Part shown: in pieces, positions 1-64,000 of the stretch
How positions within the stretch are numbered: position 1 is the first letter of the stretch
Layout: each line of letters begins with the position of its first letter
Origin: Candidatus Omnitrophota bacterium
GTDB lineage: Bacteria > Omnitrophota > Omnitrophia > Omnitrophales > Aquincolibacteriaceae
Reading direction: 5' to 3'
NCBI GenBank assembly: GCA_022709525.1
Contig: JAKLIQ010000006.1
Location: 66,708 to 130,707, forward strand
Length of the DNA: 64,000 bases
Made by a program: the position numbers and the translations under genes
The notes under the pieces: model-generated
Seen by the model: the letters and a program-made list of their open reading frames with translations, nothing else
Told to the model about the DNA's origin: nothing
Database searches by the model: none

Positions 1-1319
1 GGTAGGGCTTGGCGACATTCAGGACCTCTTTGTGCGGAAGATCATCCGGGACGCAGACGCCTTTATTGGGATTTTCGATCATCCACATGGCCGCCGCCAC
101 GACGCCGATCGCGACCTGGATCGTGGTGGCGTTCTGGTGCGGCACAAGCTTGCGCGCTTCTTCGATCGTGAGCGCGCTTCCCGTCCACCAGGAATTATAT
201 TTATGCCCCATGATGAGCGCGCCGAGGATATCGGCGCCTTTGATGATCTCATCAGACATGATGCGGCATCTTGGCTGAAGCTCGTAATTACGGCAGCGGA
301 GCTCGTGGACGGATGTGAGCGTTTCATTGCAGGGCATATACACATAATGGACGGTCGGTCGGTAGATGGGTTTGCCGTTCCTCCAAACGGTAAGTTTTTC
401 GGAAATACTGAATGCTTCGCCGTGGCGGATTACCATGCCGACGATCTCGTAATTCGGGACCCAGGAGCGCACCCAGGTGTTCATGCCCATCTGCGAAAGG
501 AAGATCTGGTTCTGCGGGCCGTAACTGGGGACCGTCGCGAGAGGAGGAAGGATTTTTTCATGCGTTCCCCAACCCATCTCCACGGGCGAAGTGGCTTCTT
601 CGCGAAGGCCTTCGATCGACCAGGTCCCGACGAACTCATCCACTTCTTTCGGCCGGTCCGTGATCTGCGTATCCCGCTCGCTGACGTGGATCGTTTTCAC
701 GCCGAGTTTCATGGCCAGACGGTCAAATTTTTCATCGCGGATGAGGCGCTCGAATATTCTCCGGTCCGATTTTGAAACGGTCTTATCACGCGTCGCTTTT
801 TCTGCGATATCCAGGAGTCCCTGTTTCGTGAAATGAGAGATCAATCCGGGGTTAGCGCCGTGGTCCAGGACCGCCGTCGTGGTATCGCCTGCCCAACTCG
901 CCGTCATCTTGCGGAGTTCCATCTGCTTGAAATAGAGCGATTTTTCAAGCGGCGTTTTTTTATCGATATTGGCGTAAGGGTCCCATTCCTCGACCGAGGT
1001 GTTCACGTAAAGGACTTTGTTTTCATGGCACCAGGAGAGCATATCGAGGGAGTCGATATTCCAGGAAAGGTCGATGATCATGCCGCCGGGGGAGACATAT
1101 TTGGAAAGTGTCCGGGCGACATTGACCGGGCTCAGCTTTTCCTGCGAATAACGGACACCTTTTTTGATCCAGGGCGCGAGTTCTTTACGCTTGTCGGCGA
1201 AATCAAGGACCGTGATATTTTTGTAAGGAATGCGAATGTGTTTCAGGAGGATGGGCAGGGTGCATTTGCCGACCGATCCGAAACCGATGCAGAGGACTTT
1301 TTGTTTGAATTCCATCATG
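1..1319 (-). CDS. hss: homospermidine synthase, N-terminal ~440 aa (3' end lies beyond window start)
   Basis: Reverse translation from ATGATG at ~1319 gives MMEFKQKVLCIGFGSVGK...DHGANPGLISHF...IHVSERDTQ...TWSIEGL...MGWGTHE...RSWVP...RPTVHYVYMPCNE...HQNATTIQVA...MWMIENPNKG. These match the conserved blocks of bacterial homospermidine synthase. The ORF is absent from the track because it runs off the window edge; the +strand ORFs 32..775 and 833..1336 are its antisense shadows. Confidence 0.85.
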
Positions 1320-1593
1320 GTTATTTTCTCCCGTGAGAATTATGGGGGATTATAGAGACTTCCACTCGTCCGGGTCAACTTTTTCCTGAATTTTTTAGAA
1401 AAAAAAGAGAACGGAAATGCGTCGTTTTTTCAAACGCGGGTTTTTGAGAGTTGTGGCTATCCCAATCCCTGGTAATTTCACGAAGCTGAAATGGGGGCGG
1501 CCATAACGGCCCGTTTATCCTTAATGAAAGGAGAGTTATGGCCGTTATTTGAGGAGGATGCTTCTCACTTTTGTTTAGGTTCACAACGGAGAT

Positions 1594-3327
1594 ATGATGC
1601 AGAAAGCGCCCGCAGGGCTTCTTCAAAAAAAAGAAAGCCGCGCCGTCGAGCCCCTTAAAAAAGCGGTCATTTTTTTGACGCCGCTAAGGACGATCCAGCT
1701 TTTGGGGTTCCTTCTGGCGTTCATTCTCGCGCTTCATTTTCAGGCGCATCAAACCTTCCGTTCCCTGGACGAACCTTTTTTTGATCCCTTTCTTAAATTC
1801 CAGGCCTCCCCCAGAGTGCATCCGGCGATCGTTTATATCGGGATCGAAAAAAAAAGCGGTCAAGATCTTCCTTTCTCGCAGCGTCATAAAGCCGAAATGA
1901 TCCAGGCCCTCCGGGCATGGGGCGCCAAGGCGATCGTTTTCGACCTTTTTTTCAAGCAAACCGGCGAAAACTCCGAAGACGATCGGTTTCTAATCGAAGA
2001 ATTCCAAAAGACGGACAATATCTATCTGTCCGTTTCTTTTGCCGGTTCCGGAAGGGCAGAGGGAGCGTCCCCGCCCACGGGCTCGGATCCTGTTTTCATC
2101 AACCGCGCCAAAGCGGTCGGGCATGTGGATATTGAACGGGATCCGGATCATGTTGTTCGCCGCTTCCGTCCTTTTATTCAATCCGGTCAAAAACCAATAC
2201 CGTATCTTGGGCTTAAAGTGGCCTACGATTTTCTGGGAGGCCCCATTTCTTTGGAAAAAAAGAACGAGCTGACGTGCGGGAAGGATGGCAGCATTCCGAT
2301 CCGCTGGACGCAAACGCGGGATACCCTGCCGCGTTATTATTCTTCCGCGGATGTGGCCGGAAGTTATGCGCTGTCGCTGGAAGGAAAGACGGCTCCCGTT
2401 CGGCCCGACGATATACGAGGGAATATCTGCCTCATCGGCCTTATGGACTTGGGCTTGATGGCGACCCCAATTGAAAATGCCAGTTCGGGTATCGGCGTTC
2501 TCGGGAACATCGTCAATATGGCCTTGACGGATCAGTACATCCAGACCCTTTGTCCGTGGCCTTTCGCCGCGCTCCTTTTCTTTTTTGCCGTCGCGTCGGG
2601 TTTCGCGCTGATCCCTTACCGCGGGGCACCTTCCATTCTCGCTGTTTTCGGCATCGCGGGCATGTGGGTCCTTACGGCCTTCATCCTTTTTTCATGGATG
2701 GGGCTCTGGGCAGGGATCACGGCGCCTGTTCTGATGATCGCCGCGTTTTTTCTCATCTCTTTTACGATCGCGAGGGTCGAAGAATACCGCGAAAGGATGC
2801 ATTTTTTAAGTTTGGCGGCGCAGGACGAGCTGACGGGGCTTTACCTGATGCGGTATGTCTCCACTTTTCTTGAGCGCGCGATCAATTACGCGCGAACGTT
2901 CCGGAAACCCTTTGCCGTGCTCCTGATCGATTTTGATGATTTCCGTCCCCTGAATGAAACATACGGCTACCGGACCGGTGACGGCGTGCTTCAAAGGGTG
3001 GCGGGGGTCGTTCAAGGCGCCATTCATACCCAGGCCCATCCTATCCCCGATATCGCGGGGCGTTTCAGCGAAGACCAATTCATTGTTTTGCTTTCAAGCT
3101 GCAGTCTGGCGGCCGCCACTTTCGGCGTGGCCGAAAAGATCCGCAAAGCTGTCGAAGAGCTTGTTTTTGAAGTGGGCGATAAAAAGTTCCATACCACGAT
3201 CAGTCTCGGAGTTTCGATCCTGAAGCCGGGCGAGAAAAATTCTGAAAAGATCATGGCGCGAGCCAGGCAAGCCCTCCTGAAAGCCAAGACAACCGGCAAG
3301 AACCAGACCTGCATCCAAAACGACTGA
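1594..3327 (+). CDS. CHASE2 sensor - TM - GGDEF-domain protein (active-site motif degenerate: RFSEDQF instead of RYGGEEF)
   Basis: N-terminal CHASE2-like block (IVYIGIEKKSG...KAEMIQALRAWGAKAIVFDLFF), hydrophobic TM segments, and a C-terminal GGDEF fold (LTGLYLMRY...FAVLLIDFDDFRPLNETYGYRTGD...IAGRFSEDQFIVLL...ISLGVS). Confidence 0.8.
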   Translation: MMQKAPAGLLQKKESRAVEPLKKAVIFLTPLRTIQLLGFLLAFILALHFQAHQTFRSLDEPFFDPFLKFQASPRVHPAIVYIGIEKKSGQDLPFSQRHKAEMIQALRAWGAKAIVFDLFFKQTGENSEDDRFLIEEFQKTDNIYLSVSFAGSGRAEGASPPTGSDPVFINRAKAVGHVDIERDPDHVVRRFRPFIQSGQKPIPYLGLKVAYDFLGGPISLEKKNELTCGKDGSIPIRWTQTRDTLPRYYSSADVAGSYALSLEGKTAPVRPDDIRGNICLIGLMDLGLMATPIENASSGIGVLGNIVNMALTDQYIQTLCPWPFAALLFFFAVASGFALIPYRGAPSILAVFGIAGMWVLTAFILFSWMGLWAGITAPVLMIAAFFLISFTIARVEEYRERMHFLSLAAQDELTGLYLMRYVSTFLERAINYARTFRKPFAVLLIDFDDFRPLNETYGYRTGDGVLQRVAGVVQGAIHTQAHPIPDIAGRFSEDQFIVLLSSCSLAAATFGVAEKIRKAVEELVFEVGDKKFHTTISLGVSILKPGEKNSEKIMARARQALLKAKTTGKNQTCIQND

Positions 3328-3459
3328 TCTTTTTTAAAAAAGCATAGCGCTTTCCAATACATTCCCCTAGAATCCGACCATTCAGTCTTTCGCCGTTGCC
3401 GGTCCAGTCTCTACCGAAAACCACAGCGTTAAACGGACTTTTTGTTTTATAATCTTCCC

Positions 3460-4308
3460 ATGCTGAAACGGCCTATCCTGATCCTTGCGGCATTCTGTTT
3501 TCTGCTGAGCGGTTGCGCCACTTCCTCGCCCGAACGCAGCGCCAAAGCTTTTACCGTGGCGCAGGAGGCCGGCCTCCAAAAAGAAATGGTCAAGGCTGCT
3601 CCGTTCGTATTGACCGCTTACGCGCGTCTTTCCGCTCCCGGCAAACCGATCCATATCTATATTGAAGGGGACGGTTATGCTTGGGTGACGCGGAACCGGG
3701 TTTCCGGCGATCCGACGCCGCGTCAACCGATGGTGCTTTCGCTTGCCGCGGAGGATCCCGCGCCAAACGTTGTTTATCTCGCTAGGCCGTGCCAGTACAC
3801 GCCGCAGGAGCAAAATCCCAAGTGCGAGGAGTTTTATTGGACCGGCGGCCGTTTTTCCGAAGAAGTCGTGCGGTCGATGGATGAAGCGGTTTCTTACTTT
3901 ATCGGAAAAACCGGCGCGCCGGGCGCCGACCTGATCGGATATTCCGGCGGCGCGGCGGTGGCCGTGCTTGTGGCAGTGCGACGCACGGATATTTTGAGCT
4001 TCAGGACCATCGCGGGCAATCTCAACCCGGAACTCGTGAATCGCTATCACGAAGTAAGCCCTCTCGACGGCTCTTTGGACCCGATGGATGCCGCCGACAA
4101 GGTCGCTTCTATCCCGCAGCTTCATTTTATCGGCGGGGATGATGAATTAATTCCGCTTGAAACAGTAAGTTCATTCCTGAAAAAAATGGGCGACGAGCGG
4201 TGTTTCCGGATGAAAACGATATCTGACGCCTCTCATGAAAACGGCTGGATGGAGGCCTGGCCCGAATTGCTTCGCGAACCTGTTGTTTGCAGGAAAGAGG
4301 CAGTCTAA
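3460..4308 (+). CDS. lipoprotein, alpha/beta-hydrolase-like (GYSGG nucleophile elbow)
   Basis: MLKRPILILAAFCFLLSGC lipobox signal from the ATG at 3460 (the track's start at 3442 is a TTG). GxSxG-like GYSGG motif and a C-terminal His. Confidence 0.5.
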   Translation: MLKRPILILAAFCFLLSGCATSSPERSAKAFTVAQEAGLQKEMVKAAPFVLTAYARLSAPGKPIHIYIEGDGYAWVTRNRVSGDPTPRQPMVLSLAAEDPAPNVVYLARPCQYTPQEQNPKCEEFYWTGGRFSEEVVRSMDEAVSYFIGKTGAPGADLIGYSGGAAVAVLVAVRRTDILSFRTIAGNLNPELVNRYHEVSPLDGSLDPMDAADKVASIPQLHFIGGDDELIPLETVSSFLKKMGDERCFRMKTISDASHENGWMEAWPELLREPVVCRKEAV

Positions 4309-5540
4309 GCGGGATTTTTGGAGACTTCGCGTTTCATCGCGAAGAAAAAGGGGAGCGAGGTGAGCTCCAGGGCCGCGGCGCTGATCATAAGGGCGGGAAG
4401 CGAACGCTCGTAAAGAAATCCCATCACAACGCCGCCAACGAGCATCGCAAGGCCGTAAGCTACGTTCAAGATGCCGTAACCCGTGCCGCGTTTTTTAAGC
4501 GGCGTGATATCTGCGATCGCCGACTTCATGATGGTTTCATGCCCCGCCATGACAATTCCCCAAAACGCGATGCTTAGGATCGCGATCCAGGGAACGGTCG
4601 TAAAACAAAGGAAGGGGATCACGATCGAAAGAACGGGGATCATCAGAAGCGTGCCGATACCCGCCCAGTCGTGTTTTTGTTTTTCCTTCATCCCGTCGTA
4701 GACCTTTCCGATCACAAGCGCTGCCGCGCCGTCGATCCCCATCGCGATGGCGTAAAAAAGAGGGATCTGCGCGTCCGAGAGCACCGCTTTGGATTTAAAG
4801 TGATAGGCCATCAGCACGAAATTCACAAAACCCATGGTCGCGAGGAAACTGAACGCCGTGTAAAGCCAGAAGATCTTCGGCAATTTTTCGGATTCTGTTT
4901 TTTTGACGGCGGTCTCAAGCGTTTCGGGATTCGGGGTTTTCCAAAAAGCAAAAAGGACGCAGGCCATCAGGAAGAAGAAAGGAAGCCAGAGAAGATGATA
5001 AGCCGATTGGTAATCCCGCAACCCTTTTTCCGCATGGGAGGTGCCCATGAAGGCCACGGTAAAAAGGAGCGGGCCGATAATGGCGCCGATCTGGTCCATG
5101 GCTTCGTTCAAGCCGAAACCAAATCCGGTGCCGACCTGTTTGGTCGCCTGCGAAAGGATCGTGTCTTTGGCGGGGCTGCGCATGGCCTTACCAATACGTT
5201 CCATGACGATCAAAAGTGCCGCGATCTGCCAGAATCCGGTGAGCGCAAGAAGCGGGACACTCACGAGCATGCCGTATCCCAGGATCGTGAAAAACCAGTA
5301 GGCCTTCGTTTTGTCCGAAAAATATCCCGACAAAAGCCGGATGCCATAGCCAAGGAATTCTCCGAGGCCCGCGATAAATCCGACCGCGATCGCGTTCGCG
5401 CCGAGGACTTTTAAATACGGTCCGTTGACGCTTCGCGCCCCTTCGTAAATGATGTCCCCGAAAAGGCTTACAAGACCGAAGAGAAGTATGAGCTGGAGGG
5501 CTTTTCTTTTATTGGGAGCGAGATCTTTTATGTTATTCAT
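4305..5540 (-). CDS. MFS transporter
   Basis: 411 aa with a 12-TM profile and MFS-like N-terminal half (GDIIYEGARSVNGPYLKVLGA...). The stop overlaps the upstream lipoprotein gene. Confidence 0.8.
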   Translation of the reverse strand: MNNIKDLAPNKRKALQLILLFGLVSLFGDIIYEGARSVNGPYLKVLGANAIAVGFIAGLGEFLGYGIRLLSGYFSDKTKAYWFFTILGYGMLVSVPLLALTGFWQIAALLIVMERIGKAMRSPAKDTILSQATKQVGTGFGFGLNEAMDQIGAIIGPLLFTVAFMGTSHAEKGLRDYQSAYHLLWLPFFFLMACVLFAFWKTPNPETLETAVKKTESEKLPKIFWLYTAFSFLATMGFVNFVLMAYHFKSKAVLSDAQIPLFYAIAMGIDGAAALVIGKVYDGMKEKQKHDWAGIGTLLMIPVLSIVIPFLCFTTVPWIAILSIAFWGIVMAGHETIMKSAIADITPLKKRGTGYGILNVAYGLAMLVGGVVMGFLYERSLPALMISAAALELTSLPFFFAMKREVSKNPA

Positions 5541-5557
5541 GGTTTAACCCGCCGCCA

Positions 5558-5591
5558 CACCCGGTGTGTACACCAATGTACACACCGGGTG
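5558..5591. repeat. perfect 15-bp inverted repeat with 4-nt spacer (CACCCGGTGTGTACA-ccaa-TGTACACACCGGGTG), followed by extra GGTGTGT copies
   Basis: Read directly from the sequence. It lies in the divergent intergenic region between the MFS gene (-) and the DAACS symporter gene (+). Confidence 0.9.
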
Positions 5592-5664
5592 TGTACGCGG
5601 GTGTGTGAAGCTTACTGATTTTATAAAGGAAATCAAATACAATATTCCTGCCGAAATACGGCAC

Positions 5665-5751
5665 GGGACTCGCTGCTCGGGACTCGCCCCTCGTTTTTTG
5701 AAATAGTTTCAACGAGAGGCCCGTTCGAGTCCCTAGTCCCTAGTCCCGAGG
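5665..5751. repeat. GGGACTCG/CGAGTCCC dyad-symmetric intergenic element, copy 1
   Basis: Two tandem GGGACTCG on the left, an A/T-rich centre containing an inner CTCGTT...AACGAG hairpin, and CGAGTCCC-TAGTCCC-TAGTCCCGAG on the right. Confidence 0.8.
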
Positions 5752-5760
5752 AACGGATTT

Positions 5761-6969
5761 GTGGGTAATCGTTTCTTCAAGCATTATTCCTTTCCCATCT
5801 TTCTTCTCATCTCCATTTCTATCGGGGCTGGATTAGGGATTCTCTTTAAGGAAAAAGCCGCGGTCATAAAGCCGCTGGGGGATATTTTCCTCAACCTGCT
5901 TTTTACGGCAGTGGTGCCGCTTGTTTTCTTTTCGATATCCTCCGCCATTGCGGAAATGTCCGATCTTCGCCGTCTTGGGAAGATCATGGGTTGGATGATC
6001 GTTATCTTTATTGTCACAGGCGTTCTTTCTTCTCTTCTCATGATCCTCGGTGTGAAATTTTTTCCTCCGGTCTTAGGGGATCATCCGGTGTGGACCGCGC
6101 CCGCGGAGGCTGGACAGATAAAAACTTTTGGAGAGATCCTCAAGGCGTTCACAGTTCCGGATTTTTGGCATCTCCTTTCCAAGCAGAATATGTTGGCCTT
6201 GATCGTTTTCGCGATGCTTGTGGGGCTTGCGGCGTCGCTTGCCAGGGAGGACGGGAAACCGTTCACAGCTTTTCTTGTTTCAGGAAATAAGGTCATGATG
6301 AAAGTGATCCATCTCATCATGTTCTATGCGCCCGTGGGCCTTGGGGCTTATTTCGCTTATCTTGTGGGAAAGCTCGGAACCGAACTTCTCGGGTCTTACC
6401 TCCGCGTAGTCGCGCTTTATTACCCGCTGGCCCTCGCCTATTTTTTTATCGGTTTTTCCCTTTACGCTTTTCTGGCGGGCGGAACGGAAGGATTCAAGCG
6501 TTTCTGGGGGAATATTCTCACGCCGGCACTGACCGCTTGGGGGACCGGGAGCAGTCTCGCGGCGGTTCCCGCGAATCTCGAGGCTGCCGATAAGATCGGC
6601 GTTCCAAAAGATATCAGCCGGATCGTGATCCCGATCGGCGCGACCGTTCACATGGACGGGACCTGCATGGGAGCCATTCTGAAGATCTCGCTTCTTTTCT
6701 CTTTTTTCGGAACGCCGTTTGCGGGCGCCGGCACTATCGCGACGGCGATCGGTATCGCGATCTTAAGCGGCATGGTGATGAGCGGGATCCCGGGAGGAGG
6801 TTTTTTAGGGGAACTTCTGATCGTAACGCTTTACGGCTTTCCCGTGGAGGCATTGCCTCTTATTTCCATAGTCGGCACCTTGGTCGACCCACCCGCCACC
6901 ATGGTCAATTCCACCGGCGATACCGTTGTTTCCATGCTCCTTACCCGCATCCTTGGCAATAAAAAATAA
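5761..6969 (+). CDS. dicarboxylate/amino acid:cation symporter (DAACS/GltP family)
   Basis: 402 aa, GTG start, membrane profile and motifs typical of Na+/H+-dicarboxylate symporters (VVPLVFFSISSAIAEM...GSSLAAVPANLEAA...MDGTCMGA). Confidence 0.8.
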   Translation: MGNRFFKHYSFPIFLLISISIGAGLGILFKEKAAVIKPLGDIFLNLLFTAVVPLVFFSISSAIAEMSDLRRLGKIMGWMIVIFIVTGVLSSLLMILGVKFFPPVLGDHPVWTAPAEAGQIKTFGEILKAFTVPDFWHLLSKQNMLALIVFAMLVGLAASLAREDGKPFTAFLVSGNKVMMKVIHLIMFYAPVGLGAYFAYLVGKLGTELLGSYLRVVALYYPLALAYFFIGFSLYAFLAGGTEGFKRFWGNILTPALTAWGTGSSLAAVPANLEAADKIGVPKDISRIVIPIGATVHMDGTCMGAILKISLLFSFFGTPFAGAGTIATAIGIAILSGMVMSGIPGGGFLGELLIVTLYGFPVEALPLISIVGTLVDPPATMVNSTGDTVVSMLLTRILGNKK

Positions 6970-7020
6970 AAATTCCAGGGATCGCAAATCGATTGATAAG
7001 CTTTATTTTTTCATGATTTT

Positions 7021-7041
7021 TTGACATCTTCGTGCTATAAT
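7021..7041 (+). promoter_or_regulatory. perfect TTGACA and perfect TATAAT only 9 bp apart, upstream of the hyf-like operon
   Basis: ttgacatcttcgtgctataat lies ~135 nt upstream of the first gene. The hexamers are too close to act as one sigma-70 promoter; they may belong to two overlapping promoters. Confidence 0.4.
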
Positions 7042-7177
7042 GCCGCCTCGAAGTAAGAAGTAAGTGCCGCCAGACTGTTATCCAGCCATCCTCACGGCAG
7101 TTCTCCCTTAAAAAAGAGAGCCCAAGGTCGCTTTAACATCTTGCAGGCAAAAGACTTACGGAAAGTTCGAAGGAAAG

Positions 7178-9208
7178 ATGGAATTATTCTTTTATGCGCA
7201 GGTCCTTCTCCATTGTTTGGGGGGAGGCGCGGGTTTTTTATTTGATCAACAGAGCGAGAGCGCAAACCGCGCGACACATTTTCTAGCTGTAGCGGCCGGG
7301 GCGGCAGGCGTTGTTTTCTCTCTAGCTATTCTTCTCACGGGAAAGCCCTGGATTTTTGAATTGCAGGGGAGTCTGCCTGTTGGCCCTTTACGGTTCGTGA
7401 TTGACCCTTTTTCCGCTTTTTTTGTCCTTACCATATCCTTTCTGTCTTTCGCGGCCTCCCTTTTCGCGGTCGGTTATACCCGGGAATATCAAAGAAAGAA
7501 AAACATCGCCCTTTTAGGATTTTTCTATCATATTTTCATCCTGGCGATGCTGGCTGTCGTAACGGTGCAGAACGCTTTTTATTTCCTGTTCTTTTGGGAA
7601 CTCATGTCGCTTGCATCCTATTTTCTCGTGGTTTTTGAACACGAGAAGCCCGAGGCCCGCTCCGCCGGCACGCTTTATCTCATTATGACGCATATCGGGA
7701 CCGCTTTTATTGCGGCGGCTTTCCTGCTTCTTTATGTTCATTCGGGATCTTTTTCTTTCGATGCATTCCGGTTCGCCGCCGCGACGCTTTCTCCCGCTGT
7801 CAAAAACGCCGTTTTTTTAGCGGCCCTGATCGGGTTCGGGACCAAGGCGGGCGTGATCCCGCTCCACATCTGGCTGCCCCAAGCCCACCCGCAGGCCCCG
7901 AGCCATGTCTCGGCCCTCATGTCGGGCGTCATGATCAAGACAGCGATCTACGCTTTCTTGAGATTTCTTTTTGGTTTTTTAGGAGAGCCGTTCGCGTGGT
8001 GGGGGCATGTCGTTCTTGCCCTCGCGATTCTTTCGACGCTTCTGGGGATCCTTTACGCTTTAATGGAAAATGATCTGAAGCGTCTGCTTGCTTTTTCAAG
8101 CATTGAAAACATCGGCATTATTCTTCTGGGGATCGGTATGGCGCTTGTTTTTAGGGTCTTCCACCAGCCTTTTAATGGCGGTTTCGCGCTTATGGCGGCC
8201 CTTTTTCATGTGATCAACCATGCGGCGTTCAAAGGCCTTTTGTTTCTTGGGACAGGTTCCGTTCTTCATAGCGCTCATACGCGACAGATAGAAAACCTCG
8301 GAGGACTGATCCGGAAAATGCCATGGACTGCCGTTTGTTTTTTGACCGGCGCTATGGCGATCTCCGCGCTTCCGCCGCTCAACGGTTTTGTCAGCGAATG
8401 GCTGACTTTTATGGCGCTGCTCCTGGGGTTTCACGGCGCGGGCGCGGGCATGCCTTTCTTTTCGCCGGTCCTTGCCTCGCTTCTCGGTCTCGCCGGCGCT
8501 TTGGCGGCTACATGCTTTATCAAAGTTTTCGGCATCAGCTTTTTGGGAAAGCCCCGCTCGGAACACGCTGTTCAAGCCCGGGAAGTAAGCGGGTCGATGA
8601 AGTTAGGTATGGGGATCCTTGCAGTGAGTTGTTTGGGATTATCGCTCGCCGCGCCTCAGGCCTTAAAGATCCTGGCAAAGATCGCCGGGACGCTTGCCGG
8701 TACCGATATTCCGGTCGAGACTGTGACTCAGAGAATATTTTTGATTTCTCCTTTAAATTCCAGCCTATTCTCTCCTTTGGCTGTTGCCCTGGTCCTTTTG
8801 GCTCTTCTGGCGGTGATAATGGCGCTTCCCAGGATTATTTTTGGAAAAAAACTTGTCCGGACCGGCCCCAGCTGGGATTGCGGGATGCCCGCGCTTTCCT
8901 CCCGGATGCAGTATACCGCGACGGGTTTTTCAAAACCGTTGCGCCGGATCTTTTCCTTCCTTTATCAACCGACCCGGCGCGTGGAGTTGGAAGATGAAGG
9001 TCATGAAATGCTCCGGACGGCGCAGCGCTTCGAAGCCAGGATCACGCATCCGGTCGATGAATGGGTCTACCGTCCTTTGGCCGCGCTCGTTTCCGAGCTT
9101 TCTCAAAAAGCAAAACGGATCCAAACGGGCCATATCCAGCTTTATCTGAGTTACATTTTTATCACGCTGATCCTCCTCCTTCTTTTTCTGGGAGGACATT
9201 CCTCATGA
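7178..9208 (+). CDS. NuoL/HyfB/MnhA-type proton-pumping antiporter-like subunit (Ehr/hydrogenase-4-like complex)
   Basis: 676 aa polytopic protein with the Proton_antipo_M signature (GFGTKAGVIPLHIWLPQAHPQAPSHVSALMSGVMIKTAIY). Confidence 0.85.
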   Translation: MELFFYAQVLLHCLGGGAGFLFDQQSESANRATHFLAVAAGAAGVVFSLAILLTGKPWIFELQGSLPVGPLRFVIDPFSAFFVLTISFLSFAASLFAVGYTREYQRKKNIALLGFFYHIFILAMLAVVTVQNAFYFLFFWELMSLASYFLVVFEHEKPEARSAGTLYLIMTHIGTAFIAAAFLLLYVHSGSFSFDAFRFAAATLSPAVKNAVFLAALIGFGTKAGVIPLHIWLPQAHPQAPSHVSALMSGVMIKTAIYAFLRFLFGFLGEPFAWWGHVVLALAILSTLLGILYALMENDLKRLLAFSSIENIGIILLGIGMALVFRVFHQPFNGGFALMAALFHVINHAAFKGLLFLGTGSVLHSAHTRQIENLGGLIRKMPWTAVCFLTGAMAISALPPLNGFVSEWLTFMALLLGFHGAGAGMPFFSPVLASLLGLAGALAATCFIKVFGISFLGKPRSEHAVQAREVSGSMKLGMGILAVSCLGLSLAAPQALKILAKIAGTLAGTDIPVETVTQRIFLISPLNSSLFSPLAVALVLLALLAVIMALPRIIFGKKLVRTGPSWDCGMPALSSRMQYTATGFSKPLRRIFSFLYQPTRRVELEDEGHEMLRTAQRFEARITHPVDEWVYRPLAALVSELSQKAKRIQTGHIQLYLSYIFITLILLLLFLGGHSS

Positions 9209-10155
9209 ACCCGGTCCTTCTCTCGTTCCTTCAGCTTTTATTTTTGATGATTTTGGCGCCGGCCATAAGCTGGTTCATCAAAAAAATGAAGGCGGCTTCC
9301 CAGAATCGCATTGGGCCGAAGCTGGCGCAGGTTTACGCCGATCTCTGGAAGCTTTGCCGCAAGGATATGGTTATCTCAGAGACGGCGTCATGGATCTTTC
9401 ATGCCATGCCGTTCGTTCTTTTTGCGGCGACGCTCGCGGCGGCCTCGATGGTGCCAATCCTGTGGAATCACTCTCTTTTTGGTTTTATGGGAGACGCGAT
9501 CCTTTTTGTTTATCTTCTGGCCCTAGGCCGTTTTTTCATCGCGCTCGCCGCGTTGGATACCGGCACGACTTTCGGGGGGATGGGATCAAGCCGGGAAATG
9601 ACGCTTTCTTCCATCGCCGAACCGGCGCTTTTGCTTTCTTTTTTTGCTTTGGGCTTTCATGCGAGAACCTTATCGTTGGAAGGCATGACGGCACATTTCG
9701 CCAATGCATCCTCCCTTCAAATATTATTCTTCACAAGTCTGGCGTTCGGATCGCTTTTGATCGTGACCATTGCCGAAAGCGGCAGGATCCCCGTGGATAA
9801 CCCCGCCACGCATCTGGAACTGACCATGATCCATGAGGCGATGATCCTGGAATATTCCGGAAGGTATCTCGCCCTGATCGAATGGGGCCATCAGATCAAG
9901 CAGCTGGTTTTCCTGACGCTTTTGGCTGATTTCTTTTTTCCGTGGGGGATCGCAACGACCGGAGGTGCGGCGGCGCTGGGGTTGTCGCTCGTCTTTTATC
10001 TGGCGAAGGTCTTCGGGCTGGCTTTTGTGATCGGATGGATCGAGATCCATTCCGCGAAACTGCGCCTTTTCAGGGCGCCGGATCTTTTGACGGTCGCTTT
10101 TGTCCTGGCGATCCTTTCCCTTTTGGGGCAGTTGATCATCGGGAGGGGCGTGTGA
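9205..10155 (+). CDS. NuoH/HycD/HyfC-type membrane subunit
   Basis: ATGA start/stop overlap with the upstream gene and a GGAGGA RBS. MNPVLLSFLQLLFLMILAPAISWFIKKMKAASQNRIGP matches the N-terminus of the complex-I subunit-1 family. Confidence 0.8.
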   Translation: MNPVLLSFLQLLFLMILAPAISWFIKKMKAASQNRIGPKLAQVYADLWKLCRKDMVISETASWIFHAMPFVLFAATLAAASMVPILWNHSLFGFMGDAILFVYLLALGRFFIALAALDTGTTFGGMGSSREMTLSSIAEPALLLSFFALGFHARTLSLEGMTAHFANASSLQILFFTSLAFGSLLIVTIAESGRIPVDNPATHLELTMIHEAMILEYSGRYLALIEWGHQIKQLVFLTLLADFFFPWGIATTGGAAALGLSLVFYLAKVFGLAFVIGWIEIHSAKLRLFRAPDLLTVAFVLAILSLLGQLIIGRGV

Positions 10156-10811
10156 GCGCGGAATTTATGGCTTCCCTGATCCATTTTCTTGGCATGATGC
10201 TTTTGATCGCTTCTTTCTGGATTCTCGTCTCTTCCCAGATCGGGGCGTGCATTCGCGCGTACGCGACGCATTCTTTCCTACTCGCGCTTATCACCGCGGT
10301 AGTTGCCTGGAGTCAGCACATCGAACATTTGATTATCCCGGCGCTTTTGACCCTTGCGCTGAAAACGATCGTGATCCCGCACGTTTTTTTCCGGATCATC
10401 CGGCGGCTCGGGATCCGCAAAGAAGTGGAAAGTTATATTAATATTCCCTTCTCGCTTCTTTTGGCCGTCTTGCTCGTTTTCATTTCGTTTTATGCGACCG
10501 GGGAAGGGAGATTCCTTAAGCCCGCGGCGTTCGGCGAGTTCATCCCGCTCGCCATTTCGACCGTGTTTTTCGGTATGCTCATGATGACGACGCGAAAAAA
10601 AGCGATCAGCCAAGTTCTCGGCCTGCTTTTGATCGAGAATGGGCTTTTTTTAATGGCGATCACCATGACCTTCGGCATGCCGCTTCTGGTTGAGATGGGG
10701 ATCTTTTTTGACGTTCTCATTGCGGTGATGATTATGGGGCTTTTTGTTTTTAAGATCCGCGATGCTTTTGAGGGCATCGACGCGGACGACATGACGGTTT
10801 TGAAAGGATAA
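10152..10811 (+). CDS. HyfE/NuoK-like small membrane subunit
   Basis: ~219 aa, 6-7 TM, GTG start overlapping the upstream stop (GTGA) with a GGAGG RBS. Its position and size match hydrogenase-4 component E. Confidence 0.6.
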   Translation: MSAEFMASLIHFLGMMLLIASFWILVSSQIGACIRAYATHSFLLALITAVVAWSQHIEHLIIPALLTLALKTIVIPHVFFRIIRRLGIRKEVESYINIPFSLLLAVLLVFISFYATGEGRFLKPAAFGEFIPLAISTVFFGMLMMTTRKKAISQVLGLLLIENGLFLMAITMTFGMPLLVEMGIFFDVLIAVMIMGLFVFKIRDAFEGIDADDMTVLKG

Positions 10812-10812
10812 T

Positions 10813-12372
10813 ATGATGACGATCGACAAGGCGCTTTGGATGCCGCTTATTTTTGCATTCCTTTGCCTGATCCCTTCTCCCAAGCGGATCACCCGCCTAA
10901 CTTTTATCGCCGGCGCCGTTATTTCCGCGATCGGAGCATGGGGCTTTGTGTTTGGGGCTTCCTGGTCACCACGGGTATTCGCGTTCAACGGAAACCTTAT
11001 GATGGATGCGCTGTCCGCGGTTTTTGCGCTTCTCATCACGGGCGTGGGCGTGCTTTCGGCTGTTTATGCCGGCGGGTATCTTTTCAAGGAAGGGGACGGG
11101 AGTATTTCCCCGTTAAGGCTCCGGCGGTATGCCTGTTTTTTCCATCTTTTTCTCTTTACCATGCTTCTGACGGTCTTTTCCAATAACCTCGGGATCATGT
11201 GGATCGCGATTGAAGGAACGACGCTAGCCTCGGCCTTTCTTGTCAATGTCGACGACAAAAAAAGCTCGATCGAGGCGGCATGGAAATATCTGATCCTTTG
11301 CAGCGTCGGGATTTCGCTCGCTCTTTTTGGGATTATCCTGGTCTACTATTCGGCGATCGCCCAGGCCGCATCGGGTGAAAGCGGCCTTTTGTTGAACTGG
11401 ACCTTCCTTTTAAGCAAAGCCAAGCAGCTCGATCCGCAAGTGCTCCGGCTCGCTTTTATTTTTATTCTTGTGGGTTACGGCACCAAAGCCGGCCTCGCGC
11501 CTTTCCATTCCTGGCTGCCGGATGCGCACAGCCAGGCCCCGGCCCCCGTGAGCGCGCTTCTTTCCGGCGTGCTCTTAAGTTGCGCGACGCTTGGGATATT
11601 GAGATTCCATATCCTGACGAAAGCCGCAACCGGTTCCGCGTTCTCCGACACGCTCCTCATTTTTTTTGGCGTACTTTCGGTTGTCGTGGCCACGCCTTTT
11701 ATCCTGGAACAAAAAGATTACAAACGCCTTCTGGCCTATTCGAGCGTCGAACATATGGGGCTTGCGGCGGCCGGGCTCGGCTTCGGCGGGGCTTTGGGAC
11801 TTTACGGGGCGATCCTTCATATCATGAACCACGCTTTTACCAAGTCGCTTCTTTTTTTCAGTTCCGGTCATCTCTATTACCTTTTTCACTCCAAAGAGAT
11901 CGCTGATGTCAAAGGTCTCTTAAGGAAAAACGCCTTTTTAGGGATCATTTTCTTTTTGGCGGCCTTAGCGATCGCCGGGATGCCGCCTTTCAGCATTTTT
12001 GTGAGCGAATTCTTGATCTTAAGCGCCGGGTTCCTTGGCGGAAAATATATTTCATGCGCCGTCCTGCTTCTTTTTCTCGCGTTGATCTTTGTCGGTTTTT
12101 TGAGGCACGCGAGCCGGATGACCTTGGGCGGTCCCAATACCAATCAATCGAAGCAAAGCGGAGATTGGGGCCGTCCAAACTACCATTTTGGAAAAGAAAT
12201 AAAAAGTTTGGGCGGTTCGGAGGAACCTCCAAAAGTTGAACGGAGCCTTTTGATGGACAGCGTGCTTGTCGTCGGCATGATCGTGATCCTCACAATGGGG
12301 TTTTATATTCCGGGACCTCTGAACGCGTTGATCCAGGCGGCCGGCCGCATCGCCGGTGGGACGATCTTATGA
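10813..12372 (+). CDS. NuoM/NuoN/HyfF-type antiporter-like subunit
   Basis: 519 aa; GYGTKAGLAPFHSWLPDAHSQAPAPVSALLSGVLLSCA is the Proton_antipo_M core. Confidence 0.85.
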   Translation: MMTIDKALWMPLIFAFLCLIPSPKRITRLTFIAGAVISAIGAWGFVFGASWSPRVFAFNGNLMMDALSAVFALLITGVGVLSAVYAGGYLFKEGDGSISPLRLRRYACFFHLFLFTMLLTVFSNNLGIMWIAIEGTTLASAFLVNVDDKKSSIEAAWKYLILCSVGISLALFGIILVYYSAIAQAASGESGLLLNWTFLLSKAKQLDPQVLRLAFIFILVGYGTKAGLAPFHSWLPDAHSQAPAPVSALLSGVLLSCATLGILRFHILTKAATGSAFSDTLLIFFGVLSVVVATPFILEQKDYKRLLAYSSVEHMGLAAAGLGFGGALGLYGAILHIMNHAFTKSLLFFSSGHLYYLFHSKEIADVKGLLRKNAFLGIIFFLAALAIAGMPPFSIFVSEFLILSAGFLGGKYISCAVLLLFLALIFVGFLRHASRMTLGGPNTNQSKQSGDWGRPNYHFGKEIKSLGGSEEPPKVERSLLMDSVLVVGMIVILTMGFYIPGPLNALIQAAGRIAGGTIL

Positions 12373-13946
12373 AGACAGCCCTGGAGATCTTAAGGGAAAG
12401 ATTCGGGGATGCGATCCGGAAAGACCTAAAAGGACTGGCGAAGCAGTCCCATATTCTCGTCACGAAAAACGAGATCGTGGAAATAACAATCTTTCTCGTC
12501 CAGAACCTCCGCATGAGGTTTCTCTTTCTTTCCGGTTCCGATACGAGAAAAGAGAACGGCGCCTTCACGCTTCATTACATTTTTTCTTATGCCCAGCAGG
12601 ACGAGTTCCTCGTCGTTGAGACAAGGATCGAGGAAAAAGATCCGTCATTCCTCTCTCTTTCTCCTTTTTTGCCGCAGGCCAACTGGCAAGAGCGGGAGAT
12701 CCAGGATCTTTTGGGCCTGATCCCGAAAGGACATCCGGATCCGAGGCGGCTCGTGCTTCATGAGGATTGGCCGGAAGGGCTTTTCCCGCTGCGAAAGGAT
12801 TTTAAGTTTCAGGCAAAGATCCCGAGGCAAAAAGGTGAATATGCTTTTGAGCGCGTGGAAGGCGAAGGGATCTTTGAGATCCCCGTAGGCCCTGTTCACG
12901 CCGGGATCATTGAACCCGGCCATTTCCGTTTCTCGGCCGCAGGAGAAAGCATCCTTAAACTTGAAATTCGTCATTTCTACACGCATAAAGGCACCGAAAA
13001 ATCAGGGGAAGGAAGATCCCCGGCGCATCTTCTCTGCTTGGCAGAGCGGATCTCCGGAGACAACTCCCTGGCCCATGTGGTCGCATGTGCCCAGGCCCTT
13101 GAGACGCTCGCGCAGATCGACGTCCCGCCGCGCGCCCAGTTCCTTCGGGTTGTTTTTCTTGAATTGGAGCGTCTTCATAATCATATGAGCGATATCGCCG
13201 GGATCTCCCTGGATGTCGGTTTCAGCTTTGGGGCAAGCCAATTGATGCGTGTGAAAGAAACCCTTTTGAGACTTAATGAACAAGTGGCCGGGACGCGTCT
13301 CTTGCGGTCGGCGGTTCCCTTGGGCGGTGTCCGCGCGGATATCTCTGAGGCCAGAAAACAATGGCTCATGGAACAGATAAAAAAGATCAAAGAAGATTTT
13401 GAAAAAACAATTCAGATCCTCTGGCAAGTCGACTCGTTGATGGACCGGATTGAAACGACGGGAATTCTCAAAAAAGAGATCGCCGAGACCTTGGGCGCGG
13501 TCGGCCCGGCAGCCAGAGCATCCGGCATTGACCGTGATCTTCGCCGCGATCACCCTTATGGCGCCTATAAAGACCTTTTTTTCATGATCCCTGTTTTCAG
13601 CGACGGCGATGTTGAAAGCCGCATGAAAGTGAAGGTCCAGGAGATCTATCAATCCTTCAAACTTATTTATGATGCCCTTCGTGCGATGCCTCAAGGTTCT
13701 TTGCGCGGCGAGATTAAGCCGCTTATACCGTCTCAAAGCGCTTTGGGCTATGTGGAATCACCGCGCGGCGAGTGTTTCCACTGGATCTCCACGGACGGCC
13801 ACGGAAAGATCTCCCGCTGGAAAGTGCAGTCGCCTTCTTTCGCGAATTGGCCCCTGATCGAATATGCGGTGTTGGAAAATATCGTTCCGGATTTTCCTCT
13901 CATCAATAAAAGTCTTAATTTGTCCTATTCAGGGAACGACCGGTGA
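12369..13946 (+). CDS. NuoC-NuoD fused, [NiFe]-hydrogenase large-subunit homologue lacking all four Ni-Fe cysteines (Ehr-type)
   Basis: N-terminal 30-kDa (NuoC) domain plus a NuoD/HycE-like domain. The RxCGxCxxxH motif reads ERISGDNSLAH, and the C-terminal DPCxxCxxR motif reads NLSYSGNDR at the very C-terminus. Confidence 0.85.
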   Translation: MKTALEILRERFGDAIRKDLKGLAKQSHILVTKNEIVEITIFLVQNLRMRFLFLSGSDTRKENGAFTLHYIFSYAQQDEFLVVETRIEEKDPSFLSLSPFLPQANWQEREIQDLLGLIPKGHPDPRRLVLHEDWPEGLFPLRKDFKFQAKIPRQKGEYAFERVEGEGIFEIPVGPVHAGIIEPGHFRFSAAGESILKLEIRHFYTHKGTEKSGEGRSPAHLLCLAERISGDNSLAHVVACAQALETLAQIDVPPRAQFLRVVFLELERLHNHMSDIAGISLDVGFSFGASQLMRVKETLLRLNEQVAGTRLLRSAVPLGGVRADISEARKQWLMEQIKKIKEDFEKTIQILWQVDSLMDRIETTGILKKEIAETLGAVGPAARASGIDRDLRRDHPYGAYKDLFFMIPVFSDGDVESRMKVKVQEIYQSFKLIYDALRAMPQGSLRGEIKPLIPSQSALGYVESPRGECFHWISTDGHGKISRWKVQSPSFANWPLIEYAVLENIVPDFPLINKSLNLSYSGNDR

Positions 13947-13966
13947 AGAAGAAGGAGAAATAAAAC

Positions 13967-14866
13967 GTGTTCAGGATTCTTAAGAAAAATATCGCGGTAG
14001 GGAAGGCGACGCTTCCGCCGGCGTTTGTGAATGCCTCAGCCCCGGAAGGCTCTCTCGGCGCGCCTGAGATCGATTTTCTCAAATGCACCGGTTGCGGAAA
14101 ATGCGTTGCCGCCTGTCCTACCAGTGCTTTGACCGCGGAAGATCGCGAGGCCGAAGGCAAGCGTCTGCTCCATCTTTCCTACGGAAATTGTATTTTCTGC
14201 GGCCTTTGCGCTCCCGCGTGTCCGCATCAGGCGATCTCCTTTAAAGGAAAATTCGATCTTGCCGCCAAAACAAAAAAAGAATTAGTCCGGAAACTTTCTT
14301 TTTCTTTGTCGGGTTGCCGGAAGGATGCCGCATTCGTGACTTCTAGCGCCTTACCCGTAAAAAAGATGGCGGAAGAAGCGCCGGGATTTGCGCAAGGCGA
14401 TTTCGCGGACAGGATCCCGATGAGGGAAATAGGATCGAAATTAAAAGAAAAGATCAAACGCCTTTTTGGCCGGTCACTTCATATCCGCGAAGTGGACGCG
14501 GGTTCCTGCAACGGCTGCGAGGTGGAGATCGTGAATCTTTCCAACCCCGTTTATGACGCGGAACGGTTCGGCATTCATTTCGTGGCTTCCCCCAGACATG
14601 CGGATATGCTTCTTGTGACGGGGCCCGTAACGCGCCAGATGGAACTTGCGCTCGTGAAAACCTACGCCGCGGCGCCTTCGCCCAAGTTGGTCGTCGCCTG
14701 CGGGAGCTGCGCCGTTAGCGGCGGGATCTTTGAAGGGAATTATGCGACCGTTGGCGGCGTGGACCGGGTCGTCCCCGTCGATATTTATATTCCCGGTTGC
14801 CCGCCTCGTCCCGAGGCGATCTTCCAGGGGATCTTCCTCGCCTTGGACAAGTTTCGGGCAAAATAA
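13967..14866 (+). CDS. fusion of 2x[4Fe-4S] ferredoxin (NuoI/HycF-like) and NuoB/HycG-like small subunit
   Basis: N-terminal CTGCGKCVAACP and CIFCGLCAPACP. The C-terminal half has the small-subunit motifs GSCNGCEVE, ACGSCAVSGG and IPGCPPRP. GTG start with an AAGGAG RBS. Confidence 0.8.
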   Translation: MFRILKKNIAVGKATLPPAFVNASAPEGSLGAPEIDFLKCTGCGKCVAACPTSALTAEDREAEGKRLLHLSYGNCIFCGLCAPACPHQAISFKGKFDLAAKTKKELVRKLSFSLSGCRKDAAFVTSSALPVKKMAEEAPGFAQGDFADRIPMREIGSKLKEKIKRLFGRSLHIREVDAGSCNGCEVEIVNLSNPVYDAERFGIHFVASPRHADMLLVTGPVTRQMELALVKTYAAAPSPKLVVACGSCAVSGGIFEGNYATVGGVDRVVPVDIYIPGCPPRPEAIFQGIFLALDKFRAK

Positions 14867-14870
14867 AAGA

Positions 14871-16895
14871 TCAAATAGTTTCTTCGTATTCTTTTCCGGT
14901 CCAAATGATCCTGATCCTTAGAGGACGGACCTCGTCAGGAGGAGTGACCGAGCCCCAGGCCACAGCGATCTCTTCCATCTGGACCTCAGGAGAGAATTTC
15001 TCCGATTTCCCAAGCACTAATTGCTGAGCTTTCAGGTCGAAGGCGACCCGCGCCATCACATAATAGGGGTCGTTCGTGGGCACTGACAGGAGAGTGACGG
15101 GCCGGCCGACCTTTTCGGCTGCCGCGATCACACAAGTAAAGATCTCTTCTTCCTGGGGGTAGGGTTTTTCGAAGGAACCTTCCAGTTGGAGCCCCTTTCC
15201 GACCTTGGAGGTCAGGACGATCACTTCGGTTGTTTCGGGATCGATCTCCGAGAGGACTTTTTCAAGATGGACAAGGTTATGCGGAGACCGCGCGGCAACG
15301 ACGATGCGGTTAGGTTTTAAACAATGGCATGCTTCCGGCGTCAAAAGATCCATTTCGCTGAGGTTAACGCGGTCGATATGCTGGCGCTCGCGATCCGAGC
15401 CTTCTTCTTTATGACGTTTGGCAGTATTGATCTTTTCAGAAACTAAAAAAATGATAAAAAAGGCCAGTGTAAATATGGACCCTGAGATCGTGGCGACCCT
15501 TTTGGTCAAAAGGTTAACGCAAGCGGTCGCGAAGAGAACAAAAAAGATCGTCACAAGCCCCATCGGGATCTCCAGTCCAAAAATCCTGAGGTTCACCGGG
15601 ACTTTCCATTCGCGCGGCGACTTATCCTTGTAGCGCAGCATGAGAACCGCCAAGGATTTAAAGACAAAACTCCAGATCACCCCGAAGGCGTACGCTTCGC
15701 CTAATACGTAAATATTTCCTTGGCACAAAAGGATCGTAAGGGCCTGAAGGCCGACGACCAGATTGATCATTCGGTAGGATGTTCCGAAACGGGGGTGGGG
15801 ATGGCGCAGGGTTTCCGGCAAGATACCGTCTTCGCCTAAGCGATTCAAGACGCCGTTCGAACCCACGATGGACGTGTTGACCGCCCCCGAAAGGATCAAT
15901 GCTCCGACAAATACCACAAAAGCTTGGAACAGGATCTTGACCGGCGTCGGTCCCACAAGGTACATCGCCAATCCGCTGATCAAATTGCCGGAATACTGGC
16001 CCGTCCGGGCAGCATCCGGGATGATCATAACCGCAAAAAAACTGACCAGCGATGTCAAAAGCATGCTGTAGAGAAAAATAATAAACCCCGCCCTTTTCAG
16101 ATTTTTCAGCTTGGGGGCTTCCATTTCGCGGTAAACCTGCGCTAAGGATTCTTCGCCGCTCATGGCCAAAAGGGAGTGTCCGAAAGCGATCATGATCCCG
16201 ATCACGCCGAGCGGCGCTATCTTGTCGCTGAAACCGTGCAGCCATCCGAGGGATTCTCCGGTAAAAACAGGCGCAAGGGGCGGCCAATTGAAACCTTTGA
16301 CCGCCAGTGTAAAAGAACCCCAGGCGATCAGGACCACAGCCATGACCGTAGTGATCCCCATGATCTTTAGCGCTTTTCCGCTCGATTCCGGGATACCTTT
16401 GACATTCTGCCACCAGAAATACAGCGTGATCGCGATCGCAAACAGAACGGAAAAGAACTCGGAAGGAACGCGGAGAGGGACCTCAAAAATAGGCAAAAGC
16501 GTGTTTAAAAGCCCGGCTAGATATTGACCCGCAGAAACGGCGCTGATGGGGCCGGTCAGAACGTAATCGAAGATCAAGGCCGAGACGGAAAGCTTGGCTA
16601 ATGTGCCGCCCATGGCCTCTTTTACTACCCGGTAAACACCACCCCGCACGAACATACTGCAGGATTCGATATAAACGGCGCGGACCGTGTAAGAGAAAAG
16701 CATGACGCCGAGGATGAACCAGGGAGCCGCTTTTCCGATCGCCTGTTCAGCGATGCCGCCGATATAATAAGCCGTGGATGCCAGGTCACAAAGCACGATC
16801 GCAGCGGCACGCCAAAAGCTGATAAAGCTCAGCATGGCGGTTGTGACCAAAATGACGTTCCGCGCTGTTTTTTTTCGTTCGGGGATATTAGGCAC
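14871..16895 (-). CDS. APC-superfamily permease with C-terminal universal-stress-protein (USP)-like domain
   Basis: 674 aa with 12 TM and an APC-like N-terminal region, plus a ~150-aa USP-like C-terminal domain (RIVVAARSPHNLVHLEKVL...VIVLTSKVGKG). GTG start with an AAGGAGG RBS. Confidence 0.7.
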   Translation of the reverse strand: MPNIPERKKTARNVILVTTAMLSFISFWRAAAIVLCDLASTAYYIGGIAEQAIGKAAPWFILGVMLFSYTVRAVYIESCSMFVRGGVYRVVKEAMGGTLAKLSVSALIFDYVLTGPISAVSAGQYLAGLLNTLLPIFEVPLRVPSEFFSVLFAIAITLYFWWQNVKGIPESSGKALKIMGITTVMAVVLIAWGSFTLAVKGFNWPPLAPVFTGESLGWLHGFSDKIAPLGVIGIMIAFGHSLLAMSGEESLAQVYREMEAPKLKNLKRAGFIIFLYSMLLTSLVSFFAVMIIPDAARTGQYSGNLISGLAMYLVGPTPVKILFQAFVVFVGALILSGAVNTSIVGSNGVLNRLGEDGILPETLRHPHPRFGTSYRMINLVVGLQALTILLCQGNIYVLGEAYAFGVIWSFVFKSLAVLMLRYKDKSPREWKVPVNLRIFGLEIPMGLVTIFFVLFATACVNLLTKRVATISGSIFTLAFFIIFLVSEKINTAKRHKEEGSDRERQHIDRVNLSEMDLLTPEACHCLKPNRIVVAARSPHNLVHLEKVLSEIDPETTEVIVLTSKVGKGLQLEGSFEKPYPQEEEIFTCVIAAAEKVGRPVTLLSVPTNDPYYVMARVAFDLKAQQLVLGKSEKFSPEVQMEEIAVAWGSVTPPDEVRPLRIRIIWTGKEYEETI

Positions 16896-17190
16896 GACCG
16901 CACCTCCTTGGAAGGGAGGGGCAGTGGACGAAGAAATAGCAGCTACAAATAAGCTTCATGGTAAAACTCCTCCAATTCGCCTACGGGGTTAGCTGACGGG
17001 CTAAGGTCGAGGATCTGACCTTTCAACTGGCGTTGATTCGCCCCTTGTTGTTCTTGGGTCCCCCGTTCCGCGGCTTGCGGATTCGGCATATTAGTTGGCG
17101 AATATACTCCCTTTTTTCGAAAAATCAAGACCCGGGGCGATCTTAGCAAGGAAGAAGTAATGGCAATTTTTCGAAGGGCCCAAATGAGCT

Positions 17191-17694
17191 TTATTCGGAT
17201 TCTTTCCAGATGTCGCCGCGGCGGCCGATCTTGATGACACTTTCGATATGGACCTTGATCACGGCGAGACGTCCCGTCATTTCCATTTCATAATGGGTCC
17301 GTTTTTTTCCGGTCCGGACAGCTTCGATCACCCGGTCGGTGGAAAGTTGGACGAGTTTTTCATTCCAACCCTTCAAAACAGCGTCAAAGACGGGGCCTTT
17401 TTCAATGATCTTCGCGGTTCCGTTCAGACGGTAGGCCTCAAGCGTATCAAGGTCCATAAAGGAGACCGAGGCCTTGGGGTTTTCCCGGAGGTTCCTGACC
17501 GTTTTGCCGATCACATAATCAAGGAGGTAAATAAAGTTCCCTTTGCCGCGGAACAGGAATTTCGGGACGGAATTCGGCTGTCCGTCCCGTCCCACGGTGG
17601 CGATCGAGACGAATTCCCTTTTTTCCAGTATCGCTTCGAGTTTTTCATTGATCTTAGGCATCTTCATTCCTCGTAAGAGGTCTGTTAACAGCAC
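17191..17694 (-). CDS. pyridoxamine 5'-phosphate oxidase-like FMN-binding split-barrel protein
   Basis: REFVSIATVGRDGQPNSVP...KASVSF resembles the PNPOx-like family. The exact start is uncertain; M at MKMPKINEK is also possible. Confidence 0.55.
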   Translation of the reverse strand: MLLTDLLRGMKMPKINEKLEAILEKREFVSIATVGRDGQPNSVPKFLFRGKGNFIYLLDYVIGKTVRNLRENPKASVSFMDLDTLEAYRLNGTAKIIEKGPVFDAVLKGWNEKLVQLSTDRVIEAVRTGKKRTHYEMEMTGRLAVIKVHIESVIKIGRRGDIWKESE

Positions 17695-17745
17695 ACAATA
17701 GCGTAACTTTGCACAAGCAAAACTCGTGCCAATTTAAAGCTCGTT

Positions 17746-17813
17746 CCTCGGGACTTGTGCCTCGGGATTCGTAAAAAGAACAAACCCCAAACGAGTCCCT
17801 AGTCCCGAGTCCC
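17746..17813. repeat. GGGACTCG/CGAGTCCC dyad-symmetric intergenic element, copy 2
   Basis: cctcGGGACTTGtgcctcGGGATTCG - taaaaagaacaaaccccaaa - CGAGTCCCtagtCCCGAGTCCC. Confidence 0.8.
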
Positions 17814-17861
17814 TTTTCTTAGAGTTTCTGCTACAGAGCTGTTTAAGGTTATAATTCCTTT

Positions 17862-18998
17862 ATGGCCAAAGGTCTCTACGTCCATATCCCGTTCTGTCAA
17901 ACGCGGTGCCACTACTGCAATTTTGTCACGACGGCGGATCATTCTCCGGTCCTGCAAAAACGGTTTTTTGATGCCCTTTCTACGGAGATAAAATATGCCC
18001 GTAGTCGCTTCGGGAAACTTGTTTTTGATACGCTTTATTTGGGCGGCGGAACCCCTTCAAGCTTAAGCATTCCCGAGATATCACGCCTTGTCGCGGAAGT
18101 CCGTTCCGCATTCGATTTTCGAAGGGATTTTGAATTTACGATCGAATTCAATCCCGGCGACGGGGAGGAGACAAAACTCAAAGAGTTCCACGCTCTTGGC
18201 GTCAACCGCGTCAGCTTAGGATGTCAGGCCTTTCAGGACGAACTTCTCAAAAGGCTCGGTCGCCGGCACACCGTCGAAGATATTATCAAAACTATTAACG
18301 CGGTCCGGCGCGCAAAGATCGAAAACATCAGCTTCGATCTTATGTTGCGGTTGCCCGGTCAAACCAGGGAAGATTTTAACCAGTCTCTTCAAAGATGCGT
18401 TGAGCTTGGCGCCTCCCAGGTTTCGCTTTACGATCTCGAAGTTCACGAAAAGACTCCATTCGGCAAGTTACAACAAGCAGGAAAACTTGGATTACCGGGC
18501 GAGGATGAGCATGCGCGCATGTATGAAGACGCGATAAAGATACTTTCGGATGCCGGCTATGAGCATTATGAGATCTCCAATTTCGCGAAACCCGGCATGG
18601 CTTCGCGGCATAACCTGATCTATTGGCATAATGAAGAATATCTAGGGCTTGGGCCGGCGGCTTTCAGCTATCTCGAAGGCGTTCGTTTTCAGTTCGCTCC
18701 GGGACTTGAAAGCTATCTTGAAAAATGTGAGGCCAAGGATTGGAAGAATAATATCGAGGACAGGCTTTCGGAAGAAGAAAAGGAAACCGAGACCTTTGTC
18801 ATGGGCTTGCGTTTAAAAGAAGGCATTCCAAAAGAAAAGTGCCCGGAAGTTTTTAAAAGGCTTCAAGGCAGAATCAAAACTCTTTGCGACGAGGGGCAAA
18901 TGAAATTTACCGGTAACACCCTATGGCTTACCGAGCGCGGGAAATTCTTGGCTGAAGAAGTATTCGGTTTTTTGCTCGAAAAGGAAATGGCAAAATAA
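17862..18998 (+). CDS. hemW: radical SAM heme chaperone HemW (HemN-like, oxygen-independent coproporphyrinogen-III oxidase family)
   Basis: CQTRCHYC radical-SAM cysteine triad near the N-terminus; 378 aa, the HemW size class. Confidence 0.8.
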   Translation: MAKGLYVHIPFCQTRCHYCNFVTTADHSPVLQKRFFDALSTEIKYARSRFGKLVFDTLYLGGGTPSSLSIPEISRLVAEVRSAFDFRRDFEFTIEFNPGDGEETKLKEFHALGVNRVSLGCQAFQDELLKRLGRRHTVEDIIKTINAVRRAKIENISFDLMLRLPGQTREDFNQSLQRCVELGASQVSLYDLEVHEKTPFGKLQQAGKLGLPGEDEHARMYEDAIKILSDAGYEHYEISNFAKPGMASRHNLIYWHNEEYLGLGPAAFSYLEGVRFQFAPGLESYLEKCEAKDWKNNIEDRLSEEEKETETFVMGLRLKEGIPKEKCPEVFKRLQGRIKTLCDEGQMKFTGNTLWLTERGKFLAEEVFGFLLEKEMAK

Positions 18999-19061
18999 TG
19001 CGTTTTTGTACTATATTGGAGCACTGCATTTTTCAATAGATTCATCACCAAGGAGATCAAG

Positions 19062-19748
19062 ATGAAAAACACAAAAAAGATCTTTTTTGCGGCCGTTTTT
19101 CTTTGCTTAACCTTAGCGGTTTTGGTTCACGCCGAAGAAGCCAAGACGGAAAAAAACGTTCCGGCCGTTTCTCAAGATAAGGTGGCCGTGGCCCAAGTCG
19201 TTCCGGTTCGTAACACCACACTCGATAATCTCCAGGAAGCTTTTAACGGAGAAAAGAACGCCAACGCCCGCTATCTCGCGTTCGCCAAGAAAGCCGACGA
19301 GGAAGGCTACGGAAAGGCCGCCAGTCTTTTCAGGGCGGCCGCGCGGGCCGAGCAGATCCATTTCGAGCGCCATGCAGCGCTCATCGAAAAAATGGGCGGG
19401 ATCCCGGCGACCCGGCTTGAAGCGCCGGTCGTCAAACGCACCATGGAGAATCTTCAAGCCGCATTTGACGGTGAGACTTACGAATCCACCAGAATGTATC
19501 CGAAATTCGTTAAAAAAGCGAAAGCCGACAAGAATGAAGACGCCATGGATTCCTTTGAGGACGCCGAGAAGGCCGAAGCCGTTCATGCCGGTCTTTATAA
19601 GAAGGCCATGGATAATCTGAAAGCTTGGAAGGGAAAAAGCGGCAAATTCTATGTTTGCGGGTTCTGCGGGAATGTCACCGAAAAAATGAATTTTAAGGAA
19701 TGTCCGATTTGCGGCAGGAGTAAAAAGATCTATATCGAGGTTCGCTAA
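19062..19748 (+). CDS. rubrerythrin with N-terminal Sec signal peptide
   Basis: Ferritin-like di-iron domain (two ExxH-type helices: EQIHFERH, EAVHAGL) plus a C-terminal rubredoxin-like CGFCG...CPICG. The N-terminus MKNTKKIFFAAVFLCLTLAVLVHA is a classical signal peptide. Confidence 0.8.
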   Translation: MKNTKKIFFAAVFLCLTLAVLVHAEEAKTEKNVPAVSQDKVAVAQVVPVRNTTLDNLQEAFNGEKNANARYLAFAKKADEEGYGKAASLFRAAARAEQIHFERHAALIEKMGGIPATRLEAPVVKRTMENLQAAFDGETYESTRMYPKFVKKAKADKNEDAMDSFEDAEKAEAVHAGLYKKAMDNLKAWKGKSGKFYVCGFCGNVTEKMNFKECPICGRSKKIYIEVR

Positions 19749-19773
19749 AGCCGGAATTGGAGCGCCCTAAAAT

Positions 19774-19810
19774 AAAAAAAGGCCTGATCCAAAAGATCAG
19801 GCCTTTTTGT
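19774..19810. terminator. bidirectional rho-independent terminator (rubrerythrin + / gpmA -)
   Basis: AAAAAAAGGCCTGATC-caaaa-GATCAGGCCTTTTTGT. Confidence 0.8.
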
Positions 19811-19824
19811 TGGGAAATCTAAAT

Positions 19825-20574
19825 TTATTTCTGGGCTTTTCCCTGGCTGGCGACGGCTTCCATCGCGGCCTTGATCTTTTCCTGGTCTCCCAGATAGTAA
19901 TGCTTGATCGGCTTGAGGTTCTTATCCAGTTCATAAACGAGCGGGATGCCGGTCGGGATATTCGTCCCCACGATCTCTTCTTCGGAAATATGATCCAGAT
20001 ATTTCACAAGCGCGCGAAGGCTGTTGCCGTGCGCCGCGATCAGGACTTTTCTGCCCGCCTTGATCATCGGAGAGGCGACATCGTGCCAGAAGGGAAGGAC
20101 GCGGGCGACGGTATCTTTAAGACATTCCGTGAGCGGAAGATCGCTTTTTCTTAGAGCTGCGTAACGCGGGTCCTTGGCCGGGTTGCGGGGATCGTTCTCC
20201 TCAAGCGGCGGCGGCGGGGTATCGTAACTGCGGCGCCAGATCTTGACCTGCTCTTCGCCGTATTTGGCCGCCATTTCCGATTTATTGAGGCCTTGGAGCG
20301 AGCCGTAATGGCGTTCATTCAATCGCCAGTCTCGGATCACGGGGATCCACATGAGGTCCATCTTATCCAGCACGATCCAAAGCGTCCGGATCGCGCGTTT
20401 TAAAACGGAAGTAAAAGCGATATCAAAAGCATAACCTTCTTTTTTTAGCAGTTCACCGCCCTCAGCCGCCTCGCGCAGGCCTTTTTCCGAAAGGTCCACG
20501 TCGGTCCAGCCGGTGAACCGGTTCTCTTTATTCCAGGTACTTTCCCCGTGACGGATCAGAACGAGTTTGTACAT
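19825..20574 (-). CDS. gpmA: 2,3-bisphosphoglycerate-dependent phosphoglycerate mutase
   Basis: [29 protein letters not shown] is the canonical dPGM N-terminus with the catalytic His. Confidence 0.9.
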
Positions 20575-20624
20575 GATTTACATCTCCTGACACTTGGGTG
20601 AATAGCTGTTTTATGAAGATCGGA

Positions 20625-20666
20625 CAAAAGATATGAGGGGCTGGGGACATTTCCCAACCCCTCATG
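20625..20666 (-). terminator. hairpin + T-run downstream of the tRNA-Asn 3' end
   Basis: On the minus strand: AUGAGGGG-uugggaaauguccccag-CCCCUCAU followed by AUCUUUUG. Confidence 0.6.
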
Positions 20667-20715
20667 AAATATAAGAACTCCCCCGCCTGGGATCGAACCA
20701 GGGACACTGCGGTTA

Positions 20716-21262
20716 CGGTCTGACTTCAGTTACCTGAAGAGTCGGACTTTCTCTTTGCCATATCCAAAATTCAAGGACTTAGGCAGCAGGTGTAAAGTCT
20801 CTGCACTTGCCCTCCGCGCCTTTCGGCGCAGGTGCTAGCTCAGGATTGCCCGCCATGAATCTTTGACGGATTTCCCTGACTTAGCCTGCTTGTCACCTCA
20901 ATGTTTCCATTGAGGGCTGCTAACTTTGAGCGTGAAGTTCCCGATGGCAATTGGCACAAAGCATAATACATTTATCCAACTCCTCCTGGACCCGCTTCCA
21001 GCTTCGCGTATAACCTTTACTGGAAATACTAAAGTCCTTTTGAGCCGGATCACGATGATGAAATTCTAAAGCTTCCATACAACGGGCATATCCACATTTC
21101 TGGCATTTGCCTCCTTTATAATCGACGGCCATGAGGCGGACTTTCTTTCGCCTTGCATGAACCGCTCGTATAAGGTATGGCCTGCGATCGCTGTATCGAC
21201 GCTTATCTTTCTTCATCGATTGCTTTGTGCCCCTTGCACTCGTTTGCTTTGCTCACTCGTGC
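20716..21262 (-). mobile_element. group I self-splicing intron (~547 nt) with HNH homing-endonuclease ORF in the P1 loop
   Basis: The 5' exon ends in U and the intron ends in G. The internal guide sequence GCAGCC pairs with the exon end GGCUGU (6 bp including the U.G wobble). P2 is CUCAAUG-GAAA-CAUUGAG. A P-like GGGAAAUCCGUCAA, an R-like GUGCAGAGACUUUACA, an S-like AAAGAGAAAGUCC, and a P9 CUUCAG-GUAA-CUGAAG hairpin precede the terminal G. Confidence 0.75.
20920..21216 (-). CDS. HNH homing endonuclease (intron-encoded)
   Basis: 98 aa with CQKCGY...EFHHRDP...NLCANCH (HNH/zinc-finger motif). Lies entirely inside the intron; its stop codon UAG overlaps the first nucleotide of the IGS. Confidence 0.75.
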   Translation of the reverse strand: MKKDKRRYSDRRPYLIRAVHARRKKVRLMAVDYKGGKCQKCGYARCMEALEFHHRDPAQKDFSISSKGYTRSWKRVQEELDKCIMLCANCHRELHAQS

Positions 21263-21531
21263 ACAGCCGCATGCTCTACCAGCTGAGCTACAGGGGAAAG
21301 CCCTCGGAGTCCGTTAGGATCTTCCAAGGAAGCCCCCATTATAAAGATTGTCGTTTAGGGGTCAATGGGTGTTTTAAAACGGTGTGTTTTTATTTTGTCA
21401 TGTTGGAGCGGCATAAACGAGAACATAATAATATTCTTTTAATTAATATTTATATTGCAATAAAGCAATATTAAGGTAACCTTCCTTAGCGAGAAAGGCG
21501 CCTTGCGTGTTTATACCAAATATGGTATATT

Positions 21532-21915
21532 ATGAACAACTGTAAAAAAATAAAACCTTTGGATTTCATAGGGTCATCGCGGGAAGACTTAAAAAATTTT
21601 CCCAATGAGGTGAAGGAAGATATCGGGTACGCGCTCTTTGAAGCCCAGCAAGGATGTAAACCGGCATGCGCTAAACCTCTTAAGGGATTCGGAGGGGCAG
21701 GCGTTCTCGAGATCCTGGAAGATCATCGGAGCGGAACTTACCGGGCGGTTTATACGGTAAGGTTCGCCGGCGTTATTTATGTTTTACATTGTTTTCAAAA
21801 AAAATCGAAGCACGGCGTCAAAACACCGCAGCAGGATATAGAATTGATCCGGAGAAGGATAAAAGCGGCGGAAGAAGATCATAGAACTTATTACGAGACA
21901 GGCGGTAAGGCATGA
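21532..21915 (+). CDS. type II toxin, RelE/ParE superfamily (HigB/Gp49-like)
   Basis: 127 aa, upstream of and overlapping by 4 nt an HTH antitoxin gene (reverse TA order, as in higBA). The C-terminal YVLHCFQKKSKHGVKTPQQDIELIRRR is typical of this family. Confidence 0.55.
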   Translation: MNNCKKIKPLDFIGSSREDLKNFPNEVKEDIGYALFEAQQGCKPACAKPLKGFGGAGVLEILEDHRSGTYRAVYTVRFAGVIYVLHCFQKKSKHGVKTPQQDIELIRRRIKAAEEDHRTYYETGGKA

Positions 21916-22253
21916 GCGGAAAAGAAAAAATTCAAAGAGGAAGCGGAAATGTTTTTGCGGATATCGGAGCGGTGTATCCGGATCGCGTCCAGGTCCGCGC
22001 GCAAGTCATGTTCCGAATTGCGGAAATCCTCCGCGAACGGGGATTAACGCAAAAACAGACGACCAAGCTTCTCGGGATCCCTCAATCCAAAGTGTCCTGT
22101 CTCATGAACGGAAAGCTCAGCGCGTTCTCTTTGGATTATCTTTTTAAGATCCTGAACGCGCTCGACAGGGATGTGGAGATCGTCATCCATCCGAAACGCC
22201 GGGAAGAAAGAACGGCAGTGACCCAGGTTTGGCTCAGAACCGCTTTTGCTTAG
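21912..22253 (+). CDS. HTH XRE-family antitoxin (HigA-like)
   Basis: 113 aa; LTQKQTTKLLGIPQSKVSCLMNGKLSAFSLDYLFKIL is an XRE/Cro-type helix-turn-helix. Confidence 0.6.
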   Translation: MSGKEKIQRGSGNVFADIGAVYPDRVQVRAQVMFRIAEILRERGLTQKQTTKLLGIPQSKVSCLMNGKLSAFSLDYLFKILNALDRDVEIVIHPKRREERTAVTQVWLRTAFA

Positions 22254-22377
22254 AATATGCAAATCTTAGCAAAACATCTCTAGTTCGCAATCGACCTCAT
22301 TTGTTTTGATTTTGAAAACAAATGAAGCGTTAGTCCTTGAAGCGAAGCGGAAAGGGATCCCAGGCGGGGAAGTTTTT

Positions 22378-22420
22378 CAAAAGGCGTTGCTGTGGCATGA
22401 TTTGCGGCAACGCCTTTTTT
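22378..22420 (+). terminator. rho-independent terminator
   Basis: AAGGCGTTGC-tgtggcatgatttgcg-GCAACGCCTTTTTTCTTT. Confidence 0.6.
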
Positions 22421-22494
22421 CTTTATGGTCCCAACACCTATCATCCCGCCGTCACAAAGGCGGGACGGGGCCATCCTTGTTGTCATTGTTGAAA

Positions 22495-22526
22495 GAAATC
22501 TTAAACAAGGATGGTATAATCTGTCA
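22495..22526 (+). promoter_or_regulatory. extended -10 promoter (TGgTATAAT) for the downstream APC permease
   Basis: ttgaaagaaatcttaaacaaggaTGgTATAAT; an 8-bp GAATATTC palindrome lies just downstream. Confidence 0.45.
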
Positions 22527-22576
22527 CTGCGAATATTCACGTGGCGGAAAACCTTGTCAATAAGGGCGGGAAGGTG

Positions 22577-23941
22577 ATGGAAAGAAAAAAAGTACTCGGC
22601 TTTTGGGATCTTCTTCTTTTCTCTTTCTGCGCCATTTTCAGCTTCGAAGCCATCTCGACGACGGCTGCCATCGGACCTTCTGCGATATCCTGGTGGTTGA
22701 TCTGCATTGTTGGCTACTTTCTTCCTTTCGGCCTGATCGCCGCCGAATTGGGCTCGACCTATCCGGAGCAGGGCGGTATCTATGTCTGGGTCAAAAAGGC
22801 GATGGGCAGACGCTGGGCGGCCCGCACGACCTGGTGTTATTGGATCGGGCTGCCGTTGTGGTTACCCGCGATGTACATCGCGTTCGCGGAGATCTTGGGG
22901 CATATGTTCTTTCCGGGCATGGGGCTTTGGCACCAGATCCTGGTCGGGATCGTTATGATCTGGATCACTGTTTGGATCAACACTTGTTCACTGGGGACAT
23001 CGAAGTGGGTCACGAACATGGGTTCCGTCGCCAAGATCCTTGTGCTTGTCGGGATGGTCACCGCGGCGGTTTTATGCGTTTTAAGGAACGGTGGTTTGGC
23101 CAACGAAATCACTTTTACCAATATCCTGCCGCATTTGGGCGCCGCGTTCATTTTTTTACCGATGATCATCTATAACTTGGACGGCTGCGAGCTTTTATCT
23201 TCGGCTGCCGGGGAGACGAAAGATCCGGTGCGCGATATCCCAAAAGTCGTGCTTCTTTCCGCCTTCGTGATCGCATCACTCTATTTGATGGCGACACTCA
23301 CGGTTTGGGCTGTGGTCCCGATCAGCGAAATTCATGTTGCGAGCGGGATCCTTCAGGTGTTCCACATCGCATTCGGCGATCAAGGCTTCGGGAGGATCCT
23401 TACCCTGGTCTTCGGTGTGAGCATTCTGATCACCTTTTTCACGGTGATCATCGCCTGGACCCTGGGCCAGAACCGGACGGTTGCCGAAGCCGCTCGGAAC
23501 GGGGAACTGCCCGGAGCGCTCGGAAGGATGAGCGAAAGCATGGCGCCTGTCGGTGCCGCGGTCATCTCGGGGATCATTTCGACCTCCGTGATCGTCCTCT
23601 ACGGTTTTATCGCCCGCAACGCGGGGGAGCTTTTCTGGCACGTGCTTTCCTGCTGTCTTATCGTCGGGCTTGCTTCCTATCTGTTGCTCTATCCGTCCTT
23701 TATTATTCTCCGGCTGAAAGACAGGGACATTGTAAGACCTTACCGGATCCCGGGCCCCGACGGGTTCGCGATCTTTTTGGCGGTGATGGCGGAATTTTTT
23801 GTGATAGGGACCATCCTGATTCTCTTGATCCAGCCGGGACATGATTTTATGAGATCTTCCTTGCCGATCATCGTCGGGGTCGTGATCACGGCGGCTGTTG
23901 GTGAAATCCTCGTGGCCCGCTCCGTCAAAAAAGCCGCGTAA
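22577..23941 (+). CDS. APC-family amino acid permease/antiporter
   Basis: 12-TM APC profile. ATG at 22577 with a GGAAGGTG RBS is preferred over the track's GTG at 22541. Confidence 0.75.
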   Translation: MERKKVLGFWDLLLFSFCAIFSFEAISTTAAIGPSAISWWLICIVGYFLPFGLIAAELGSTYPEQGGIYVWVKKAMGRRWAARTTWCYWIGLPLWLPAMYIAFAEILGHMFFPGMGLWHQILVGIVMIWITVWINTCSLGTSKWVTNMGSVAKILVLVGMVTAAVLCVLRNGGLANEITFTNILPHLGAAFIFLPMIIYNLDGCELLSSAAGETKDPVRDIPKVVLLSAFVIASLYLMATLTVWAVVPISEIHVASGILQVFHIAFGDQGFGRILTLVFGVSILITFFTVIIAWTLGQNRTVAEAARNGELPGALGRMSESMAPVGAAVISGIISTSVIVLYGFIARNAGELFWHVLSCCLIVGLASYLLLYPSFIILRLKDRDIVRPYRIPGPDGFAIFLAVMAEFFVIGTILILLIQPGHDFMRSSLPIIVGVVITAAVGEILVARSVKKAA

Positions 23942-24099
23942 CCCAGGTTTGAGTTGATGGGCTGATTGGATAACTGATCCTGACCCCATCTTGAAGGTTC
24001 TTGTTTCTGACCAATTCGGGAAGCCCCTTTGGCTAATAGGCCGAAGGGGCTTTTTGTTTCTAGGGCTGAAAATGGGTTTTGCCGGGGAAGGCGATCAGG

Positions 24100-25224
24100 C
24101 TATTTTGTGACGGCGATCGATTTGCGGAAAAGCTTCAGACTGTAGATGAAAAAGGCAAGGCCGATCCCGGAGACCATCAGGAATTGGGACCAGACAGCGC
24201 TTAAGCCACCGCCCCGGTAGATGATGATCTGGGAAAAGCTCACAAAATGCCTTGAGGGCAGGAAAAAAGTGAGCCGCTGAAGCCATTGGGGCTGGCTTTC
24301 GACCGGGGTCGAGCCCCCCGAAAGAAGCATCAGGACGAGGACGAGCAGGATATTGAGGAGCGCGAACTGGGCCATGGAGCGTGAGATCGTGCCCAGGAAA
24401 ATCCCGAGCGCCGTCGCGAAAAAAAGATAAAGTATCACGCCAAAAAACCAGAGCAGGTGCGAACCGGCAAAGGGCACTTTGAGCGCCATCTGCACCACCC
24501 CAAAAAGCGAGATCGCCGTCGCGATCAGGATCACAAGGCCGTTGGCCCAAACCTTCGCCATCGCGATCTCAAAGGCGGTCAGGGGCATCACCAGGAGGTG
24601 TTCCAGCGTTCCGTGTTCGCGTTCGCGGATCACCGCGGCGCCGGTGAGGACGATCGTCAGAAGCGAGATCTGGTTGATGATGGCCACCACGCTTAAGAAC
24701 CAGGAGGCCGTTCCGTTCGGATTGAAAAGTTTGCGGATGATCAGCTGCACGGGGGGAGAATCTTCTTCATCCGTGCGTTTCAGGAAATTCGAGATGCGTT
24801 TACTGATGATGTTCTTGATGTAGTTGGTGCCGATCCCGGCCTGCTGCATAGCGGTGGCGTCGATGTTGATCTGGATCTCGGGGTTATGCCCGAAGCGTAA
24901 GTCCTCTTCAAAGCGCGGCGGGATCGCCACCACGAACATAAAAAGCCCCTTATCCATCGAATCCTCGACCTCGCTGGCGCTGATCTTTTTGGGGATCTGG
25001 AAACGCGGCGGGTAAAAAGTATTGAAAAGCTCCTGCGAGAGAGCCGACTTGTCCTCGTCGACAAAAGCGATCGAGGCGTTGTTGACCTCATTGGAGGTGC
25101 CGGTGGCCTGGATGTAGACGGCCATCGTAAAGGCGTAGATCACAAAAAGGATCATCACTTTATCACTGATGAGACTCCGGATCTCTTTAAGTCCGAGCCA
25201 GAGAATATTCAAAAGCGATGTCAT
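24100..25224 (-). CDS. ABC-2 type transporter permease (YhhJ-like)
   Basis: MTSLLNILWLGLKEI... with a large N-terminal periplasmic loop and 6 C-terminal TM segments. It follows the RbbA-like gene. The track start at 25287 would overlap the upstream gene. Confidence 0.75.
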   Translation of the reverse strand: MTSLLNILWLGLKEIRSLISDKVMILFVIYAFTMAVYIQATGTSNEVNNASIAFVDEDKSALSQELFNTFYPPRFQIPKKISASEVEDSMDKGLFMFVVAIPPRFEEDLRFGHNPEIQINIDATAMQQAGIGTNYIKNIISKRISNFLKRTDEEDSPPVQLIIRKLFNPNGTASWFLSVVAIINQISLLTIVLTGAAVIREREHGTLEHLLVMPLTAFEIAMAKVWANGLVILIATAISLFGVVQMALKVPFAGSHLLWFFGVILYLFFATALGIFLGTISRSMAQFALLNILLVLVLMLLSGGSTPVESQPQWLQRLTFFLPSRHFVSFSQIIIYRGGGLSAVWSQFLMVSGIGLAFFIYSLKLFRKSIAVTK

Positions 25225-25226
25225 CA

Positions 25227-28010
25227 CTATCTCTCCTGTTTTCGAAGCCCGAGAGTGCTGAAGGCCCAGAAGATCGGGATGCAGCACGCCAAGAAAACGA
25301 TATCTTGCATCATAAGTCCCGGGCTAAGGCCTTTGGTGTAAGCGCCGACGCTTGAGTGCATGTAATAGGTGGTCGGCCAAATCGAGCCGATGATCCGGGC
25401 CTTCCCCATGAGCGTAGAGACCGGTTGCAGAAGGCCCGAGAACTGGATGGTCGGTGTGATCGTAAGGATCGCCGTGACAAAAACCGCCGCGACCTGACTG
25501 CTTGTGAAAATGGAGATCATCATCCCGATCCCGGTGGTGGCCGTCACATAAAGCAGCGTGGTGAAGGCCAGCAGCAGAAAACTCCCTTTGATCGGCACGC
25601 CGAAAATGACAAGCGCGATCACGACGAGGATGACAAAATTAATCAAACCGATCCCGACGTAAGGCAGCTGTTTTCCGAGAAGATATTCGAACCTTCCCGT
25701 GGGCGTGACATAAAAATTGATCATCGAGCCCAATTCTTTTTCGCGCACGATACTGACCGCCATCAGGATCGCCGGGATGAGGACGAGGAGGAGGGCGGGG
25801 ATGCTCGGGACGATGGAATAAACGCTTTCAAACGTGGGATTGTACATGTAGCGTTCTTCAAATCGAGCCGTGTCCTTCATCGGCTGCAATTGAAGCCCGG
25901 CCGCCGGATCTTTAAGCATAGTGTTATGAACCCCTTGAACATATTGAGCGACGGTTTCGCCGCGGAAGGTCATGGCGGCGTCCACTTCAGCCAGGATATC
26001 GGGCTGGGATCCTCTGCGCAAATCCCTTCCGAAATTAGGCGGCACCTCGATGACCACTGAAACTTGATCGGCTTGCAGTCTTTTTAAACCTTCCTCGGCC
26101 GACCGGACGGGCGCTGTCGGGGTAAAATAACGCGAAGTTCCGGCGAATTGCTCGAGATAAGCCCGGCTTTCGGGCGATTGATCAAGGTCAAAAGAGGCAT
26201 AGCGGATGTGTTCGATGTCGGTGGTGATACCGAAACCAAAAACGAGCATGAGCAGGGCGGACCCGATGAAGGAGAAGACCAATCGCACTGGATCGCGAAG
26301 GATCTGCATGGTTTCATTACGGGCGTAGGCGAACATCCGGCCAAGCCGCAGCTGCAAGCCGAAAGGCTGCGGCCCTTTTCGGGTCCCGGCTTCGCCCTTC
26401 GCGGCATCCGCCGCTTTTTCTTTCTTCTTTCCGGCCGCCTCATCGGCGATCGCATCTTCCATGTAGCCGATAAAAGCGTCTTCCAAATCGGCCGCTTTGC
26501 GTTTTTCGATCAATTTTTGCGGGGCGTCGCACGCCAGGACCTTTCCCGCGTTCATAAGCGAGATCCGGTCGCAGCGCATGCCTTCATTCATAAAATGCGT
26601 GGTGATAAAGATCGTGACGCCCTGTTTCCTGGAGAGATCGATCAAAAGCTCCCAAAAGCTGTCGCGCGCGACCGGGTCGACCCCCGATGTCGGCTCGTCT
26701 AAGATCAGGATCTTTGGTTCATGCAGTACGGCGACCGCCAGGGAAAGCCGTTGTTTTAAACCCATCGGCAGGGAATCCGCCAACACATCAAGATGGGGCC
26801 CCAAGCCGAATTTTTCGACCAGCTCTTTGATCCGTTCTTCCGCCTTTTTTTTAGGGATATGGTAAAGGAGGGCGTCCAGGACCAGGTTCTGGCGGACGGT
26901 CAGTTCGCCGTAAAGCGAGAACGCCTGCGTCATGTAACCGAGTTTCTTGCGCACTTCGATGCTTCCGGCTTCGACCGAACGGCCGAAAAGCGTCGCGGTC
27001 CCTTCGGTGGGCGGCAGAAGCCCCGTCAGCATCTTCATGGTCGTGGATTTACCGCAACCGTTGGAGCCGAGAAAACCGAAGATCTCGCCGCATTCGATCG
27101 AAAGGCTCACATGATCGACGGCGGTGAAGCTGCCGAAGCGCCGCGTAAGCCCCTTAGCATCGATCACAACCTCGGATCTTTCGGTCGCGAGCGGTGGAAT
27201 GGTCAACTCGGCATGCCCTTTTCGTTTTTCCTCGGGTAAAAGGCCGATGAAACATTGTTCCAGATCCTTGGTTCCGGTCCGCTTCATGAGTTCTTCCGGC
27301 GTACCGGTCGCGAGCACGCGGCCGGCATCCATCGCCACGATCCAATCCCACTTTTGCGCTTCGTCCATATAAGCGGTGGAGATAAGGACGCTCATGCCGG
27401 GATGGCTTTTGCGGATATCGCTTATCAGCGTCCAGAACTGGCGTCTGGAGAGGGGATCGACGCCCGTCGTGGGCTCATCAAGAATAAGAAGGTCGGGTTC
27501 GTGGACGAGCGCGCCGCAGAGTCCGACTTTTTGCTTCATACCTCCGGAAAGCTTGCCGGCGGGACGGTCGGCGAAAGGGCCAAGACCCGTCGCCTCAAGC
27601 AGTTCCAAAACGCGTCCGTGCCGTTCCGCCGCGGAAAGGCCGAAAAGGCGGGCCATAAAATCAACGTTATCGTAAACGCTAAGCTCCAGATAAAGATTTT
27701 TGCCAAGACCTTGCGGCATGTAAGCGATCTTGGGGCAGGCGCTGCGCCGGTGGCGCGCGCTCGCGATGTCGCCGTTTAAGACCGTGATCTTGCCTTTTTG
27801 CATTTTTTTAGACCCCGCGATCAGGGCCATAAGAGTGGACTTGCCGACGCCGTCAGGACCGATGATGCCGACCATGATCCCGCTTGGGATATCAAGCGAG
27901 ATGCCGTCTAACGCGGTAACTTTACCGTAAAGGTGAGCGACGTTCTGGATGGAAACGACAGGCTTCCCCGAAGGAGCGGCCGGGGATAACGGGGAAGCGG
28001 GGGATGTCAT
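25227..28010 (-). CDS. fused ABC ATPase-ATPase-ABC-2 permease (RbbA/YhiH-like)
   Basis: Two Walker A motifs (GPDGVGKST, GSNGCGKST), two LSGG signatures, and a C-terminal ABC-2 membrane domain; 927 aa. Confidence 0.8.
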   Translation of the reverse strand: MTSPASPLSPAAPSGKPVVSIQNVAHLYGKVTALDGISLDIPSGIMVGIIGPDGVGKSTLMALIAGSKKMQKGKITVLNGDIASARHRRSACPKIAYMPQGLGKNLYLELSVYDNVDFMARLFGLSAAERHGRVLELLEATGLGPFADRPAGKLSGGMKQKVGLCGALVHEPDLLILDEPTTGVDPLSRRQFWTLISDIRKSHPGMSVLISTAYMDEAQKWDWIVAMDAGRVLATGTPEELMKRTGTKDLEQCFIGLLPEEKRKGHAELTIPPLATERSEVVIDAKGLTRRFGSFTAVDHVSLSIECGEIFGFLGSNGCGKSTTMKMLTGLLPPTEGTATLFGRSVEAGSIEVRKKLGYMTQAFSLYGELTVRQNLVLDALLYHIPKKKAEERIKELVEKFGLGPHLDVLADSLPMGLKQRLSLAVAVLHEPKILILDEPTSGVDPVARDSFWELLIDLSRKQGVTIFITTHFMNEGMRCDRISLMNAGKVLACDAPQKLIEKRKAADLEDAFIGYMEDAIADEAAGKKKEKAADAAKGEAGTRKGPQPFGLQLRLGRMFAYARNETMQILRDPVRLVFSFIGSALLMLVFGFGITTDIEHIRYASFDLDQSPESRAYLEQFAGTSRYFTPTAPVRSAEEGLKRLQADQVSVVIEVPPNFGRDLRRGSQPDILAEVDAAMTFRGETVAQYVQGVHNTMLKDPAAGLQLQPMKDTARFEERYMYNPTFESVYSIVPSIPALLLVLIPAILMAVSIVREKELGSMINFYVTPTGRFEYLLGKQLPYVGIGLINFVILVVIALVIFGVPIKGSFLLLAFTTLLYVTATTGIGMMISIFTSSQVAAVFVTAILTITPTIQFSGLLQPVSTLMGKARIIGSIWPTTYYMHSSVGAYTKGLSPGLMMQDIVFLACCIPIFWAFSTLGLRKQER

Positions 28011-28018
28011 CGCGCGTT

Positions 28019-29041
28019 TTACTTTTTATCCGGTTGCTCCGCCGGATCGGCAAAACGTTTTTCAAGCCAGCTTGGCCAGACGGCCGAATCCTTTATTTTG
28101 ACGTATCCAACGCCGCGGATGCCCGTTTTCACGCGGTCCACATGGGCGGAAACCAGTTCTTTGGGCACCTGGATCTTGACGCGGAACATGAGCTTGTCCC
28201 GCTCGCTTTTCGTTTCGACCTGTTTCGGAGTGAATTGCGCTTCCGGCGAAACAAAACTCACATAACCGGGCGCCGCACGGCCGGGAGCAAAATCCACCGT
28301 GATCCTGGCGTCGGTACCGACCTTAAGTCCCGCGGCTTCTTCCGAAGGAAGGTAGATCTCCATGTAAACGTCTTCCAGATTGACGAGAGTAAGCGCCTTT
28401 CCTCCCGCCGCAAGCATTTCTCCCGGTTCCGCCAGACGATAGAGAACTCTTCCAAGCACGGGGGACTTGAGCGTTGCGTCATCAATATGGGTTTGGATCG
28501 TTGCCACGCTTGCTTTTGCGACTTCCACCTCCGCTTTGGCCGTAGCAAGCTTTGCTTCTTCTTCCGAGAGGGCGGCTTTGGCCGTTGCCAACTGCGTGGT
28601 GCGGGTATCAAGCTCGCGTTGCGCAATGGCGTTTTCTTTGACAAGTTTCAGATCGCGGTCGTATTCGATCTGGGCGTTCTCGACCAGGCTCTTCTGTTTG
28701 ACGACGGCGAAATTGGCGCTTGCCACGCGTTCTTCCGCGCTAGCGACCCTTAAAGTAGCTTCAGCCAACTGAGCGTCAAAGGTCGCGGTGTCCAGGCGCA
28801 CCAATACTTCGCCCGGCTTGACCAGATCGCCTTCATCCACAAGGATCTCTTTGACCCGCAAGGCGTCTTTGGCGACAGCGTCCACCAGCTTGGCTTCAAT
28901 GCGGCCGTTCCCCGAAACGATCCCTTTTGGCAGCGTGGACTGCTGTTCTTTCCAATATTGATAGCTGAAGAACGCGATCGCGCCGATCGCGGCAAGGAAG
29001 ACAAGCCATTTTAGCAAACTTTTCGAGATCATTTTGGGCAT
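28019..29041 (-). CDS. HlyD-family membrane fusion/secretion protein (YhiI-like)
   Basis: N-terminal TM anchor, coiled-coil segments and a lipoyl-like beta domain. First gene of the HlyD-RbbA-YhhJ operon. Confidence 0.8.
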   Translation of the reverse strand: MPKMISKSLLKWLVFLAAIGAIAFFSYQYWKEQQSTLPKGIVSGNGRIEAKLVDAVAKDALRVKEILVDEGDLVKPGEVLVRLDTATFDAQLAEATLRVASAEERVASANFAVVKQKSLVENAQIEYDRDLKLVKENAIAQRELDTRTTQLATAKAALSEEEAKLATAKAEVEVAKASVATIQTHIDDATLKSPVLGRVLYRLAEPGEMLAAGGKALTLVNLEDVYMEIYLPSEEAAGLKVGTDARITVDFAPGRAAPGYVSFVSPEAQFTPKQVETKSERDKLMFRVKIQVPKELVSAHVDRVKTGIRGVGYVKIKDSAVWPSWLEKRFADPAEQPDKK

Positions 29042-29264
29042 AGAGAGTTCTCCGAAAGTTGACGGCTGAAAAAAACCGAACGAGCGATATTATGCCCTTA
29101 AATAGTATGAAGTAAATATTTTTCATGATTACCCGCCTTTAGGTTCAGGAACACTCCAGGCCGCGCGAAAGCTTTCCGATAGCGCTTGACCTTCTCGCGG
29201 GAGCAAAGGAAAATATCACGCTTAAAATCTTAACGCATAAACGTAGAGCAAGGGTTTACACAAA

Positions 29265-31970
29265 ATGAAAAACAAGACGGTCTTTCCGGAAAAAAAATGG
29301 CATAGTTTGGAGACTTCCGAAATCCTGGGTCAGTTAGAGGTTTCTGCGGAACAGGGGCTGAGCACGGAAGAGGTTAAAAAGCGCCAGGAGCTTTACGGGT
29401 TGAATGTTCTGACCCCCAAAAAAGGGAAACCCGCATGGCTTCGTTTCCTACTCCAGTTCCACCAGCCGCTTGTTTATATCCTTTTGGCCGCGGCGCTTGT
29501 CACGTTGGTCCTCAAGGAGTGGGTCGATAGCTCGGTGATCTTCGGCGTGGTGTTGATCAATTCGATCGTGGGGTTCCTTCAGGAATCCAAGGCGATCAAC
29601 GCCCTGGCCGCTCTGGCCCGCTCCATGACCACTCAAGCCACAGTGTTGCGCGACGGCGCTGAAAAAAGCGTCCCGTCAACGGAACTCGTTCCGGGAGACA
29701 TCGTACTCATTCACTCGGGGGATAAAGTCCCCGCGGATATGCGCGTTCTGAAGGTGCGGGAACTTCAGGTCAATGAATCCGCCCTGACGGGAGAATCGGT
29801 CCCGGTCGAAAAAAAGCCGGACGTTCTCGCCGAAGGCGTGGTGCTCGCCGACCGTATGAACATGCTTTACACCTCCGGGCTTGTCACTTACGGGCAAGGA
29901 CGGGCGCTCGTGGTGGCGACCGGCGATTCTACGGAAGTGGGAAGGATCTCGGAGATGATCTCTTCGGCCGATGACCTTGCTACGCCGCTCACAAAAAAGA
30001 TCGCGCATTTCAGTCATTTTCTCCTTTATGTGATCCTCGGAATGGCCGCGCTGACCTTTCTTGTCGGGCTGCTGCGAGGCCAGCCCGCCGTGGAAATGTT
30101 CATGGCGGCTGTGGCACTGGCGGTCGGCGCGATCCCGGAAGGGCTTCCCGCCGCAGTCACGATCACGCTCGCGATCGGTGTGTCGCGTATGGCAAAACGG
30201 CGGGCCATCATCCGCAAGCTTCCGGCCGTCGAAACGCTCGGCAGCACCATGATCATCTGTTCGGACAAAACGGGGACCCTGACCGAAAACCAAATGACGG
30301 TGCAGGAGGTTTTTTCCGGCGGCTTTTTTTATACGGTCATCGGTTCGGGATATCAGCCGAAAGGAGAATTTTTTTCGGAAGGAAAACCGGTGGATCCTTT
30401 GAGGTCCGGGCCGTTAAAGGAATGTCTTACCGCCGGTTTTCTCTGCAATACCGCGCGGCTTGCTGAAAAGAACGGACGTTACGAGATCGAAGGCGACCCT
30501 ACGGAGGGGGCCCTGATCGTTTCGGCCCGGAAGGCCGGGATCGATGAAGCCGCCGTCGGGATTTTAATAAAAAAAATAGACACCGTTCCTTTTGAATCGG
30601 CCTACCAATATATGGCGACACTGCATCAAACCGGCGAAGGGAAAGATCGCTCGGTGTTCATGAAAGGTTCCGTGGAGCGCGTTCTTGACCGTTGCGCGGA
30701 CTCCTTCGACAAGCAAGACGTGCTGGCTAAAGCGGAAGCCATGGCTTCCAAGGGACTGCGGGTACTTGCCTTCGCGAAAAAAGAAATGCCGGCCACGACG
30801 GAAACTATCGGGCACGCGGACCTTCAAGCGATGACCTTTCTCGGGCTTCAGGGCATGATCGATCCTCCGAGGCAGGAAGCCATCACGGCCGTTCGCAGCT
30901 GCTACGCGGCGGGCATGCAGGTCAAGATGATCACGGGTGATCATGTGTTAACGGCCGCAGCAATCGCCAAACAACTCGGCCTTCGCTCTGCGGGGGATGA
31001 CGCCTCTTTAGGACTCGCGGCCTTTTCCGGGAAACAACTCGAAGATCTAAACGATGAAGCGTTCACCCGCGCTGCGGCGGGCGGTTCGGTGTTCGCGCGC
31101 GTCACGCCGGAACAAAAACTGAGACTCGTCAAAACGCTCCAATCCCTCGGGAATATTGTGGCGATGACGGGAGACGGGGTCAATGACGCCCCGGCGCTCA
31201 AACAAGCCAACATCGGGATCGCGATGGGGATCACCGGTACGGAGGTGGCCAAAGAAGCGGCCGATATGGTCCTGACGGATGATAATTTCGCGTCGATCGA
31301 GGCCGCCGTCGAAGAAGGACGCTGTGTTTTCGACAATCTGAAAAAATTCATCGTTTGGTCCCTGCCAACCAACCTGGGAGAAGGCCTCTCGATCCTCCTG
31401 GCGATCTTCCTCGGGACGGAGCTTCCGATCCTTCCGGTCCAGATCCTCTGGGTGAACATGACGACCGCCATTTTTCTGGGCATGATGCTTGCTTTCGAGC
31501 CCAAGGAGCCGGACATTATGCGAAAACCCCCGCAAAACCCTAAATTGCCGATCATGACAGGAGACGTTGTGATCCGGACGCTTTATGTCGGACTGTTGCT
31601 TGTGGGCGGCGTTTTCGGCCTTTTTAAATACGCGTTAGCGCAAGGCGCTTCGCTCGCGGAAGCCAGGACCGTCGCGACCACGATGCTTGTTATGGGGGAA
31701 TTTTTCTATCTTTTTAACTGCCGGTCCCTGACGCGTTCGATGTTCTCGATCGGGGTTTTTTCCAACCCCTGGATCTGGATCGGCTGCGCGCTCATGATCG
31801 CTACCCAGTTACTTTTCATCCATGCGCCCTTTATGAACCAAATGTTCCATAGCGCGCCCATGCCGCTGATCGAATGGGAAGAGATCCTGGGCGTGTGTCT
31901 TTTGATCTCCGTTGTGGTGGGGGCCGAAAAATATATACGATTCGGACGGAAAGCTTCCGCCCGGAAATGA
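29265..31970 (+). CDS. P-type cation-transporting ATPase (P2-type, Ca2+-ATPase-like)
   Basis: ICSDKTGTLT phosphorylation site, TGDGVNDAPALK, and an N-terminal cation_ATPase_N domain; 901 aa. Confidence 0.9.
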   Translation: MKNKTVFPEKKWHSLETSEILGQLEVSAEQGLSTEEVKKRQELYGLNVLTPKKGKPAWLRFLLQFHQPLVYILLAAALVTLVLKEWVDSSVIFGVVLINSIVGFLQESKAINALAALARSMTTQATVLRDGAEKSVPSTELVPGDIVLIHSGDKVPADMRVLKVRELQVNESALTGESVPVEKKPDVLAEGVVLADRMNMLYTSGLVTYGQGRALVVATGDSTEVGRISEMISSADDLATPLTKKIAHFSHFLLYVILGMAALTFLVGLLRGQPAVEMFMAAVALAVGAIPEGLPAAVTITLAIGVSRMAKRRAIIRKLPAVETLGSTMIICSDKTGTLTENQMTVQEVFSGGFFYTVIGSGYQPKGEFFSEGKPVDPLRSGPLKECLTAGFLCNTARLAEKNGRYEIEGDPTEGALIVSARKAGIDEAAVGILIKKIDTVPFESAYQYMATLHQTGEGKDRSVFMKGSVERVLDRCADSFDKQDVLAKAEAMASKGLRVLAFAKKEMPATTETIGHADLQAMTFLGLQGMIDPPRQEAITAVRSCYAAGMQVKMITGDHVLTAAAIAKQLGLRSAGDDASLGLAAFSGKQLEDLNDEAFTRAAAGGSVFARVTPEQKLRLVKTLQSLGNIVAMTGDGVNDAPALKQANIGIAMGITGTEVAKEAADMVLTDDNFASIEAAVEEGRCVFDNLKKFIVWSLPTNLGEGLSILLAIFLGTELPILPVQILWVNMTTAIFLGMMLAFEPKEPDIMRKPPQNPKLPIMTGDVVIRTLYVGLLLVGGVFGLFKYALAQGASLAEARTVATTMLVMGEFFYLFNCRSLTRSMFSIGVFSNPWIWIGCALMIATQLLFIHAPFMNQMFHSAPMPLIEWEEILGVCLLISVVVGAEKYIRFGRKASARK

Positions 31971-32019
31971 ACGCGAAGGCGTGATATCGCCTTAATTTTA
32001 AAAAAACGCGGAATAAAAT

Positions 32020-33510
32020 ATGTTCGATGTTTCATGGTCGATCACGACAGAACAGGTTCTTTTGGCGGCCGCGTGCCTTCTCTTCCTCGGCGTCCTTTCA
32101 AGCAAGCTTTCCGATCGGTTCAGCATTCCTTCGCTTGTTCTGTTCATGGGGATCGGGATGCTGGCGGGCTCCGAAGGGATCGGCGGCATTGATTTCAATA
32201 ACGCAGCTCTCGCCAAAACCATCGGGGTCATCGCGCTTTCCTTCATTCTTTTTTCCGGAGGCCTTGAGACGGATTTCCGGGAGGCGAAACGCGTTTTCGC
32301 CAAAGGGATCACGCTTTCCACGCTCGGCGTTCTGATCACCGCCGGCGTGGTCGGTGTTTTCGCCTCGTGGATCTTCCGGATCCCCGTCAAGGAAGGGCTG
32401 CTACTCGGGGCGATCATTTCTTCCACGGATGCCGCCGCAGTTTTCTCCATTTTGCGTTCAAAGAACATAAGCTTGAAAGGACAGCTTCGCCCGCTCTTGG
32501 AGCTGGAGTCCGGAAGCAACGATCCGATGGCGGTTTTTTTGACCCTCGGCATGATCCAGCTGATCCAGCACGACGCCATGCCGTGGCATTTCCTGATCGG
32601 TATGTTTCTCAGGCAGATGGCCCTTGGTTTTATCGTCGGGTGGGCTGTCGCGGAAATTTTTCTTAGGATCATCAAGCGCTTAAGGTTAGAGTATGAAGGA
32701 CTGTACGCTGCGTTGACGTTTTCCGTCGTGTTGCTTGCCTACGGCGCCGCGGAAACGGCCGGAGGCAACGGCTTTTTGTCGGTCTACCTTGTCGGCCTTC
32801 TTCTCTCCCGGAAAGATTTTTTCTATAAAAGGAATCTCGTACGTTTTCATGCCGGGCTGGCCTGGCTGATGCAGATCACGATGTTCGTGACGCTGGGATT
32901 GCTTGTTTTCCCATCCCAGCTTGTGCCGATCGCCTGGGGCGGGATCGCGACAGCCCTTGTGCTTTTCTTTGTCGCGAGGCCCGTGAGTATTTTCTTATGC
33001 CTGCCCTTCGACCGGTTCCGGGAAAAACTGATGATCTCCTGGGTCGGCCTGCGCGGCGCGGCGCCGATCGTGCTGGCCACGTTCCCGCTTCTGGCGAAAG
33101 TCTCGAATTCCGAACTGATCTTTGATGTCGTGTTTTTTGTCGTGCTTGTTTCCGTGTTGATCCAGGGGACGAGTATTCCGGTTATTTCCAAATGGCTTCG
33201 ACTGCACGCGCCTCTTCAGCGTCGGCCCCGCTATCCGCTTGAATTCGAACAGCACGAAGGGGTGGATGCCGAGCTTCTGGAATTTTTCGTTCCCTACGGC
33301 GGAAAGATCTCCGGAAAAAGGCTTTACGATCTGAATTTCCCGCAAGACAGCCTCGCGGTACTTGTCGGCCGAAACGATAAATTCATCGTCGCGAAAGGGA
33401 ACACGCTTCTGGAGGACGGCGATGTAGTGCTGGTGCTCGTCGGAAAAAAAGATATCGAGGCGGTTAAAGAGATCTTTGGCCAAGTCAAAGAAAAAAAGAC
33501 TTCCGCCTAA
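32020..33510 (+). CDS. K+/H+ (or Na+/H+) antiporter NhaP2-type (CPA1) with C-terminal TrkA-C domain
   Basis: CPA1 membrane core (LFMGIGMLAGSEGIGGIDFNN...) plus a C-terminal regulatory domain (VLVGRNDKFIVAKGNTLLEDGDVVLVLVG). Confidence 0.8.
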   Translation: MFDVSWSITTEQVLLAAACLLFLGVLSSKLSDRFSIPSLVLFMGIGMLAGSEGIGGIDFNNAALAKTIGVIALSFILFSGGLETDFREAKRVFAKGITLSTLGVLITAGVVGVFASWIFRIPVKEGLLLGAIISSTDAAAVFSILRSKNISLKGQLRPLLELESGSNDPMAVFLTLGMIQLIQHDAMPWHFLIGMFLRQMALGFIVGWAVAEIFLRIIKRLRLEYEGLYAALTFSVVLLAYGAAETAGGNGFLSVYLVGLLLSRKDFFYKRNLVRFHAGLAWLMQITMFVTLGLLVFPSQLVPIAWGGIATALVLFFVARPVSIFLCLPFDRFREKLMISWVGLRGAAPIVLATFPLLAKVSNSELIFDVVFFVVLVSVLIQGTSIPVISKWLRLHAPLQRRPRYPLEFEQHEGVDAELLEFFVPYGGKISGKRLYDLNFPQDSLAVLVGRNDKFIVAKGNTLLEDGDVVLVLVGKKDIEAVKEIFGQVKEKKTSA

Positions 33511-33587
33511 GCGAAAAAGAACCGATCTTGCCGGGGTTTTTATTTTAAGAAGAATTTTTTAAGAAAGATTTTTTGAGGAATATTTCT

Positions 33588-34550
33588 ATGGCCTTACAAA
33601 AAAATGACCAGGCATTAATGCTAAAAGCGGCTCAAATCAGCCTCTTTGGGAATATCATTCTTTTTACCGCGAAGTTTACCGCGTTGCTCCTTGTCCGTTC
33701 GCTCGCCATCGCGACCGACCTCGGCATTACCGTAGCCGGGCTCGTTGTTTCCGTTATTCTTTATCATGCCGTCAAAGTTTCCAACCGCCCGGCGGATTTT
33801 TCGCACAATTACGGTTATGGAAAGATCGAGCATATCTGCGAGGCGGTCGAGGGGATCGTTCTGATCGGGATCGCTCTTGTGATGTCCGTTCAGGCCGCGA
33901 TCCATATCGCGCACCCTTTCGAGATCGGGACGCCGTGGCTGGGTTTCGGGTTCAGCGTTTTTAGCGCCGCTGTCAATTTTATCGGCGCGGCATGGATCCT
34001 TTCTTTGGCGGCCGATTGCCGTTCGCCCGCAGTCCGCGCCGAGGGCGTTCATTACCAGCTCGAAGGATGCATCTCTTCGACCATCGCGGCCGCGTTCCTT
34101 CTCGCGGTTTTTTTGATGCCGACCCCTTTGAAACGGTGGACGGTCTATCTGGATCCTTTCGCCACGCTTGTGGTAAGCGCATGGATCGCCTTCCCTTCTT
34201 TTCAGATGGCCCGCCATGCCTTTCTGAAACTCTTGGACGCTTCGCTGGAAGAGGGAAGCAAGCTCGAGGTCATGAAGCAACTTGGAAAATACCTGGGGCG
34301 GTGCTGTGAATTCCGCGATATTCGCAGCCGGAATTCGGGACGGAAAAAATTCGTCGAATGCAGCGTGGTCTTGCCGCGCGGCATGCCTTTTCCCGAAGCG
34401 CATCATATCGCCGACGAGATCGAACGCGATCTGCGCGACAGTATCCCGGAATGCGAGGCGGCGGTCCGTATTATTCCGTGCGCTGAAGACTGCGCCTTGC
34501 TCGCTTCTTCTCAAAAATGCCCTTATTTTTTTGGCGGAAGATCCTCCTAG
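33588..34550 (+). CDS. cation diffusion facilitator (CDF) family metal efflux protein
   Basis: 6-TM N-terminal domain with HxxxD-type sites and a C-terminal cytoplasmic domain. ATG at 33588 has a GAGGA RBS; the track's TTG at 33573 is less likely. Confidence 0.75.
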   Translation: MALQKNDQALMLKAAQISLFGNIILFTAKFTALLLVRSLAIATDLGITVAGLVVSVILYHAVKVSNRPADFSHNYGYGKIEHICEAVEGIVLIGIALVMSVQAAIHIAHPFEIGTPWLGFGFSVFSAAVNFIGAAWILSLAADCRSPAVRAEGVHYQLEGCISSTIAAAFLLAVFLMPTPLKRWTVYLDPFATLVVSAWIAFPSFQMARHAFLKLLDASLEEGSKLEVMKQLGKYLGRCCEFRDIRSRNSGRKKFVECSVVLPRGMPFPEAHHIADEIERDLRDSIPECEAAVRIIPCAEDCALLASSQKCPYFFGGRSS

Positions 34551-34563
34551 GCGCGTTCAAGCC

Positions 34564-34863
34564 ATGAAAGACCGGGCAACGGCGCATATCGGGGTTTTGA
34601 CGGCGGAATTTTTTATTCCGGAAGCCCATTCCCTCAAAGAAAAACGCTTTGTCTTGAACAGTCTTCGCGACCGCATCCGCAACGAGTTCAATGCCTCGTC
34701 GGCTGAAATCGGCTACCGGGACAAATGGCAACGTTCCGAGTGGGTCTTTTGTTTCGCGGGTTCCGACAAAACTTATCTTGAGGGCGCGATCGGGAAGCTT
34801 CTCGACTTCCTGCGTTCGGGCCGTCACGCTTCCCTGATCGACCACCACGTCGAATTCCTCTAG
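34564..34863 (+). CDS. DUF503 (YlxP-like) family small protein
   Basis: MKDRATAHIGVLTAEFFIPEAHSLKEKRFVLNSLRDRIRNEFN...; the FxIPxAHSLKEKR block is characteristic of this family. The upstream part of the longer track ORF overlaps the CDF gene out of context. Confidence 0.55.
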   Translation: MKDRATAHIGVLTAEFFIPEAHSLKEKRFVLNSLRDRIRNEFNASSAEIGYRDKWQRSEWVFCFAGSDKTYLEGAIGKLLDFLRSGRHASLIDHHVEFL

Positions 34864-35050
34864 CCGCACACTGCCGCTAAAAAATCCTTGCAAGAATAGA
34901 TAGCTTTTCCGACCAGCGCCGGGAGCTTCAAGCTTCCGGCGTTTTTTGTCGATAGTCCTTCTAGCATCGATCGTAAAAAATACTTTTGAAATCCGCCGGT
35001 ATCGGATATTCTTATAAGCGAACTGGTAGCCATTCTCCAAAGGGTTCCGC

Positions 35051-36379
35051 ATGACAGGTTTAAGATCGTTTAAGCACATCGGTTTTTTTCTGATTTTTGT
35101 CTTCGGATTTGTCGCCATCGGATCCGCCGCCGAAAAAGACGCCGAACGTTATGCCCCGGTCTATACCGAACCCCTGACCTCCCGATCGCTTAAAGACCCT
35201 CTTTCCGCCCTTTTAGAGCTTCCGTTCCGGCTCATCAAGTACCCGATGGACAAAGGCCTTATTTTCACCGAGAACCACCGTCTCGATAAGAAGACCCTGT
35301 GGGTCTATGAACGGATGGTGGAAAAAGGGTTCACGCCTCTTTTGGGCGGTTCGGAGACGACCCTCATCCCTTACTATGGCGGCGAGTTCAATCTCATGGC
35401 GATCGCGAAGCAAAAAGAAAAATATCCCGACTTTATCGCGACCGCCACCATCATGCACGGCCCGACCGCGTTTTTTCTTGTCGGGTCCGAGGTCGGCGCC
35501 CAGAGGATCGCCGGCACCGGGCTCCACGCGGGAGGTCTTTTTCAATATCACATGCGCGAGAAAGAACCCTTTTACGGGATCGGCCCTAAAACAAGCCGCG
35601 GTGAAGGAACCTCCTTCAAAATGGAAACGACCCAACTGACCGCAAACGCCGGATATAATTTTTCCCCCTCCATTGACCTTTCAGGCGCTTTTACTTATAG
35701 GAATGTCAATATCACCAATCGCGAACACGACGGCAAGGGGGATATCACAAAGATCTTTGCCAACGAGGTCATTCCCGGTCTTAATGGGGAACGCCTGCTC
35801 AGTTACGAAGCGGCTTTAAGCCGGGATACGCGCGACAGCAGGGATCAAGCGTCGAAAGGAAGTTATCAAAAGTTTCTCTTTAAATACACGGACGGGACCG
35901 ATCATTCTTCCGCGCGTTATTTCACTTATCTGGTCGACATGGCCAAATATTTTCAGATAGCGTCGCCGCGCCGCGTCCTTGTGCCGCGTTTTTTCATGGA
36001 ATACAATCAGCAGATCGACGGCGGGACCGTTCCCTTCTTTGAGATGGCCAAACTCGGAAGTTCCGGAACGTTCCCGACACGAAGCCAGACGGCGCGGGCT
36101 TTTGTCTACAACCGTTTTTACGCCGAAGGCGCGATGCTGCTTAACCTCGAATACCGCTATACGGTCATGCAATACAAGGACTTCAAACTGAACACCGCTC
36201 TTTTCGTGGATGAGGGGCAGGTCTTCAGCGATTTCGGCAAGATCGCCATGAAATATTTCAAGACATCCTACGGTGTCGGTTTTTATCTCAGTTACGCCAA
36301 GACGACCCTTTTGGCGTTTTCGGTCGCGCACGGGAACGAAGGTACGCAATTTTATATCGATAACAAGATCGCGTTCTGA
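35051..36379 (+). CDS. outer-membrane beta-barrel protein (Omp85/bacterial-surface-antigen-like C-terminus)
   Basis: Signal peptide, alternating beta-strand pattern, and a C-terminal aromatic residue (...YIDNKIAF). Confidence 0.45.
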   Translation: MTGLRSFKHIGFFLIFVFGFVAIGSAAEKDAERYAPVYTEPLTSRSLKDPLSALLELPFRLIKYPMDKGLIFTENHRLDKKTLWVYERMVEKGFTPLLGGSETTLIPYYGGEFNLMAIAKQKEKYPDFIATATIMHGPTAFFLVGSEVGAQRIAGTGLHAGGLFQYHMREKEPFYGIGPKTSRGEGTSFKMETTQLTANAGYNFSPSIDLSGAFTYRNVNITNREHDGKGDITKIFANEVIPGLNGERLLSYEAALSRDTRDSRDQASKGSYQKFLFKYTDGTDHSSARYFTYLVDMAKYFQIASPRRVLVPRFFMEYNQQIDGGTVPFFEMAKLGSSGTFPTRSQTARAFVYNRFYAEGAMLLNLEYRYTVMQYKDFKLNTALFVDEGQVFSDFGKIAMKYFKTSYGVGFYLSYAKTTLLAFSVAHGNEGTQFYIDNKIAF

Positions 36380-36392
36380 TGAAGGAAAGACG

Positions 36393-38042
36393 ATGATGCG
36401 AAAGAGCAGGGTCCTGAAAAAGATCGGGTTGGGAATAGGCGGAGGCCTTTTGTGTTTTGCGGCGGTCGCGCCGGTTTTACTCGCCCGCGAAGCGGGCGAG
36501 ATCAAAACGAATCCCGAGACTTTTTACAGTGAATTTTTTGAACAAAGTTTCTATGACGAAGGGGTCAATCTGCTGGATTTCGGGCGTTGGGGGAGAAAGA
36601 TCTTCCGCCAAGAGATCCCGTCGGCCAATGTGAACGTTTTTGACGAAGTGCCCGATTCTTCTTTCTTTACCAATCGGCACGGCCGCAAGCGGCTTTCGGC
36701 CGAAGAGATCGAAAAGGGATACCGGGAAAATAACGGGCCCGATCTCAGCCAGCCGCTCCGCGTGATCGAGGCCGAACAGCGCGGGATCTATCCGAGATTT
36801 TGGGTCAAAGACGCCCAAGACGAGGAATACCTTCTTGAATTTGATCCTCAAATAGCGCTCGATCTCTCCACGGGGGCCGAACTGGTGGCAAGCCGCTTCT
36901 ATTACGCTTTAGGTTATCACGTGCCGCAGTATACACCGCTTTTCTTTAACCCCGACCAGATCCAGGCGGTTTCGGCGGCCATGACCTGGGAAGACACGGG
37001 CTTCAAGAAGCCTTTAACGCAAAAACGGTTGATGGAATACTTATTGGTCTTGCCGCAGAACGCCCAAGGCCTTTACCGCGCCTCGGCGCAAAAGATCCCG
37101 CAGGGAGAAAAGAAAGGGCCTTTCAGTTTTGAGAAACGGAGAAAAGACGACCCCGAAGACATCGTCAATCATCGCGACCGCCGCGAGATCCGGGCGCTCG
37201 GGATCTTCGCTTCGTGGCTTAATCATTTCGATCTTTGCGAGACCTCCACGCAGGATTTTCTCGTCCATGAGGGCGGACAGAACGTTTTAAAACACTATCT
37301 TATGGATTTTAACGGCGCGCTTGGCGCGACCCGCGAGGGCCCGAAAGACCCGATGCTGGGCCACGAACATGCCGTCGATTACGGGGAAACTTTAAAAACT
37401 ATGTTCCTGCTCGGGTTCCGGGAGAAGCCCTGGCAGAAGAAATGGCGCGAAGATAAAGAGATCGTTCCGGGTTCTCCGGCCGTCGGGTATTTTACCAATC
37501 AATATTTTGATCCCGCCGGTTACAAGACATTTTTCCCTTACGAATCCTTACGCATGGCGACCCGGGCCGATGGTTTCTGGGCCGCCAAGCTTTTGGCGGA
37601 TTTCTCTGACGCCGATATCCGGGCCGCGGTAAAGGCGGGGGAGTATGAGAATCCGGAAGACGCGGAAGCGATCGCTAAAACATTGATCGAGCGACGCGAT
37701 ATCATCGTCCGCCACTGGTTCTCATGTTCTAGTCCGCTTGATCAATTCGAGAGTTCCGGCGGGAGGCTATCTTTCAAAGACCTTGCCGTCGAAAAAGGTT
37801 TTGAGTCCGGGGACGGGACGCTCTATCGCGCCGAGATCTTCACTCAAGGCAAAAAGGGAAAGAAGATCGCCGAACTGGAAGCCCGGGAACCCTTGCTCGC
37901 GCTCGATCCTTCCTGGACCGCGGCGGGCTCTGGCGTCAGAGTGATCCTGCGAACATTGCGCCCTTCTTCTAAAAAGCCGGGCCCTGCCGTTGAAATCCTC
38001 TTGAACGCCGATGGCGTTCAGGGGATCCGCCACGAAGATTGA
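36393..38042 (+). CDS. exported hypothetical protein
   Basis: ATGATG start with a GAAGGAAAG RBS. The signal peptide MMRKSRVLKKIGLGIGGGLLCFAAVAPVLLA is followed by ~520 aa with no recognised motif. Confidence 0.45.
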   Translation: MMRKSRVLKKIGLGIGGGLLCFAAVAPVLLAREAGEIKTNPETFYSEFFEQSFYDEGVNLLDFGRWGRKIFRQEIPSANVNVFDEVPDSSFFTNRHGRKRLSAEEIEKGYRENNGPDLSQPLRVIEAEQRGIYPRFWVKDAQDEEYLLEFDPQIALDLSTGAELVASRFYYALGYHVPQYTPLFFNPDQIQAVSAAMTWEDTGFKKPLTQKRLMEYLLVLPQNAQGLYRASAQKIPQGEKKGPFSFEKRRKDDPEDIVNHRDRREIRALGIFASWLNHFDLCETSTQDFLVHEGGQNVLKHYLMDFNGALGATREGPKDPMLGHEHAVDYGETLKTMFLLGFREKPWQKKWREDKEIVPGSPAVGYFTNQYFDPAGYKTFFPYESLRMATRADGFWAAKLLADFSDADIRAAVKAGEYENPEDAEAIAKTLIERRDIIVRHWFSCSSPLDQFESSGGRLSFKDLAVEKGFESGDGTLYRAEIFTQGKKGKKIAELEAREPLLALDPSWTAAGSGVRVILRTLRPSSKKPGPAVEILLNADGVQGIRHED

Positions 38043-38060
38043 TCCGAAAAACTCTCCGGG

Positions 38061-39347
38061 TCAGGAAGGCTTGAGCCGCTTGACCGTCACGTAGGTGATC
38101 GCCAAGATCCCCGCCTCGATCACGATCGTCGCCACCGCCGCCCCCACATAAGAAAAAGAATCGATCAAAAGGAAGGTAAGCGGCAGTCCGATCATGGCCA
38201 TGACCACATGGATCCTCGAATAGATGTGGGTCTTGCCGCAGACCAGCAGGAATTGCACCCGGAAAGCGTTCGCGCCCGCGAACAGCACGGCCACAAGCAG
38301 AAGCCGGAGGGAAAGCACGGTCTTGGGGTAACTGCCGCCGAAAACAAATTTGATGATGCGTTCGGCGAAAACAAAAATAAGCGGCAGGCAGATGAGCGAG
38401 ATATTGATCGTGATCAGCTGGATCCTTTCCATGAACTCATAGGCGCGTTTCTTGCTTTTTTGGAAGATCCTGCTCAGACGGGGGAAAAGCGCCTGGGAAA
38501 AAGACATCAAGGGGAAGGTTTGGCATAACCCGGCCACCTTGTCGGCGATCGCGTAAAATCCGGTGATCGCATTATTGGTCAGAAGCCCCACCGCAAAAAT
38601 ACGCGTGTTGGTATAAGCGTTGATCGCGACGATCGAAACAAAAATGTCCCATCCGGCCGCGACCCTTTTCTGGATGCTCGTGTATCCCGGGAACTCAAAA
38701 GAAACCCCCATTTTCCGGAAGGCGATATATTGCCCCCAAAGCCCCGTGATAACGCCTACGATCGAAGTAATGATCGGAACCATCAGATAATCTCGCGGCC
38801 CTTTCACGCAGAAAAAAAGGAGAAGCACGGTCAAAACGCCGCCGGCGATATTGATATCGGCGATATGTTTCATTTTTTCGGTGCCCTGAAAGAACCAGAC
38901 GGGAAAAAGCGTGTTCCCCAGGACGGCGCCAAAACTGAACACGTAGACCGGCCAGTCGCTCCTGAATTTGGGGATGAAGTAAACGGCGCAGCCCAGGATC
39001 GCAAGACTGACCAGGGCCAGGATGACCTTGACGATCATGACCGATGAGAACACGCGGTTGATCTCGGCGCGGTCGTGCTGGCAAAGCGAGATCTCCTTGG
39101 TGGCCGAAATACTGAAGCCGTAATCGGTCAGGATCATGAAGTACTGGATGAAGGCCTGCGCAAAGGCGATCAGCCCGAATTTTTCGGGACCGATGACCCT
39201 GAAAAGGTAAGGCAGGATCAGGACCGGCAGGATGTAAGTGATGGCCTGAAGCACGGAAAGGGAAGCGAAATTTTGAAGGACCGTCCGCCGTTCATGAGGA
39301 CGGGCCATGCCATAGGTTTTTTTGATCTGTCGGATGAGTGACGGCAT
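38061..39347 (-). CDS. Wzx-type polysaccharide/oligosaccharide flippase (MOP superfamily)
   Basis: 428 aa, 12-14 TM, with the N-terminus typical of the polysaccharide-biosynthesis protein family. Confidence 0.7.
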   Translation of the reverse strand: MPSLIRQIKKTYGMARPHERRTVLQNFASLSVLQAITYILPVLILPYLFRVIGPEKFGLIAFAQAFIQYFMILTDYGFSISATKEISLCQHDRAEINRVFSSVMIVKVILALVSLAILGCAVYFIPKFRSDWPVYVFSFGAVLGNTLFPVWFFQGTEKMKHIADINIAGGVLTVLLLFFCVKGPRDYLMVPIITSIVGVITGLWGQYIAFRKMGVSFEFPGYTSIQKRVAAGWDIFVSIVAINAYTNTRIFAVGLLTNNAITGFYAIADKVAGLCQTFPLMSFSQALFPRLSRIFQKSKKRAYEFMERIQLITINISLICLPLIFVFAERIIKFVFGGSYPKTVLSLRLLLVAVLFAGANAFRVQFLLVCGKTHIYSRIHVVMAMIGLPLTFLLIDSFSYVGAAVATIVIEAGILAITYVTVKRLKPS

Positions 39348-39401
39348 GCGTGTAATTTATACCGTTCCCGTTCGCGAAACAAGCACTACAGACCAAGAGC
39401 A

Positions 39402-39464
39402 GGGACTCGCGCCTCGCGCCTCGGGACTTGTAAAAACCAAAGCGAGTCCCGAGGGACAAGTCCC
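39402..39464. repeat. GGGACTCG/CGAGTCCC dyad-symmetric intergenic element, copy 3
   Basis: GGGACTCGcgcctcgcgcctcGGGACTTG - taaaaaccaaag - CGAGTCCCgagggaCAAGTCCC. Confidence 0.8.
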
Positions 39465-39502
39465 GAACCCCGATTTTTGTCGGGTTATGATATACTTTTG
39501 CC

Positions 39503-40732
39503 ATGTTTAAATTTCCAGGGAATTTTTTATGGGGCGCCGCGACTTCCGCTTATCAAGTGGAGGGTGGCAACACGCGCGCCGACTGGTGGCAGTGGGAAAA
39601 AGAAACGGGCAAAGAGCCCTCCGGGGATGCCTGCCGCCATTACGGGCTTTACGAGCAGGATTTCGATCTTGCCAAAGGCCTGCATCATAACGCCCACCGG
39701 CTTTCACTTGAATGGAGCCGCCTCGAGCCCGAGGAGGGGCAATTCTCCGAAGAAGCCCTTGAACATTATCTGAACGTAATCCTCGCGCTGAGGGCGCGGG
39801 GCATCGAGCCGCTCGTGACTTTACACCACTTTACCAATCCCGCCTGGCTCGCAAAAAAAGGGGGCTGGGAAAATCCGGGAACGGTAAAGCTTTTTTTAAA
39901 GTATACGGCTTTTATCCTTAAAAAACTCGCCCCCCAAGTGCGTTACTGGATCACGATCAATGAGCCCACCGTGTATGTCTATGAATCCTACATCATGGGC
40001 CTGTGGCCTCCGCAGATCAAATCGCTTTGGAGAGCCAGGACGGTTGAAAACCATTTAGCCGCCGCGCACATCAAGGCCTACCGGTTGATCCATGAAACTT
40101 ACTGGCGGAAAAAAATGCAGCTGCCTTCGGTCAGCATCGCCCAGCATATGCAGGATTTTGTGCCGTGCGTCCCAGATTTCAGGAACAAGCTCGCGGCGTC
40201 CTTGCGTCATCGGTGGTTCAATCTCGGCTTGATCAGCAAGTTCCGGAGGCATAAAGCCCTGGACTTTATCGGCGTTAATTATTACTCGAGGCAGCGCGTG
40301 GAAGTCCAGAAGTGGGGGCTTCGCAACCTCTTTATGGATATTTGCGTGAAAGCAGAGCACCGTGTTCCCGAAACGAATTCGTCGGGATGGGAAGTTTATC
40401 CGGAAGGCCTCTGCCGGGTATTGCTCAAGCTTAAAGGTTATCATCTTCCTATCGTGATCACAGAAAACGGTATTTGCACCCCCGACGATGCCTTGCGGTG
40501 GCGCTATATCGAGGCCCATCTCCGGTCGATTCACCGCGCCATCCGCGAAGGCGCCCCGGTCACCGGGTACCTCTACTGGTCGCTGATGGATAATTTCGAG
40601 TGGCACGACGGTTTCGGGCCGAGATTCGGCCTGATCGGGATCGATTATCCCACCCAGCAAAGAACGGTCCGCGAAAGCGCCGTCCAATTCGGGAAAGTCT
40701 GCAAAACCGGAGCGTTGGAACAAGACCTGTAA
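39503..40732 (+). CDS. glycoside hydrolase family 1 (beta-glucosidase-like)
   Basis: FLWGAATSAYQVEGG N-terminus, acid/base TINEP, and nucleophile ITENG. Confidence 0.9.
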   Translation: MFKFPGNFLWGAATSAYQVEGGNTRADWWQWEKETGKEPSGDACRHYGLYEQDFDLAKGLHHNAHRLSLEWSRLEPEEGQFSEEALEHYLNVILALRARGIEPLVTLHHFTNPAWLAKKGGWENPGTVKLFLKYTAFILKKLAPQVRYWITINEPTVYVYESYIMGLWPPQIKSLWRARTVENHLAAAHIKAYRLIHETYWRKKMQLPSVSIAQHMQDFVPCVPDFRNKLAASLRHRWFNLGLISKFRRHKALDFIGVNYYSRQRVEVQKWGLRNLFMDICVKAEHRVPETNSSGWEVYPEGLCRVLLKLKGYHLPIVITENGICTPDDALRWRYIEAHLRSIHRAIREGAPVTGYLYWSLMDNFEWHDGFGPRFGLIGIDYPTQQRTVRESAVQFGKVCKTGALEQDL

Positions 40733-40782
40733 ATGATTTTATTCCCTCGTATTTTTAGTCTACCCGTTCTATACTGGCGCCC

Positions 40783-42033
40783 ATGACAACGCATCCGGCG
40801 GCAGAACCGCCCGCCGCCCCAAGCTTTTACGGCCTTGGGATCGCTCCCCATCTTCTGGAAACCCTCCAGAAGATGAAATTCCATACGCCCACGCCGATCC
40901 AGCAAAAAGCCATTCCGCTTGCGGTCGAGGGCCAGGACGTGATCGGGATCGCGCAAACAGGGACCGGGAAGACCCTGGCGTTCGGGATCCCCATGATCCA
41001 GCGTCTCGCTCAGAAAAAAGGGCGAGGGCTCGTCCTTGTGCCGACGCGCGAATTAGCTTATCAGGTCCACCAGAGCATTCATAAGATCGATCCTAAATTG
41101 AAGTTCGCCGTCCTGATCGGCGGCGCCTCCATGCACCATCAGATCCAGGAACTCCGTCAGCACCCGCGCATCCTGATCGCGACACCGGGTCGCTTGATCG
41201 ATCATATGGAGCAACGCTATGTGTTCTTGAACGAGATCAGCGTTCTAGTGCTTGATGAAGCCGACCGGATGCTCGATATGGGTTTCGCGCCGCAGATCCA
41301 GAAGATCCTCCGCGTATTGCCTAAGGAGCGTCAGACTATGCTTTTTTCGGCGACCATGCCGGACGCCATCATGAAGATCGCGACCTCCCAAATGAAACTG
41401 CCGGTCCATATCGAGATCGCCAAGTCCGGAACCGTGGCGGAGAAGATCACCCAGGAAGTTTTTGTTGTAAAGAAAGAGGCCAAACGGGACCTCCTGAAAA
41501 AAATACTGGCCCAATACCACGGAACCGTCCTTGTTTTTTCAAGGACCAAGATCGGCGCTTACAAGATCACGCGCGCGATCCGGGAAATGGGGCATCATGC
41601 CGCCGAGATCCACGCCGACCGCTCCTTGGCGCAAAGGCGGGAAGCGCTGGAAGGGTTCAAGTCCGGGAAATACCGGATCCTTGTCGCGACCGACATCGCC
41701 GCGCGTGGGATCGACGTCAAAGGCATCGAATTGGTCATTAACTACGACCTTCCCGACGAATCCGAGAATTATGTGCATCGTATCGGCCGCACCGGGCGGA
41801 TCGGGGATAAGGGGCATGCGATCTCGTTCGCGACGCCGGAGCAGGGGAAAGAGGTCAAAGATATCGAAAAACTCATGCGCATGGCGCTTCCGATCTCCGA
41901 ACACCCCGAAATGCCGCTTGAGAGTTTTATCGAGCATAAACCCGTGAAGGTCGCCTCCTTCGGCGGCGGCCGTTTCGGCCGGCGAGGCCGCTCCCGCGGC
42001 TATATCGCCTCCGCTTTTCGCAGAGCCCGTTGA
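40783..42033 (+). CDS. DEAD-box ATP-dependent RNA helicase
   Basis: Q-motif, AQTGTGKT, DEAD, SAT, HRIGRTGR, and an Arg-rich C-terminal tail. Confidence 0.9.
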   Translation: MTTHPAAEPPAAPSFYGLGIAPHLLETLQKMKFHTPTPIQQKAIPLAVEGQDVIGIAQTGTGKTLAFGIPMIQRLAQKKGRGLVLVPTRELAYQVHQSIHKIDPKLKFAVLIGGASMHHQIQELRQHPRILIATPGRLIDHMEQRYVFLNEISVLVLDEADRMLDMGFAPQIQKILRVLPKERQTMLFSATMPDAIMKIATSQMKLPVHIEIAKSGTVAEKITQEVFVVKKEAKRDLLKKILAQYHGTVLVFSRTKIGAYKITRAIREMGHHAAEIHADRSLAQRREALEGFKSGKYRILVATDIAARGIDVKGIELVINYDLPDESENYVHRIGRTGRIGDKGHAISFATPEQGKEVKDIEKLMRMALPISEHPEMPLESFIEHKPVKVASFGGGRFGRRGRSRGYIASAFRRAR

Positions 42034-42128
42034 TCCTTCAGAATTAAGGTTGAAAAAGGCCCTGGTTCGGCATATCCTTTCCCTCACGACGATCCATTTC
42101 CGTACGCTTTTTAAAGCGAGGACCTTTT

Positions 42129-44021
42129 ATGAAAGTACGCACGCAGCTGATCGCCCTCATCTCCCTCCTTTTCTTTATCTTTGCGCTGGCGTTTTTTGCC
42201 ATCCGCGCCGATGATACAAAAGAAGCCGTTCTTTTATTCCAGAACGAATCCACGGAAAAGAAAGATGTTTTTGACAAGCTTCTCCGGCTTCAAAGCCATT
42301 CGGCCTATGTGTTGGCCTACGATTATACCTATTGGGACGAAATGGCCGATTTTATCAAGACCAAGGACCCGGTATGGGCGGGCGAAATGATGAGCGCCAA
42401 CACGCTCTCCACCTACCAGGTCGACAGTCTGTGGGTTTATGATCTGGCCGCTTCCCTGGTTTATTCCTTTAGCGATCCCGAAAAACACAACCTCGCGACA
42501 TTCCCGATCCCGGGCGATGTGATCCCGCAGCTTTTTGAAAAGGCCCCTCTGACCCATTTTTTTGTTCCCACCGACCAGGGGCTTTGGGAGGTCCGCGGGG
42601 CCAGCATCCACCCGTCGAATGATCCGGAGAGAAAAACAAAACCCGCCGGCTACTTTTTTAACGGGAAAGTATGGGATCCGGAGTATCTCGCGAACCTTGA
42701 AAATCTTTTTGAGGCCAGGATCCGGCTCGTTCCTCCGGGTTCTCTGAAAGATCCCCGCGATATTTTTGACCCCGAAAGCGGGAGCATCGCTTTCTTCAGG
42801 CCGCTTAAAGGCTGGGACGGACAGACCCTTATGTTCCTCGAAGTGAAGATCCGGTCGCAGGAAATGCAAGCGTTCAACCGGAGAAGCCAAAAATACCTGG
42901 TTCTTTTTCTGGTCTTCGCTGTCGGCGTGATCGGGATCGTCGCCTTTTTTTCCGTGACTTCGATCGGGATCTCGCTTACCGCTATCTCCAAGGCGCTTAC
43001 CTCGGGTTCGGCGACCTTTCTTTTCAGGGTTAGAAAAAGCAAGACGGAGTTCGGCGAGATCGCGCTTTTGATCGAAAAATTCTTCGAGCAGAAAAAAAGA
43101 CTCACTGAAGAGATCGCCGAAAGGGAGAGGGTCGAGTGGCAGATCCGGCACGCGGCGCAGGAATGGGAAAAGACCTTTGACAGCATCTCGGACCTTGTAT
43201 TTTTGATGGATAAAGAATGCCGCGTCGTCCGGGCGAACAAGGCCTTTTTTGATTTTTTTCACGCGAAGCCCGAAGCTGTCCTGGGCAAAAAATGCTATGA
43301 ACTGGTCCACCATATGGAAAGCAACTGGCCGACCTGTCCTTTTCAAAAGACCATCAAGGATCTCTTGCCGCACACCGAAGAAGCGCAAACTTTCAACGGG
43401 ATCCCTCTTTTGGCGACCGTTTCGCCCATTTTCGACGACAAGGGGGAAGTGGTTGGCGCGGTCCATATCGCAAAAGACATGACCAATCTCAAAAAAGCGG
43501 AAGCGGAACTTCAAAAGGAGAAGGGCCTTTCCCAGCGTTATTTTGAGGTCGCCAAGGCCATTATGGTCGTTTCGGATCGGGACGGCAATGTCACGCTGAT
43601 CAATCAAGCCGGTTGCGATATTCTGGGTTATGCCAAAGAAGAAGTGATCGGAAAGAACTGGTTCGACCACTTCATTCCGGGCGATATAAGGGCGTCCTTA
43701 AAATCCTTCTTTCGGGAGATAACCGAGGGAAGAAAAAAAATGGACGAAGCGGAGCATCATGAAAATCCCGTTCTAAGAAAAGACGGGACCCAGAGGATCA
43801 TTGTGTGGCATAACGCCCTGATCAAAGACGAGCAGCAACAAGTAACCGCCATTTTAAGTTTTGGTGAAGATGTCACTAACCGGGCGAATTATGAGAAAAA
43901 TCTTCGGGAGAAGGTCGAAGAGCTCGAAAAATTTAAGAAGATCGCCGTCGACCGCGAACTTAAAATGATCGAGCTGAAAGAAAAACTTAAGACCCTCGAG
44001 GGAGGCAAGGGCGCCGCTTGA
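42129..44021 (+). CDS. membrane sensor protein: periplasmic domain - TM - two PAS domains - conserved C-terminal coiled-coil module (no kinase/output domain)
   Basis: Two PAS-like blocks (FDSISDLVFLMDKECRVVRAN...; YFEVAKAIMVVSDRDGNVTLINQAG...). The C-terminus ELEKFKKIAVDRELKMIELKEKLKTLEGG is shared with the ORF at 44568. Confidence 0.65.
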   Translation: MKVRTQLIALISLLFFIFALAFFAIRADDTKEAVLLFQNESTEKKDVFDKLLRLQSHSAYVLAYDYTYWDEMADFIKTKDPVWAGEMMSANTLSTYQVDSLWVYDLAASLVYSFSDPEKHNLATFPIPGDVIPQLFEKAPLTHFFVPTDQGLWEVRGASIHPSNDPERKTKPAGYFFNGKVWDPEYLANLENLFEARIRLVPPGSLKDPRDIFDPESGSIAFFRPLKGWDGQTLMFLEVKIRSQEMQAFNRRSQKYLVLFLVFAVGVIGIVAFFSVTSIGISLTAISKALTSGSATFLFRVRKSKTEFGEIALLIEKFFEQKKRLTEEIAERERVEWQIRHAAQEWEKTFDSISDLVFLMDKECRVVRANKAFFDFFHAKPEAVLGKKCYELVHHMESNWPTCPFQKTIKDLLPHTEEAQTFNGIPLLATVSPIFDDKGEVVGAVHIAKDMTNLKKAEAELQKEKGLSQRYFEVAKAIMVVSDRDGNVTLINQAGCDILGYAKEEVIGKNWFDHFIPGDIRASLKSFFREITEGRKKMDEAEHHENPVLRKDGTQRIIVWHNALIKDEQQQVTAILSFGEDVTNRANYEKNLREKVEELEKFKKIAVDRELKMIELKEKLKTLEGGKGAA

Positions 44022-44118
44022 GGCCCTTTTACCGCTTCCGGCCTCAGAAAAACCGCTCTATCTTGATCTGGGGATGCCGATACTAAGAACCGCAATCATT
44101 TGAAGGACAGGAGGTTCG

Positions 44119-44502
44119 ATGAAAAAAAAGATCCTCGTAATCGATGATGATCCCGCGGCGTCCCAGCTGATCGCGGAATTACTCCAAGCACAGGGCCACG
44201 AGGCCGTCGCGTCTTTTAATTTTGAGGACGCCCTCCGCCGTGCCCAGCAAGGGGCGCCCGATCTTGTCGTGGTCGACGCCGTGATGCCCGAGATCTCCGG
44301 GTTCGAAGCCTGCCGCAAGCTCAAAAAAATGTTCGAAACGCGCCCACCCCTTGTGATCATGATGACCGCTAAATTCAGCGCGTTCGATCCCATTCTGGCC
44401 CGCGAAATGGGCGCCGATGATTTTGTGGTCAAAACAGGGGATATGTCCTTTGTGGTCAAGGCGGTGCGGGATATCTTTCCAAAAGAAGGGCTGTCTTCTT
44501 GA
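44119..44502 (+). CDS. single-domain response regulator (CheY-like receiver)
   Basis: ILVIDDDP acidic pocket, phospho-acceptor D in LVVVDAVMP, T in MMTAK, and the conserved K. Confidence 0.85.
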   Translation: MKKKILVIDDDPAASQLIAELLQAQGHEAVASFNFEDALRRAQQGAPDLVVVDAVMPEISGFEACRKLKKMFETRPPLVIMMTAKFSAFDPILAREMGADDFVVKTGDMSFVVKAVRDIFPKEGLSS

Positions 44503-44567
44503 GCCAGCATTCCTCCTGCTCAAAAGATTCACAGCGCGGGTTTGGTGTCATTGGGGGGGGGTCGATC

Positions 44568-46034
44568 ATGAAAGAACCCAAAGGGCTTAAGCTGGAAAAG
44601 GCCTTTTTTATATTTCCCGTGACCATTTTTTTGATCACGCTTTTTTCGGGGATCCTGCTCGCCGGCCTTTTGGGGAATGTCGGAGCAACCTTTCTCCGGC
44701 TTCAAAGCGAAAATACGGTCGCGGCGATCGGTACCGGTATTCGCAACGACCTTCAGCAGGGAGAAGCCGCGGGAGGCGCCATGGTGGGTTCTCCCTGGAT
44801 CGTCCCCGCGTTGATCGATCCCAGCCCTTCCAATATCGAAAAAGCCAATTCGGTCCTGGACCGTTATAACAAAAACCTCAATTTTTCTGTTTGCTATCTT
44901 TTAGACCTTCAGGGCAACGCGATCGCTTCCTCCAACAGGAACGATCCCGATAGTTTTGTCGGGAAAAATTACGCATTCCGGCCTTATTTTCATGAGGCAG
45001 TCCTGGGGAATCCCATGGTCTATATGGCCACCGGCGTGACGAGCCGGGAAAGGGGTTTTTACGCTTCTCATCCCGTCAGAGACGGGCAGGGGAGGATCGT
45101 CGGTATTTCGGTGATCAAAAAGAACGTGGAAGCGGTCAAGGCATTGCTTCTTAATTCTAAAAATATCTTTTTTGTCAGTCCGGAGGGCGTGATCTTCATA
45201 TCAGGATCTCCCGACAAGGTTTTAAGGCCGCTCTGGCCCTTAAGCGAGGAGCGTCTCCGCAAGATCAAGGATTCCAAACAATTCCTGCTCGCGTCCGAAG
45301 AGCCCGTTTTCCCGGATCCCGTTCAGGATGGAGCGACAGTCCGCCTTGAAAAAGAATCCTATCAGTTCATTCAAAGGCCTTTAGGGCCGCAGGGATGGTC
45401 GCTTGTTTTTCTCGCGCCGCTTAAAAGCGTTTTTTATTATCAATTCTTGGGATGGGTGATCGCCGGTTTCATGGCCATCATCATTATTTTCCTGACCGTT
45501 TGGGCCCTCTTGCGCATCAGGGCCCGCGAAACTCTCCGGGAGATCGAAGAGCGTTTCAGTTCCGCCTTCAGGGCCTCCGGAAGCGGCATGGCGATCGTGA
45601 GTTTGGAAGGCCGTTGGCTCCAGGTGAATCCGTCGCTGTGCCGGATCGTGGGTTATACCGAAAAAGAACTGCTCCTAAAAACGTTCCAGGAGGTCACTCA
45701 TCCGGATGATCTTGAAAGGAATCTTGCTTATGTCAAACGTCTCTTGGCCGGGGATATCCAAGATTACCGCATAGAAAAGCGCTACATGCATAAGGACGGC
45801 CACTTCGCGTGGGTCCTTGTTTCGAAGTCGGTGGTCCGCGGCAGTAAAGGCGAACCGCTTTATTTTGTCGCGCAGATCGAAGACATCAGCGACCGTAAGG
45901 CGGCGGAAAAAAAATTAGAAGAGCAGGTCAAAGAACTTGAGAAATTCAATAAGATCGCGGTAGATCGGGAACTCAAGATGATCGAGCTTAAAGAAAAGAT
46001 CAAAACCCTTGAAAAGGGAAAACAAAATGGGTAA
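44568..46034 (+). CDS. membrane sensor protein: Cache-like periplasmic domain - TM - PAS - conserved C-terminal coiled-coil module
   Basis: Cache-like periplasmic region, one PAS domain (FRASGSGMAIVSLEGRWLQVNPS...), and the C-terminus LEKFNKIAVDRELKMIELKEKIKTLEKG. A start at 44568 avoids overlap with the receiver gene. Confidence 0.65.
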   Translation: MKEPKGLKLEKAFFIFPVTIFLITLFSGILLAGLLGNVGATFLRLQSENTVAAIGTGIRNDLQQGEAAGGAMVGSPWIVPALIDPSPSNIEKANSVLDRYNKNLNFSVCYLLDLQGNAIASSNRNDPDSFVGKNYAFRPYFHEAVLGNPMVYMATGVTSRERGFYASHPVRDGQGRIVGISVIKKNVEAVKALLLNSKNIFFVSPEGVIFISGSPDKVLRPLWPLSEERLRKIKDSKQFLLASEEPVFPDPVQDGATVRLEKESYQFIQRPLGPQGWSLVFLAPLKSVFYYQFLGWVIAGFMAIIIIFLTVWALLRIRARETLREIEERFSSAFRASGSGMAIVSLEGRWLQVNPSLCRIVGYTEKELLLKTFQEVTHPDDLERNLAYVKRLLAGDIQDYRIEKRYMHKDGHFAWVLVSKSVVRGSKGEPLYFVAQIEDISDRKAAEKKLEEQVKELEKFNKIAVDRELKMIELKEKIKTLEKGKQNG

Positions 46035-48774
46035 AGGTTTTTGGGGCGGAAAAAATAAGCCGTTTTTCCCTGTTTTCAGCGTCAAAGACACTTCCGCCAA
46101 AAATAAAACAAAAAACGGTCCTGCCAAACGCTTTTGGAGCATCCGCTACAAGGTCATTCTTCTTGTGGCCTTCATGATGTTTTTTACCGTCGCGGCGCTC
46201 TCGACCTCCGGTTTTTTCCTTGTTTATAACATGCGTTCCCAGGCCATCGGGGAGAGCATTCAGATGGACGCGCGGCTCGCGTCAGAAGCTTTGGCGGACG
46301 CGGTCGAAGAAAAAATGAAGGCGCTTCGCGTTTACTTCGCCGATCCTGAGTGGAAAGAATTTTTACAAGAGGTCAACGCGGCGCGCGAGGCGCTTTCCCC
46401 GGAAGAGCGTGAGGCGTATTTTAAAAAAATGGACCTGGCATGGCCCGGCCTCGATGCGGGGGAGTGGGAACAGGCATTGAATGGACCCATGAGCGTTCGT
46501 TTGAAAAACTATGCCAGCGAGGATGATCAGATCGCCGAGATCTTTATCACGGACCGGTACGGGGGCTTGGTCGCCGCGTCCGGAAAAACCACGGATTTTT
46601 TTCAAGCCGACGAGACTTGGTGGCAGGATGCCTCCAAAGGCGAGGAAAGCCTCGAGCTTTTACGGGACGTATCCTTTGACGAATCTTCAGGTATCTTAGC
46701 CCTCGATATGACGACGTCGATCAAGGACAAAAAGGGGAATGTGATCGGGTTCGCCAAGCAAAGCGTGAACACCGAAGAATTTTTTAAGCTTTTGGATCAC
46801 TACACATTTAAAGAAACGGGACATGCCGTTCTTTTAAATAGTTACGGCGACGTCCTTTTTCATGAAGGCGTCAATCCTCTTTCGGTCAAAGTTTTTGATG
46901 AAAAAACGCTTCAAAAAGTCCTCTATGATAAGCGCGGCTGGATCATGCTTCCCGGAAGTTCTCTTCATAGGCATAAGATACTTGTAGGGAGGGCCAAGGT
47001 CGATTTTTCGGCGCTTGAAACAGGTAGCGTCCAGTGGTATGTCATTACCACGCTGGATGAGAAGGAATTTTTTCATCCTTTGAAAAGGGTCATTGCGATC
47101 CTTAGCTTAAGCGGAAGCGCTTTCTTTCTGTTTTTTTTCCTTCTCGGGTATTTTTTAAGCAAGAAGCTGGTCGATCCCACCCGTCAGCTTCACAAAGCGA
47201 TCCTGGAGGTCCAAAAAGGGAATTGGGATTATCCTTTGGAGATCCATACCGGCGATGAAGTGGAGGAGCTTGCTGATTCTTTCCGCGCCCTGATCAAGCA
47301 TCTCAGGCAGAGACAGCTTGACCTCGCCAAGGCCAGGGAGGAAGTGGAAGCGCTTTCTCAGAGTTTGGAAGAAAAGATCGAAGCAAGGACCCAGGACCTT
47401 TCGCAGAGCCAGCGCGCGACCATGAATATCATGGATGATCTCGCCGAAACGAACGAAAAAATAAAAAAACAAACGGAAGAATTAGAACGTAATCGTGAGC
47501 TTCTGAACGAAACCGGCGAAATGGCGAAGGTCGGGGGCTGGGAAGTGGACCTTGCGACCCAAGCGTCGACTTGGACGGACGAAACATACCGGATCCACGA
47601 GCTAGAGATCGGACACGCGCCCAGCCTGCAGGAGGCGATTGGTTTCTACGCTCCCGAATCGCGGCCTATTCTTGTCGAAGCGGTTAAAAACGCCATGGAA
47701 GAAGGACAGCCGTTCGATCTCGAGCTTGAGATCATCCCGGTTAAAACAAAGAAAAGGCTCTGGGTGCGCGCCAGCGGGAAGCCTATCTATGAACGGGGCA
47801 AGATCTTCAAACTGCGCGGGACGTTCCAGGACATCGATGTCCGCAAACGCACCGAGATCGAACTTAAAAAGCAAAAGTCCGAGCTGGAAACCCAGTCTTG
47901 GGGGCTTCAAAAAGCGAACGAAGGCATCAAAGCACTTTATCAGGAATTGGAGGCAAAGAGCGTGAAACTTGAGAAGTTGGACAAAATGAAGGATGAATTT
48001 GTATCGGTCGTCGCGCACGAACTGCGCAGCCCTTTAAGCGTGATCCATGAAGCGGCCGCCCTGATCATGGACGGGCTCGCGGGGCCTGTTTCCGAACAGC
48101 AAAAGGGCTATATCGAGATGGTCCGGCGGACCGCGGACCGTTTGATCCATATTACCAATGACCTCTTAGATCTTGCGAAGATCGAAGCCGGGAAGATCGT
48201 TCTGAACTTTGAACCGATGGACATCATTTCCGCGGCGCGGCAGGCGTGCGAAGGAAGCCGCCTTCGCGCCAATAAGAAAGGCCTCGAGATCCGCGAAGAA
48301 TTTCCGGCCGAGCGGCTTCAGATCACCGCCGATTACGATAAACTTTCACAGGTCATGGTGAATCTTTTAACGAACGCGGTGAAATTCACCCAGAAGGGAT
48401 CTGTGACCTTCGAGATCAAGGACCTCGGGGGCGAAGTCCAGTGCGCTGTCCAGGATACGGGGCCCGGGATCGCCGAGGAGAACCTTTCACGGCTTTTTAA
48501 CAAATTCGAACAATTTGGCACGCAAGCGACAAGCGGCGAGAAGGGGACAGGGCTTGGGCTCGTGATCTCCAAAAGCATCGTGGAAGCCCACGGCGGCCGC
48601 ATCTGGGCGGAAAGTCAGCCCGGCAAAGGATCTTCTTTTATTTTTGTCGTACCGAAGCAGCCGAAACGGAAACGCAAGCTCGGCGAGATCCTTGTGGAAG
48701 ACAAGACCCTCACTCCCGAGCAACTGGACGAAGCCCTTCGCCGGCAGAAGGAGCACGAAGAACAAGGATCTTAG
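46027..48774 (+). CDS. sensor histidine kinase (dCache-like periplasmic domain - HAMP - coiled coil - PAS - HisKA - HATPase_c)
   Basis: H-box KDEFVSVVAHELRSPL; N, G1, G2 boxes (LLTNAVKFT, DTGPGI, GTGLGL). 46009 is an alternative start. Confidence 0.85.
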   Translation: MGKGFWGGKNKPFFPVFSVKDTSAKNKTKNGPAKRFWSIRYKVILLVAFMMFFTVAALSTSGFFLVYNMRSQAIGESIQMDARLASEALADAVEEKMKALRVYFADPEWKEFLQEVNAAREALSPEEREAYFKKMDLAWPGLDAGEWEQALNGPMSVRLKNYASEDDQIAEIFITDRYGGLVAASGKTTDFFQADETWWQDASKGEESLELLRDVSFDESSGILALDMTTSIKDKKGNVIGFAKQSVNTEEFFKLLDHYTFKETGHAVLLNSYGDVLFHEGVNPLSVKVFDEKTLQKVLYDKRGWIMLPGSSLHRHKILVGRAKVDFSALETGSVQWYVITTLDEKEFFHPLKRVIAILSLSGSAFFLFFFLLGYFLSKKLVDPTRQLHKAILEVQKGNWDYPLEIHTGDEVEELADSFRALIKHLRQRQLDLAKAREEVEALSQSLEEKIEARTQDLSQSQRATMNIMDDLAETNEKIKKQTEELERNRELLNETGEMAKVGGWEVDLATQASTWTDETYRIHELEIGHAPSLQEAIGFYAPESRPILVEAVKNAMEEGQPFDLELEIIPVKTKKRLWVRASGKPIYERGKIFKLRGTFQDIDVRKRTEIELKKQKSELETQSWGLQKANEGIKALYQELEAKSVKLEKLDKMKDEFVSVVAHELRSPLSVIHEAAALIMDGLAGPVSEQQKGYIEMVRRTADRLIHITNDLLDLAKIEAGKIVLNFEPMDIISAARQACEGSRLRANKKGLEIREEFPAERLQITADYDKLSQVMVNLLTNAVKFTQKGSVTFEIKDLGGEVQCAVQDTGPGIAEENLSRLFNKFEQFGTQATSGEKGTGLGLVISKSIVEAHGGRIWAESQPGKGSSFIFVVPKQPKRKRKLGEILVEDKTLTPEQLDEALRRQKEHEEQGS

Positions 48775-48789
48775 GTTTGAAGCGATAAA

Positions 48790-48830
48790 AAAAGCCGGTT
48801 CCCTTTACGGAGAACCGGCTTTTTCTTTTT
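48790..48830. terminator. bidirectional rho-independent terminator (histidine kinase + / groEL1 -)
   Basis: AAAAAGCCGGTTC-cctttacg-GAGAACCGGCTTTTTCTTTTT. Confidence 0.8.
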
Positions 48831-48839
48831 CGGGAAAAG

Positions 48840-50468
48840 TTATTCGATGCTGCCCGAATAATTCGAGGATTTTTTCTTATCCTCGTCTTTCTTTTCTTTG
48901 GGTTTTTCCGCCACGACGCACTCGGTCGTGAGGATCAGCCCCGCGATACTGCAGGCGTTCTCCACCGCGATACGGACGACCTTGGCCGGGTCGATGACCT
49001 TATCTTCCACAAGGTCGGAAAACTCTCCCGATTGCGCGTTAAATCCAAAACTGCCCTTGCCTTCAAGGATCTTCTTTACGACGACCGATCCGTCGACGCC
49101 CGCGTTATGGGCGATCTTGCGCGCGGGTTCCTGAAGGGCCCGGCGCACGATCTGAACGCCGGTCGCTTCATCGCCGGAAGCTTTCACGTCGTCGAGTGAT
49201 GCGATCGAGCGCAGAAGCGCCACGCCGCCGCCCGGAACAATGCCTTCCTCGATGGCCGCCCGGGTCGCGTGAAGCGCGTCCTCGATGCGGGCTTTCATTT
49301 CTTTCATCTCGACTTCGGTCGCCGCGCCGACCTTGACGACGGCCACGCCGCCGGAAAGTTTCGCCAGGCGCTCCTGGAGTTTTTCCTTGTCGTATTCGGA
49401 GTCGGATTTTTCGATCTGGGCCTTGATCTGCTCACAGCGGGCCTTGAGGTCCTTCGCGGCCCCCGCGCCGCCCACGATCGTGGTGTTATCCTTATCGATC
49501 ACGACGCGCTGGGCCGTGCCGAGCATATCAAGATCGACATTCTCAAGCTTCACGCCGAGGTCCTCGGAAACGAATTTGCCTTTGGTGAGGATCGCGATAT
49601 CTTCCATCAACGCCTTCCGCCGATCGCCGAATCCCGGGGCCTTCACGGCCGCGATCTGAAGTACGCCGCGGATCTTGTTCACGACGAGGGTCGCGAGCGC
49701 CTCGCCTTCAATATCTTCGGAAACGATCAGAAGCGGTTTCCCGAGGCGAGCGACTTTTTCAAGCGCCGGCACAAGGTCTTTGACCGCGCTGATCTTTTTC
49801 TCGTAAAGGAGGATGTAGGGTTCTTTTAAGACCACTTCCATCCGTTCGGCATCGGTCACAAAGTAGGGCGAGAGATAGCCGCGGTCGAACTGCATACCCT
49901 CGACCACGTCCAGCTCGGTCTTAAGGCCTTTGGCTTCTTCGACCGTGATAACGCCTTCTTTGCCGACCTTTTCAAGAGCGTCCGCCAGAAGCTGACCGAT
50001 GCTCTGATCATTGTTAGCGCTGATCGCGCCGACCGCGGTGATGTCTTCTTTGCCTTTGACGGCTTTCGACATTTTCTTTACCGCTTCAACTACTTTCGCG
50101 GAAGCCTTATCGATCCCGCGTTTCAGGGCCATGGGGTTAGCTCCCGCAGTGACGTTTTTCAGGCCTTCCGAGACGATGGCTTGGGCCAGGACCGTGGCGG
50201 TCGTTGTGCCGTCCCCGGCGTTATCGGAAGTCTTTTCCGCGACTTCACGGACCATCTGGGCACCCATATTTTCGTAAGGGTCCTTCAGGTCGATCTCTTT
50301 GGCGACCGTGACACCGTCTTTAGTGACAAGCGGCGCCCCGAATTTCTTGTCGATCACAACATTACGGCCGCGGGGCCCGAGTGTGACGCCGACAGCCCGC
50401 GCGAGGATATCCACGCCGCGTTTGATCCGCTGGCGCGATTCTTCCGAGTAGGAAATAAGTTTTGCCAT
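48840..50468 (-). CDS. groL: chaperonin GroEL, paralog 1 (no C-terminal GGM repeat tail)
   Basis: [38 protein letters not shown]...[14 protein letters not shown]. The C-terminus is [17 protein letters not shown] rather than a Gly-Gly-Met repeat. Confidence 0.95.
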
Positions 50469-50475
50469 GGTTTTA

Positions 50476-50550
50476 CTCCTTTAATGAGCGCATAACTTAC
50501 GGAGTGAAGCGACGTAAGTTATTTGCGCGAATTAAACCCCACACCCAGCG
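50476..50550. repeat. groE-locus repeat, forward copy R1 (hairpin GCGCATAACTTACG-n11-CGTAAGTTATTTGCGC + GAATTAAACCCCACACCCAGCG), immediately 5' of groEL1
   Basis: R1 is >90% identical over ~75 bp to copy R2 at 50991-51066. Its outer end ...GCGCTCATTAAAGGAG (minus sense) supplies the groEL1 RBS. Confidence 0.85.
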
Positions 50551-50623
50551 CCTGCTGATTTGTGAGATTTTGTGAATAGTGTTTTTCATGATTTATTTTA
50601 CCGGATTATTTCCACGACCCATT

Positions 50624-50696
50624 GCTGGGCGTGGGGTGAATTCGGGTCTACCATTTAGCTTCACTTCGCTCGCTAAATGATGCCCTCATTCACTCC
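50624..50696. repeat. groE-locus repeat, inverted diverged copy L1 (GCTGGGCGTGGGGTGAATTC + hairpin CATTTAGC...GCTAAATG)
   Basis: L1 is the reverse complement of the R-type consensus at ~65% identity. It faces R1 across a 73-bp AT-rich spacer and overlaps the groES stop codon. Confidence 0.75.
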
Positions 50697-50983
50697 TTCT
50701 CGTAAACGGCGAGGATCTCGCTCTCTTTGAGGATCTTGTGCTTGACGCCGTCGATCACGATATCATCGCCGGAATATTTCCCGAAAAGCACGCGGTCGCC
50801 TTTTTTTACTTCGATCGCCTGGACTTTGCCGGACTCGAGCGTTTTGCCGGCGCCGACCGCGACCACTTTACCCTCGGTCTTTTCCTCTTTCGCGGTATCC
50901 GGAAGGATGATGCCGCCTTTGGTTTTTTCTTCCGCTTCAAGAACTTCCACCAGCACTCTGTCCGCTAACGGTTTTACTTTCAT
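50690..50983 (-). CDS. groS: co-chaperonin GroES
   Basis: [34 protein letters not shown]...; 97 aa. Confidence 0.95.
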
Positions 50984-50990
50984 GTTTGGG

Positions 50991-51066
50991 TCTCCTTTAA
51001 TGAGCGCATAACTTGCGGAGTGAAGCGACGTAAGTTATTTGCGCGAATTAAACCCCACACCCAGCG
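50991..51066. repeat. groE-locus repeat, forward copy R2, immediately 5' of groES
   Basis: Near-identical to R1 and supplies the groES RBS (UUAAAGGAGACCCAAAC-AUG). Confidence 0.85.
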
Positions 51067-51067
51067 C

Positions 51068-51298
51068 TTAGCTTAAGGATCGCTTGATCCGCTGCTTTAA
51101 CGCTGTTAGTGCCTGGGCATAATGTTTAAGTTTTCGTTCGCGATCCCTAGCATCAGTCTCAGATCGGTAAGCTTCATAATATTTAAGCTCCCATGATCCT
51201 TTCGCCTGATGCTCGGCCATTCTCCTTTTTAGATTACTGCTATACCCGTAATACAGGTCTTGGGTTGATTTGTTCTTCAAAACATATACATAATGCAT
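51068..51298 (-). CDS. GIY-YIG nuclease family protein (small, YhbQ/UPF0213-like)
   Basis: MHYVYVLKNKSTQDLYYGYSSNLKRRMAEHQ: GIY...YIG motifs, conserved R, and conserved E in the RMAEH block. 76 aa with no obvious RBS. Flanked by repeat copies L2 and R2 in inverted orientation. Confidence 0.8.
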   Translation of the reverse strand: MHYVYVLKNKSTQDLYYGYSSNLKRRMAEHQAKGSWELKYYEAYRSETDARDRERKLKHYAQALTALKQRIKRSLS

Positions 51299-51303
51299 AC
51301 AAA

Positions 51304-53038
<1,735 letters not shown>

Positions 53039-53139
53039 TTAAATGAGCCCCGCCTCTTGCATCTGCAAGATGCGGCGGGGCGAATTTAATCCGCCGATGC
53101 TTTGTGGCGGATCGTTAAAGGTGATGTAATGCTTCGAGG

Positions 53140-53166
53140 TTAGCACTCAAAAATCACGAGTGCCAG
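53140..53166. promoter_or_regulatory. CIRCE-like HrcA operator (TTAGCACTC-N9-GAGTGCcAg), degenerate right arm
   Basis: ttagcactc-aaaaatcac-gagtgccag lies ~115 nt upstream of the groEL2 start. The consensus is TTAGCACTC-N9-GAGTGCTAA. Confidence 0.6.
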
Positions 53167-53198
53167 GAGGCGTTATTGTATTCAGGAGGCTCAAAAAA

Positions 53199-53963
53199 TC
53201 AAGAGGATTTTTTCAAATGCTCGCGAAAAAGGGCGAGAATGGACTTGATGGAGTGCTTAGGGTCGATGGTATCGATATGCTTCGTATAAGGGCGTATCAC
53301 CTCAGCAAAGCCGCCGGTAGCCAGGACTCGGAGGTTCTTCCCATATCGCTTCCGGAACCTCTGGATCAGTTCGTCGGTCATGGCGCCATAGCCCTCCAGG
53401 ATCCCGGATTCCATGCACTCTCTGGCGTTTCGTCCCAGGAAAGACTTTTGCTTCTTTGGCATAGCGATTCCCTTAGGGAGTAAGGCGGCCCGTTGGCTCA
53501 AAGCTCTATAGGCGGTTTCGGGTCCAGGGATGATCATTCCTCCCTGGAAGACCCCTTTGGAATCAATATAGTCAAATGTAATGGCCGTTCCGTAATCAAT
53601 AACGAGGATTGGAAGCCGGTACATCTGCATTGCGCCATAGACATTGACCTTCCTGTCGCATCCTAACCCATTGAAATCATTGTAGTTGTGCCGTATTTTG
53701 ACTGGAATATCTCGGCCAAGGACCCATACAGAAAGGCCATTTTTATTTTGTAATTTACATTCAATAAAACACGTTATTTTTGGGAAAACAGAGCTTATAA
53801 CGACATCTAAATGACTATTTTTACCACTTTTTAGGCATTTTATAGCATATTTTGGGATATCGTTATAATAGATAGATCCAAAGTCCAATAAACGGCCACC
53901 TTCATAGAACCCGACCGTAGCCGCTGTGTTCCCGATATCAATAGCCAATATTCTCTTCATCAT
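53199..53963 (-). CDS. coaX: type III pantothenate kinase
   Basis: MMKRILAIDIGNTAATVGF...; DxGNT motif. An AAGGAAG RBS favours a start at 53963 over 53978. Confidence 0.85.
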   Translation of the reverse strand: MMKRILAIDIGNTAATVGFYEGGRLLDFGSIYYNDIPKYAIKCLKSGKNSHLDVVISSVFPKITCFIECKLQNKNGLSVWVLGRDIPVKIRHNYNDFNGLGCDRKVNVYGAMQMYRLPILVIDYGTAITFDYIDSKGVFQGGMIIPGPETAYRALSQRAALLPKGIAMPKKQKSFLGRNARECMESGILEGYGAMTDELIQRFRKRYGKNLRVLATGGFAEVIRPYTKHIDTIDPKHSIKSILALFREHLKKSS

Positions 53964-54060
53964 AGACTTCCTTGTCATTTTGACACAATCAAAAAAAATC
54001 CTTAAAAAGGTCTAGATTTACCACTTCTATATCAAGAATCAATGAATTTTGGGATAAGGA

Positions 54061-54615
54061 CTACTTTATAGTGCCATTTTCGTATAATTCATTAATTTTT
54101 TGACCCAATTCCTCGAGAATGCCATCCAAGACTTCCGGGATTTTGTAGAGCCTCTCTTTTAGCGCCATCATCGAGATGCCTTCCGGAGGGATCTCCGAAG
54201 CTTTCGCGTTAACATTAAGCCCGATCCCGATAACGACGGCCTCTAGTTCTGACGGAGAGGAAAGGGCCTCAACCAGAATACCGCATATCTTGTGGCCACC
54301 GGCCATAACGTCGTTCGGCCGCTTGAATTCGGAAGCAATATCATACTTCTCTTTCAAGACCTTGGCAACGGCCCGGCATGCGACCTGGGTCAGCATCGGC
54401 GCTTGGGCCGGGCTCAAGGGGGGCCGGAGCAAGATCGAGCAAAGGAGGTTCTTATCTTCGGGAGAGACCCAAGTTCTTCCGGGCTTCCCGCGTCCCAGAG
54501 TCTGGCATCGCGCGGTCAGAACAAGGCCTTCCGGCGCGCCTTGGCGGGCACGGTCCAGAAGAAGCGTATTGGTCGATGTGACTTTGCCGAGATTTTCGAT
54601 CTGGAATGCGATCAT
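54061..54615 (-). CDS. birA: biotin-[acetyl-CoA-carboxylase] ligase (BirA catalytic domain, no N-terminal HTH)
   Basis: GRGKPGRTW (the GRGRxGRxW signature) and KICGILVE. Confidence 0.85.
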   Translation of the reverse strand: MIAFQIENLGKVTSTNTLLLDRARQGAPEGLVLTARCQTLGRGKPGRTWVSPEDKNLLCSILLRPPLSPAQAPMLTQVACRAVAKVLKEKYDIASEFKRPNDVMAGGHKICGILVEALSSPSELEAVVIGIGLNVNAKASEIPPEGISMMALKERLYKIPEVLDGILEELGQKINELYENGTIK

Positions 54616-54655
54616 TTGCTGTTCCTTTGTCTGCGACAGCCGGGCAGGTTTTCAG

Positions 54656-55789
54656 TTAATGAACAACGATCCGGGGGATATGAGAGCTTAAGCGTGTGAC
54701 GATTTCGTAGGGGATCGTATGAGCCCAGCCGGCAATATCTTCGGCCGTAATGCGTTCGTTTTGATCCTCACCGATGAGCGTGACCGTATCGCCTTCTTTG
54801 GCTTCGATATTTCCGAGATCCACGGCGATATAATCCATCGAGACCTTGCCGGCCAAAGAACAGCGCTTGCCGCGGCAGAGGACAGAAGCTTTTTTCCAGG
54901 CGGCGTAAGGATAACCGTGGCTGTAACCCAGCGGCAGGATGGCGACCGTTGTATCCGTTTTAGCCACGAATTCACGGCCGTAGCCGACCGATTCACCGGC
55001 GCGGACTTTCTTTACGAGGACGATCCTGCTTTTAAGCGAAAGTACCGGCTCGAAATGAGCCTGTGTTTTTAACTCCAGGTCGGGATAGATCCCATAAAGG
55101 GTCAGGCCCGGCCGGATCATATTAAAAAGCGGGGTTTTCAAAGTAAGCGTCGCGGCGCTATTGGTCGCATGGCGGAACCGGAAAATGATCCCTTTTTGCT
55201 CGAGAATTTGCAAGAGAAGTCCGAATTCACGGACTTGGTTTTCGCGGAAAGCATCGTCCTTTTCGGCCGTCGGAAAATGGGTATAAATACCGTCAAGCAT
55301 GAGGCCCTTCAGGCGGGTCATTTCCTCTATACAAACAGCCGCTTCCCGGACCGGGATTCCCATGCGCCCCATACCGGTGTCGATCTTCACATGAACGGAA
55401 GTTTTGCGGCCGAGATCTTCCGAAAGATCCGAAATTTCCTTGGCTTTTTCAACACTTGAAACGCTCAACGTGATGCCGCCTAAAAGCGCCGCGGGGATCT
55501 CATGGGGGAACAAATGCCCAAAAAGAAAGACAGGGGTTTGAGGGTGGTTTTCTTTAAGTTCCAAAGCTTCGCGCAGGGTCGCGACGCCAAAGTAAGTAAC
55601 GCGGCCCGCAAGGGCGTTCGCGATCTCGCTTAGACCGTGGCCGTAGGCGTTCGCTTTGATGACGGCCAGGACATCTGTTTGCCCGGAATGCTTGCGAAGG
55701 GTCTCGAGATTTTGGAGCAGGCGGTCTGCGCGCAACTCGATCCATGAGCTGTGCTGGATCCTGGATGTGCTTTGATCGAGTTTAACCAT
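54656..55789 (-). CDS. alr: alanine racemase
   Basis: AVIKANAYGHG PLP-lysine motif; 377 aa. Confidence 0.9.
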   Translation of the reverse strand: MVKLDQSTSRIQHSSWIELRADRLLQNLETLRKHSGQTDVLAVIKANAYGHGLSEIANALAGRVTYFGVATLREALELKENHPQTPVFLFGHLFPHEIPAALLGGITLSVSSVEKAKEISDLSEDLGRKTSVHVKIDTGMGRMGIPVREAAVCIEEMTRLKGLMLDGIYTHFPTAEKDDAFRENQVREFGLLLQILEQKGIIFRFRHATNSAATLTLKTPLFNMIRPGLTLYGIYPDLELKTQAHFEPVLSLKSRIVLVKKVRAGESVGYGREFVAKTDTTVAILPLGYSHGYPYAAWKKASVLCRGKRCSLAGKVSMDYIAVDLGNIEAKEGDTVTLIGEDQNERITAEDIAGWAHTIPYEIVTRLSSHIPRIVVH

Positions 55790-56489
55790 GTTTCCTTTTT
55801 TCTGCCAATCTTTCTTCCGGTTCGGAATTGCGCAAATAGACCGGCAGAAGATCGTTCGGCCGCGTTAATTTTTTAAGAAGCGGGCTTTTCGCTTCAAAGA
55901 GCTCAATTAAGACCGATGCCCGGGGATGCCAGTCTTTTTCGGGCGTCCGCTCAAAATGCTGGGCATCGAACTTTGTAAGGCCGTCACCGGCGATCCGGCT
56001 GCCTCGCGGGAATTCCCGCGCCGCTTCTTTGATCAAAAGAACGCGAGCCGGCCCTTCCGGAACCCATCTTTTTTTATGATAACGGTATGAACGAGCGTAA
56101 AGTTTACCACGTTTTGCATCGAGGCACACCGCAAGATTTTCATGGCGCGCTAGGGCGAGATCTGGCTGTTTGCCGGGCTTAATTCCGGCTGCGATGAGGT
56201 CTAAAGAAGAAGCGCCGTAGCAGGGTTTTTTCCTTATGGCGAGGAGGCCTTTCAGCGTCGCGAAACCGATGCGAAGCCCTGTGAAGGACCCCGGTCCGCG
56301 GCCGATCAGAAAAACATCCACATCGCTGATCTTGAGCTGCTCCCGTTTCAGAAGCCGGTCGATCACGGGGAGGAGATTTTCAGCGTGTTTCATGAAGCCT
56401 TTGACCGTGGCATGACGCGCCTTGCCCCCACATTTTTTCAGGGCGACGCTTAAGACAGGGCTTGAAGTCTCAATGGCTAATAAATTCAT
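55782..56489 (-). CDS. tsaB: tRNA threonylcarbamoyladenosine biosynthesis protein TsaB (YeaZ)
   Basis: MNLLAIETSSPVLSVAL...; inactive Kae1/TsaD-like fold of ~230 aa. Its start overlaps the alr stop. Confidence 0.8.
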   Translation of the reverse strand: MNLLAIETSSPVLSVALKKCGGKARHATVKGFMKHAENLLPVIDRLLKREQLKISDVDVFLIGRGPGSFTGLRIGFATLKGLLAIRKKPCYGASSLDLIAAGIKPGKQPDLALARHENLAVCLDAKRGKLYARSYRYHKKRWVPEGPARVLLIKEAAREFPRGSRIAGDGLTKFDAQHFERTPEKDWHPRASVLIELFEAKSPLLKKLTRPNDLLPVYLRNSEPEERLAEKRKHG

Positions 56490-56548
56490 AGGACAGTATT
56501 CTATTCAGAAAGCGGAAAAAGGGAATGCTTAAGAACCTCATTCCGGGA

Positions 56549-56578
56549 TTGACATACCCCATGGGGGTATGTTAGTAT
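56549..56578 (+). promoter_or_regulatory. sigma-70 promoter (TTGACA-18-TAGTAT) with embedded CsoR-type operator palindrome ATACCCC-ATG-GGGGTAT
   Basis: A perfect 7-3-7 GC-rich palindrome between -35 and -10, directly upstream of the csoR-like gene. It resembles known CsoR boxes such as the B. subtilis copZA operator TACCC..GGGTA. Confidence 0.7.
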
Positions 56579-56604
56579 TTGATCAGGGGGAGGAGGAAGG
56601 AAAC

Positions 56605-56883
56605 ATGAAAAAAGGAGCAGATCAAACCGACAAACTGGTGGCGCTGAGGCGCATTGAGGGCCAGGTCCGCGGTATTCACAAGATGATCGAAGACCGGCGT
56701 TATTGTATCGATATTCTAAACGCGACAGAAGCTATCCACGGCGCCTTAAAAAGCGTTGAAGCACAGATCCTTAAAGGGCATCTGGACACATGTGTTAAGA
56801 ACGCATTTACGGGCGGATCGAAAACAGATAAAGAAAAAAAGATCCGTGAGGTTTATGAACTTTTCTCAAGGATCAAAAAATAA
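56605..56883 (+). CDS. csoR: CsoR/RcnR-family metal-sensing repressor (Cu(I)-type C-H-C ligand set)
   Basis: 93 aa from the ATG with a GGAGGAAGG RBS. Cys in RRYCIDIL and His-x3-Cys in KGHLDTC, matching the CsoR x-Y-z fingerprint. Confidence 0.75.
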   Translation: MKKGADQTDKLVALRRIEGQVRGIHKMIEDRRYCIDILNATEAIHGALKSVEAQILKGHLDTCVKNAFTGGSKTDKEKKIREVYELFSRIKK

Positions 56884-56939
56884 AAGTTCCAAGGAAATCT
56901 AAAGAGCTCTAGAATGAGCCATCAACGAGGGCTGCTGCG

Positions 56940-58232
56940 ATGAAACAAATCTTCGTAAGCGTTCTGATCGTATTCATTGGTTTTTTAACACCCGCCTCCT
57001 TTCTTCATGCTGACGAGAATCCTCCGCCAGCGCTGAATCTTCATAATCTGATCTCGCAAGCCATTGAGAAAAACCCGGAAGTCCTTGCCGCTAAGGCGGA
57101 ATGGCTGGCGTCGAAAAAAAGGATCATGGCCTCTTGGGCGCTTCCGGATCCCACGGGGGAATATGACATTATGGGTCCGATGGTTGAGACGATGACGGGC
57201 CCTCAGAAAAACCATTTTGCCATCGAGCAGGAAGTTCCTTTTCCGGCCAAATTATGGGAGAAAAGAAAAGCCGCCAAGGCCGAAGCCGATGCTGCCAATG
57301 CCCGTTTCCTTGCCCTTGAACGTGATATCACCGCCAAGCTCAGCAAGCTTTATTACGAACTCTATTTTATCGATGCCTCGGTGGACACTTTAGCAGAGAT
57401 CAAAGACCTCCTTAAAAAATTCGAAGGAGTTACCCAGGCGCGCTATTCCAATATATCGGGTTCCCAGCGGGATGTCGCTAAAGCGCAGGCGGAATTTTCC
57501 ATGAATCTGGAAAAACTTTATATGCTCCAGCAGCAGCGAGAAAGCATCGCTGCGCAGATAAACGCGCTTCTGGATCAAGATCCCATGACACAGATCGGGA
57601 AAGCAACGCTACCGGCCAAACCCGAATTGAAGAACGATCTGGTGGAACTTGTCAATCTCGCGGTAAAGAACCGGCAGGCGATCAAGGAGGCGGAGGCCAT
57701 GGTGTCGAAAACACACTATGCCAAACGGCTTGCGCAGCTCGCTTATCTTCCGGATATCAACGTCGGGTTCGAATACACGCAGGTCGGGAAGGACGCGGCA
57801 GGGAATGACGGTGAAAATACCTGGATGTTCCCGCTCAAAGTTAATCTCCCGATCTGGCAGAACCGGATCATTCCGGAGATCCAGGAAGCGCAAAAACTTG
57901 AGGAGGCTCAGAAGGCAAAACTTCTGGCCGTGAAGAATCAGACATTTTTTGAGGTCAAAGATGCTTATTACCGTTTCGAGTCCGCTTCCAAGATCGCGGA
58001 TCTTTATGAGGTGGCCATTGTCCCGCAGTCGAAACTTGCGCTCACTGCGGATCAGGCAGGTTACGAAGCGGCAAAAACGGATTTTCTGAACCTGCTCGAC
58101 AGCGAGCGCGTTTATCTTAACGCTAAACTTTCACAGATCCGGTTCTATACCGAAGCGCTTAAAGCATACATCGATCTGTGCTGGGCTACAGGTCTAGACC
58201 TCGAAAAGAGCTTAAAGGAGCAAGCGACATGA
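56940..58232 (+). CDS. outer-membrane efflux protein (TolC-like OMF, CusC/CzcC family)
   Basis: Signal peptide and two OEP repeats; 430 aa; translationally coupled (ATGA) to the downstream MFP gene. Confidence 0.8.
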   Translation: MKQIFVSVLIVFIGFLTPASFLHADENPPPALNLHNLISQAIEKNPEVLAAKAEWLASKKRIMASWALPDPTGEYDIMGPMVETMTGPQKNHFAIEQEVPFPAKLWEKRKAAKAEADAANARFLALERDITAKLSKLYYELYFIDASVDTLAEIKDLLKKFEGVTQARYSNISGSQRDVAKAQAEFSMNLEKLYMLQQQRESIAAQINALLDQDPMTQIGKATLPAKPELKNDLVELVNLAVKNRQAIKEAEAMVSKTHYAKRLAQLAYLPDINVGFEYTQVGKDAAGNDGENTWMFPLKVNLPIWQNRIIPEIQEAQKLEEAQKAKLLAVKNQTFFEVKDAYYRFESASKIADLYEVAIVPQSKLALTADQAGYEAAKTDFLNLLDSERVYLNAKLSQIRFYTEALKAYIDLCWATGLDLEKSLKEQAT

Positions 58233-59524
58233 TCAGGATGAATCGTTCATTATCCATTGTTTTTCTTTTAATCGTGGTCGTCACCGCAGGCGTCGTCGCA
58301 TTCCGGTCTTTGGGACATCTTTCGTTTCAGTCAACGAAACAGGTTGAAAAAGCAACTTACTATTGCCCCATGCATCCGAGCTATACCTCGAATAAGCCAG
58401 GGGATTGCCCTATCTGCAATATGACGCTCGTCAAAAAAGAGTCCACAGACCACAGTCCACAGATCACAGAAAAAAAGGCTACGGACCATGAACTGTCGAC
58501 GGGAGACCAACCGAAGGTTTTCACGGTCGAACAACTCATGGCCATGAAGCCGGGCGAGATATGTCTTCTTCATAAATGCAAACACGGCACCTGCATGATC
58601 GCGATGACGCCGGAACTCGCACGGCTCGGGAAATGCCCCATGTGCGGCGAAGACCTCGGCGTGATCATTAAAGATGCGATGCCCCAAGGATATGCACAAG
58701 TCCAGCTGGGCGCTGAAAAGCAACAGGTGATTGGCGTGAAAACCGCACCGGTCGAAAAAACAATGATCATAAAAACAATCCGCGTTTCCGGACGCATTGC
58801 TTATGATCCGGAGCTTTATCAGGCTGAGGAAGAATATTTACAGGCCGTTCAGGCCATGAAAAAGGCCGAAACCGCGGATCCCGAGATTAAAGAACAAGCC
58901 GCAAAACTCGTGGACTCTGCCAGGATCAAATTGCGGCTTTTGGGTTTGAGCGATCCGATCGTCCAGGAGCTCGAAGAAGCCGGAAAACCCGACCGTTCGC
59001 TTCTTTACTCTGATGCGGGCGGCAAAGTTTGGCTCTATGCTCCGATCTATGAACATGAAATACCTTTTGTGCATGTCGGAGACAGCGCGGAAATCGAAGT
59101 CCCGGCCATCGCCGGCAAGACGATCCCCGGGGTGGTCCGGTCGCTGGATTCTGTCGTGGATCCCGTAACGCGTTCCATCCGGATCCGCGCGCAACTTGAG
59201 AATCCCGACGGGATCCTCAAACCGGAAATGTATGTAAACGTCACGCTGAAAGCTGATCTTGGCGAAAAGTTAGCGGTACCCGAAGAGGCGGTTTTCATGA
59301 CAGGCGAAAAAAACATTGTTTTTGTGGCCAAAGAGAACGGAGTGTTTGAGCCGCGCGAAGTGACCGTGGGGGCAAAAACGGACCAGCTCTATGAGATCAA
59401 AAGCGGGCTCATCGAGGGGGAGCAAGTGGTAACAAGCGGAAACTTTCTGATCGACTCCGAAAGCCGCCTCAAAGCGGCGCTTGAAGAGGTAGGAAAAGGA
59501 GGAGGGCATGTCCACGGAGGCTGA
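58229..59524 (+). CDS. RND efflux membrane fusion protein (CusB/CzcB-like) with two N-terminal CxxxHP...CPxCxM heavy-metal-binding modules
   Basis: YYCPMHPSYTSNKPGDCPICNM and CKHGTCMIAMTPELARLGKCPMCGE, then MFP beta-barrel/lipoyl domains. AGGAG RBS. Confidence 0.8.
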   Translation: MIRMNRSLSIVFLLIVVVTAGVVAFRSLGHLSFQSTKQVEKATYYCPMHPSYTSNKPGDCPICNMTLVKKESTDHSPQITEKKATDHELSTGDQPKVFTVEQLMAMKPGEICLLHKCKHGTCMIAMTPELARLGKCPMCGEDLGVIIKDAMPQGYAQVQLGAEKQQVIGVKTAPVEKTMIIKTIRVSGRIAYDPELYQAEEEYLQAVQAMKKAETADPEIKEQAAKLVDSARIKLRLLGLSDPIVQELEEAGKPDRSLLYSDAGGKVWLYAPIYEHEIPFVHVGDSAEIEVPAIAGKTIPGVVRSLDSVVDPVTRSIRIRAQLENPDGILKPEMYVNVTLKADLGEKLAVPEEAVFMTGEKNIVFVAKENGVFEPREVTVGAKTDQLYEIKSGLIEGEQVVTSGNFLIDSESRLKAALEEVGKGGGHVHGG

Positions 59525-62500
59525 GAAAAGCCCGTCTCCTCAGTTACGGCAAGGCGGATGGATTGAAAAGATCATCGAGTTCTCCGCTCACAACAAGATC
59601 CTCATCTTTGTTCTAACGGCCTTCGCGATCGTCGCAGCCATTTGGTCGGTCCAGAATATCCCGCTTGATGCGATCCCGGATCTTTCCGACACACAGGTCA
59701 TTATTTATTCCAAGTGGGATCGCAGCCCCGATATCATCGAAGACCAAGTGACTTATCCGATCGTAACGGCCATGCTGGGCGCGCCCAATGTCAAAGTGGT
59801 GCGGGGATTTTCGGATTTCGGTTATTCTTATGTTTATGTGATCTTTAAAGACGGGACGGATCTTTATTGGGCAAGAAGCCGGACACTCGAATATTTAAGC
59901 AAGATCGTTCCGAAACTTCCCGAAGGCGTGCAAACTGAATTAGGGCCTGACGCGACCGGGGTGGGGTGGATCTATCAATACGCCCTGGTGGATAAGACCG
60001 GAAAACATGATCTCCAAGAGCTCCGTAGCTTCCAGGATTGGTTTTTGCGTTATCATCTTCAGAGTGTGCCGGGCGTTGCGGAAGTAGCCTCGCTCGGCGG
60101 ATTCGTCAAGCAATACCAGATCACCCTCGATCCGAACAAGCTTCTCGCCTATAACATCCCGATCACCAAAGTCATTGAAGCGGTACGCAGCGGCAATCAG
60201 GAGACCGGCGGCCGGCTTCTGGAATTCTCCGGCGCGGAGTATATGGTGCGAGGCCGCGGTTATGCAAAATCCGTTCAAGACTTTGAAAATATCGCGGTTG
60301 GCGTCGATGCAAAAGGAACGCCGATCCTGATCAAAAATCTCGGCGATGTAACGATCGGTCCCGAAATGCGCCGCGGCATCGCGGACCTTAACGGCGAAGG
60401 AGATGTGGTGGGCGGGACCGTCGTCATGCGGTCCGGCGAAAATGCTTTGAACGTGATCAAACGGGTGAAGGCCAGGATCGAGGAATTGAAACCTTCTTTC
60501 CCTTCCGGAGTAGAGCTTGTAGCCGCTTATGACCGCTCGGAGCTGATCCTGCACGCGATCGATACTTTAAAACATCAGCTTGCCGAAGAAATGTTGATTG
60601 TGAGCTTCGTGATCCTGCTTTTTCTTTGGCATTTTCCGTCGGCCATTGTGCCGATCGTCACGATCCCGATCTCGGTATTGCTTTCCTTTATTTTTCTTCA
60701 CGGGATGCATTTAACCTCGAACATCATGTCGCTTTCCGGTATCGCTATTTCCATCGGCGTCTTGGTCGACGGCGCGATCGTGGAAGTGGAGAACGCTTAT
60801 AAACGTCTCGAGCAATGGATCGAAGGCGGCCGGAAAGGCGATTTCCACGCGATCCGGCTTCAGGCGCTTAAAGAAGTCGGTCCGGCGGTTTTCTTTTCGC
60901 TTCTCGTGATCGCGGTCTCGTTCTTGCCGGTATTCACGTTGTTGGATCAGGAAGGCCGTCTCTTTAGGCCGCTTGCCTGGGCAAAAACTCTTGCGATGGC
61001 GATGGCGGCCGTTTTAGCCGTGACATTGGATCCGGCAATGCGGATGCTTTTTACAAGAATGGAACCTTTTAAGTTCAAATGGCCGTGGCTTTCCGAAGCG
61101 GCGACCACCTTGGCGGTCGGAACCTACTATCCGGAAGAAAAACATCCCGTAAGCAAAGTGCTTTTTAAGATTTACGAACCAGCCTGCCGTTTTGTTCTAA
61201 AGCACCGAAAAGCCACAATCATGACAGCGCTCATTCTTGTCCTTACCGCAGTTCCCATTTACTTCAAGCTGGGTTCCGAGTTTATGCCGCCGCTTTGGGA
61301 GCAGAACCTTCTTTATATGCCGACCACGCTTCCCGGCATTTCCGTGACCGAGGCGCAAAAACTTCTTCAGAAGCAGGACCAGATCCTTAAGTCATTTCCC
61401 GAAGTCGAACGGGTGTTCGGAAAATCCGGCCGCATGGAAAGCTCCACGGATCCCGCTCCTTTTTCGATGATGGAGACCGTGATCCTTCTGAAACCGGAAA
61501 AAGATTGGACGCGGAAAGAAAGGTGGTATTCGAAATGGGTCCCCGCTTGGTTCAAGTGGCCGCTTGAATGGATCTGGCCGGAACGGATCTCGCGGGAGGA
61601 ACTGGTTCAGAAGCTGGATCAGGCTTTAAAGATCCCGGGCACCACGAATGCCTGGACCATGCCGATCAAAAACCGCATTGATATGCTTTCAACCGGTGTT
61701 CGAACACCGATCGGGATCAAGGTGCTCGGCCCGGATCTTAAGAAGATCGAAGAACTCGGAACGCATCTGGAAATGATCCTGAAGGACGTGCCTGACACGC
61801 GAAGCATTTACGCGGAGCGTGTGGCAGGAGGGTATTTCCTGGATTTTGATATCAAGCAGGAAGCCCTGGCGCGTTACGGCCTTTCGGTAGCCGATGTCGA
61901 AACCGTCATTACCTCAGCTATTGGCGGAGAAAATATCACGACCACGATCGAAGGGCGCGAGCGTTATCCCGTCAATGTCCGCTATTCGCGGGAATTTCGA
62001 GACGATATCGAAAAATTAAAACGCGCACTTGTACCGACGGCAGCCGGCCAGCAAATCCCAATCGCGGAATTGGCCGATATCAAAAAAGTTTCCGGTCCCG
62101 CCATGATCCGCAATGAAAACGGCTCTTTAGCAGGCTATGTTTATGTGGATATGGCAGGCCGCGACATTGGAAGTTATGTCCGGGAAGCAAAAAAGATCGT
62201 GGCGCGCGATCTTCAATTGCCCGAAGGATATACGCTGGTCTGGAGCGGGCAATATGAAAATATGATCCGCGTCAAAGAGCGGCTCAAAGTGGTTCTGCCG
62301 CTCACGATCTTTTTGATCTGCCTCTTGCTTTATATGAACACAAAATCCGCGGTGAAAACCGGGATCGTGCTTTTAGCTGTTCCTTTTTCGTTGATCGGAG
62401 CCATCTGGCTTTTGTGGATTCTGGGTTATCACATTTCTATTGCGGTGTGGGTCGGGATGATCGCGCTGATGGGCCTTGACGCGGAGACGGGGGTTTTCAT

Positions 62501-62831
62501 GCTTCTTTTTTTAGACCTTGCGTATCATGAAGCTGTTGAAAAAAAGAAGATGCGGACAGAGCAGGATCTTGAAGAAGCGATCATCCATGGCGCGGTCAAA
62601 CGCGTGCGACCCAAAATGATGACCGTGATGGCTGCGTTCATGGGGCTTTTGCCGATCATGTGGGCTTCGGGGGCGGGCTCGGACGCCATGAAGCGGATCG
62701 CAGCACCGATGATCGGAGGGCTTGCAACCTCTTTCATTCTGGAGCTATTAGTCTATCCCGTCATTTATTTTATCTGGAAATGGCGGTTTGAAATGAAACA
62801 GGGAAAAGCGGTTTGGATTTCATCGGTTTAA
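59508..62831 (+). CDS. heavy-metal efflux RND pump (HME family, CusA/CzcA-like)
   Basis: 1107 aa, 12 TM, and the N-terminus typical of CusA/CzcA (IIEFSAHNKILIFVLTAFAIVAAIWSVQNIPLDAIPDLSDTQVIIYSKW). Confidence 0.9.
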   Translation: MSTEAEKSPSPQLRQGGWIEKIIEFSAHNKILIFVLTAFAIVAAIWSVQNIPLDAIPDLSDTQVIIYSKWDRSPDIIEDQVTYPIVTAMLGAPNVKVVRGFSDFGYSYVYVIFKDGTDLYWARSRTLEYLSKIVPKLPEGVQTELGPDATGVGWIYQYALVDKTGKHDLQELRSFQDWFLRYHLQSVPGVAEVASLGGFVKQYQITLDPNKLLAYNIPITKVIEAVRSGNQETGGRLLEFSGAEYMVRGRGYAKSVQDFENIAVGVDAKGTPILIKNLGDVTIGPEMRRGIADLNGEGDVVGGTVVMRSGENALNVIKRVKARIEELKPSFPSGVELVAAYDRSELILHAIDTLKHQLAEEMLIVSFVILLFLWHFPSAIVPIVTIPISVLLSFIFLHGMHLTSNIMSLSGIAISIGVLVDGAIVEVENAYKRLEQWIEGGRKGDFHAIRLQALKEVGPAVFFSLLVIAVSFLPVFTLLDQEGRLFRPLAWAKTLAMAMAAVLAVTLDPAMRMLFTRMEPFKFKWPWLSEAATTLAVGTYYPEEKHPVSKVLFKIYEPACRFVLKHRKATIMTALILVLTAVPIYFKLGSEFMPPLWEQNLLYMPTTLPGISVTEAQKLLQKQDQILKSFPEVERVFGKSGRMESSTDPAPFSMMETVILLKPEKDWTRKERWYSKWVPAWFKWPLEWIWPERISREELVQKLDQALKIPGTTNAWTMPIKNRIDMLSTGVRTPIGIKVLGPDLKKIEELGTHLEMILKDVPDTRSIYAERVAGGYFLDFDIKQEALARYGLSVADVETVITSAIGGENITTTIEGRERYPVNVRYSREFRDDIEKLKRALVPTAAGQQIPIAELADIKKVSGPAMIRNENGSLAGYVYVDMAGRDIGSYVREAKKIVARDLQLPEGYTLVWSGQYENMIRVKERLKVVLPLTIFLICLLLYMNTKSAVKTGIVLLAVPFSLIGAIWLLWILGYHISIAVWVGMIALMGLDAETGVFMLLFLDLAYHEAVEKKKMRTEQDLEEAIIHGAVKRVRPKMMTVMAAFMGLLPIMWASGAGSDAMKRIAAPMIGGLATSFILELLVYPVIYFIWKWRFEMKQGKAVWISSV

Positions 62832-62854
62832 TATCAAAGAGAAGGAGAATCAAC

Positions 62855-63106
62855 ATGAAAAAAATAGTCGTTGTGGTGTTGCTGTTAGTATTCTTGATGC
62901 CTGTCATGGTTTCGCCGGTTCTTGCGGCAGAAAAATCAGAAACGGGCATTACGGATGTCGGTAATAAAATATGTCCGGTGATGGGCGGCCCCGTAAGTGG
63001 GAAGGACTTTGTGGTTTATCAAGGCAAGCGTTACGGCCTTTGTTGCCCGGCTTGCAAAGCGGCATTTTTGGCCCATCCGGAAAAATACGCTTCTCAAACG
63101 GCGTAG
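62855..63106 (+). CDS. secreted YHS-domain protein (putative periplasmic metal-binding)
   Basis: Signal peptide MKKIVVVVLLLVFLMPVMVSPVLA, then CPVMGGPV...YQGKRYGLCCPACKAAFLAHPEKY (YHS motif). Confidence 0.7.
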   Translation: MKKIVVVVLLLVFLMPVMVSPVLAAEKSETGITDVGNKICPVMGGPVSGKDFVVYQGKRYGLCCPACKAAFLAHPEKYASQTA

Positions 63107-63146
63107 CTTTTTTCGGATTTCTTAAATATAGAAAGAACTATTTTAA

Positions 63147-64000
63147 ATGCACGAGGCACAGGAAGAAGCGCGCGCTTGCTGCGAGCACGGCACGCATGAA
63201 CATGGCGCAAAAAAGCCGTGGTATCGGGATAGCCTTTTCTGGATCGCTCTAGCCTGCGTCGCGCTCCTTGTAATCTCTCTTCTTATTCCCCCATACCGCG
63301 CTTTTTATGATGCCTTCATGGGTTTTGCCAAGATCGTTTTTTTGCCGGTTTTGATCGGTCTTTTGCTTGGAGGTGTGATCGAGCATTACATCCCGAGGAC
63401 TTATATTTCCAAACACCTTGCCGGGACGGGAAAGCGGACCGTTCTTTATTCCGTAGGGCTCGGGTTTCTTATGAGCGCCTGCAGTCACGGCGTCCTCGCG
63501 CTTTCCATGGAACTTTATAAAAAAGGCGCTTCAAGTCCCGCCGTCGTGAGCTTTCTTTTGGCAAGTCCTTGGGCGAATCTTCCGATCACGATCCTGCTTT
63601 TTGGATTTTTTGGCGCGAAGGCGCTCCTTATTGTTTTTGGCGCGCTTGGGATCGCGCTTATCACCGGCTGGGTCCTTCAATGGCTTGGCCGCCGGAATCT
63701 GATCGAACAAAATCCGAATTCTGTCGTTACCGAAGAGGGTTTCTCGATCCGTCGTGACATAGGAAGAAGGCTCCGGGAATACCGTTTTAGCTGGGTCGGC
63801 CTCGGCAATGACCTTAAAAGCATTTTGAAGGGGAGTATCGCATTAGCGGATATGGTGCTCGGCTGGATCTTGATCGGCATGATCATGGCCGGCCTTGCCG
63901 GCGCTTTTGTGCCGGCTCATATTTTTCATCAATATCTTGGCCCCACCCTTTTAGGATTATGCGTGACGATCATTGTGGCCACCATCATGGAAGTTTGCTC
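63147..64000 (+). CDS. DUF318/ArsP-like permease with His/Cys-rich N-terminus (3' end beyond window)
   Basis: MHEAQEEARACCEHGTHEHG followed by multiple TM helices. Missing from the track because it runs off the edge. Confidence 0.55.
   Translation, partial: MHEAQEEARACCEHGTHEHGAKKPWYRDSLFWIALACVALLVISLLIPPYRAFYDAFMGFAKIVFLPVLIGLLLGGVIEHYIPRTYISKHLAGTGKRTVLYSVGLGFLMSACSHGVLALSMELYKKGASSPAVVSFLLASPWANLPITILLFGFFGAKALLIVFGALGIALITGWVLQWLGRRNLIEQNPNSVVTEEGFSIRRDIGRRLREYRFSWVGLGNDLKSILKGSIALADMVLGWILIGMIMAGLAGAFVPAHIFHQYLGPTLLGLCVTIIVATIMEVC

Follow-up and report, generated by a model that had tools for sequence, protein, structure and literature searches.

The locus raises the question of what is encoded by an operon that has the build of a membrane-bound hydrogenase and a large subunit from which the [NiFe] site is missing. 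It lies in a stretch of 64,000 nucleotides from an uncultured Omnitrophota bacterium (hereafter the 64-kb window), in which six genes in the order ehrA-B-C-D-L-S (products EhrA-B-C-D-L-S) occupy positions 7178-14866. The operon very probably specifies an Ehr-type (energy-converting-hydrogenase-related) complex that descends from a membrane-bound [NiFe] hydrogenase of group 4, similar to Hyf/Hyc, and cannot bind Ni-Fe. Ehr is an already documented, very widespread class, known from work of 2005 and 2013 and from many genome papers since then (naming, Coppi 2005; family treatment, Marreiros et al. 2013; family definition, PMC3569383), and the operon is a new member of it.

Operon architecture and membrane subunits

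The six genes are the following.

7178..9208, + strand: ehrA, HyfB/NuoL-like antiporter-type membrane subunit, 676 aa
9205..10155, + strand: ehrB, NuoH/HycD-like membrane subunit, 316 aa (Pfam NADHdh, 6.1e-39)
10158..10811, + strand: ehrC, HyfE-like membrane subunit with a NuoK-like C-terminal part, 217 aa
10813..12372, + strand: ehrD, HyfF/NuoM-like antiporter-type membrane subunit, 519 aa (Pfam Proton_antipo_M, 2.9e-55)
12369..13946, + strand: ehrL, large subunit, NuoC-like and HycE/NuoD-like fusion, 525 aa, without a [NiFe] site
13967..14866, + strand: ehrS, HycF/NuoI-like 2x[4Fe-4S] ferredoxin domain fused to a HycG/NuoB-like small subunit

All reading frames are intact and neighbouring genes either overlap by 4 bases, as do the ehrB start and the ehrA stop, or are separated by at most 20 bases. 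The A-B-C-D-L-S order recurs in most related loci containing the whole operon. The first-pass annotation had assigned a hyf/hyc-like architecture to this region, and the Pfam and NCBIfam matches bear this out gene by gene. EhrA matches Pfam Proton_antipo_M (1.8e-56) and, with a score of 747.6 bits, exceeds the cutoff of 667 for NCBIfam 'hydrogenase 4 subunit B', and EhrC matches 'hydrogenase 4 membrane subunit' at 1.8e-27, under that family's cutoff, and Pfam Oxidored_q2 weakly.

Charged residues are well conserved in the membrane subunits. Of 63 EhrA orthologues, at least 90% keep E141, K223, H344, H348, K352 and E407, and the same holds in 58 orthologues of EhrB for the acidic or basic residues E131, E139, E191, R194, D198, E205, E211 and E216; K69, R146 and E160 of EhrC are conserved as well. 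Orthologues of EhrB measure 314-316 aa. When EhrD is aligned with E. coli NuoM, E134 corresponds to E144 (TM5), K225 to K234 (TM7), H340 to H348 (TM11) and E399 to E407 (TM12), while the TM8 lysine K265 of NuoM is replaced by Ser. Judged from these alignments, the antiporter-like subunits EhrA and EhrD retain the key Glu/Lys/His residues.

The large subunit lacks the Ni-Fe ligands

EhrL contains the Pfam domains Complex1_30kDa (residues 30-149), NiFeSe_Hases (208-273) and Complex1_49kDa (282-448). Among solved structures, E. coli HycE comes closest to it (7z0s_E, E=3.3e-90, 34% identity), and the AF2 model of EhrL (pLDDT 90.8) superposes on HycE at a Foldseek TM of 0.94 and an rmsd of 2.3 A. 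Three segments bear on the nature of the active site.

12894..12914, + strand: beta1-beta2 loop, residues 176-182 VHAGIIE, including the hydrogenase-type Glu182
13044..13076, + strand: altered N-terminal Ni-Fe motif, E226-R-I-S229-G230-D231-N232-S-L-A-H236, paired with HycE DRVCGICGFAH
13917..13946, + strand: altered C-terminal Ni-Fe motif, N517-L-S519-Y-S-G522-N-D-R525 followed by the stop codon, paired with HycE DPCYSCTDR

The four [NiFe] Cys positions are thus S229, N232, S519 and G522 in EhrL. The alignment with HycE has no gaps around either motif and, residue by residue, no shifted or alternative Cys is found near them, so that the absence of all four Ni-Fe Cys noted in the first pass holds and is not due to displaced ligands. 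Since Ni-Fe cannot be bound, the complex is expected neither to make nor to use H2. Furthermore, R525, the end of EhrL, falls opposite the residue that ends mature HycE, that is, at the HycE cleavage point, beyond which HycE has 32 residues and EhrL none; C-terminal tails of HycE-type representatives measure 12-33 aa.

A genuine but unusual [NiFe] hydrogenase, with metal ligands supplied from other positions, would account for the HycE fold, for the retained proton-relay Glu182 and Fe-S wire, and for the name 'Ni,Fe-hydrogenase III large subunit' given to database homologues. However, the motifs align without gaps, there is neither an alternative Cys nearby nor a C-terminal maturation peptide, no hyp/hycI genes were found in the 64-kb window or in four annotated related loci, and the substitutions are fixed over a wide range of phyla. 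This explanation is essentially refuted by the sequence and must be regarded as extremely improbable.

A true NuoCD, that is, the quinone module of a respiratory complex I or NDH-1-like enzyme, is suggested by the Pfam domains Complex1_49kDa and Complex1_30kDa and by the NCBI name 'NADH-quinone oxidoreductase subunit C'. Yet EhrL reaches 223.8 bits with NF004739, the NuoD equivalog (cutoff 360), and 191.9 bits with TIGR01962 (cutoff 459), and in the solved-structure search HycE (3e-90) precedes the best NuoD (4e-41) and MbsL (2e-29). Moreover, both quinone ligands of T. thermophilus Nqo4 are replaced in the alignment (His38 by Ile181, Tyr87 by Gly230), the operon lacks NuoA, NuoJ and NuoEFG, and its gene order is that of Hyf. 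True NuoCD is refuted on the features tested (223.8 vs 360 bits; HycE 3e-90 vs NuoD 4e-41; His38/Tyr87 to Ile/Gly), and we consider the identification very improbable. The Glu of the group 4 hydrogenase loop (GPxHxxxxEP) is instead present, as Glu182 in VGPVHAGIIEPGHFRF; the loop 176-182 is the sole segment of the EhrL model with a pLDDT below 50. The first pass had also invoked a 'missing link' to complex I, an idea taken from the literature. This finds no support here, because the residues of the quinone site are of hydrogenase type and not intermediate. In EhrL, the pocket corresponds neither to the site of a hydrogenase nor to the canonical quinone site of complex I.

Conservation of the new motifs and phylogeny

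A relative is present in at least 591 genome stretches. The same substitutions at the four Cys positions occur in all 120 of the closest database homologues, which belong to Omnitrophota and Methanoperedens and thus to two domains of life, and the motifs ER[IV]SGDNSxAH and [NS]LSYSGND[RM] return, near-invariant, throughout these 120. Because all 120 share the substitutions and the frames are intact, the Cys loss cannot be attributed to chance or sequencing error. In 30 diverse members (35-61% identity; alignment A1) G230, D231, S519, Y520, G522 and D524 are invariant and S229 is kept in at least 90%. A looser signature, [S/A]-G-D ... S-Y-[S/A]-G-x-D, is shared by loci of many phyla, both bacterial and archaeal. 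Of 132 full-length representatives of 50% identity clusters, 88 lack Cys at every one of the four ligand positions; in 70, G230-D231 is combined with one Cys or none at these positions. This pattern points to purifying selection on a new pocket and not to decay of the Ni-Fe motifs.

Outside Omnitrophota, the closest relatives are the large subunits of Methanoperedens and ANME-2 (50-54% identity), with the same SGDNS and SYSGND motifs. In neighbour-joining trees, the only kind of tree built, EhrL falls inside a large Cys-less clade with loci of Saganbacteria, Nitrospira, CPR bacteria and Nitrosotenuis/ammonia-oxidising archaea, the sister of which is a Cys-bearing Desulfotomaculum-type branch. 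The loci used are from the same taxa as the published Ehr complexes (Saganbacteria, Nitrospira, CPR bacteria, ammonia-oxidising archaea; PMC6349859, PMC10284858, PMC7304191, PMC10432482), the exact published sequences being left out. Within that scope, the placement supports the view already taken in the first pass, namely an Ehr-type complex and not a hydrogenase.

The small subunit and its Fe-S wire

EhrS consists of a ferredoxin domain (residues 1 to about 120) and a HycG/NuoB-like part (about 175-299), recognised by Pfam as Fer4_7 and Oxidored_q6. Residues 1-119 match the NCBIfam formate hydrogenlyase Fe-S subunit, and EhrS scores 146.8 bits against the NuoB subfamily (cutoff 116). The translation gives two sets of ligands.

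14084..14224, + strand: two CxxCxxCxxxCP motifs (C40, C43, C46, C50; C75, C78, C81, C85), two ferredoxin-type [4Fe-4S] clusters
14507..14809, + strand: proximal (N2-equivalent) [4Fe-4S] ligands (C181-N-G-C184, G-S-C248, G-C278-P-P)

EhrS therefore keeps 12 Cys, the ligands for three [4Fe-4S] clusters, and the earlier reading that those of the proximal cluster are preserved (C181, C184, C248, C278) proved correct. Cys columns were compared across 63 small subunits. All 12 are also intact in the Omnitrophota and Methanoperedens relatives of EhrS; the Omnitrophota, Firmicutes and Methanoperedens versions retain both ferredoxin motifs, which other Ehr lineages have lost in part or entirely. In CPR bacteria, Dehalogenimonas (L072) and Methanosarcina (L078) all four proximal-cluster Cys are gone and yet the EhrL signature is kept; therefore, electron delivery to the pocket is dispensable in at least some Ehr complexes.

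This last result lends itself to another explanation, in which Ehr is a cation/proton transporter, Mrp-antiporter-like, on a hydrogenase scaffold. The polar Ser/Asp/Asn pocket would then serve to load ions or protons, the Fe-S clusters, where present, would only sense or gate by the redox state of the ferredoxin pool, and there would be no net acceptor. At least two independent Ehr lineages (six CPR-type loci, plus L072 and L078) have lost the small-subunit cluster Cys and the ferredoxin domain while keeping SGD...SYSGND and the A-B-C-D-L-S order, all four membrane subunits have conserved charged residues, no acceptor- or donor-related partner gene is conserved beside the operon, and ion and stress genes (SDF symporter, KimA-like permease, Usp) are plentiful nearby. 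However, this neighbourhood evidence is weak and variable, and the full wire of 12 Cys for three clusters is kept across the Omnitrophota/Methanoperedens clade, which would be costly for sensing alone. We also know of no precedent for a redox-gated Mrp-type antiporter. On balance, this explanation seems unlikely.

Neighbouring genes

Pfam scans of 38 further ORFs of at least 150 aa in the 64-kb window (7 of them without any Pfam match, a few ORFs of 130-250 aa being left out) revealed no member of the NuoEFG, FdhF, CooS, Hyp or HycI families, in agreement with the earlier statement that the window holds no electron-input module. NuoA and NuoJ are absent from the operon and the window, and HycB/HyfA, FdhF and HyfD from the operon. 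No hyp or hycI gene adjoins the operon or occurs in the annotated flanks of four related loci (L001-L004). Cys-bearing sister operons likewise have no neighbouring hyp genes, and hyp adjacency is therefore not diagnostic. Comparison of related loci revealed no conserved partner gene in the flanks, and the operon is self-contained. In the window, genes for an SDF symporter and for a KimA-like permease under riboswitch control lie in its neighbourhood. In loci L001, L003/L004, L005, L008, L009 and L082, Usp genes adjoin the operon.

Comparison with known systems

The Ehr complex of Geobacter sulfurreducens (GSU0739-0745) comprises the same subunit types, with a NuoL-like EhrA, a HyfE-like EhrC, an EhrL without Ni-Fe Cys and an EhrS, a likeness drawn from published descriptions and not from aligned sequences (PMC7894505, PMC3569383). 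It too is a stand-alone membrane complex. The Omnitrophota version differs by the fusion of its small subunit to a 2x[4Fe-4S] ferredoxin domain and by its host, an Omnitrophota MAG. All Geobacter Ehr subunits are more abundant in formate-grown cells than under hydrogen-containing conditions (PMC7894505).

With the group 4a enzymes of E. coli, formate hydrogenlyase (HycBCDEFG) and hydrogenase 4 (HyfA-J), the complex shares the NuoC-NuoD fusion common to HycE and EhrL, the HyfB-, HyfC/HycD-, HyfE-, HyfF- and HycF/HycG-like partners and the proton-relay loop Glu, whereas it lacks the Ni-Fe Cys and the 32-residue HycI-processed peptide, and HycF and HycG are fused. The nearest Cys-containing clade is the Ehr branch of the Desulfotomaculum ruminis Desru_3260-3265 type (42-49% identity), which shares with EhrL and its operon the six-gene order, the tail-less large subunit and the IIEPGHFRF loop (PMC3569383; PMC10284858). 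Its motifs are ERxCGxCxxSH and ELCY[AS]CxDR, as against SGDN and SYSG in EhrL. Proteins of this type may be real hydrogenases, and the branch is probably HydDB group 4f.

In Candidatus Methanoperedens, the complex treated in the literature as a hydrogenase carries the locus tags ANME2D_02724, 02723, two that are not listed, 02720, 02719 and 02718 (PMC4683180). Their succession agrees with the Ehr arrangement of locus L001 (A, B, C, D, L, Fd, S), the ferredoxin and small subunits being separate genes and not fused as in the Omnitrophota operon. By gene order and by the motifs of homologues, not of the published sequences themselves, the 'Ech hydrogenase lacking EchD' of Methanoperedens metabolic models is probably an Ehr complex.

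Complex I (NuoB/C/D/H/I/K/L/M/N) shares with the Omnitrophota complex its modules, its fold, the N2-type cluster ligands and antiporter-like subunits with the Glu-TM5, Lys-TM7, His-TM11 and Glu-TM12 set, but the Ehr operon has no quinone ligands, N-module, NuoA or NuoJ, and its sequence is far nearer HycE than NuoD. MbsL of Pyrococcus furiosus retains part of the Cys set. The sulfur-reducing MBX/MBS complex (6u8y) provides a precedent for a hydrogenase-derived machine that produces no H2 while ferredoxin oxidation is still coupled to ion transport, although it is distant (MbsL E=2e-29) and has a Mrp-type membrane arm with many more subunits.

Proposed mechanism

The likely explanation, taking the Ehr classification and the mechanism jointly, is a ferredoxin-fed, ion-translocating complex with an acceptor other than protons; its donor, acceptor, ion and direction are all inferred. 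EhrL and EhrS would form a cytoplasmic arm on EhrB, like HycE/HycG/HycF on HycD in formate hydrogenlyase. Since there is no dedicated input subunit, the donor would be reduced ferredoxin or a similar low-potential carrier, delivering electrons to the outer cluster of the HycF-like domain of EhrS. From the two ferredoxin-type clusters, electrons would pass to the proximal [4Fe-4S] cluster, a path suggested by the 12 Cys ligands observed. A species other than protons could then be reduced in a pocket at the EhrL/EhrS/EhrB interface, lined by Ser229, Gly230, Asp231, Asn232, Ser519, Tyr520 and Gly522. The resulting charge change may be relayed via the acidic residues of EhrB and via EhrC to EhrD and EhrA, which would move H+ or Na+; the key Glu, Lys and His residues of this relay are conserved in orthologues.

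A lipophilic acceptor, such as menaquinone, is ranked first, albeit tentatively; another small soluble oxidant comes second and is rather doubtful, and third, there may be no net acceptor. Against a quinone stand the missing complex I ligands (Ile181, Gly230). To our knowledge, Acetobacterium has no quinones. Ehr relatives with intact Fe-S ligands are found in lineages thought to be quinone-less, namely an Acetobacterium MAG (L018) and Saganbacteria (PMC6349859), which speaks against a quinone as general acceptor. The low expression reported for the Methanoperedens homologue (RPKM 52-80; PMC4683180) also counts against the ferredoxin-fed complex proposed here.

The same machine could also work in reverse. 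That is, the membrane potential could drive electrons from a donor of higher potential (e.g. quinol) to ferredoxin for biosynthesis. Relatives of complex I are reversible in principle, and the family occurs frequently in lineages that are aerobic or nitrifying and have no obvious source of reduced ferredoxin (Nitrospira, ammonia-oxidising archaea, Acidobacteriota, Rokubacteria; PMC10284858, PMC10432482). However, the host and its nearest relatives (Omnitrophota, Methanoperedens, Methanomassiliicoccales) live anaerobically and normally generate reduced ferredoxin in their catabolism (PMC10066038, PMC4683180), the canonical quinone site is missing, and direction cannot be read from sequence. Reverse operation is accordingly judged quite improbable.

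Implications

The EhrL signature is kept in lineages without any small-subunit Fe-S ligand, and for this reason the Ser-Gly-Asp ... Ser-Tyr-Ser-Gly-Asn-Asp pocket could be conceived as the real working part of Ehr, a newly evolved functional site that binds an ion, proton or small molecule. In that case, ion translocation would be the fundamental activity of Ehr and redox input an option. We regard this as a speculative reading with a low chance of being right. If it were true, the Omnitrophota variant would be a fully wired, ferredoxin-driven or ferredoxin-gated form, Ehr would stand as a functional class of its own, placed between the Mrp antiporters and pumps driven by redox reactions, and genes named 'hydrogenase', 'complex I' or 'Ech' would have to be reread in hundreds of genomes, including those of Methanoperedens.

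Gene content of the Ehr operon

The operon of the energy-converting-hydrogenase-related (Ehr) complex consists of six forward-strand genes at 7178-14866; adjacent ones either overlap by 4 bases or have gaps of no more than 20 bases between them. The Pfam and NCBIfam types of all six bear out the hyf/hyc-like architecture proposed in the first-pass annotation:

7178-9208, +, HyfB/NuoL-like subunit (EhrA; NCBIfam 'hydrogenase 4 subunit B', 747.6 bits, above the cutoff of 667)
9205-10155, +, NuoH/HycD-like subunit (EhrB; Pfam/NCBIfam)
10158-10811, +, HyfE-like subunit (EhrC; Pfam/NCBIfam)
10813-12372, +, HyfF/NuoM-like subunit (EhrD; Pfam/NCBIfam)
12369-13946, +, large subunit, NuoC+NuoD/HycE-type (EhrL; Pfam/NCBIfam)
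13967-14866, +, 2x[4Fe-4S] ferredoxin domain fused to a NuoB/HycG small subunit (EhrS; Pfam/NCBIfam)

A search of the operon for promoters and terminators gave counts no higher than those of shuffled controls.

The former Ni-Fe site of EhrL

The best solved relative of EhrL was E. coli HycE (7z0s_E, E=3.3e-90), followed by MbhL (1e-51) and by NuoD/Nqo4 proteins, none of which did better than about 1e-41. In the HMMER alignment, ERISGDNSLAH of EhrL pairs with DRVCGICGFAH of HycE, and NLSYSGNDR with DPCYSCTDR, in both cases without gaps at the motif. Therefore, the four Ni-Fe ligand positions correspond to Ser229, Asn232, Ser519 and Gly522. Shifted or alternative cysteines could be discarded, as the alignments to both HycE and MbhL were gap-free at the two motifs, and the earlier observation that all four Ni-Fe cysteines are replaced thus stands. 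EhrL stops at Arg525, and HycE runs 32 residues further, the extra residues being the peptide that is removed during Ni-dependent maturation.

An AlphaFold model of EhrL built from 30 family members was confident (pLDDT 90.8, pTM 0.92) and superposed on HycE with a TM score of 0.94 and an rmsd of 2.3 A, suggesting that, as far as the fold is concerned, the scaffold is intact and the metal site alone is gone. The sole part of the model with pLDDT below 50 was the beta1-beta2 loop (EhrL residues 176-182, encoded at 12894-12914), whose complex I counterpart is a mobile coupling element. This loop sets EhrL apart from complex I: it keeps the hydrogenase-type sequence IIEPGHFRF including Glu182, the supposed proton-relay residue, whereas the quinone ligands His38 and Tyr87 of T. 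thermophilus Nqo4 are missing, being aligned with Ile181 and Gly230. Together with scores far under the cutoffs of the curated NuoD models, the replacement of the quinone ligands rules out that EhrL is a bona fide NuoD.

Conservation of the replaced site

The motifs ER[IV]SGDNSxAH and [NS]LSYSGND[RM] were read in all of the 120 closest database homologues of EhrL. About 58 of these homologue clusters share 60-100% identity with EhrL, and those with a source name all come from Omnitrophota; about 60 others share 50-54% identity, and the named ones are Methanoperedens or ANME-2 archaea. An exhaustive search, with representatives clustered at 50% identity, yielded 132 full-length EhrL relatives that could be scored, of which 88 have no cysteine at the four ligand positions and 34 have all four, while the Gly230-Asp231 signature combined with at most one ligand cysteine occurs in 70. 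In a 30-member family alignment (35-61% identity), G230, D231, S519, Y520, G522 and D524 were invariant, as were E182, H177, H185 and N513-K514-S515. Asp231 represents a gain, since hydrogenases carry Ile, Val or Ala at this position. As judged from the sequences, the replacement of the Ni-Fe site in EhrL is not decay.

Phylogenetic position and distribution

In neighbour-joining trees EhrL falls within a large Cys-less clade, the sister of which is a tail-less, Cys-bearing clade (ERxCGxCxxSH and ELCYACxDR) that includes Desulfotomaculum, Peptococcaceae and Thermincola. The classical HycE-type group 4a proteins, with tails of 12-33 residues, are more distant than this sister clade. One Cys-bearing protein from a Planctomycetota MAG (P0122) was grouped beside the archaeal Cys-less clade, a placement that we treat as neighbour-joining noise rather than reversion.

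Ehr was first named in Geobacter (GSU0739-45), where EhrA is NuoL-like and EhrC HyfE-like, alongside EhrL and EhrS (PMC7894505). Most Ehr complexes lack the Ni-Fe cysteines, and the Desulfotomaculum ruminis version has them (PMC3569383). Further reports concern Margulisbacteria, Saganbacteria and Melainabacteria (PMC6349859), CPR bacteria (PMC7304191), comammox Nitrospira, whose Ehr was described as 'close to group 4f' (PMC10284858), and ammonia-oxidising archaea (PMC10432482). The family in the window is the Ehr of this literature, to which the operon adds one more member. Therefore, the interpretation of the locus as an Ehr-type complex and not a hydrogenase is supported, both by the Cys-less clade and by the match to published Ehr. 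For this subfamily in Omnitrophota or Methanoperedens, literature searches brought up no functional study, only genome-based mentions and Geobacter proteomics.

When one genome per species was scanned, at least 591 stretches proved to encode a relative. The best 80 of these loci belong to Acidobacteriota, Nitrospirota, Rokubacteria, Bacillota, Verrucomicrobiota, Chloroflexota, CPR/Patescibacteria, Saganbacteria, Thaumarchaeota, Methanomassiliicoccales, Methanosarcinales and further Omnitrophota, and the gene order A-B-C-D-L-S is found in most related loci holding the whole operon. Two Nitrospirota loci (L073, L083) carry two complete Ehr operons in tandem, and in a Methanomassiliicoccus MAG (L008) another hydrogenase-like cluster, which is shorter, comes after the Ehr operon. 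A second Omnitrophota type, seen in other Omnitrophota and Saganbacteria (L042, L044, L071, L074, L081), has a small subunit made of the NuoB-like part only, and its loop carries Gly or Pro in place of Glu182 (IIGPGHFRF). This means that the supposed proton-relay Glu is not universal in Ehr.

Genomic neighbourhood

Pfam scans of 38 further ORFs of the window, which left out a few ORFs of 130-250 aa, detected no Hyp, HycI, FdhF, NuoEFG or CooS, in agreement with the earlier remark that NuoEFG- or FdhF-type electron-input genes are absent from the window. Seven of the scanned ORFs, of 150-589 aa, had no Pfam match (including 32-1336, 3382-4308, 36273-38042 and 44058-44510), the 589-aa one lying downstream of an Omp85-like gene. 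No hyp genes were found near the Cys-bearing sister operons either, hence the contrast carries no information.

Partner genes were sought by clustering 500 flanking ORFs from related loci. The most widely shared clusters were in part spurious, consisting of antisense ORFs of high G+C. Of the real ones, an ArsR-like regulator recurs in 10 loci, a sensor kinase in 9, an ABC ATPase in 6 and Usp in 5; Usp genes also lie beside Ehr in the Omnitrophota loci L003 and L004. A conserved partner (FdhA, NuoEF, CooS or Hyp) was rejected, as no redox partner occurred among the clustered ORFs. The complex therefore appears to be self-contained; for variants with a HycF-like domain, this suggests that the electron donor is diffusible, for example ferredoxin.

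The upstream neighbour of the operon is a dicarboxylate symporter gene. Convergent with the operon end is the gene for a 674-aa APC-type permease (AA_permease_2; 14871-16895, -) with a long cytoplasmic C-terminal domain, directly upstream of which lies the c-di-AMP riboswitch that controls it (RF00379, 83 bits; 16963-17098, -), a pair that resembles the ydaO/kimA potassium-transporter arrangement. An ion-handling run (29265-34550, +; 56940-62831, +) comprises genes for a P-type cation ATPase, an Na+/H+ exchanger with TrkA_C and a CDF transporter, together with a Cus-like RND efflux operon whose products are OEP, AcrB and an HlyD protein that carries a heavy-metal-binding domain. The window also holds a group I intron (RF00028, 57.5 bits; 20723-20944, -), which adjoins a 98-aa ORF (20920-21216, -) in which CANCHRELH resembles an HNH motif; ARAGORN found no tRNA in the window that could be its host gene. 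Two small overlapping ORFs (21532-21915, +; 21912-22253, +), the second with a helix-turn-helix-like sequence, may form a toxin-antitoxin pair, judging from their translations. Two GroEL/Cpn60 paralogues (48840-50468, -, 542 aa; 51377-53026, -, 549 aa) are found on one strand with about 900 bases between them.

Putative coupling residues, Fe-S clusters and possible mechanism

EhrD E134, K225, H340 and E399 correspond to E. coli NuoM E144 (TM5), K234 (TM7), H348 (TM11) and E407 (TM12), and the NuoM TM8 lysine is a Ser in EhrD. Across about 55-63 orthologues, conservation of at least 90% was seen for E141, K223, H344, H348, K352 and E407 in EhrA, E131, E139, E191, R194, D198, E205, E211 and E216 in EhrB, and K69, R146 and E160 in EhrC. 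These putative coupling residues of EhrA-D are consistent with ion translocation. EhrS keeps the proximal-cluster cysteines C181, C184, C248 and C278, as had been noticed before, and its N-terminal domain has two complete CxxCxxCxxxCP motifs.

We propose that ferredoxin would feed the complex and that electrons would cross the three [4Fe-4S] clusters on their way to the interface of EhrL, EhrS and EhrB, where a reaction would drive, or be driven by, H+ or Na+ movement through EhrB, C, D and A. Because the metal site is absent, protons are not the acceptor. Acceptor binding differs from quinone binding in complex I. Acetobacterium, which has Ehr relatives with intact clusters, belongs to a lineage believed to be without quinones. 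Saganbacteria, likewise with intact-cluster relatives, are reported to lack quinones (PMC6349859).

Comparison of small-subunit columns (loci L005-L084) revealed a stepwise loss of Fe-S ligands across the family, from three clusters to two, one and none. Three clusters occur in the window's clade, in Firmicutes and in Methanoperedens, where the ferredoxin is a separate gene; Acidobacteriota and Verrucomicrobiota have ligands for one alone of the two ferredoxin clusters; and in Nitrospirota, Saganbacteria and other Omnitrophota the small subunit is the NuoB-like part only. The proximal-cluster cysteines are replaced in CPR-type loci (L041, L045, L055, L065, L068, L075), Dehalogenimonas (L072) and Methanosarcina (L078), the first ligand by Asp, Thr or Ser, the second by Glu, Ala or Thr (some keep Cys), the third by Gly or Asp and the fourth by Asp or Asn. 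A Chloroflexota locus (L040) keeps both ferredoxin clusters and lacks the proximal one. The cluster-free variants count in favour of the main rival explanation, which carries real weight: Ehr could at heart be an ion transporter, for which the clusters are an optional drive or gate. The EhrL of the CPR-type, Dehalogenimonas and Methanosarcina loci still shows SGD ... SYSGND despite the loss of the proximal-cluster ligands, and therefore the pocket is maintained even where no electrons arrive.

Implications for Methanoperedens and for the Ehr family

The 'Ech hydrogenase lacking EchD' of Methanoperedens models was described as starting with ANME2D_02724 (A) and 02723 (B); the published list then skips two genes and continues with 02720 (E), 02719 (F) and 02718 (C) (PMC4683180). 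An archaeal locus (L001, 4917-12410) has the Ehr order A, B, C, D, L, ferredoxin, S, which ANME2D_02724-02718 matches. This gene order and the uniformly Cys-less Methanoperedens homologues make it very likely that the 'Ech' of that publication is no hydrogenase, a reading that fits a later remark according to which one Methanoperedens species is without genes for functional hydrogenases (PMC13079737).

In annotations Ehr routinely appears under the names 'hydrogenase 3/4', 'NADH-quinone oxidoreductase subunit C' or 'Ech', and the use of PF00346 as a marker of complex I in Omnitrophota (PMC10066038) would count Ehr too. In metabolic models this operon gives no ground for assigning H2 production or complex I to the organism of the window, and the same caution applies to the Methanoperedens 'Ech hydrogenase' invoked for ferredoxin re-oxidation. 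Another Ehr operon will not surprise specialists, and an uncultured host is a poor experimental entry point. Nitrifiers, soil Acidobacteriota, methane oxidisers, CPR bacteria and acetogens are among the very diverse hosts of Ehr; the invariant Asp231 and pocket signature, the stepwise Fe-S loss and the partnerless, self-contained operon offer experimental targets in cultured hosts, and what Ehr does is a worthwhile question in bioenergetics.

Follow-up and report, generated by a model that had tools for sequence, protein, structure and literature searches.

The gene for tRNA-Asn(GUU) in this Omnitrophota genome is, in our judgment very probably, split between U35 and U36 of its anticodon by a compact self-splicing group I intron of IC3-like type, which carries a gene for an HNH homing endonuclease. 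The anatomy of the locus, its membership in an intron family, a fold backed by covariation, purifying selection on the open reading frame (ORF), and a wide distribution are all observed. Coordinates refer to the 64-kb stretch of DNA that was analyzed (the window), and all features described lie on its minus strand.

The insertion site is not among the four classic sites of bacterial tRNA introns, as the first-pass annotation stated, but the novelty that this implied does not stand. The site was listed as "Asn.4Ug" by Williams (2020; bioRxiv 10.1101/2020.01.27.920355), and precise in vitro self-splicing of introns at the 35/36 site was reported by Nakagawa et al. (2026; mSystems, PMC13011429). 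In the latter study, splicing was shown for two such introns, in a tRNA-Asn and a tRNA-Asp of Patescibacteria, and the 35/36 junction was proven by RT-PCR sequencing. ORF-less tRNA-Asn introns spliced without protein, HNH genes were reported in four tRNA-Asn 35/36 introns, and the interrupted gene was the sole copy of tRNA-Asn in the Patescibacteria genomes. The survey covered complete genomes only, found 28 cases in Patescibacteria, Cyanobacteriota, Nitrospirota, Bacillota_A, Bipolaricaulota, and Pseudomonadota, and regarded 35/36 introns as a rarity anywhere but in Patescibacteria; 12 of 333 tRNA introns exceeded 500 nt, and all 12 encoded an endonuclease (PMC13011429). The intron family and its insertion site are not new, and the window holds a well-preserved further member. 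What is new is the Omnitrophota host, a phylum without a 35/36 intron listed in that survey, together with the selection on the ORF, the abutment of the ORF on the guide sequence, and the free-standing phage relatives and intermediate arrangements described below.

The 5′ exon (21263..21297, 35 nt) comprises one acceptor strand, the D arm, the 5′ strand of the anticodon stem, and C32 U33 G34 U35. The 3′ exon (20678..20715, 38 nt) supplies U36 A37 A38, the 3′ strand of the anticodon stem, the variable loop, the T arm, the second acceptor strand, and G73; CCA is not encoded. Upon joining of the exons in silico (...GCGGCUGU/UAACCGCA..., that is, ...GGCUGU/UAACCG..., with the slash at the junction), ARAGORN identified a tRNA-Asn(gtt) in which the acceptor, D, anticodon, and T stems are all paired, the anticodon loop reads CUGUUAA, and the discriminator base is G73. 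The two halves had been placed at 21297-21263 and 20715-20678 by the first-pass annotation, with a unique junction between positions 35 and 36. The coordinates hold, and the junction is indeed unique: among nine offsets tried, an exon-terminal U together with an intron-terminal G is obtained at one only, CUGU/UAA. A candidate sigma-70-type promoter, TTGACC-16-TATAAT (21338..21365), called by consensus match (11 of 12 positions), precedes the tRNA by about 40 nt, and 13 nt past the tRNA 3′ end a consensus scan placed a 13-bp hairpin followed by a U-tract that resembles an intrinsic terminator (20633..20665). With these predicted signals, the locus would form a complete single-gene tRNA-Asn(GUU) transcription unit, a reading that shares the high probability given to the explanation as a whole. 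Default-mode ARAGORN called no tRNA anywhere in the 64-kb window.

The same split recurs in related genomes far beyond what chance would produce. Using a search for tRNA halves anchored on anticodon-stem complementarity, 90 of 95 related loci resolved as tRNA-Asn interrupted at 35/36, all called tRNA-Asn(GUU) and all (90/90) with the exon-terminal U and intron-terminal G. Four of the five remaining loci are cut by a contig end; the fifth is L056. The window shares with the Asn.4Ug family the tRNA, the insertion point, the U and G ends, and the GCAGC guide followed by a GAAA-capped P2. Its core aligns with that of the published Nitrospirota tRNA-Asn intron, and the 569-nt Patescibacteria intron of GCA_000503835.1 encodes an HNH protein of the same family (..RRRKLKMLAVEY..ALEFHH..CSNCHKEIH), again followed by GCAGC and P2.

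The 547-nt intron (20716..21262) matches the Rfam family RF00028 (Intron_gpI) over the full length of the model (1-253) at 20944-20723, with 57.5 bits (E = 5.9e-12) against a gathering score of 50 bits; its relatives score 58–90 bits. [quoted passage not shown] The internal guide sequence (20916..20924) lies 342 nt inside the intron, directly after the coding part, and consists of a P10 strand, GUUA (20924-20921), and a P1 strand, GCAGC (20920-20916). As read from the sequence, GCAGC pairs with exon GCUGU, giving a U.G wobble at the 5′ splice site. A six-base pairing, GCAGCC with GGCUGU, had been proposed initially; the pairing and the splice-site U.G stand, but P1 is 5 bp rather than 6 because the base after GCAGC changes in concert with a partner on the distal strand of P2 (C-G in 35 sequences, U-A in 5) and belongs to that helix. 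Both strands of P1 are nearly invariant and covariation is uninformative for it; each of the 72 distinct introns compared has the GCAGC guide 20–27 nt past its CANCH codons. P10, which is absent from the first-pass annotation, joins the guide-side GUUA to UAAC at the start of the 3′ exon. It covaries in that the guide reads ATTA in 3/3 loci whose 3′ exon begins TAAT, but three loci combine ATTA with TAAC. The P1 loop is closed on its 5′ side by a hairpin, GCAC-GA-G...C-GA-GUGC, into which the first 27 nt of the intron (21236..21262) fold. This is a degenerate form of a tandem-G.A hairpin found across the family, the strict motif of which occurs in 30 of 78 distinct relatives versus 0.2 expected from shuffles.

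To assess the fold, 40 non-redundant relatives were compared with a hand-written P2-P9 structure that includes the P3/P7 pseudoknot. In this model 98.1% of cells are paired, versus 31–44% in slid-partner controls, and compensatory changes are seen at 27 of 46 pairs; none of 500 shuffles reached the observed values. The P2 hairpin (20896..20915), 8 bp with a GAAA tetraloop, shows compensatory changes at every pair. The next segment (20805..20889) holds the 5′ strand of P3 (20889-20885) and the P4-P5-P6 domain (20879-20805), with covarying pairs in P3 (4/5), P5 (3/4), and P6 (3/5), while P4 is unvarying save for one pair that switches between G.U and A-U. In the catalytic core (20744..20801), the 5′ strand of P7, G(A)GACUU (20801-20795), is followed by the 3′ strand of P3 (20790-20786), by P8 (20785-20756; 3/4 pairs covary), and by the 3′ strand of P7 (20749-20744). 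Within P7, which contains the bulged-A/G-C guanosine site, a single pair covaries (U-A in 30 relatives, A-U in 10) and the rest is invariant. The last segment (20716..20743) is composed of the P9 hairpin with its GUAA tetraloop (20743-20722; 5/8 pairs covary), a 3′ tail, and the terminal G. All core helices are intact in the window, and the family consensus is matched at every invariant position. The elements from which a group I ribozyme had originally been recognized, P2 with its GAAA cap, the core sequences of P4 and P7, and P9 with its GNRA loop just ahead of the terminal G, were all recovered with covariation support for P2-P9; the RF00028 score lies above the gathering score, and the P3/P7 pairings are present. 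RNAalifold, which cannot draw the P3/P7 pseudoknot, paired the 3′ strand of P7 with the intron tail; this pairing was rejected as spurious.

The ribozyme is that of a compact group I intron resembling subgroup IC3. There is no insertion between P7 and P3, and the core lines up with IC3 introns. With the cyanobacterial tRNA-Leu(UAA) and Azoarcus tRNA-Ile introns it shares a core of ∼200 nt, the presence of P2, a short P5, the lack of P5abc, GNRA loops on P2 and P9, and a position in the anticodon loop. The core is collinear with that of the cyanobacterial tRNA-Leu intron, and P4, J6/7-P7, and J8/7-P7 are almost identical. In contrast to the classical examples, the intron interrupts a different tRNA, at 35/36 instead of 34/35 or 36/37, and its P1 loop of ∼340 nt accommodates a hairpin and an ORF, whereas the classical introns are ORF-less. 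The assignment also differs from the accessible tRNA-Asn rows of Table S5 in Nakagawa et al. (three Nitrospirota, one Patescibacteria), which are given as IA1.

The 98-aa HNH ORF (20920..21216, from the ORF list) occupies the P1 loop between the 5′ splice site and the guide, where it had been placed before, and its UAG stop codon (20922-20920) overlaps both P10 and P1. The protein matches HNH families of PHROGs (phrog_2255, E = 2.8e-29; a second family, 2.1e-25) and falls short of the cut-off for Pfam HNH (PF01844), with 19.4 against 21.4 bits; 17 of 20 relatives match the Pfam family at E < 0.01. The shortfall is read as the near miss of a short, divergent member and counts for less than the PHROGs matches and the invariance of the motif. 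Indeed, C38xxC41, H53 H54, N89, C87xxC90, and H91/H95, which make up the HNH motif and the zinc-binding cysteines, are invariant in 20 relatives, and the N-terminal third of the protein is strongly basic and almost invariant among them. A profile search of the PDB returned, besides chance hits, a weak match of McrA to the C-terminal part (E = 0.0027), and an AlphaFold2 model built from the 20-sequence alignment (mean pLDDT 59, pTM 0.40) is too poor to confirm the beta-beta-alpha-metal fold. An exact-sequence look-up of the 98-aa ORF gave no match; for the region concerned, the source annotation lists a 70-aa gene, which probably represents this ORF with Met29 taken as the start. A heuristic based on start codons and ribosome-binding sites, too crude to be trusted, chose a TTG start in 36 of 71 cases.

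More than 700 relatives of the protein are found at 70%–91% identity. Of the 90 resolved loci, 86 have an intact 86-codon core of the ORF; median pN is 0.19 and pS 0.87, dN/dS is ∼0.09, and synonymous sites are saturated. The ORF is under strong purifying selection. Avoidance of Asn codons as a feedback device was considered and rejected, the core having one to five Asn and no pattern beyond the invariant catalytic Asn.

A collection of species-representative genomes yielded 290 matches, with labels from several phyla and similar divergence; among the best 80 of these, Omnitrophota is the commonest label (45 loci). Matches in viral sequences number at least 560. A copy 72% identical is present in a metagenome-assembled genome labeled "Patescibacteria group" (L080). 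In 85 loci the HNH gene lies within the intron, its ORF starting 12–99 nt past the 5′ splice site, and in 3 it adjoins the tRNA. Introns of this type that lack an ORF also exist and look intact, and one HNH remnant was found. At five loci, bacterial and viral (L027, L060, L083, L105, and L117), the HNH gene lies beside a tRNA-Asn that contains an ORF-less 35/36 intron. Free-standing relatives occur in phage tRNA arrays; of their 46 de-replicated clusters, 22 have tRNA-Asn as the nearest tRNA, and no other tRNA is nearest in more than three. The pattern is of the homing type: the gene lies inside or beside its presumed target, is patchy across lineages, and varies by presence and absence.

Several known systems resemble parts of this arrangement. 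Cyanobacterial tRNA-fMet introns carry PD-(D/E)XK enzymes and tRNA-Arg(CCU) introns carry LAGLIDADG enzymes; these too are bacterial group I introns of the anticodon loop with a homing endonuclease, and the one described here differs in being of the HNH family. An ORF in the same place, between the 5′ splice site and the guide, is known from fungal mitochondrial group I introns with a homing endonuclease gene in the P1 loop, such as cox3-i2 of Hypomyces aurantius (PMC4964425). There the enzymes are LAGLIDADG proteins in mitochondrial protein genes, whereas here an HNH gene in a bacterial tRNA gene has its 3′ end over the guide. Like T4 SegB (PMC2330249), the HNH relatives are free-standing in phage tRNA regions, usually beside tRNA-Asn. 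SegB (GIY-YIG) and F-CphI (Endo VII motif) belong to enzyme families other than HNH, and cleavage and inheritance were measured for them, whereas here both are inferred from gene position only. ORF44 of Salmonella phage Felix O1 (NP_944863.2), which lies within the phage tRNA cluster, is 49.5% identical across the full window protein; it is larger (486-nt CDS), abuts tRNA-Ile rather than tRNA-Asn, and is not associated with an intron. In "collaborative homing," a free-standing endonuclease acts with an ORF-less intron, as in cyanophage F-CphI/psbA and T4 mobE (PMC6083498, PMC2790892; reviewed in PMC3984707). The five loci with the HNH gene beside an ORF-less intron fit the published model in which an endonuclease that is already adapted to the insertion site later moves into the intron.

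Splicing of the window copy would proceed as follows. The guide GCAGC would pair with exon bases 31-35 (GCUGU) to form P1, placing the U35.G wobble at the splice site, and the GUUA before it would form P10 with UAAC at the start of the 3′ exon. The P3-P9 core would bind guanosine at the G-C pair beside the bulged A in P7, and two transesterifications would release mature tRNA-Asn. The HNH protein would most likely cut tRNA-Asn genes that lack the intron, at the insertion site or close to it, and repair of the cut gene would copy in the intron together with the HNH gene. Because the last codons and the stop lie on the guide, completion of the ORF by a ribosome and formation of P1 should be mutually exclusive on one RNA molecule, and the protein is therefore probably translated from unfolded precursor or from excised intron. 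Some points weigh against this explanation, among them the Pfam score below its cut-off and the poor AlphaFold2 model. A protein of 98 aa is very small for a sequence-specific homing enzyme, and P1 has to form across 342 nt. In addition, a conserved protein with saturated synonymous sites is unlike a selfish gene decaying after fixation, and for this reason the protein may serve a different purpose, or a second one besides homing.

Two alternatives concern the tRNA itself. With its intron option, ARAGORN calls tRNA-Thr(cgt) with a 547-nt intron, which would shift the boundaries by two bases and make the gene a tRNA-Thr(CGU). This call was rejected because the intron would then end in C, not G, and because the miscall of Asn as Thr by a two-base shift is a known artefact of ARAGORN and tFind, met by Nakagawa et al. 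in the same form, with 35/36 proven by RT-PCR (PMC13011429). The exons are moreover tRNA-Asn-like throughout, with G73, and close to intron-less tRNA-Asn genes, leaving the tRNA-Thr reading with practically no probability. It is also very improbable that the gene is a dead relic, unexpressed or unspliced, with a second, intact tRNA-Asn elsewhere doing the work. Such a second gene could lie beyond the visible 64 kb, which is part of a 551-kb contig, but ARAGORN found no further tRNA gene in the window, both exons are perfect and accompanied by promoter and terminator signals, every core helix is intact with the consensus kept at all invariant positions, and the ORF is uninterrupted and under purifying selection. 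In the published Patescibacteria genomes, too, it is the interrupted gene that is the only tRNA-Asn copy (PMC13011429).

The remaining alternatives accept splicing and concern the HNH protein. Classical selfish endonuclease genes are expected to decay after fixation, and the long-term purifying selection, the saturated synonymous sites, and the core intact in 86/90 loci would suit a protein that is not, or no longer only, a homing endonuclease for the 35/36 site. [quoted passage not shown] We nevertheless regard this as unlikely, since the catalytic HNH residues and both CxxC pairs are invariant and the same clade has free-standing members adjoining tRNA-Asn in phage tRNA arrays, which is where homing enzymes that target DNA are typically found. 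Intact-looking ORF-less introns exist, and published ones splice without protein (PMC13011429). The spread over many phyla at similar divergence fits ongoing horizontal homing, which could itself maintain selection. A further view, to which we likewise assign a low probability, is that the HNH protein and the ribozyme work as one integrated whole, the former being more than a selfish passenger and the latter more than its vehicle, or, less radically, that the family is a living series of all the stages of mobile-intron birth. Since the last codons of the ORF encode the guide and the ORF is under strong purifying selection in hundreds of species, translation could, if this were true, gate P1 and hence the supply of what is possibly the cell's only tRNA-Asn, and the HNH protein might bind the tandem-G.A hairpin and so bring splice site and guide together across 340 nt. 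The series would begin with an endonuclease of a phage tRNA array, continue with a gene adjoining an ORF-less intron, and end with one within P1.

An HNH homing endonuclease gene in a self-splicing intron remains our preferred reading, and with it the general understanding of group I introns or homing endonucleases is unchanged. Its consequences are for the organisms and for this family. Genomes with the intron appear to lack tRNA-Asn or to have an extra tRNA-Thr, because ARAGORN misses the gene in default mode and calls tRNA-Thr in intron mode, and completeness estimates are distorted for Omnitrophota and other uncultured phyla. The view that 35/36 introns are rare outside Patescibacteria needs widening in light of the 290 genome matches and the prevalence of Omnitrophota among the best 80. 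With 98 aa of enzyme and a ribozyme of ∼210 nt, the locus is a compact system in which translation and ribozyme folding share one RNA. Finally, the same HNH clade is found in three settings: adjoining a tRNA-Asn that has no intron, adjoining an intron that has no ORF, and within the P1 loop. For the model in which an endonuclease invades an intron, the family is a natural series of unusual completeness.

The tRNA-Asn(GUU) gene on the minus strand is interrupted between anticodon positions 35 and 36. Its 5′ exon (21297-21263; TCCCCTGTAGCTCAGCTGGTAGAGCATGCGGCTGT) comprises the acceptor strand, the D arm, the 5′ strand of the anticodon stem and loop bases C32-U35, and its 3′ exon (20715-20678; TAACCGCAGTGTCCCTGGTTCGATCCCAGGCGGGGGAG) supplies U36-A38, the 3′ strand of the anticodon stem, the variable loop, the T arm, the acceptor strand and G73. 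With default settings, ARAGORN called no tRNA across the entire 64-kb window. When the halves were joined in silico, as the first-pass annotation had proposed, the program returned tRNA-Asn(gtt) with a normal cloverleaf. The junction proposed there is indeed unique, being the only one of nine offsets with both an exon-terminal U and an intron-terminal G. The intron option of ARAGORN offered tRNA-Thr(cgt), which was rejected: it needs a 2-base boundary shift, and the intron would end in C. A tRNA-Thr miscall from such a shift has already been described as an artefact (PMC13011429), and this reading is very unlikely. A predicted promoter (consensus match TTGACC-16-TATAAT) lies ∼40 nt upstream of the tRNA 5′ end, and a consensus scan places a candidate terminator hairpin of 13 bp, with a U-tract, 13 nt beyond the discriminator base, both on the minus strand. 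Since these signals flank the split tRNA, the gene would form a complete transcription unit.

Just upstream of the promoter, on the opposite strand, is a HigB/HigA-like toxin-antitoxin pair (21532-22253, plus strand; Gp49/DUF891, then an HTH_37 protein). On the other side, gpmA (19825-20574, minus strand) adjoins the tRNA. It is 81% identical in nucleotide sequence to gpmA of an Omnitrophota MAG; in the Omnitrophota MAG locus L019 (440-1214), gpmA lies on the opposite side of tRNA-Asn in the opposite orientation, an arrangement that indicates rearrangement at the tRNA locus. A c-di-AMP riboswitch unrelated to the intron was found at 16963-17098 on the minus strand (RF00379, 83.1 bits versus a gathering score of 38).

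The intron, 547 nt between exon ends 21263 and 20715, gave a full-length match to the Rfam group I model RF00028 at 20944-20723 (57.5 bits versus a gathering score of 50, E = 5.9e-12), in agreement with the group I identity assigned initially. The internal guide sequence GCAGC (20920-20916, minus strand) pairs with exon GCUGU to form P1, with a U35·G wobble at the splice site. Directly before it is the P10 strand GUUA (20924-20921, minus strand), complementary to UAAC, the first four bases of the 3′ exon. P2 (8 bp, GAAA loop) lies 3′ of the guide on the same strand and is followed by P3, P4-P5-P6, the P7 5′ strand G(A)GACUU with its bulged A, the P3 3′ strand, P8, the P7 3′ strand AAGUCC and P9, a hairpin capped by a GUAA loop. 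A short tail then leads to the intron end, G20716. This core is collinear with that of a cyanobacterial tRNA-Leu IC3 intron. The first 27 nt of the intron (21236-21262, minus strand) fold in the window segment as a hairpin, GCAC-GA-G...C-GA-GUGC. Hairpins with two tandem G·A pairs start at the intron 5′ end in the window copy and in relatives L001, L005, L010, L038, L047, L067 and others, the G·A pairs being flanked by a short stem on the outside and a freely covarying stem on the inside. A strict version of this motif was present in 30 of 78 distinct introns (0.2 expected from shuffles), with and without an ORF, within the first 25-45 nt; the window copy is degenerate. The hairpin could be a docking element or a protein-binding site.

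The HNH protein has >700 relatives at 70%-91% identity in a large protein collection, and a scan of one genome per species gave 290 matching stretches. Among the best 80 of these, 45 are labelled Omnitrophota or Omnitrophica, which also provide the closest relatives of the window intron; the other labels are Melainabacteria, Nitrospirae, Pyrinomonadaceae/Acidobacteriota, Elusimicrobia, Aerophobetes, NPL-UPA2, Patescibacteria group and "Planctomycetia." Loci were resolved by locating a T arm preceded by G/TAA and then the complementary anticodon-stem strand followed by CTGT. This recovered tRNA-Asn(GUU) split at 35/36 in 90 of 95 loci (the window and 94 others that were retrieved), and in every one the 5′ exon ends in U and the intron in G; of the five loci that failed, four run into a contig end and the other is L056.

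Forty non-redundant ribozymes of the window's type were aligned to a hand-written structure of P2-P9 with the P3/P7 pseudoknot. Standard pairs filled 98.1% of cells, versus 31%-44% with partners slid by 1-3 columns, which bears out the P/Q/R/S-like core recognized earlier. Compensatory changes were found in 27 of 46 pairs, and none of 500 shuffles reached the observed values. Covariation was seen in P2, P3, P5, P6, P8 and P9; P4 and P7 are constant save one pair each (G·U to A-U and U-A to A-U, respectively). The sixth base assigned to P1 in the first-pass annotation covaries with P2 (C-G, n = 35; U-A, n = 5), so P1 is 5 bp: the GCAGC/GCUGU pairing and its U·G wobble stand, and the sixth pair is withdrawn. 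P10 tracks the exon in the three loci with tRNA U39, where ATTA lies opposite TAAT; three further loci have ATTA on the guide side, yet their exon reads TAAC.

The 98-aa HNH ORF (21216-20920, minus strand) ends in a UAG (20922-20920) that covers the last two P10 bases and the G of the splice-site wobble pair. Its order, 5′ splice site, ORF, guide, was read correctly at the outset and recurs in 85 loci, with the ORF starting 12-99 nt past the 5′ splice site. Endonuclease genes in the P1 loop are likewise documented in fungal mitochondrial introns (PMC4964425). The codons for CANCH precede GCAGC by 20-27 nt in 72/72 distinct introns; the frame continues through the guide into the ribozyme in 63 and stops on the guide in nine, including the window. 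Because the ORF overlaps the guide, translation of its end and formation of P1 must be mutually exclusive on one molecule. Two CxxC pairs, an HH dipeptide, N89 and H91/H95 are invariant in 20 relatives, as is much of the very basic N-terminal third. The window protein falls just below the Pfam HNH cut-off (19.4 versus 21.4 bits), 17 of the 20 relatives match at E < 0.01, and PHROGs HNH-endonuclease families match the window protein at E = 2.8e-29 and 2.1e-25. A profile search of the PDB turned up nothing stronger than a weak match to the McrA C terminus, and the AlphaFold2 model (pLDDT 59) was unusable. Of the 90 resolved loci, 86 retain an intact 86-codon core; pN has a median of 0.19 and pS one of 0.87 (saturated), and dN/dS is ∼0.09 for the 90 pairs with dS still estimable. 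The intact core and low dN/dS indicate a gene long maintained as a working protein. The public annotation of the source contig (L015:443-655) has a 70-aa gene where the ORF sits and no tRNA; this is probably the HNH ORF called from Met29, so the full 98-aa protein is absent from the record. Annotations are likely to overlook the 35/36 intron family systematically.

The same gene also occurs outside introns. In three bacterial loci (L083:1501-2210, L060:1501-2270, L027:1501-2300), it lies upstream of tRNA-Asn, in L083 immediately after recR, with a TTGACA-17-TATAAT promoter between gene and tRNA, and the tRNA is interrupted by an intron of the same ribozyme type that lacks an ORF (236, 288 or 312 nt). 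These loci look intermediate between having the endonuclease gene beside the intron and having it within. A viral collection yielded at least 560 relatives with 47%-68% identity; in the best 80 of these (L098-L177, IMG/VR), the gene is free-standing in phage tRNA arrays. Of the 74 of these loci in which both the HNH motif and a tRNA were identified, 49 have tRNA-Asn(GUU) as the closest tRNA. De-replication at 80% identity leaves 46 clusters, and tRNA-Asn is closest in 22 of them, any other tRNA reaching at most three; tRNA-Asn makes up just 15% of the tRNAs present. The gap from CxxCH motif to tRNA-Asn is mostly 10-120 nt, most commonly 27 nt. Viral loci L105 and L117 pair a free-standing gene with tRNA-Asn holding an ORF-less 35/36 intron of 194 or 206 nt, and in viral locus L108 the gene is inside the intron. 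Among 463 GenBank phage records with a relative, Vibrio phage F86 (L179, OZ196285.1) has its copy adjoining tRNA-Asn. In Salmonella phage Felix O1, the HNH endonuclease ORF44 shares 49.5% identity with the window protein, and its gene overlaps the beginning of tRNA-Ile within the tRNA cluster (L178, NC_005282.1 25030-25584); more distant clade members may target other tRNA genes. Two phage arrays with a relative contain possible suppressor tRNAs by ARAGORN (L125:179-255 and L107:684-764; anticodons tta and cta). Analogous to these free-standing genes, T4 SegB is a homing endonuclease of a phage tRNA region (PMC2330249), and the arrangements match "collaborative homing," where an endonuclease pre-adapted to the insertion site subsequently enters the intron (PMC3984707, PMC6083498, PMC2790892).

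Introns at this site have been described. A preprint raised the count of tRNA intron types from the classical four to 21, among them Asn.4Ug, the 35/36 tRNA-Asn intron (Williams, 2020; bioRxiv 10.1101/2020.01.27.920355). Nakagawa et al. (2026; PMC13011429) reported 15 in 95 complete Patescibacteria genomes, four tRNA-Asn introns with HNH genes, and precise in vitro self-splicing with a terminal-G mutant as control. Their survey of 4,934 complete genomes gave 28 introns at 35/36, 19 in Patescibacteria and the remainder in Cyanobacteriota, Nitrospirota, Bacillota_A, Bipolaricaulota and Pseudomonadota; Omnitrophota is absent from the phyla listed for the site in that survey. In its Table S5, a 569-nt Patescibacteria intron has an ORF plainly of the same HNH family followed directly by GCAGC and P2, as in the window; a 347-nt Nitrospirota intron has an HNH remnant (..CADCHR..) at the place of the window ORF, and ORF-less versions have P1 loops of just 7-35 nt. 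The window element thus belongs to a family already described: the original finding is real and was correctly read, and it is not new in kind. Nitrospirota "IA1" tRNA-Asn introns have a ∼30-40 nt insertion between P7 and P3, in contrast to the window intron. The same HNH gene occupies the same place in at least three ribozyme variants, which suggests that endonuclease gene and ribozyme have been reshuffled at the tRNA-Asn site. Variants were noted in 39 loci (L020, L038-L097), one with a ∼30-40 nt P7-P3 insertion and one with a different P4-P6 region.

Self-splicing of pre-tRNA-Asn through long-range P1 and P10 is the best-supported reading, favored because the sequence requirements are all present, covariation supports the fold and splicing in vitro is known for related introns. 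That the split gene is instead a dead relic is very unlikely. We infer that the HNH enzyme would drive homing, from its catalytic motif, its patchy spread across phyla and the steady occurrence of its clade next to or within tRNA-Asn genes. That the protein has been so strongly conserved over a long time leaves room for a second role, which we consider improbable. The intron merits recording as a clean Omnitrophota example that widens the known host range of the 35/36 intron, exposes a pitfall in tRNA annotation and ties the intron to the endonucleases of phage tRNA arrays.

What the first reader, a model, noticed from the sequence alone, without database searches (positions are those of the whole stretch)
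43900..46034. Two PAS sensor proteins share a conserved ~30-aa C-terminal coiled-coil module and lack any kinase/output domain
The ORFs at 42129-44021 and 44568-46034 both end with ELEKF(K/N)KIAVDRELKMIELKEK(L/I)KTLE(G/K)GK. The DNA of the two copies has diverged considerably while the peptide is conserved, which implies selection on the protein.

Neither protein has HisKA/HATPase, GGDEF, EAL, HD-GYP or MCP domains. They flank a stand-alone CheY-like receiver and precede a large hybrid-architecture histidine kinase (46027-48774). The module weakly resembles a truncated DHp/H-box helix with Asp in place of His (KIAVDRELK versus VVAHELR).

It may be a docking or heterodimerisation helix that plugs these accessory sensors into the neighbouring kinase. 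That would make a multi-input sensory complex of a kind not captured by standard domain annotation.
Basis: partly seen in the sequence, partly recalled or inferred. Interest (0 to 1): 0.55.

Follow-up and report, generated by a model that had tools for sequence, protein, structure and literature searches.

The report
Plug-and-socket helices linking sensors to kinase
Two membrane sensor proteins with no output domain end in the same highly conserved helix, which across Bacteria and Archaea marks output-less sensors encoded just upstream of histidine kinases that carry a second, matching conserved helix; the pair looks like an unannotated plug and socket that wires separate sensors into one kinase.

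Summary
Proteins A (42129-44021) and B (44568-46034) share a ~40-aa C-terminal helix, ELEKF.KIAVDRELKMIELKEK.KTLE. Its 27-codon core has 2 amino-acid changes against 13 synonymous ones.

The helix is not a generic coiled coil. A profile of it finds 4,097 protein clusters. In nearly all of those inspected it lies at the extreme C-terminus of proteins built only from input domains (PAS, HAMP, Cache, GAF, CHASE4), from Omnitrophota, CPR, DPANN, Nitrospirota, Geobacter and methanogens. No Pfam or NCBIfam model, solved structure or paper matches it.

The new result is a partner motif. Kinases downstream of tail genes carry a second conserved helix, which I call NLLED (...S.RA.LN.LED..E.). In this window it is at 47386-47478.
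- Forward test: 46-53% of tail loci have an NLLED protein downstream and none upstream.
- Reciprocal test: 77% of NLLED kinases have a tail gene upstream, none downstream and none in the same reading frame.
- Controls gave zero hits.

Both helices sit in strict heptad register, the tail with its sensor domain and NLLED with the phospho-histidine. Natural sensor-kinase fusions lack both.

Best reading: the tail docks on the kinase's input coiled coil. This is inferred, not shown. The resemblance to the kinase's histidine helix (DHp helix 1) is positional only, and the Asp is not conserved.

The parts
42129..44021 (+). Sensor A: membrane protein of 630 aa with CHASE4, two PAS domains and the tail; no output domain
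   Evidence: ORF. Pfam: CHASE4 at aa 62-200, PAS at about 351-460 and 471-586, no output domain. P0122 (628 aa) has CHASE4, two PAS domains and a tail.
43893..44012 (+). Tail helix of A (core ELEKFKKIAVDRELKMIELKEKLKTLE = 43920-44000)
   Evidence: Tail profile scores 67.6 bits. The PAS 'DVT' Asp to the invariant Arg is 28 residues, i.e. 4 heptads (my count on the sequence; family distribution).
44119..44502 (+). Stand-alone CheY-like receiver, 127 aa
   Evidence: Pfam Response_reg, E = 1.5e-21. A receiver precedes the B orthologue in L003/L004 and L005.
44568..46034 (+). Sensor B: membrane protein of 488 aa with dCache, one PAS domain and the tail; no output domain
   Evidence: 100% identical to P0002, annotated Candidatus Omnitrophota. 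Pfam domains. AF2 mean pLDDT 87.9.
45903..46022 (+). Tail helix of B (core ELEKFNKIAVDRELKMIELKEKIKTLE = 45933-46013)
   Evidence: Tail profile scores 68.4 bits. One continuous helix at aa 441-486, emerging from the last PAS strand, pLDDT 73-90 for residues 441-480 (62 for the last few residues). It is the most conserved segment among 31 orthologues.
46027..48774 (+). Partner histidine kinase, 915 aa: dCache, HAMP, NLLED helix, PAS, HisKA, HATPase_c; its start overlaps B's stop by 8 nt
   Evidence: Pfam domains. The overlap is read from the sequence. The B-then-kinase order is conserved in L001-L005.
47386..47478 (+). NLLED helix (RTQDLSQSQRATMNIMDDLAETNEKIKKQTE), the proposed socket for the tails
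   Evidence: NLLED profile scores 37.3 bits, the only hit in the window. Conservation in 20 kinase orthologues is 0.76-0.82, comparable to the H-box (0.86). It lies inside the long helix 411-493 of the AF2 model, but at low pLDDT.
47986..48192 (+). HisKA (DHp) domain; the phospho-acceptor His codon is at 48016-48018
   Evidence: Pfam HisKA at aa 660-728 of the ORF opening at 46009. H-box VVAHELRSP.
48331..48660 (+). HATPase_c catalytic domain
   Evidence: Pfam match at aa 775-884, E = 5.4e-31.

Best explanation
A and B are trans-acting input subunits of the kinase encoded immediately downstream. Each senses through its own periplasmic (CHASE4 or dCache) and cytoplasmic (PAS) domains. Each passes the signal into a rigid C-terminal coiled-coil helix, the tail, held in fixed heptad register with the last sensor domain.

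The tail dimer docks non-covalently on a matching conserved helix, NLLED, in the kinase's own input coiled coil. That helix is itself in fixed heptad register with the phospho-acceptor histidine. Conformational changes in a separate sensor therefore shift kinase or phosphatase activity. With its own dCache domain, the kinase integrates three inputs. The neighbouring single-domain receiver is the likely phospho-acceptor.

**Shown:** the two motifs, their complementary distribution (tails on output-less sensors, NLLED on kinases), their directional gene linkage, their heptad phasing, and their joint loss in fused proteins.

**Inferred:** direct tail-NLLED contact, the bundle geometry, and the sign of regulation.
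For: **Tail distribution.**
- The tail profile finds 4,097 clusters at 50% identity.
- In 167 of 181 distinct tails the match ends 14 residues or fewer from the C-terminus.
- Pfam on 110 tail proteins shows only input domains. Local searches find no kinase core, GGDEF or HD-GYP domain in 147 tail proteins.

**Gene order.**
- In the 79 GTDB species-genome loci fetched with the tail motif, a kinase occupies position +1 in 23 of 84 cases and +2 in 16 of 79. Position -1 has 3 of 78.
- Pfam confirms 21 of 63 downstream against 3 of 58 upstream.
- Stop/start overlaps are frequent.

**NLLED association.**
- NLLED is present in at least 20 of the 23 kinases at +1, and in none of the kinases upstream or on the opposite strand.
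- Forward test: 27-31 of 59 loci have NLLED downstream, 0 upstream.
- Reciprocal test: 49 of 64 NLLED loci have a tail upstream, 0 downstream, 0 in the same ORF. The 34 chance pattern matches contain 0 tails.
- Background: none of about 95 unrelated HisKA kinases carries NLLED.
- Of 78 NLLED proteins, 72 are kinases.

**Register.**
- NLLED Asn to His spacing is an exact multiple of 7 in 38 of 40 kinases.
- PAS-DIT to tail Arg spacing is 28, 35 or 42 in 136 of 150. ERT to Arg is a multiple of 7 in 43 of 45.

**Minimal and fused forms.**
- Minimal systems: a [PASx3-tail] gene followed by a kinase that is only [NLLEDx3]-HisKA-HATPase-REC.
- Fusions P0013 and P0048 delete exactly the tail and NLLED.

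**Conservation.** The tail in B orthologues and NLLED in kinase orthologues are the best-conserved non-catalytic segments.
Against: - No physical or structural evidence of contact. Only monomer AF2 was available, and the NLLED region has low pLDDT (42-49).
- Mutual information between 84 tail/NLLED pairs does not exceed a permutation null.
- About half of tail genes have no NLLED protein within 3-6 kb downstream, for example three tandem tail genes in Geobacter sp. OR-1, locus L056.
- Other proteins recur between the tail gene and the kinase and could mediate the link: FIST, a ~200-aa family with a weak match to the V4R domain, and CheR/CheB.
- Internal copies of the tail exist in multi-sensor proteins, just before PocR domains. 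The helix can therefore also act as an ordinary linker within one protein.
Confidence: 0.6

Rival explanations
1. Decoy protomer. The tail is a degenerate first helix of a DHp domain, left over from a truncated kinase paralogue. The sensor forms a heterodimer with one kinase protomer, or inserts into its four-helix bundle. This blocks or biases autophosphorylation, as RetS does to GacS.
For: - The tail sits exactly where DHp helix 1 begins. PAS-DIT to Phe is 21 residues, as in direct PAS-HisKA kinases, and its first half (ELE.F) matches the usual pre-H-box segment.
- In L044 the tail protein is a truncated paralogue of its own kinase, alignable through 'LLED.NEAK.ELE...E.ER.N..F'.
Against: - hhalign of the tail against 36 DHp segments gives probability 2.3% and aligns only 14 N-terminal columns.
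- No HisKA hit in Pfam, even at E = 10. No DHp hit in PDB.
- The model does not explain why partner kinases need the separate NLLED motif, nor why kinases made only of NLLED repeats plus the catalytic core exist.
- A and B show no paralogy to the window kinase.
Confidence: 0.15
2. The tail is only a homodimerisation (J-alpha-like) coiled coil that stabilises the sensor dimer. Signalling to the kinase, if any, goes through membrane or PAS-PAS contacts.
For: - The heptad pattern and the single long helix in the AF2 model.
- Short LOV/PAS proteins with C-terminal coiled coils are known (own knowledge; PMC13322254, listed).
Against: - Twenty consecutive positions are conserved on all faces of the helix, with an invariant Arg-Glu, from DPANN archaea to Proteobacteria. 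That is far more than dimerisation needs.
- Specific co-occurrence with NLLED.
- Many tail proteins and partner kinases are soluble, so membrane contacts cannot be general.
Confidence: 0.1
3. The tail and NLLED do not touch. Each is recognised by a third component encoded in many of these operons: a FIST protein, the ~200-aa V4R-like protein, CheR/CheB (with the tail as a reversible methylation site), or the single-domain receiver.
For: - FIST occurs in 10 of 79 tail loci and 9 of 120 loci from the metagenome DNA-pattern scan for NLLED. The V4R-like family occurs in 6 of 79 and 15 of 120. CheR occurs in 5 of 79.
- Receivers are enriched at -1 and at +2/+3.
Against: - None of these is present in most loci. 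The window itself has no FIST, V4R-like or CheR gene near the operon.
- Minimal two-gene systems exist.
- The tail lacks the chemoreceptor methylation consensus (read).
Confidence: 0.1

Closest known systems
Auxiliary sensor proteins of two-component systems ('three-component systems'), e.g. H-NOX with its adjacent kinase HnoK, LuxP-LuxQ, TorT-TorS (own knowledge)
   Same: A separate sensor protein is encoded in the same operon as a histidine kinase, has no output of its own, and modulates that kinase.
   Different: The known cases use idiosyncratic interfaces and are lineage-specific. Here one conserved pair of cytoplasmic helices recurs with many different sensor domains in Bacteria and Archaea. 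The sensor resembles the input half of a kinase cut at the start of the DHp.
Short LOV/PAS proteins with a C-terminal J-alpha coiled coil and no effector domain (e.g. Pseudomonas putida PpSB1-LOV; own knowledge, cf. PMC13322254 listed)
   Same: A PAS core followed by a C-terminal helix that forms a dimeric coiled coil, with no output domain.
   Different: To my knowledge those proteins carry no conserved RELKMIELK-type motif and have no defined partner motif. That sequence comparison was not run here.
DHp helix 1 / H-box of HisKA kinases, and DHp-mediated cross-regulation (RetS-GacS) or DHp-binding inhibitors (Sda) (own knowledge)
   Same: The tail has the same position and heptad phase relative to the PAS domain as DHp helix 1. 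Its first half (ELE.F) resembles the pre-H-box segment. The idea that an extra helix packing on a kinase helical bundle controls activity is shared.
   Different: There is no His (Gly or Asp at the equivalent position), no Pro kink, no second helix, and no significant profile similarity.
Signalling helix (S-helix) with the 'ERT' motif (Anantharaman, Balaji and Aravind 2006; own knowledge)
   Same: A heptad coiled coil that transmits signals out of sensor modules. HAMP-type tail proteins and NLLED kinases both have an ERT-like motif a fixed number of residues upstream.
   Different: The S-helix links two domains within one protein. The tail ends the protein, and its conserved core differs from ERT.

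Membership tests
HisKA / DHp domain (degenerate or truncated) | Significant sequence-profile similarity to HisKA | tested here: not met
   Pfam at E up to 10 gives no HisKA hit. hhalign against 36 DHp segments gives probability 2.3%. The PDB profile search returns no kinase.
HisKA / DHp domain (degenerate or truncated) | Conserved phospho-acceptor His in helix 1 | tested here: not met
   The positionally equivalent column is Gly 96, Asp 65, Asn 8, Ala 5 of 181. The next residue is an invariant Arg.
HisKA / DHp domain (degenerate or truncated) | Helical hairpin (helix 1, loop, helix 2) forming a four-helix bundle in the dimer | tested here: not met
   The protein ends 0-14 residues after the helix in 167 of 181 tails. 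AF2 shows a single helix.
HisKA / DHp domain (degenerate or truncated) | Position and heptad phase relative to the preceding PAS domain | tested here: met
   DIT to Phe is 21 residues in A and B, and also in a direct PAS-HisKA kinase, L007_8. In L044 the tail aligns with the start of helix 1 of its paralogous kinase.
Generic low-complexity coiled coil | Found on unrelated proteins, with no position-specific conservation | tested here: not met
   Arg, Glu and Lys are invariant and 20 consecutive columns are conserved. Hits are restricted to sensor-only proteins. There are 0 hits of 25 bits or more in 34 control loci, and nothing above 2.9 bits elsewhere in the window.
Auxiliary sensor of a two-component system | Separate gene co-transcribed with a histidine kinase | tested here: met
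   8-nt overlap between B's stop and the kinase's start. Synteny holds in L001-L005. The kinase is at +1/+2 in 39 of 84 tail genes.
Auxiliary sensor of a two-component system | Sensor domains present, no output domain | tested here: met
Auxiliary sensor of a two-component system | Physical binding to the kinase and modulation of its activity | not testable with these tools
   Only monomer structure prediction was available. The co-variation test was inconclusive.
S-helix (signalling helix) | Coiled coil joining a sensor module to a downstream output domain, with an ERT signature | tested here: not met
   No domain follows the tail. The ERT-like motif, where present, lies 21 residues upstream of the tail Arg and is not part of the core.
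Chemoreceptor-type methylation helix (CheR/CheB substrate) | Consensus [ASTG][ASTG]xx[EQ][EQ]xx[ASTG][ASTG], with CheR/CheB in the system | tested here: not met
   The consensus is absent from the tail profile. CheR occurs near 5 of 79 tail loci only, and not in the window.

The most novel reading that the evidence does not exclude
The tail and the NLLED helix form a universal, modular plug-and-socket. Free-standing sensor proteins with PAS, HAMP, Cache, GAF, CHASE4 or receiver inputs are wired non-covalently into histidine kinases, and occasionally HD-GYP enzymes, throughout Bacteria and Archaea, including the small-genome CPR and DPANN lineages. Thousands of 'orphan' output-less sensor proteins would then be the input halves of split sensor kinases. 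Kinases with tandem NLLED repeats would be hubs that accept several sensors.
Probability: 0.5. Interest if true: 0.85.

Novelty: new variant of a known kind. Interest (0 to 1): 0.8.

Why it matters
Genomes contain very many 'PAS domain S-box proteins' and HAMP- or Cache-only proteins with no output domain and no assigned role. If the tail/NLLED pair is a real interface, it gives those proteins a function as trans-acting inputs of a defined kinase.

It also gives a sequence rule for predicting which sensor talks to which kinase, and it shows how small-genome organisms combine several inputs on one kinase. Finally, it offers a compact, natural, heptad-phased adaptor for engineering modular sensor-kinase circuits.

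Both motifs are absent from Pfam-A (24,736 models) and, for the tail, from NCBIfam 20.0. Current annotation therefore misses the relationship.

Tried and rejected
1. The word-indexed homology search with the 51-aa tail found only one hit. The method is too insensitive for so short a query, so I replaced it with the exhaustive profile search.
2. 'Asp replaces His' as a conserved feature is rejected. The position is mostly Gly.
3. DHp homology is not supported by hhalign, Pfam or PDB. I keep it only as a positional analogy and a possible evolutionary origin.
4. Literature string searches for both motifs, and concept searches, found nothing relevant.
The first DNA pattern had too few plain bases. 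A longer pattern worked.
6. Mutual information between 84 tail/NLLED pairs: maximum corrected MI (mutual information after average-product correction) 0.28 against a permutation 95th percentile of 0.27. This is inconclusive.
7. The jackhmmer GGDEF check drifted into PAS and linker sequence and was discarded. I repeated it with a clean phmmer seed, which gave 0 hits.
8. tblastn of a consensus tail against plasmids gave no match.
9. The CheR/CheB substrate idea: enrichment is modest (5 of 79) and the methylation consensus is absent. It is kept only as a side note.
10. The AF2 monomer model of the kinase puts the NLLED region in a long helix, but at low confidence. I do not use it as evidence of an interface.


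Full report
**1. Observation**

The window holds four genes on the + strand.
- A: 42129-44021, 630 aa.
- A receiver: 44119-44502.
- B: 44568-46034, 488 aa.
- A kinase: 46027-48774. Its ATG overlaps B's stop by 8 nt.

Pfam gives these architectures.
- A is CHASE4 plus two PAS domains.
- B is dCache plus one PAS domain.
- The receiver is a single Response_reg domain.
- The kinase is dCache-HAMP-PAS-HisKA-HATPase_c. It has no receiver or HPt domain, so it is not 'hybrid'.

A and B end with ELEKF(K/N)KIAVDRELKMIELKEK(L/I)KTLE. The DNA of the two tails is 64% identical. The 27-codon core has 2 non-synonymous and 13 synonymous differences. B is 100% identical to a protein annotated Candidatus Omnitrophota.

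**2. The tail in orthologues**

Thirty B orthologues of 32-87% identity, all about 485-493 aa with the same architecture, keep the tail. In per-column conservation it is the best-conserved 30 residues of the protein, at 0.74-0.85 against about 0.5 for the PAS domain. The residue that is Asp in this window is Gly in most orthologues, and also Ala, Ser or Glu.

**3. The tail in the protein universe**

An exhaustive HMMER search with a three-sequence profile found 4,097 representative clusters with E of 0.001 or less. In the best 150, the match ends at or near the C-terminus of proteins 40-1,226 aa long. In 167 of 181 distinct tails it ends 14 residues or fewer from the end.

The consensus is L..K.EELERFNK(I/V/L)AV(G/D)RELKMIELK(E/K)KIK.LE. 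The Arg and Glu of 'RE' are invariant. The Lys of 'ELK' is nearly invariant. About twenty consecutive positions are conserved.

Pfam on 110 of these proteins shows only input domains: PAS 75, HAMP 19, dCache 11, GAF 10, PocR 5, CHASE4 4, HisKA_7TM 3, CBS, and 4HB_MCP. Local searches find no kinase core, GGDEF or HD-GYP domain in 147 tail proteins.

A longer variant ends ...ELK.EIN.L...LG..P.Y.I. Internal copies occur in multi-sensor proteins just before PocR domains.

No Pfam or NCBIfam model covers the tail. No solved structure matches it. No paper in the library contains the motif strings.

They come from these groups:
- Omnitrophota and Planctomycetota
- many CPR/Patescibacteria
- DPANN archaea
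- Methanosarcinales, Thermoplasmata and Methanoperedens
- Nitrospirota, Thermodesulfobacteriota and Geobacter
- Gammaproteobacteria, Bacteroidota and Verrucomicrobiota

**4. Anatomy of the tail**

AF2 of B with 31 orthologues (mean pLDDT 87.9) models the tail as one unbroken helix, residues 441-486, leaving the last PAS strand.

The tail is phased to the upstream module.
- The Asp of the PAS 'D(I/V)T' motif to the invariant Arg is 28 residues in 109 cases, 35 in 25 and 42 in 2, out of 150.
- In HAMP-type proteins the S-helix 'ERT' Arg to the tail Arg is 21, 28, 14 or 35 residues in 43 of 45.
- A and B both have 28.

A heptad assignment puts L, F, A, R, M, L, I, L at a/d positions, with the invariant Arg at a d position. 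It leaves a second hydrophobic stripe (V, L, I) free. This is my reading and is inference.

**5. Gene neighbourhood (forward test)**

The 79 GTDB loci hold 88 tail genes. Tandem paralogues are common, for example three in a Nitrospirae MAG and three in Geobacter sp. OR-1. I used simple ORF calls and jackhmmer seeded with the window's kinase core and receiver.
- A kinase occupies position +1 on the same strand in 23 of 84 cases and +2 in 16 of 79.
- Position -1 has 3 of 78 and -2 has 3.
- Receivers peak at -1 and at +2/+3.

Pfam confirms HisKA+HATPase in 21 of 63 close downstream neighbours against 3 of 58 upstream. Stop/start overlaps are frequent. B orthologues at 38-44% identity keep the B-then-kinase order. 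In L003 the wider synteny (GH1, DEAD helicase, receiver(s), B, kinase, GroEL/ES) matches the window but lacks A.

**6. A second motif in the partner kinases**

Inspecting the downstream kinases revealed a conserved helix, here called NLLED. Its consensus is (K/R)T.EL.ES(K/Q/R).A(L/M/T)(L/M)N(I/L/M)(L/M)ED(L/V/M/T).E(A/E/S). In the 28-sequence seed alignment Ala, Asn and Asp are invariant; more divergent copies vary even at these positions.

In the window it reads RTQDLSQSQRATMNIMDDLAETNEKIKKQTE, at nt 47386-47478, between HAMP and PAS. It is the only hit in the window.

In the GTDB loci:
- A regular expression hit 22 of 39 kinases lying +1 to +3 downstream of a tail gene (one of these, L006, proved a false match inside the DHp, though an HMM then found a divergent true copy in that kinase), and none of the kinases upstream or on the opposite strand.
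- The four other hits are at +4, or in loci where my ORF caller missed the tail gene.
- An HMM finds divergent copies in at least 20 of the 23 '+1' kinases, and in one PAS-PAS-HD-GYP protein at +1.
- Of 59 tail loci with at least 3 kb downstream, 27-31 have NLLED downstream and none upstream.

Reciprocal test. A DNA pattern for A.[LM]N[ILM][LM]ED..E returned 120 metagenome loci.
- 86 were validated by the NLLED HMM.
- Of the 64 with at least 1.5 kb upstream, 49 (77%) have a tail motif of 25 bits or more upstream on the same strand.
- None has a tail downstream, and none has it in the same ORF.
- The 34 unvalidated, chance matches contain no tail at all.

Background. Among 120 kinases retrieved with the window kinase, NLLED occurs only in 21 close relatives of the window kinase (those with source names are Omnitrophota-type) and in none of about 95 more distant HisKA kinases. 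Of 78 NLLED proteins, 72 have HATPase_c, 71 HisKA, 2 HD_5 and 1 HisKA_2. In 20 orthologues of the window kinase, NLLED conservation is 0.76-0.82, comparable to the H-box at 0.86.

**7. Phasing, minimal systems and fusions**

- Where the NLLED helix runs straight into the DHp, the Asn-to-His distance is 28, 35, 42, 49 or 70 residues in 38 of 40 kinases. NLLED is therefore part of the coiled coil that drives the DHp.
- Some kinases have no sensor domain at all. L093 and L154 are [NLLEDx3]-HisKA-HATPase-REC, immediately preceded by a [PASx3-tail] gene. L183 and L196 have four NLLED repeats.
- One tail protein has a receiver as its input: REC-PAS-tail in L123.
- Two natural fusions join a B-like sensor to a kinase core 67% identical to the window kinase. 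P0048 is B 1-~315 plus kinase 478-909. P0013 is B 16-459 plus a PAS domain plus kinase 579-886. Both lack exactly the tail and NLLED.

**8. Relation to the DHp**

The first half of the tail (AEE.L..K..ELE.F) resembles the usual linker into the H-box. There the Phe lies 6 residues before the His. With DIT-to-Phe at 21 residues in both, the G/D column is positionally the His equivalent. In L044 the tail protein is a truncated paralogue of its kinase, and the tail aligns with the start of helix 1.

However, hhalign of 82 tails against 36 DHp segments gives probability 2.3%. Pfam and PDB give no kinase hit. There is no His, no Pro kink and no second helix. An origin from a truncated kinase is plausible. 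Membership of HisKA is not supported.

**9. Mechanism and rivals**

Best explanation (confidence about 0.6): the tail dimer of each sensor packs on the NLLED coiled coil of the kinase dimer, probably as a four-helix bundle. The tail's conserved basic residues would face the invariant acidic patch of NLLED. Sensor-induced shifts of the tail would then be relayed in register to the phospho-histidine.

The interface, its geometry and the sign of control are inferred. I could not run multimer prediction. A mutual-information test on 84 pairs was not above the permutation null. The NLLED region of the monomer AF2 model is helical (411-493) but at low confidence.

Rivals:
- A DHp-decoy heterodimer (0.15).
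- Homodimerisation only (0.1).
- A third factor, such as FIST, the ~200-aa V4R-like family or CheR/CheB, which recur in subsets of loci (0.1).

About half of tail genes lack a nearby NLLED protein. Either partners can be encoded elsewhere, or the tail has further roles.

**10. Comparison and novelty**

In kind, this is an auxiliary-sensor (three-component) arrangement, which is known. What I could not find described is the following:
- the conserved, heptad-phased pair of helices;
- their complementary distribution, with tails on output-less sensors and NLLED on kinases;
- their breadth across Bacteria and Archaea;
- the sensor-less kinases built of NLLED repeats.

None of these appears in the searchable literature or in Pfam/NCBIfam. 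I rate it a new variant of a known kind, with high interest.

**Caveats.** Most sequences come from metagenome-assembled genomes and metagenome contigs. ORF calling was simple. All functional statements rest on comparative genomics.

Noticed in passing
P0013 (848 aa) and P0048 (747 aa), relatives of window 44568-48774: Natural single-chain fusions of a B-like dCache sensor to a kinase core 67% identical to the window kinase. Both lack the tail and the NLLED helix.
   Followed up: yes
L093:4308-5789, L154:215-1657, L183:3-1205, L196:1332-2603: Kinases with no sensor domain whose N-terminus is 2-4 tandem ~22-aa NLLED repeats (TQRA.LNILEDF.EEK). Each follows a multi-PAS tail gene by about 60-150 nt.
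   Followed up: partly
L021:6122-7595, L043:8225-9677, L023:6661-7488, L055:587-1438, L017:515-3565, L002:6929-8932: CheR, CheR+CheB pairs, or CheB-CheR(-PAS) fusions sit beside tail genes or their kinases in several unrelated lineages (CheR in 5 of 79 tail loci). These enzymes might act on this system, possibly with the tail's invariant Glu as a methylation site. This is untested.
   Followed up: partly
L010:6145-6744, L018:6170-6775, L053:6116-6712, L057:6128-6763, L080:169-774, L083:3823-4455, and 15 metagenome loci: An unannotated ~200-aa protein family recurs between the tail gene and the NLLED kinase, mostly in CPR and DPANN. It has only a weak V4R match and no PDB relative. FIST proteins recur in the same position (10 of 79 and 9 of 120 loci).
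   Followed up: partly
P0131, P0133, P0163, P0178, P0184: Large multi-sensor proteins carry an internal copy of the long tail variant (...ELK.QVN.L....GR..P...) directly before a PocR domain, and a second copy at the C-terminus. None has an output domain.
   Followed up: partly
L010:8570-9994 and L083:6254-7606 (N-terminal ~90 aa): CPR kinases carry another repeated N-terminal helix motif, ELDRIAKMLVRRD(L/F)EL..I(K/Q)EKRE, in two copies, upstream of their NLLED helix. It loosely resembles the tail pattern, but the tail profile scores it below zero bits.
   Followed up: no
window 46027-48774 versus orthologues P0271-P0286: Most orthologues of the window kinase have an extra N-terminal membrane region of about 200 aa. 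They lack the PAS domain that the window kinase has between NLLED and the DHp, and in them the Asn-to-His spacing is 70 residues, i.e. 10 heptads.
   Followed up: partly
L003 (Ga0451520_0000145), compared with window 39503-50468: The same locus (GH1, DEAD helicase, receiver(s), B, kinase, GroEL/ES) exists in a distant relative without protein A. There a methyltransferase on the opposite strand and a second receiver take its place. A is therefore a lineage-specific addition to the operon.
   Followed up: partly
window 42234-43670 (-): A 478-aa ORF lies antisense within gene A. It is almost certainly a spurious shadow ORF.
   Followed up: no
window 6001-12000: Strongly negative AT skew (-0.24 to -0.29) over about 6 kb, unlike the rest of the window.
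   Followed up: no
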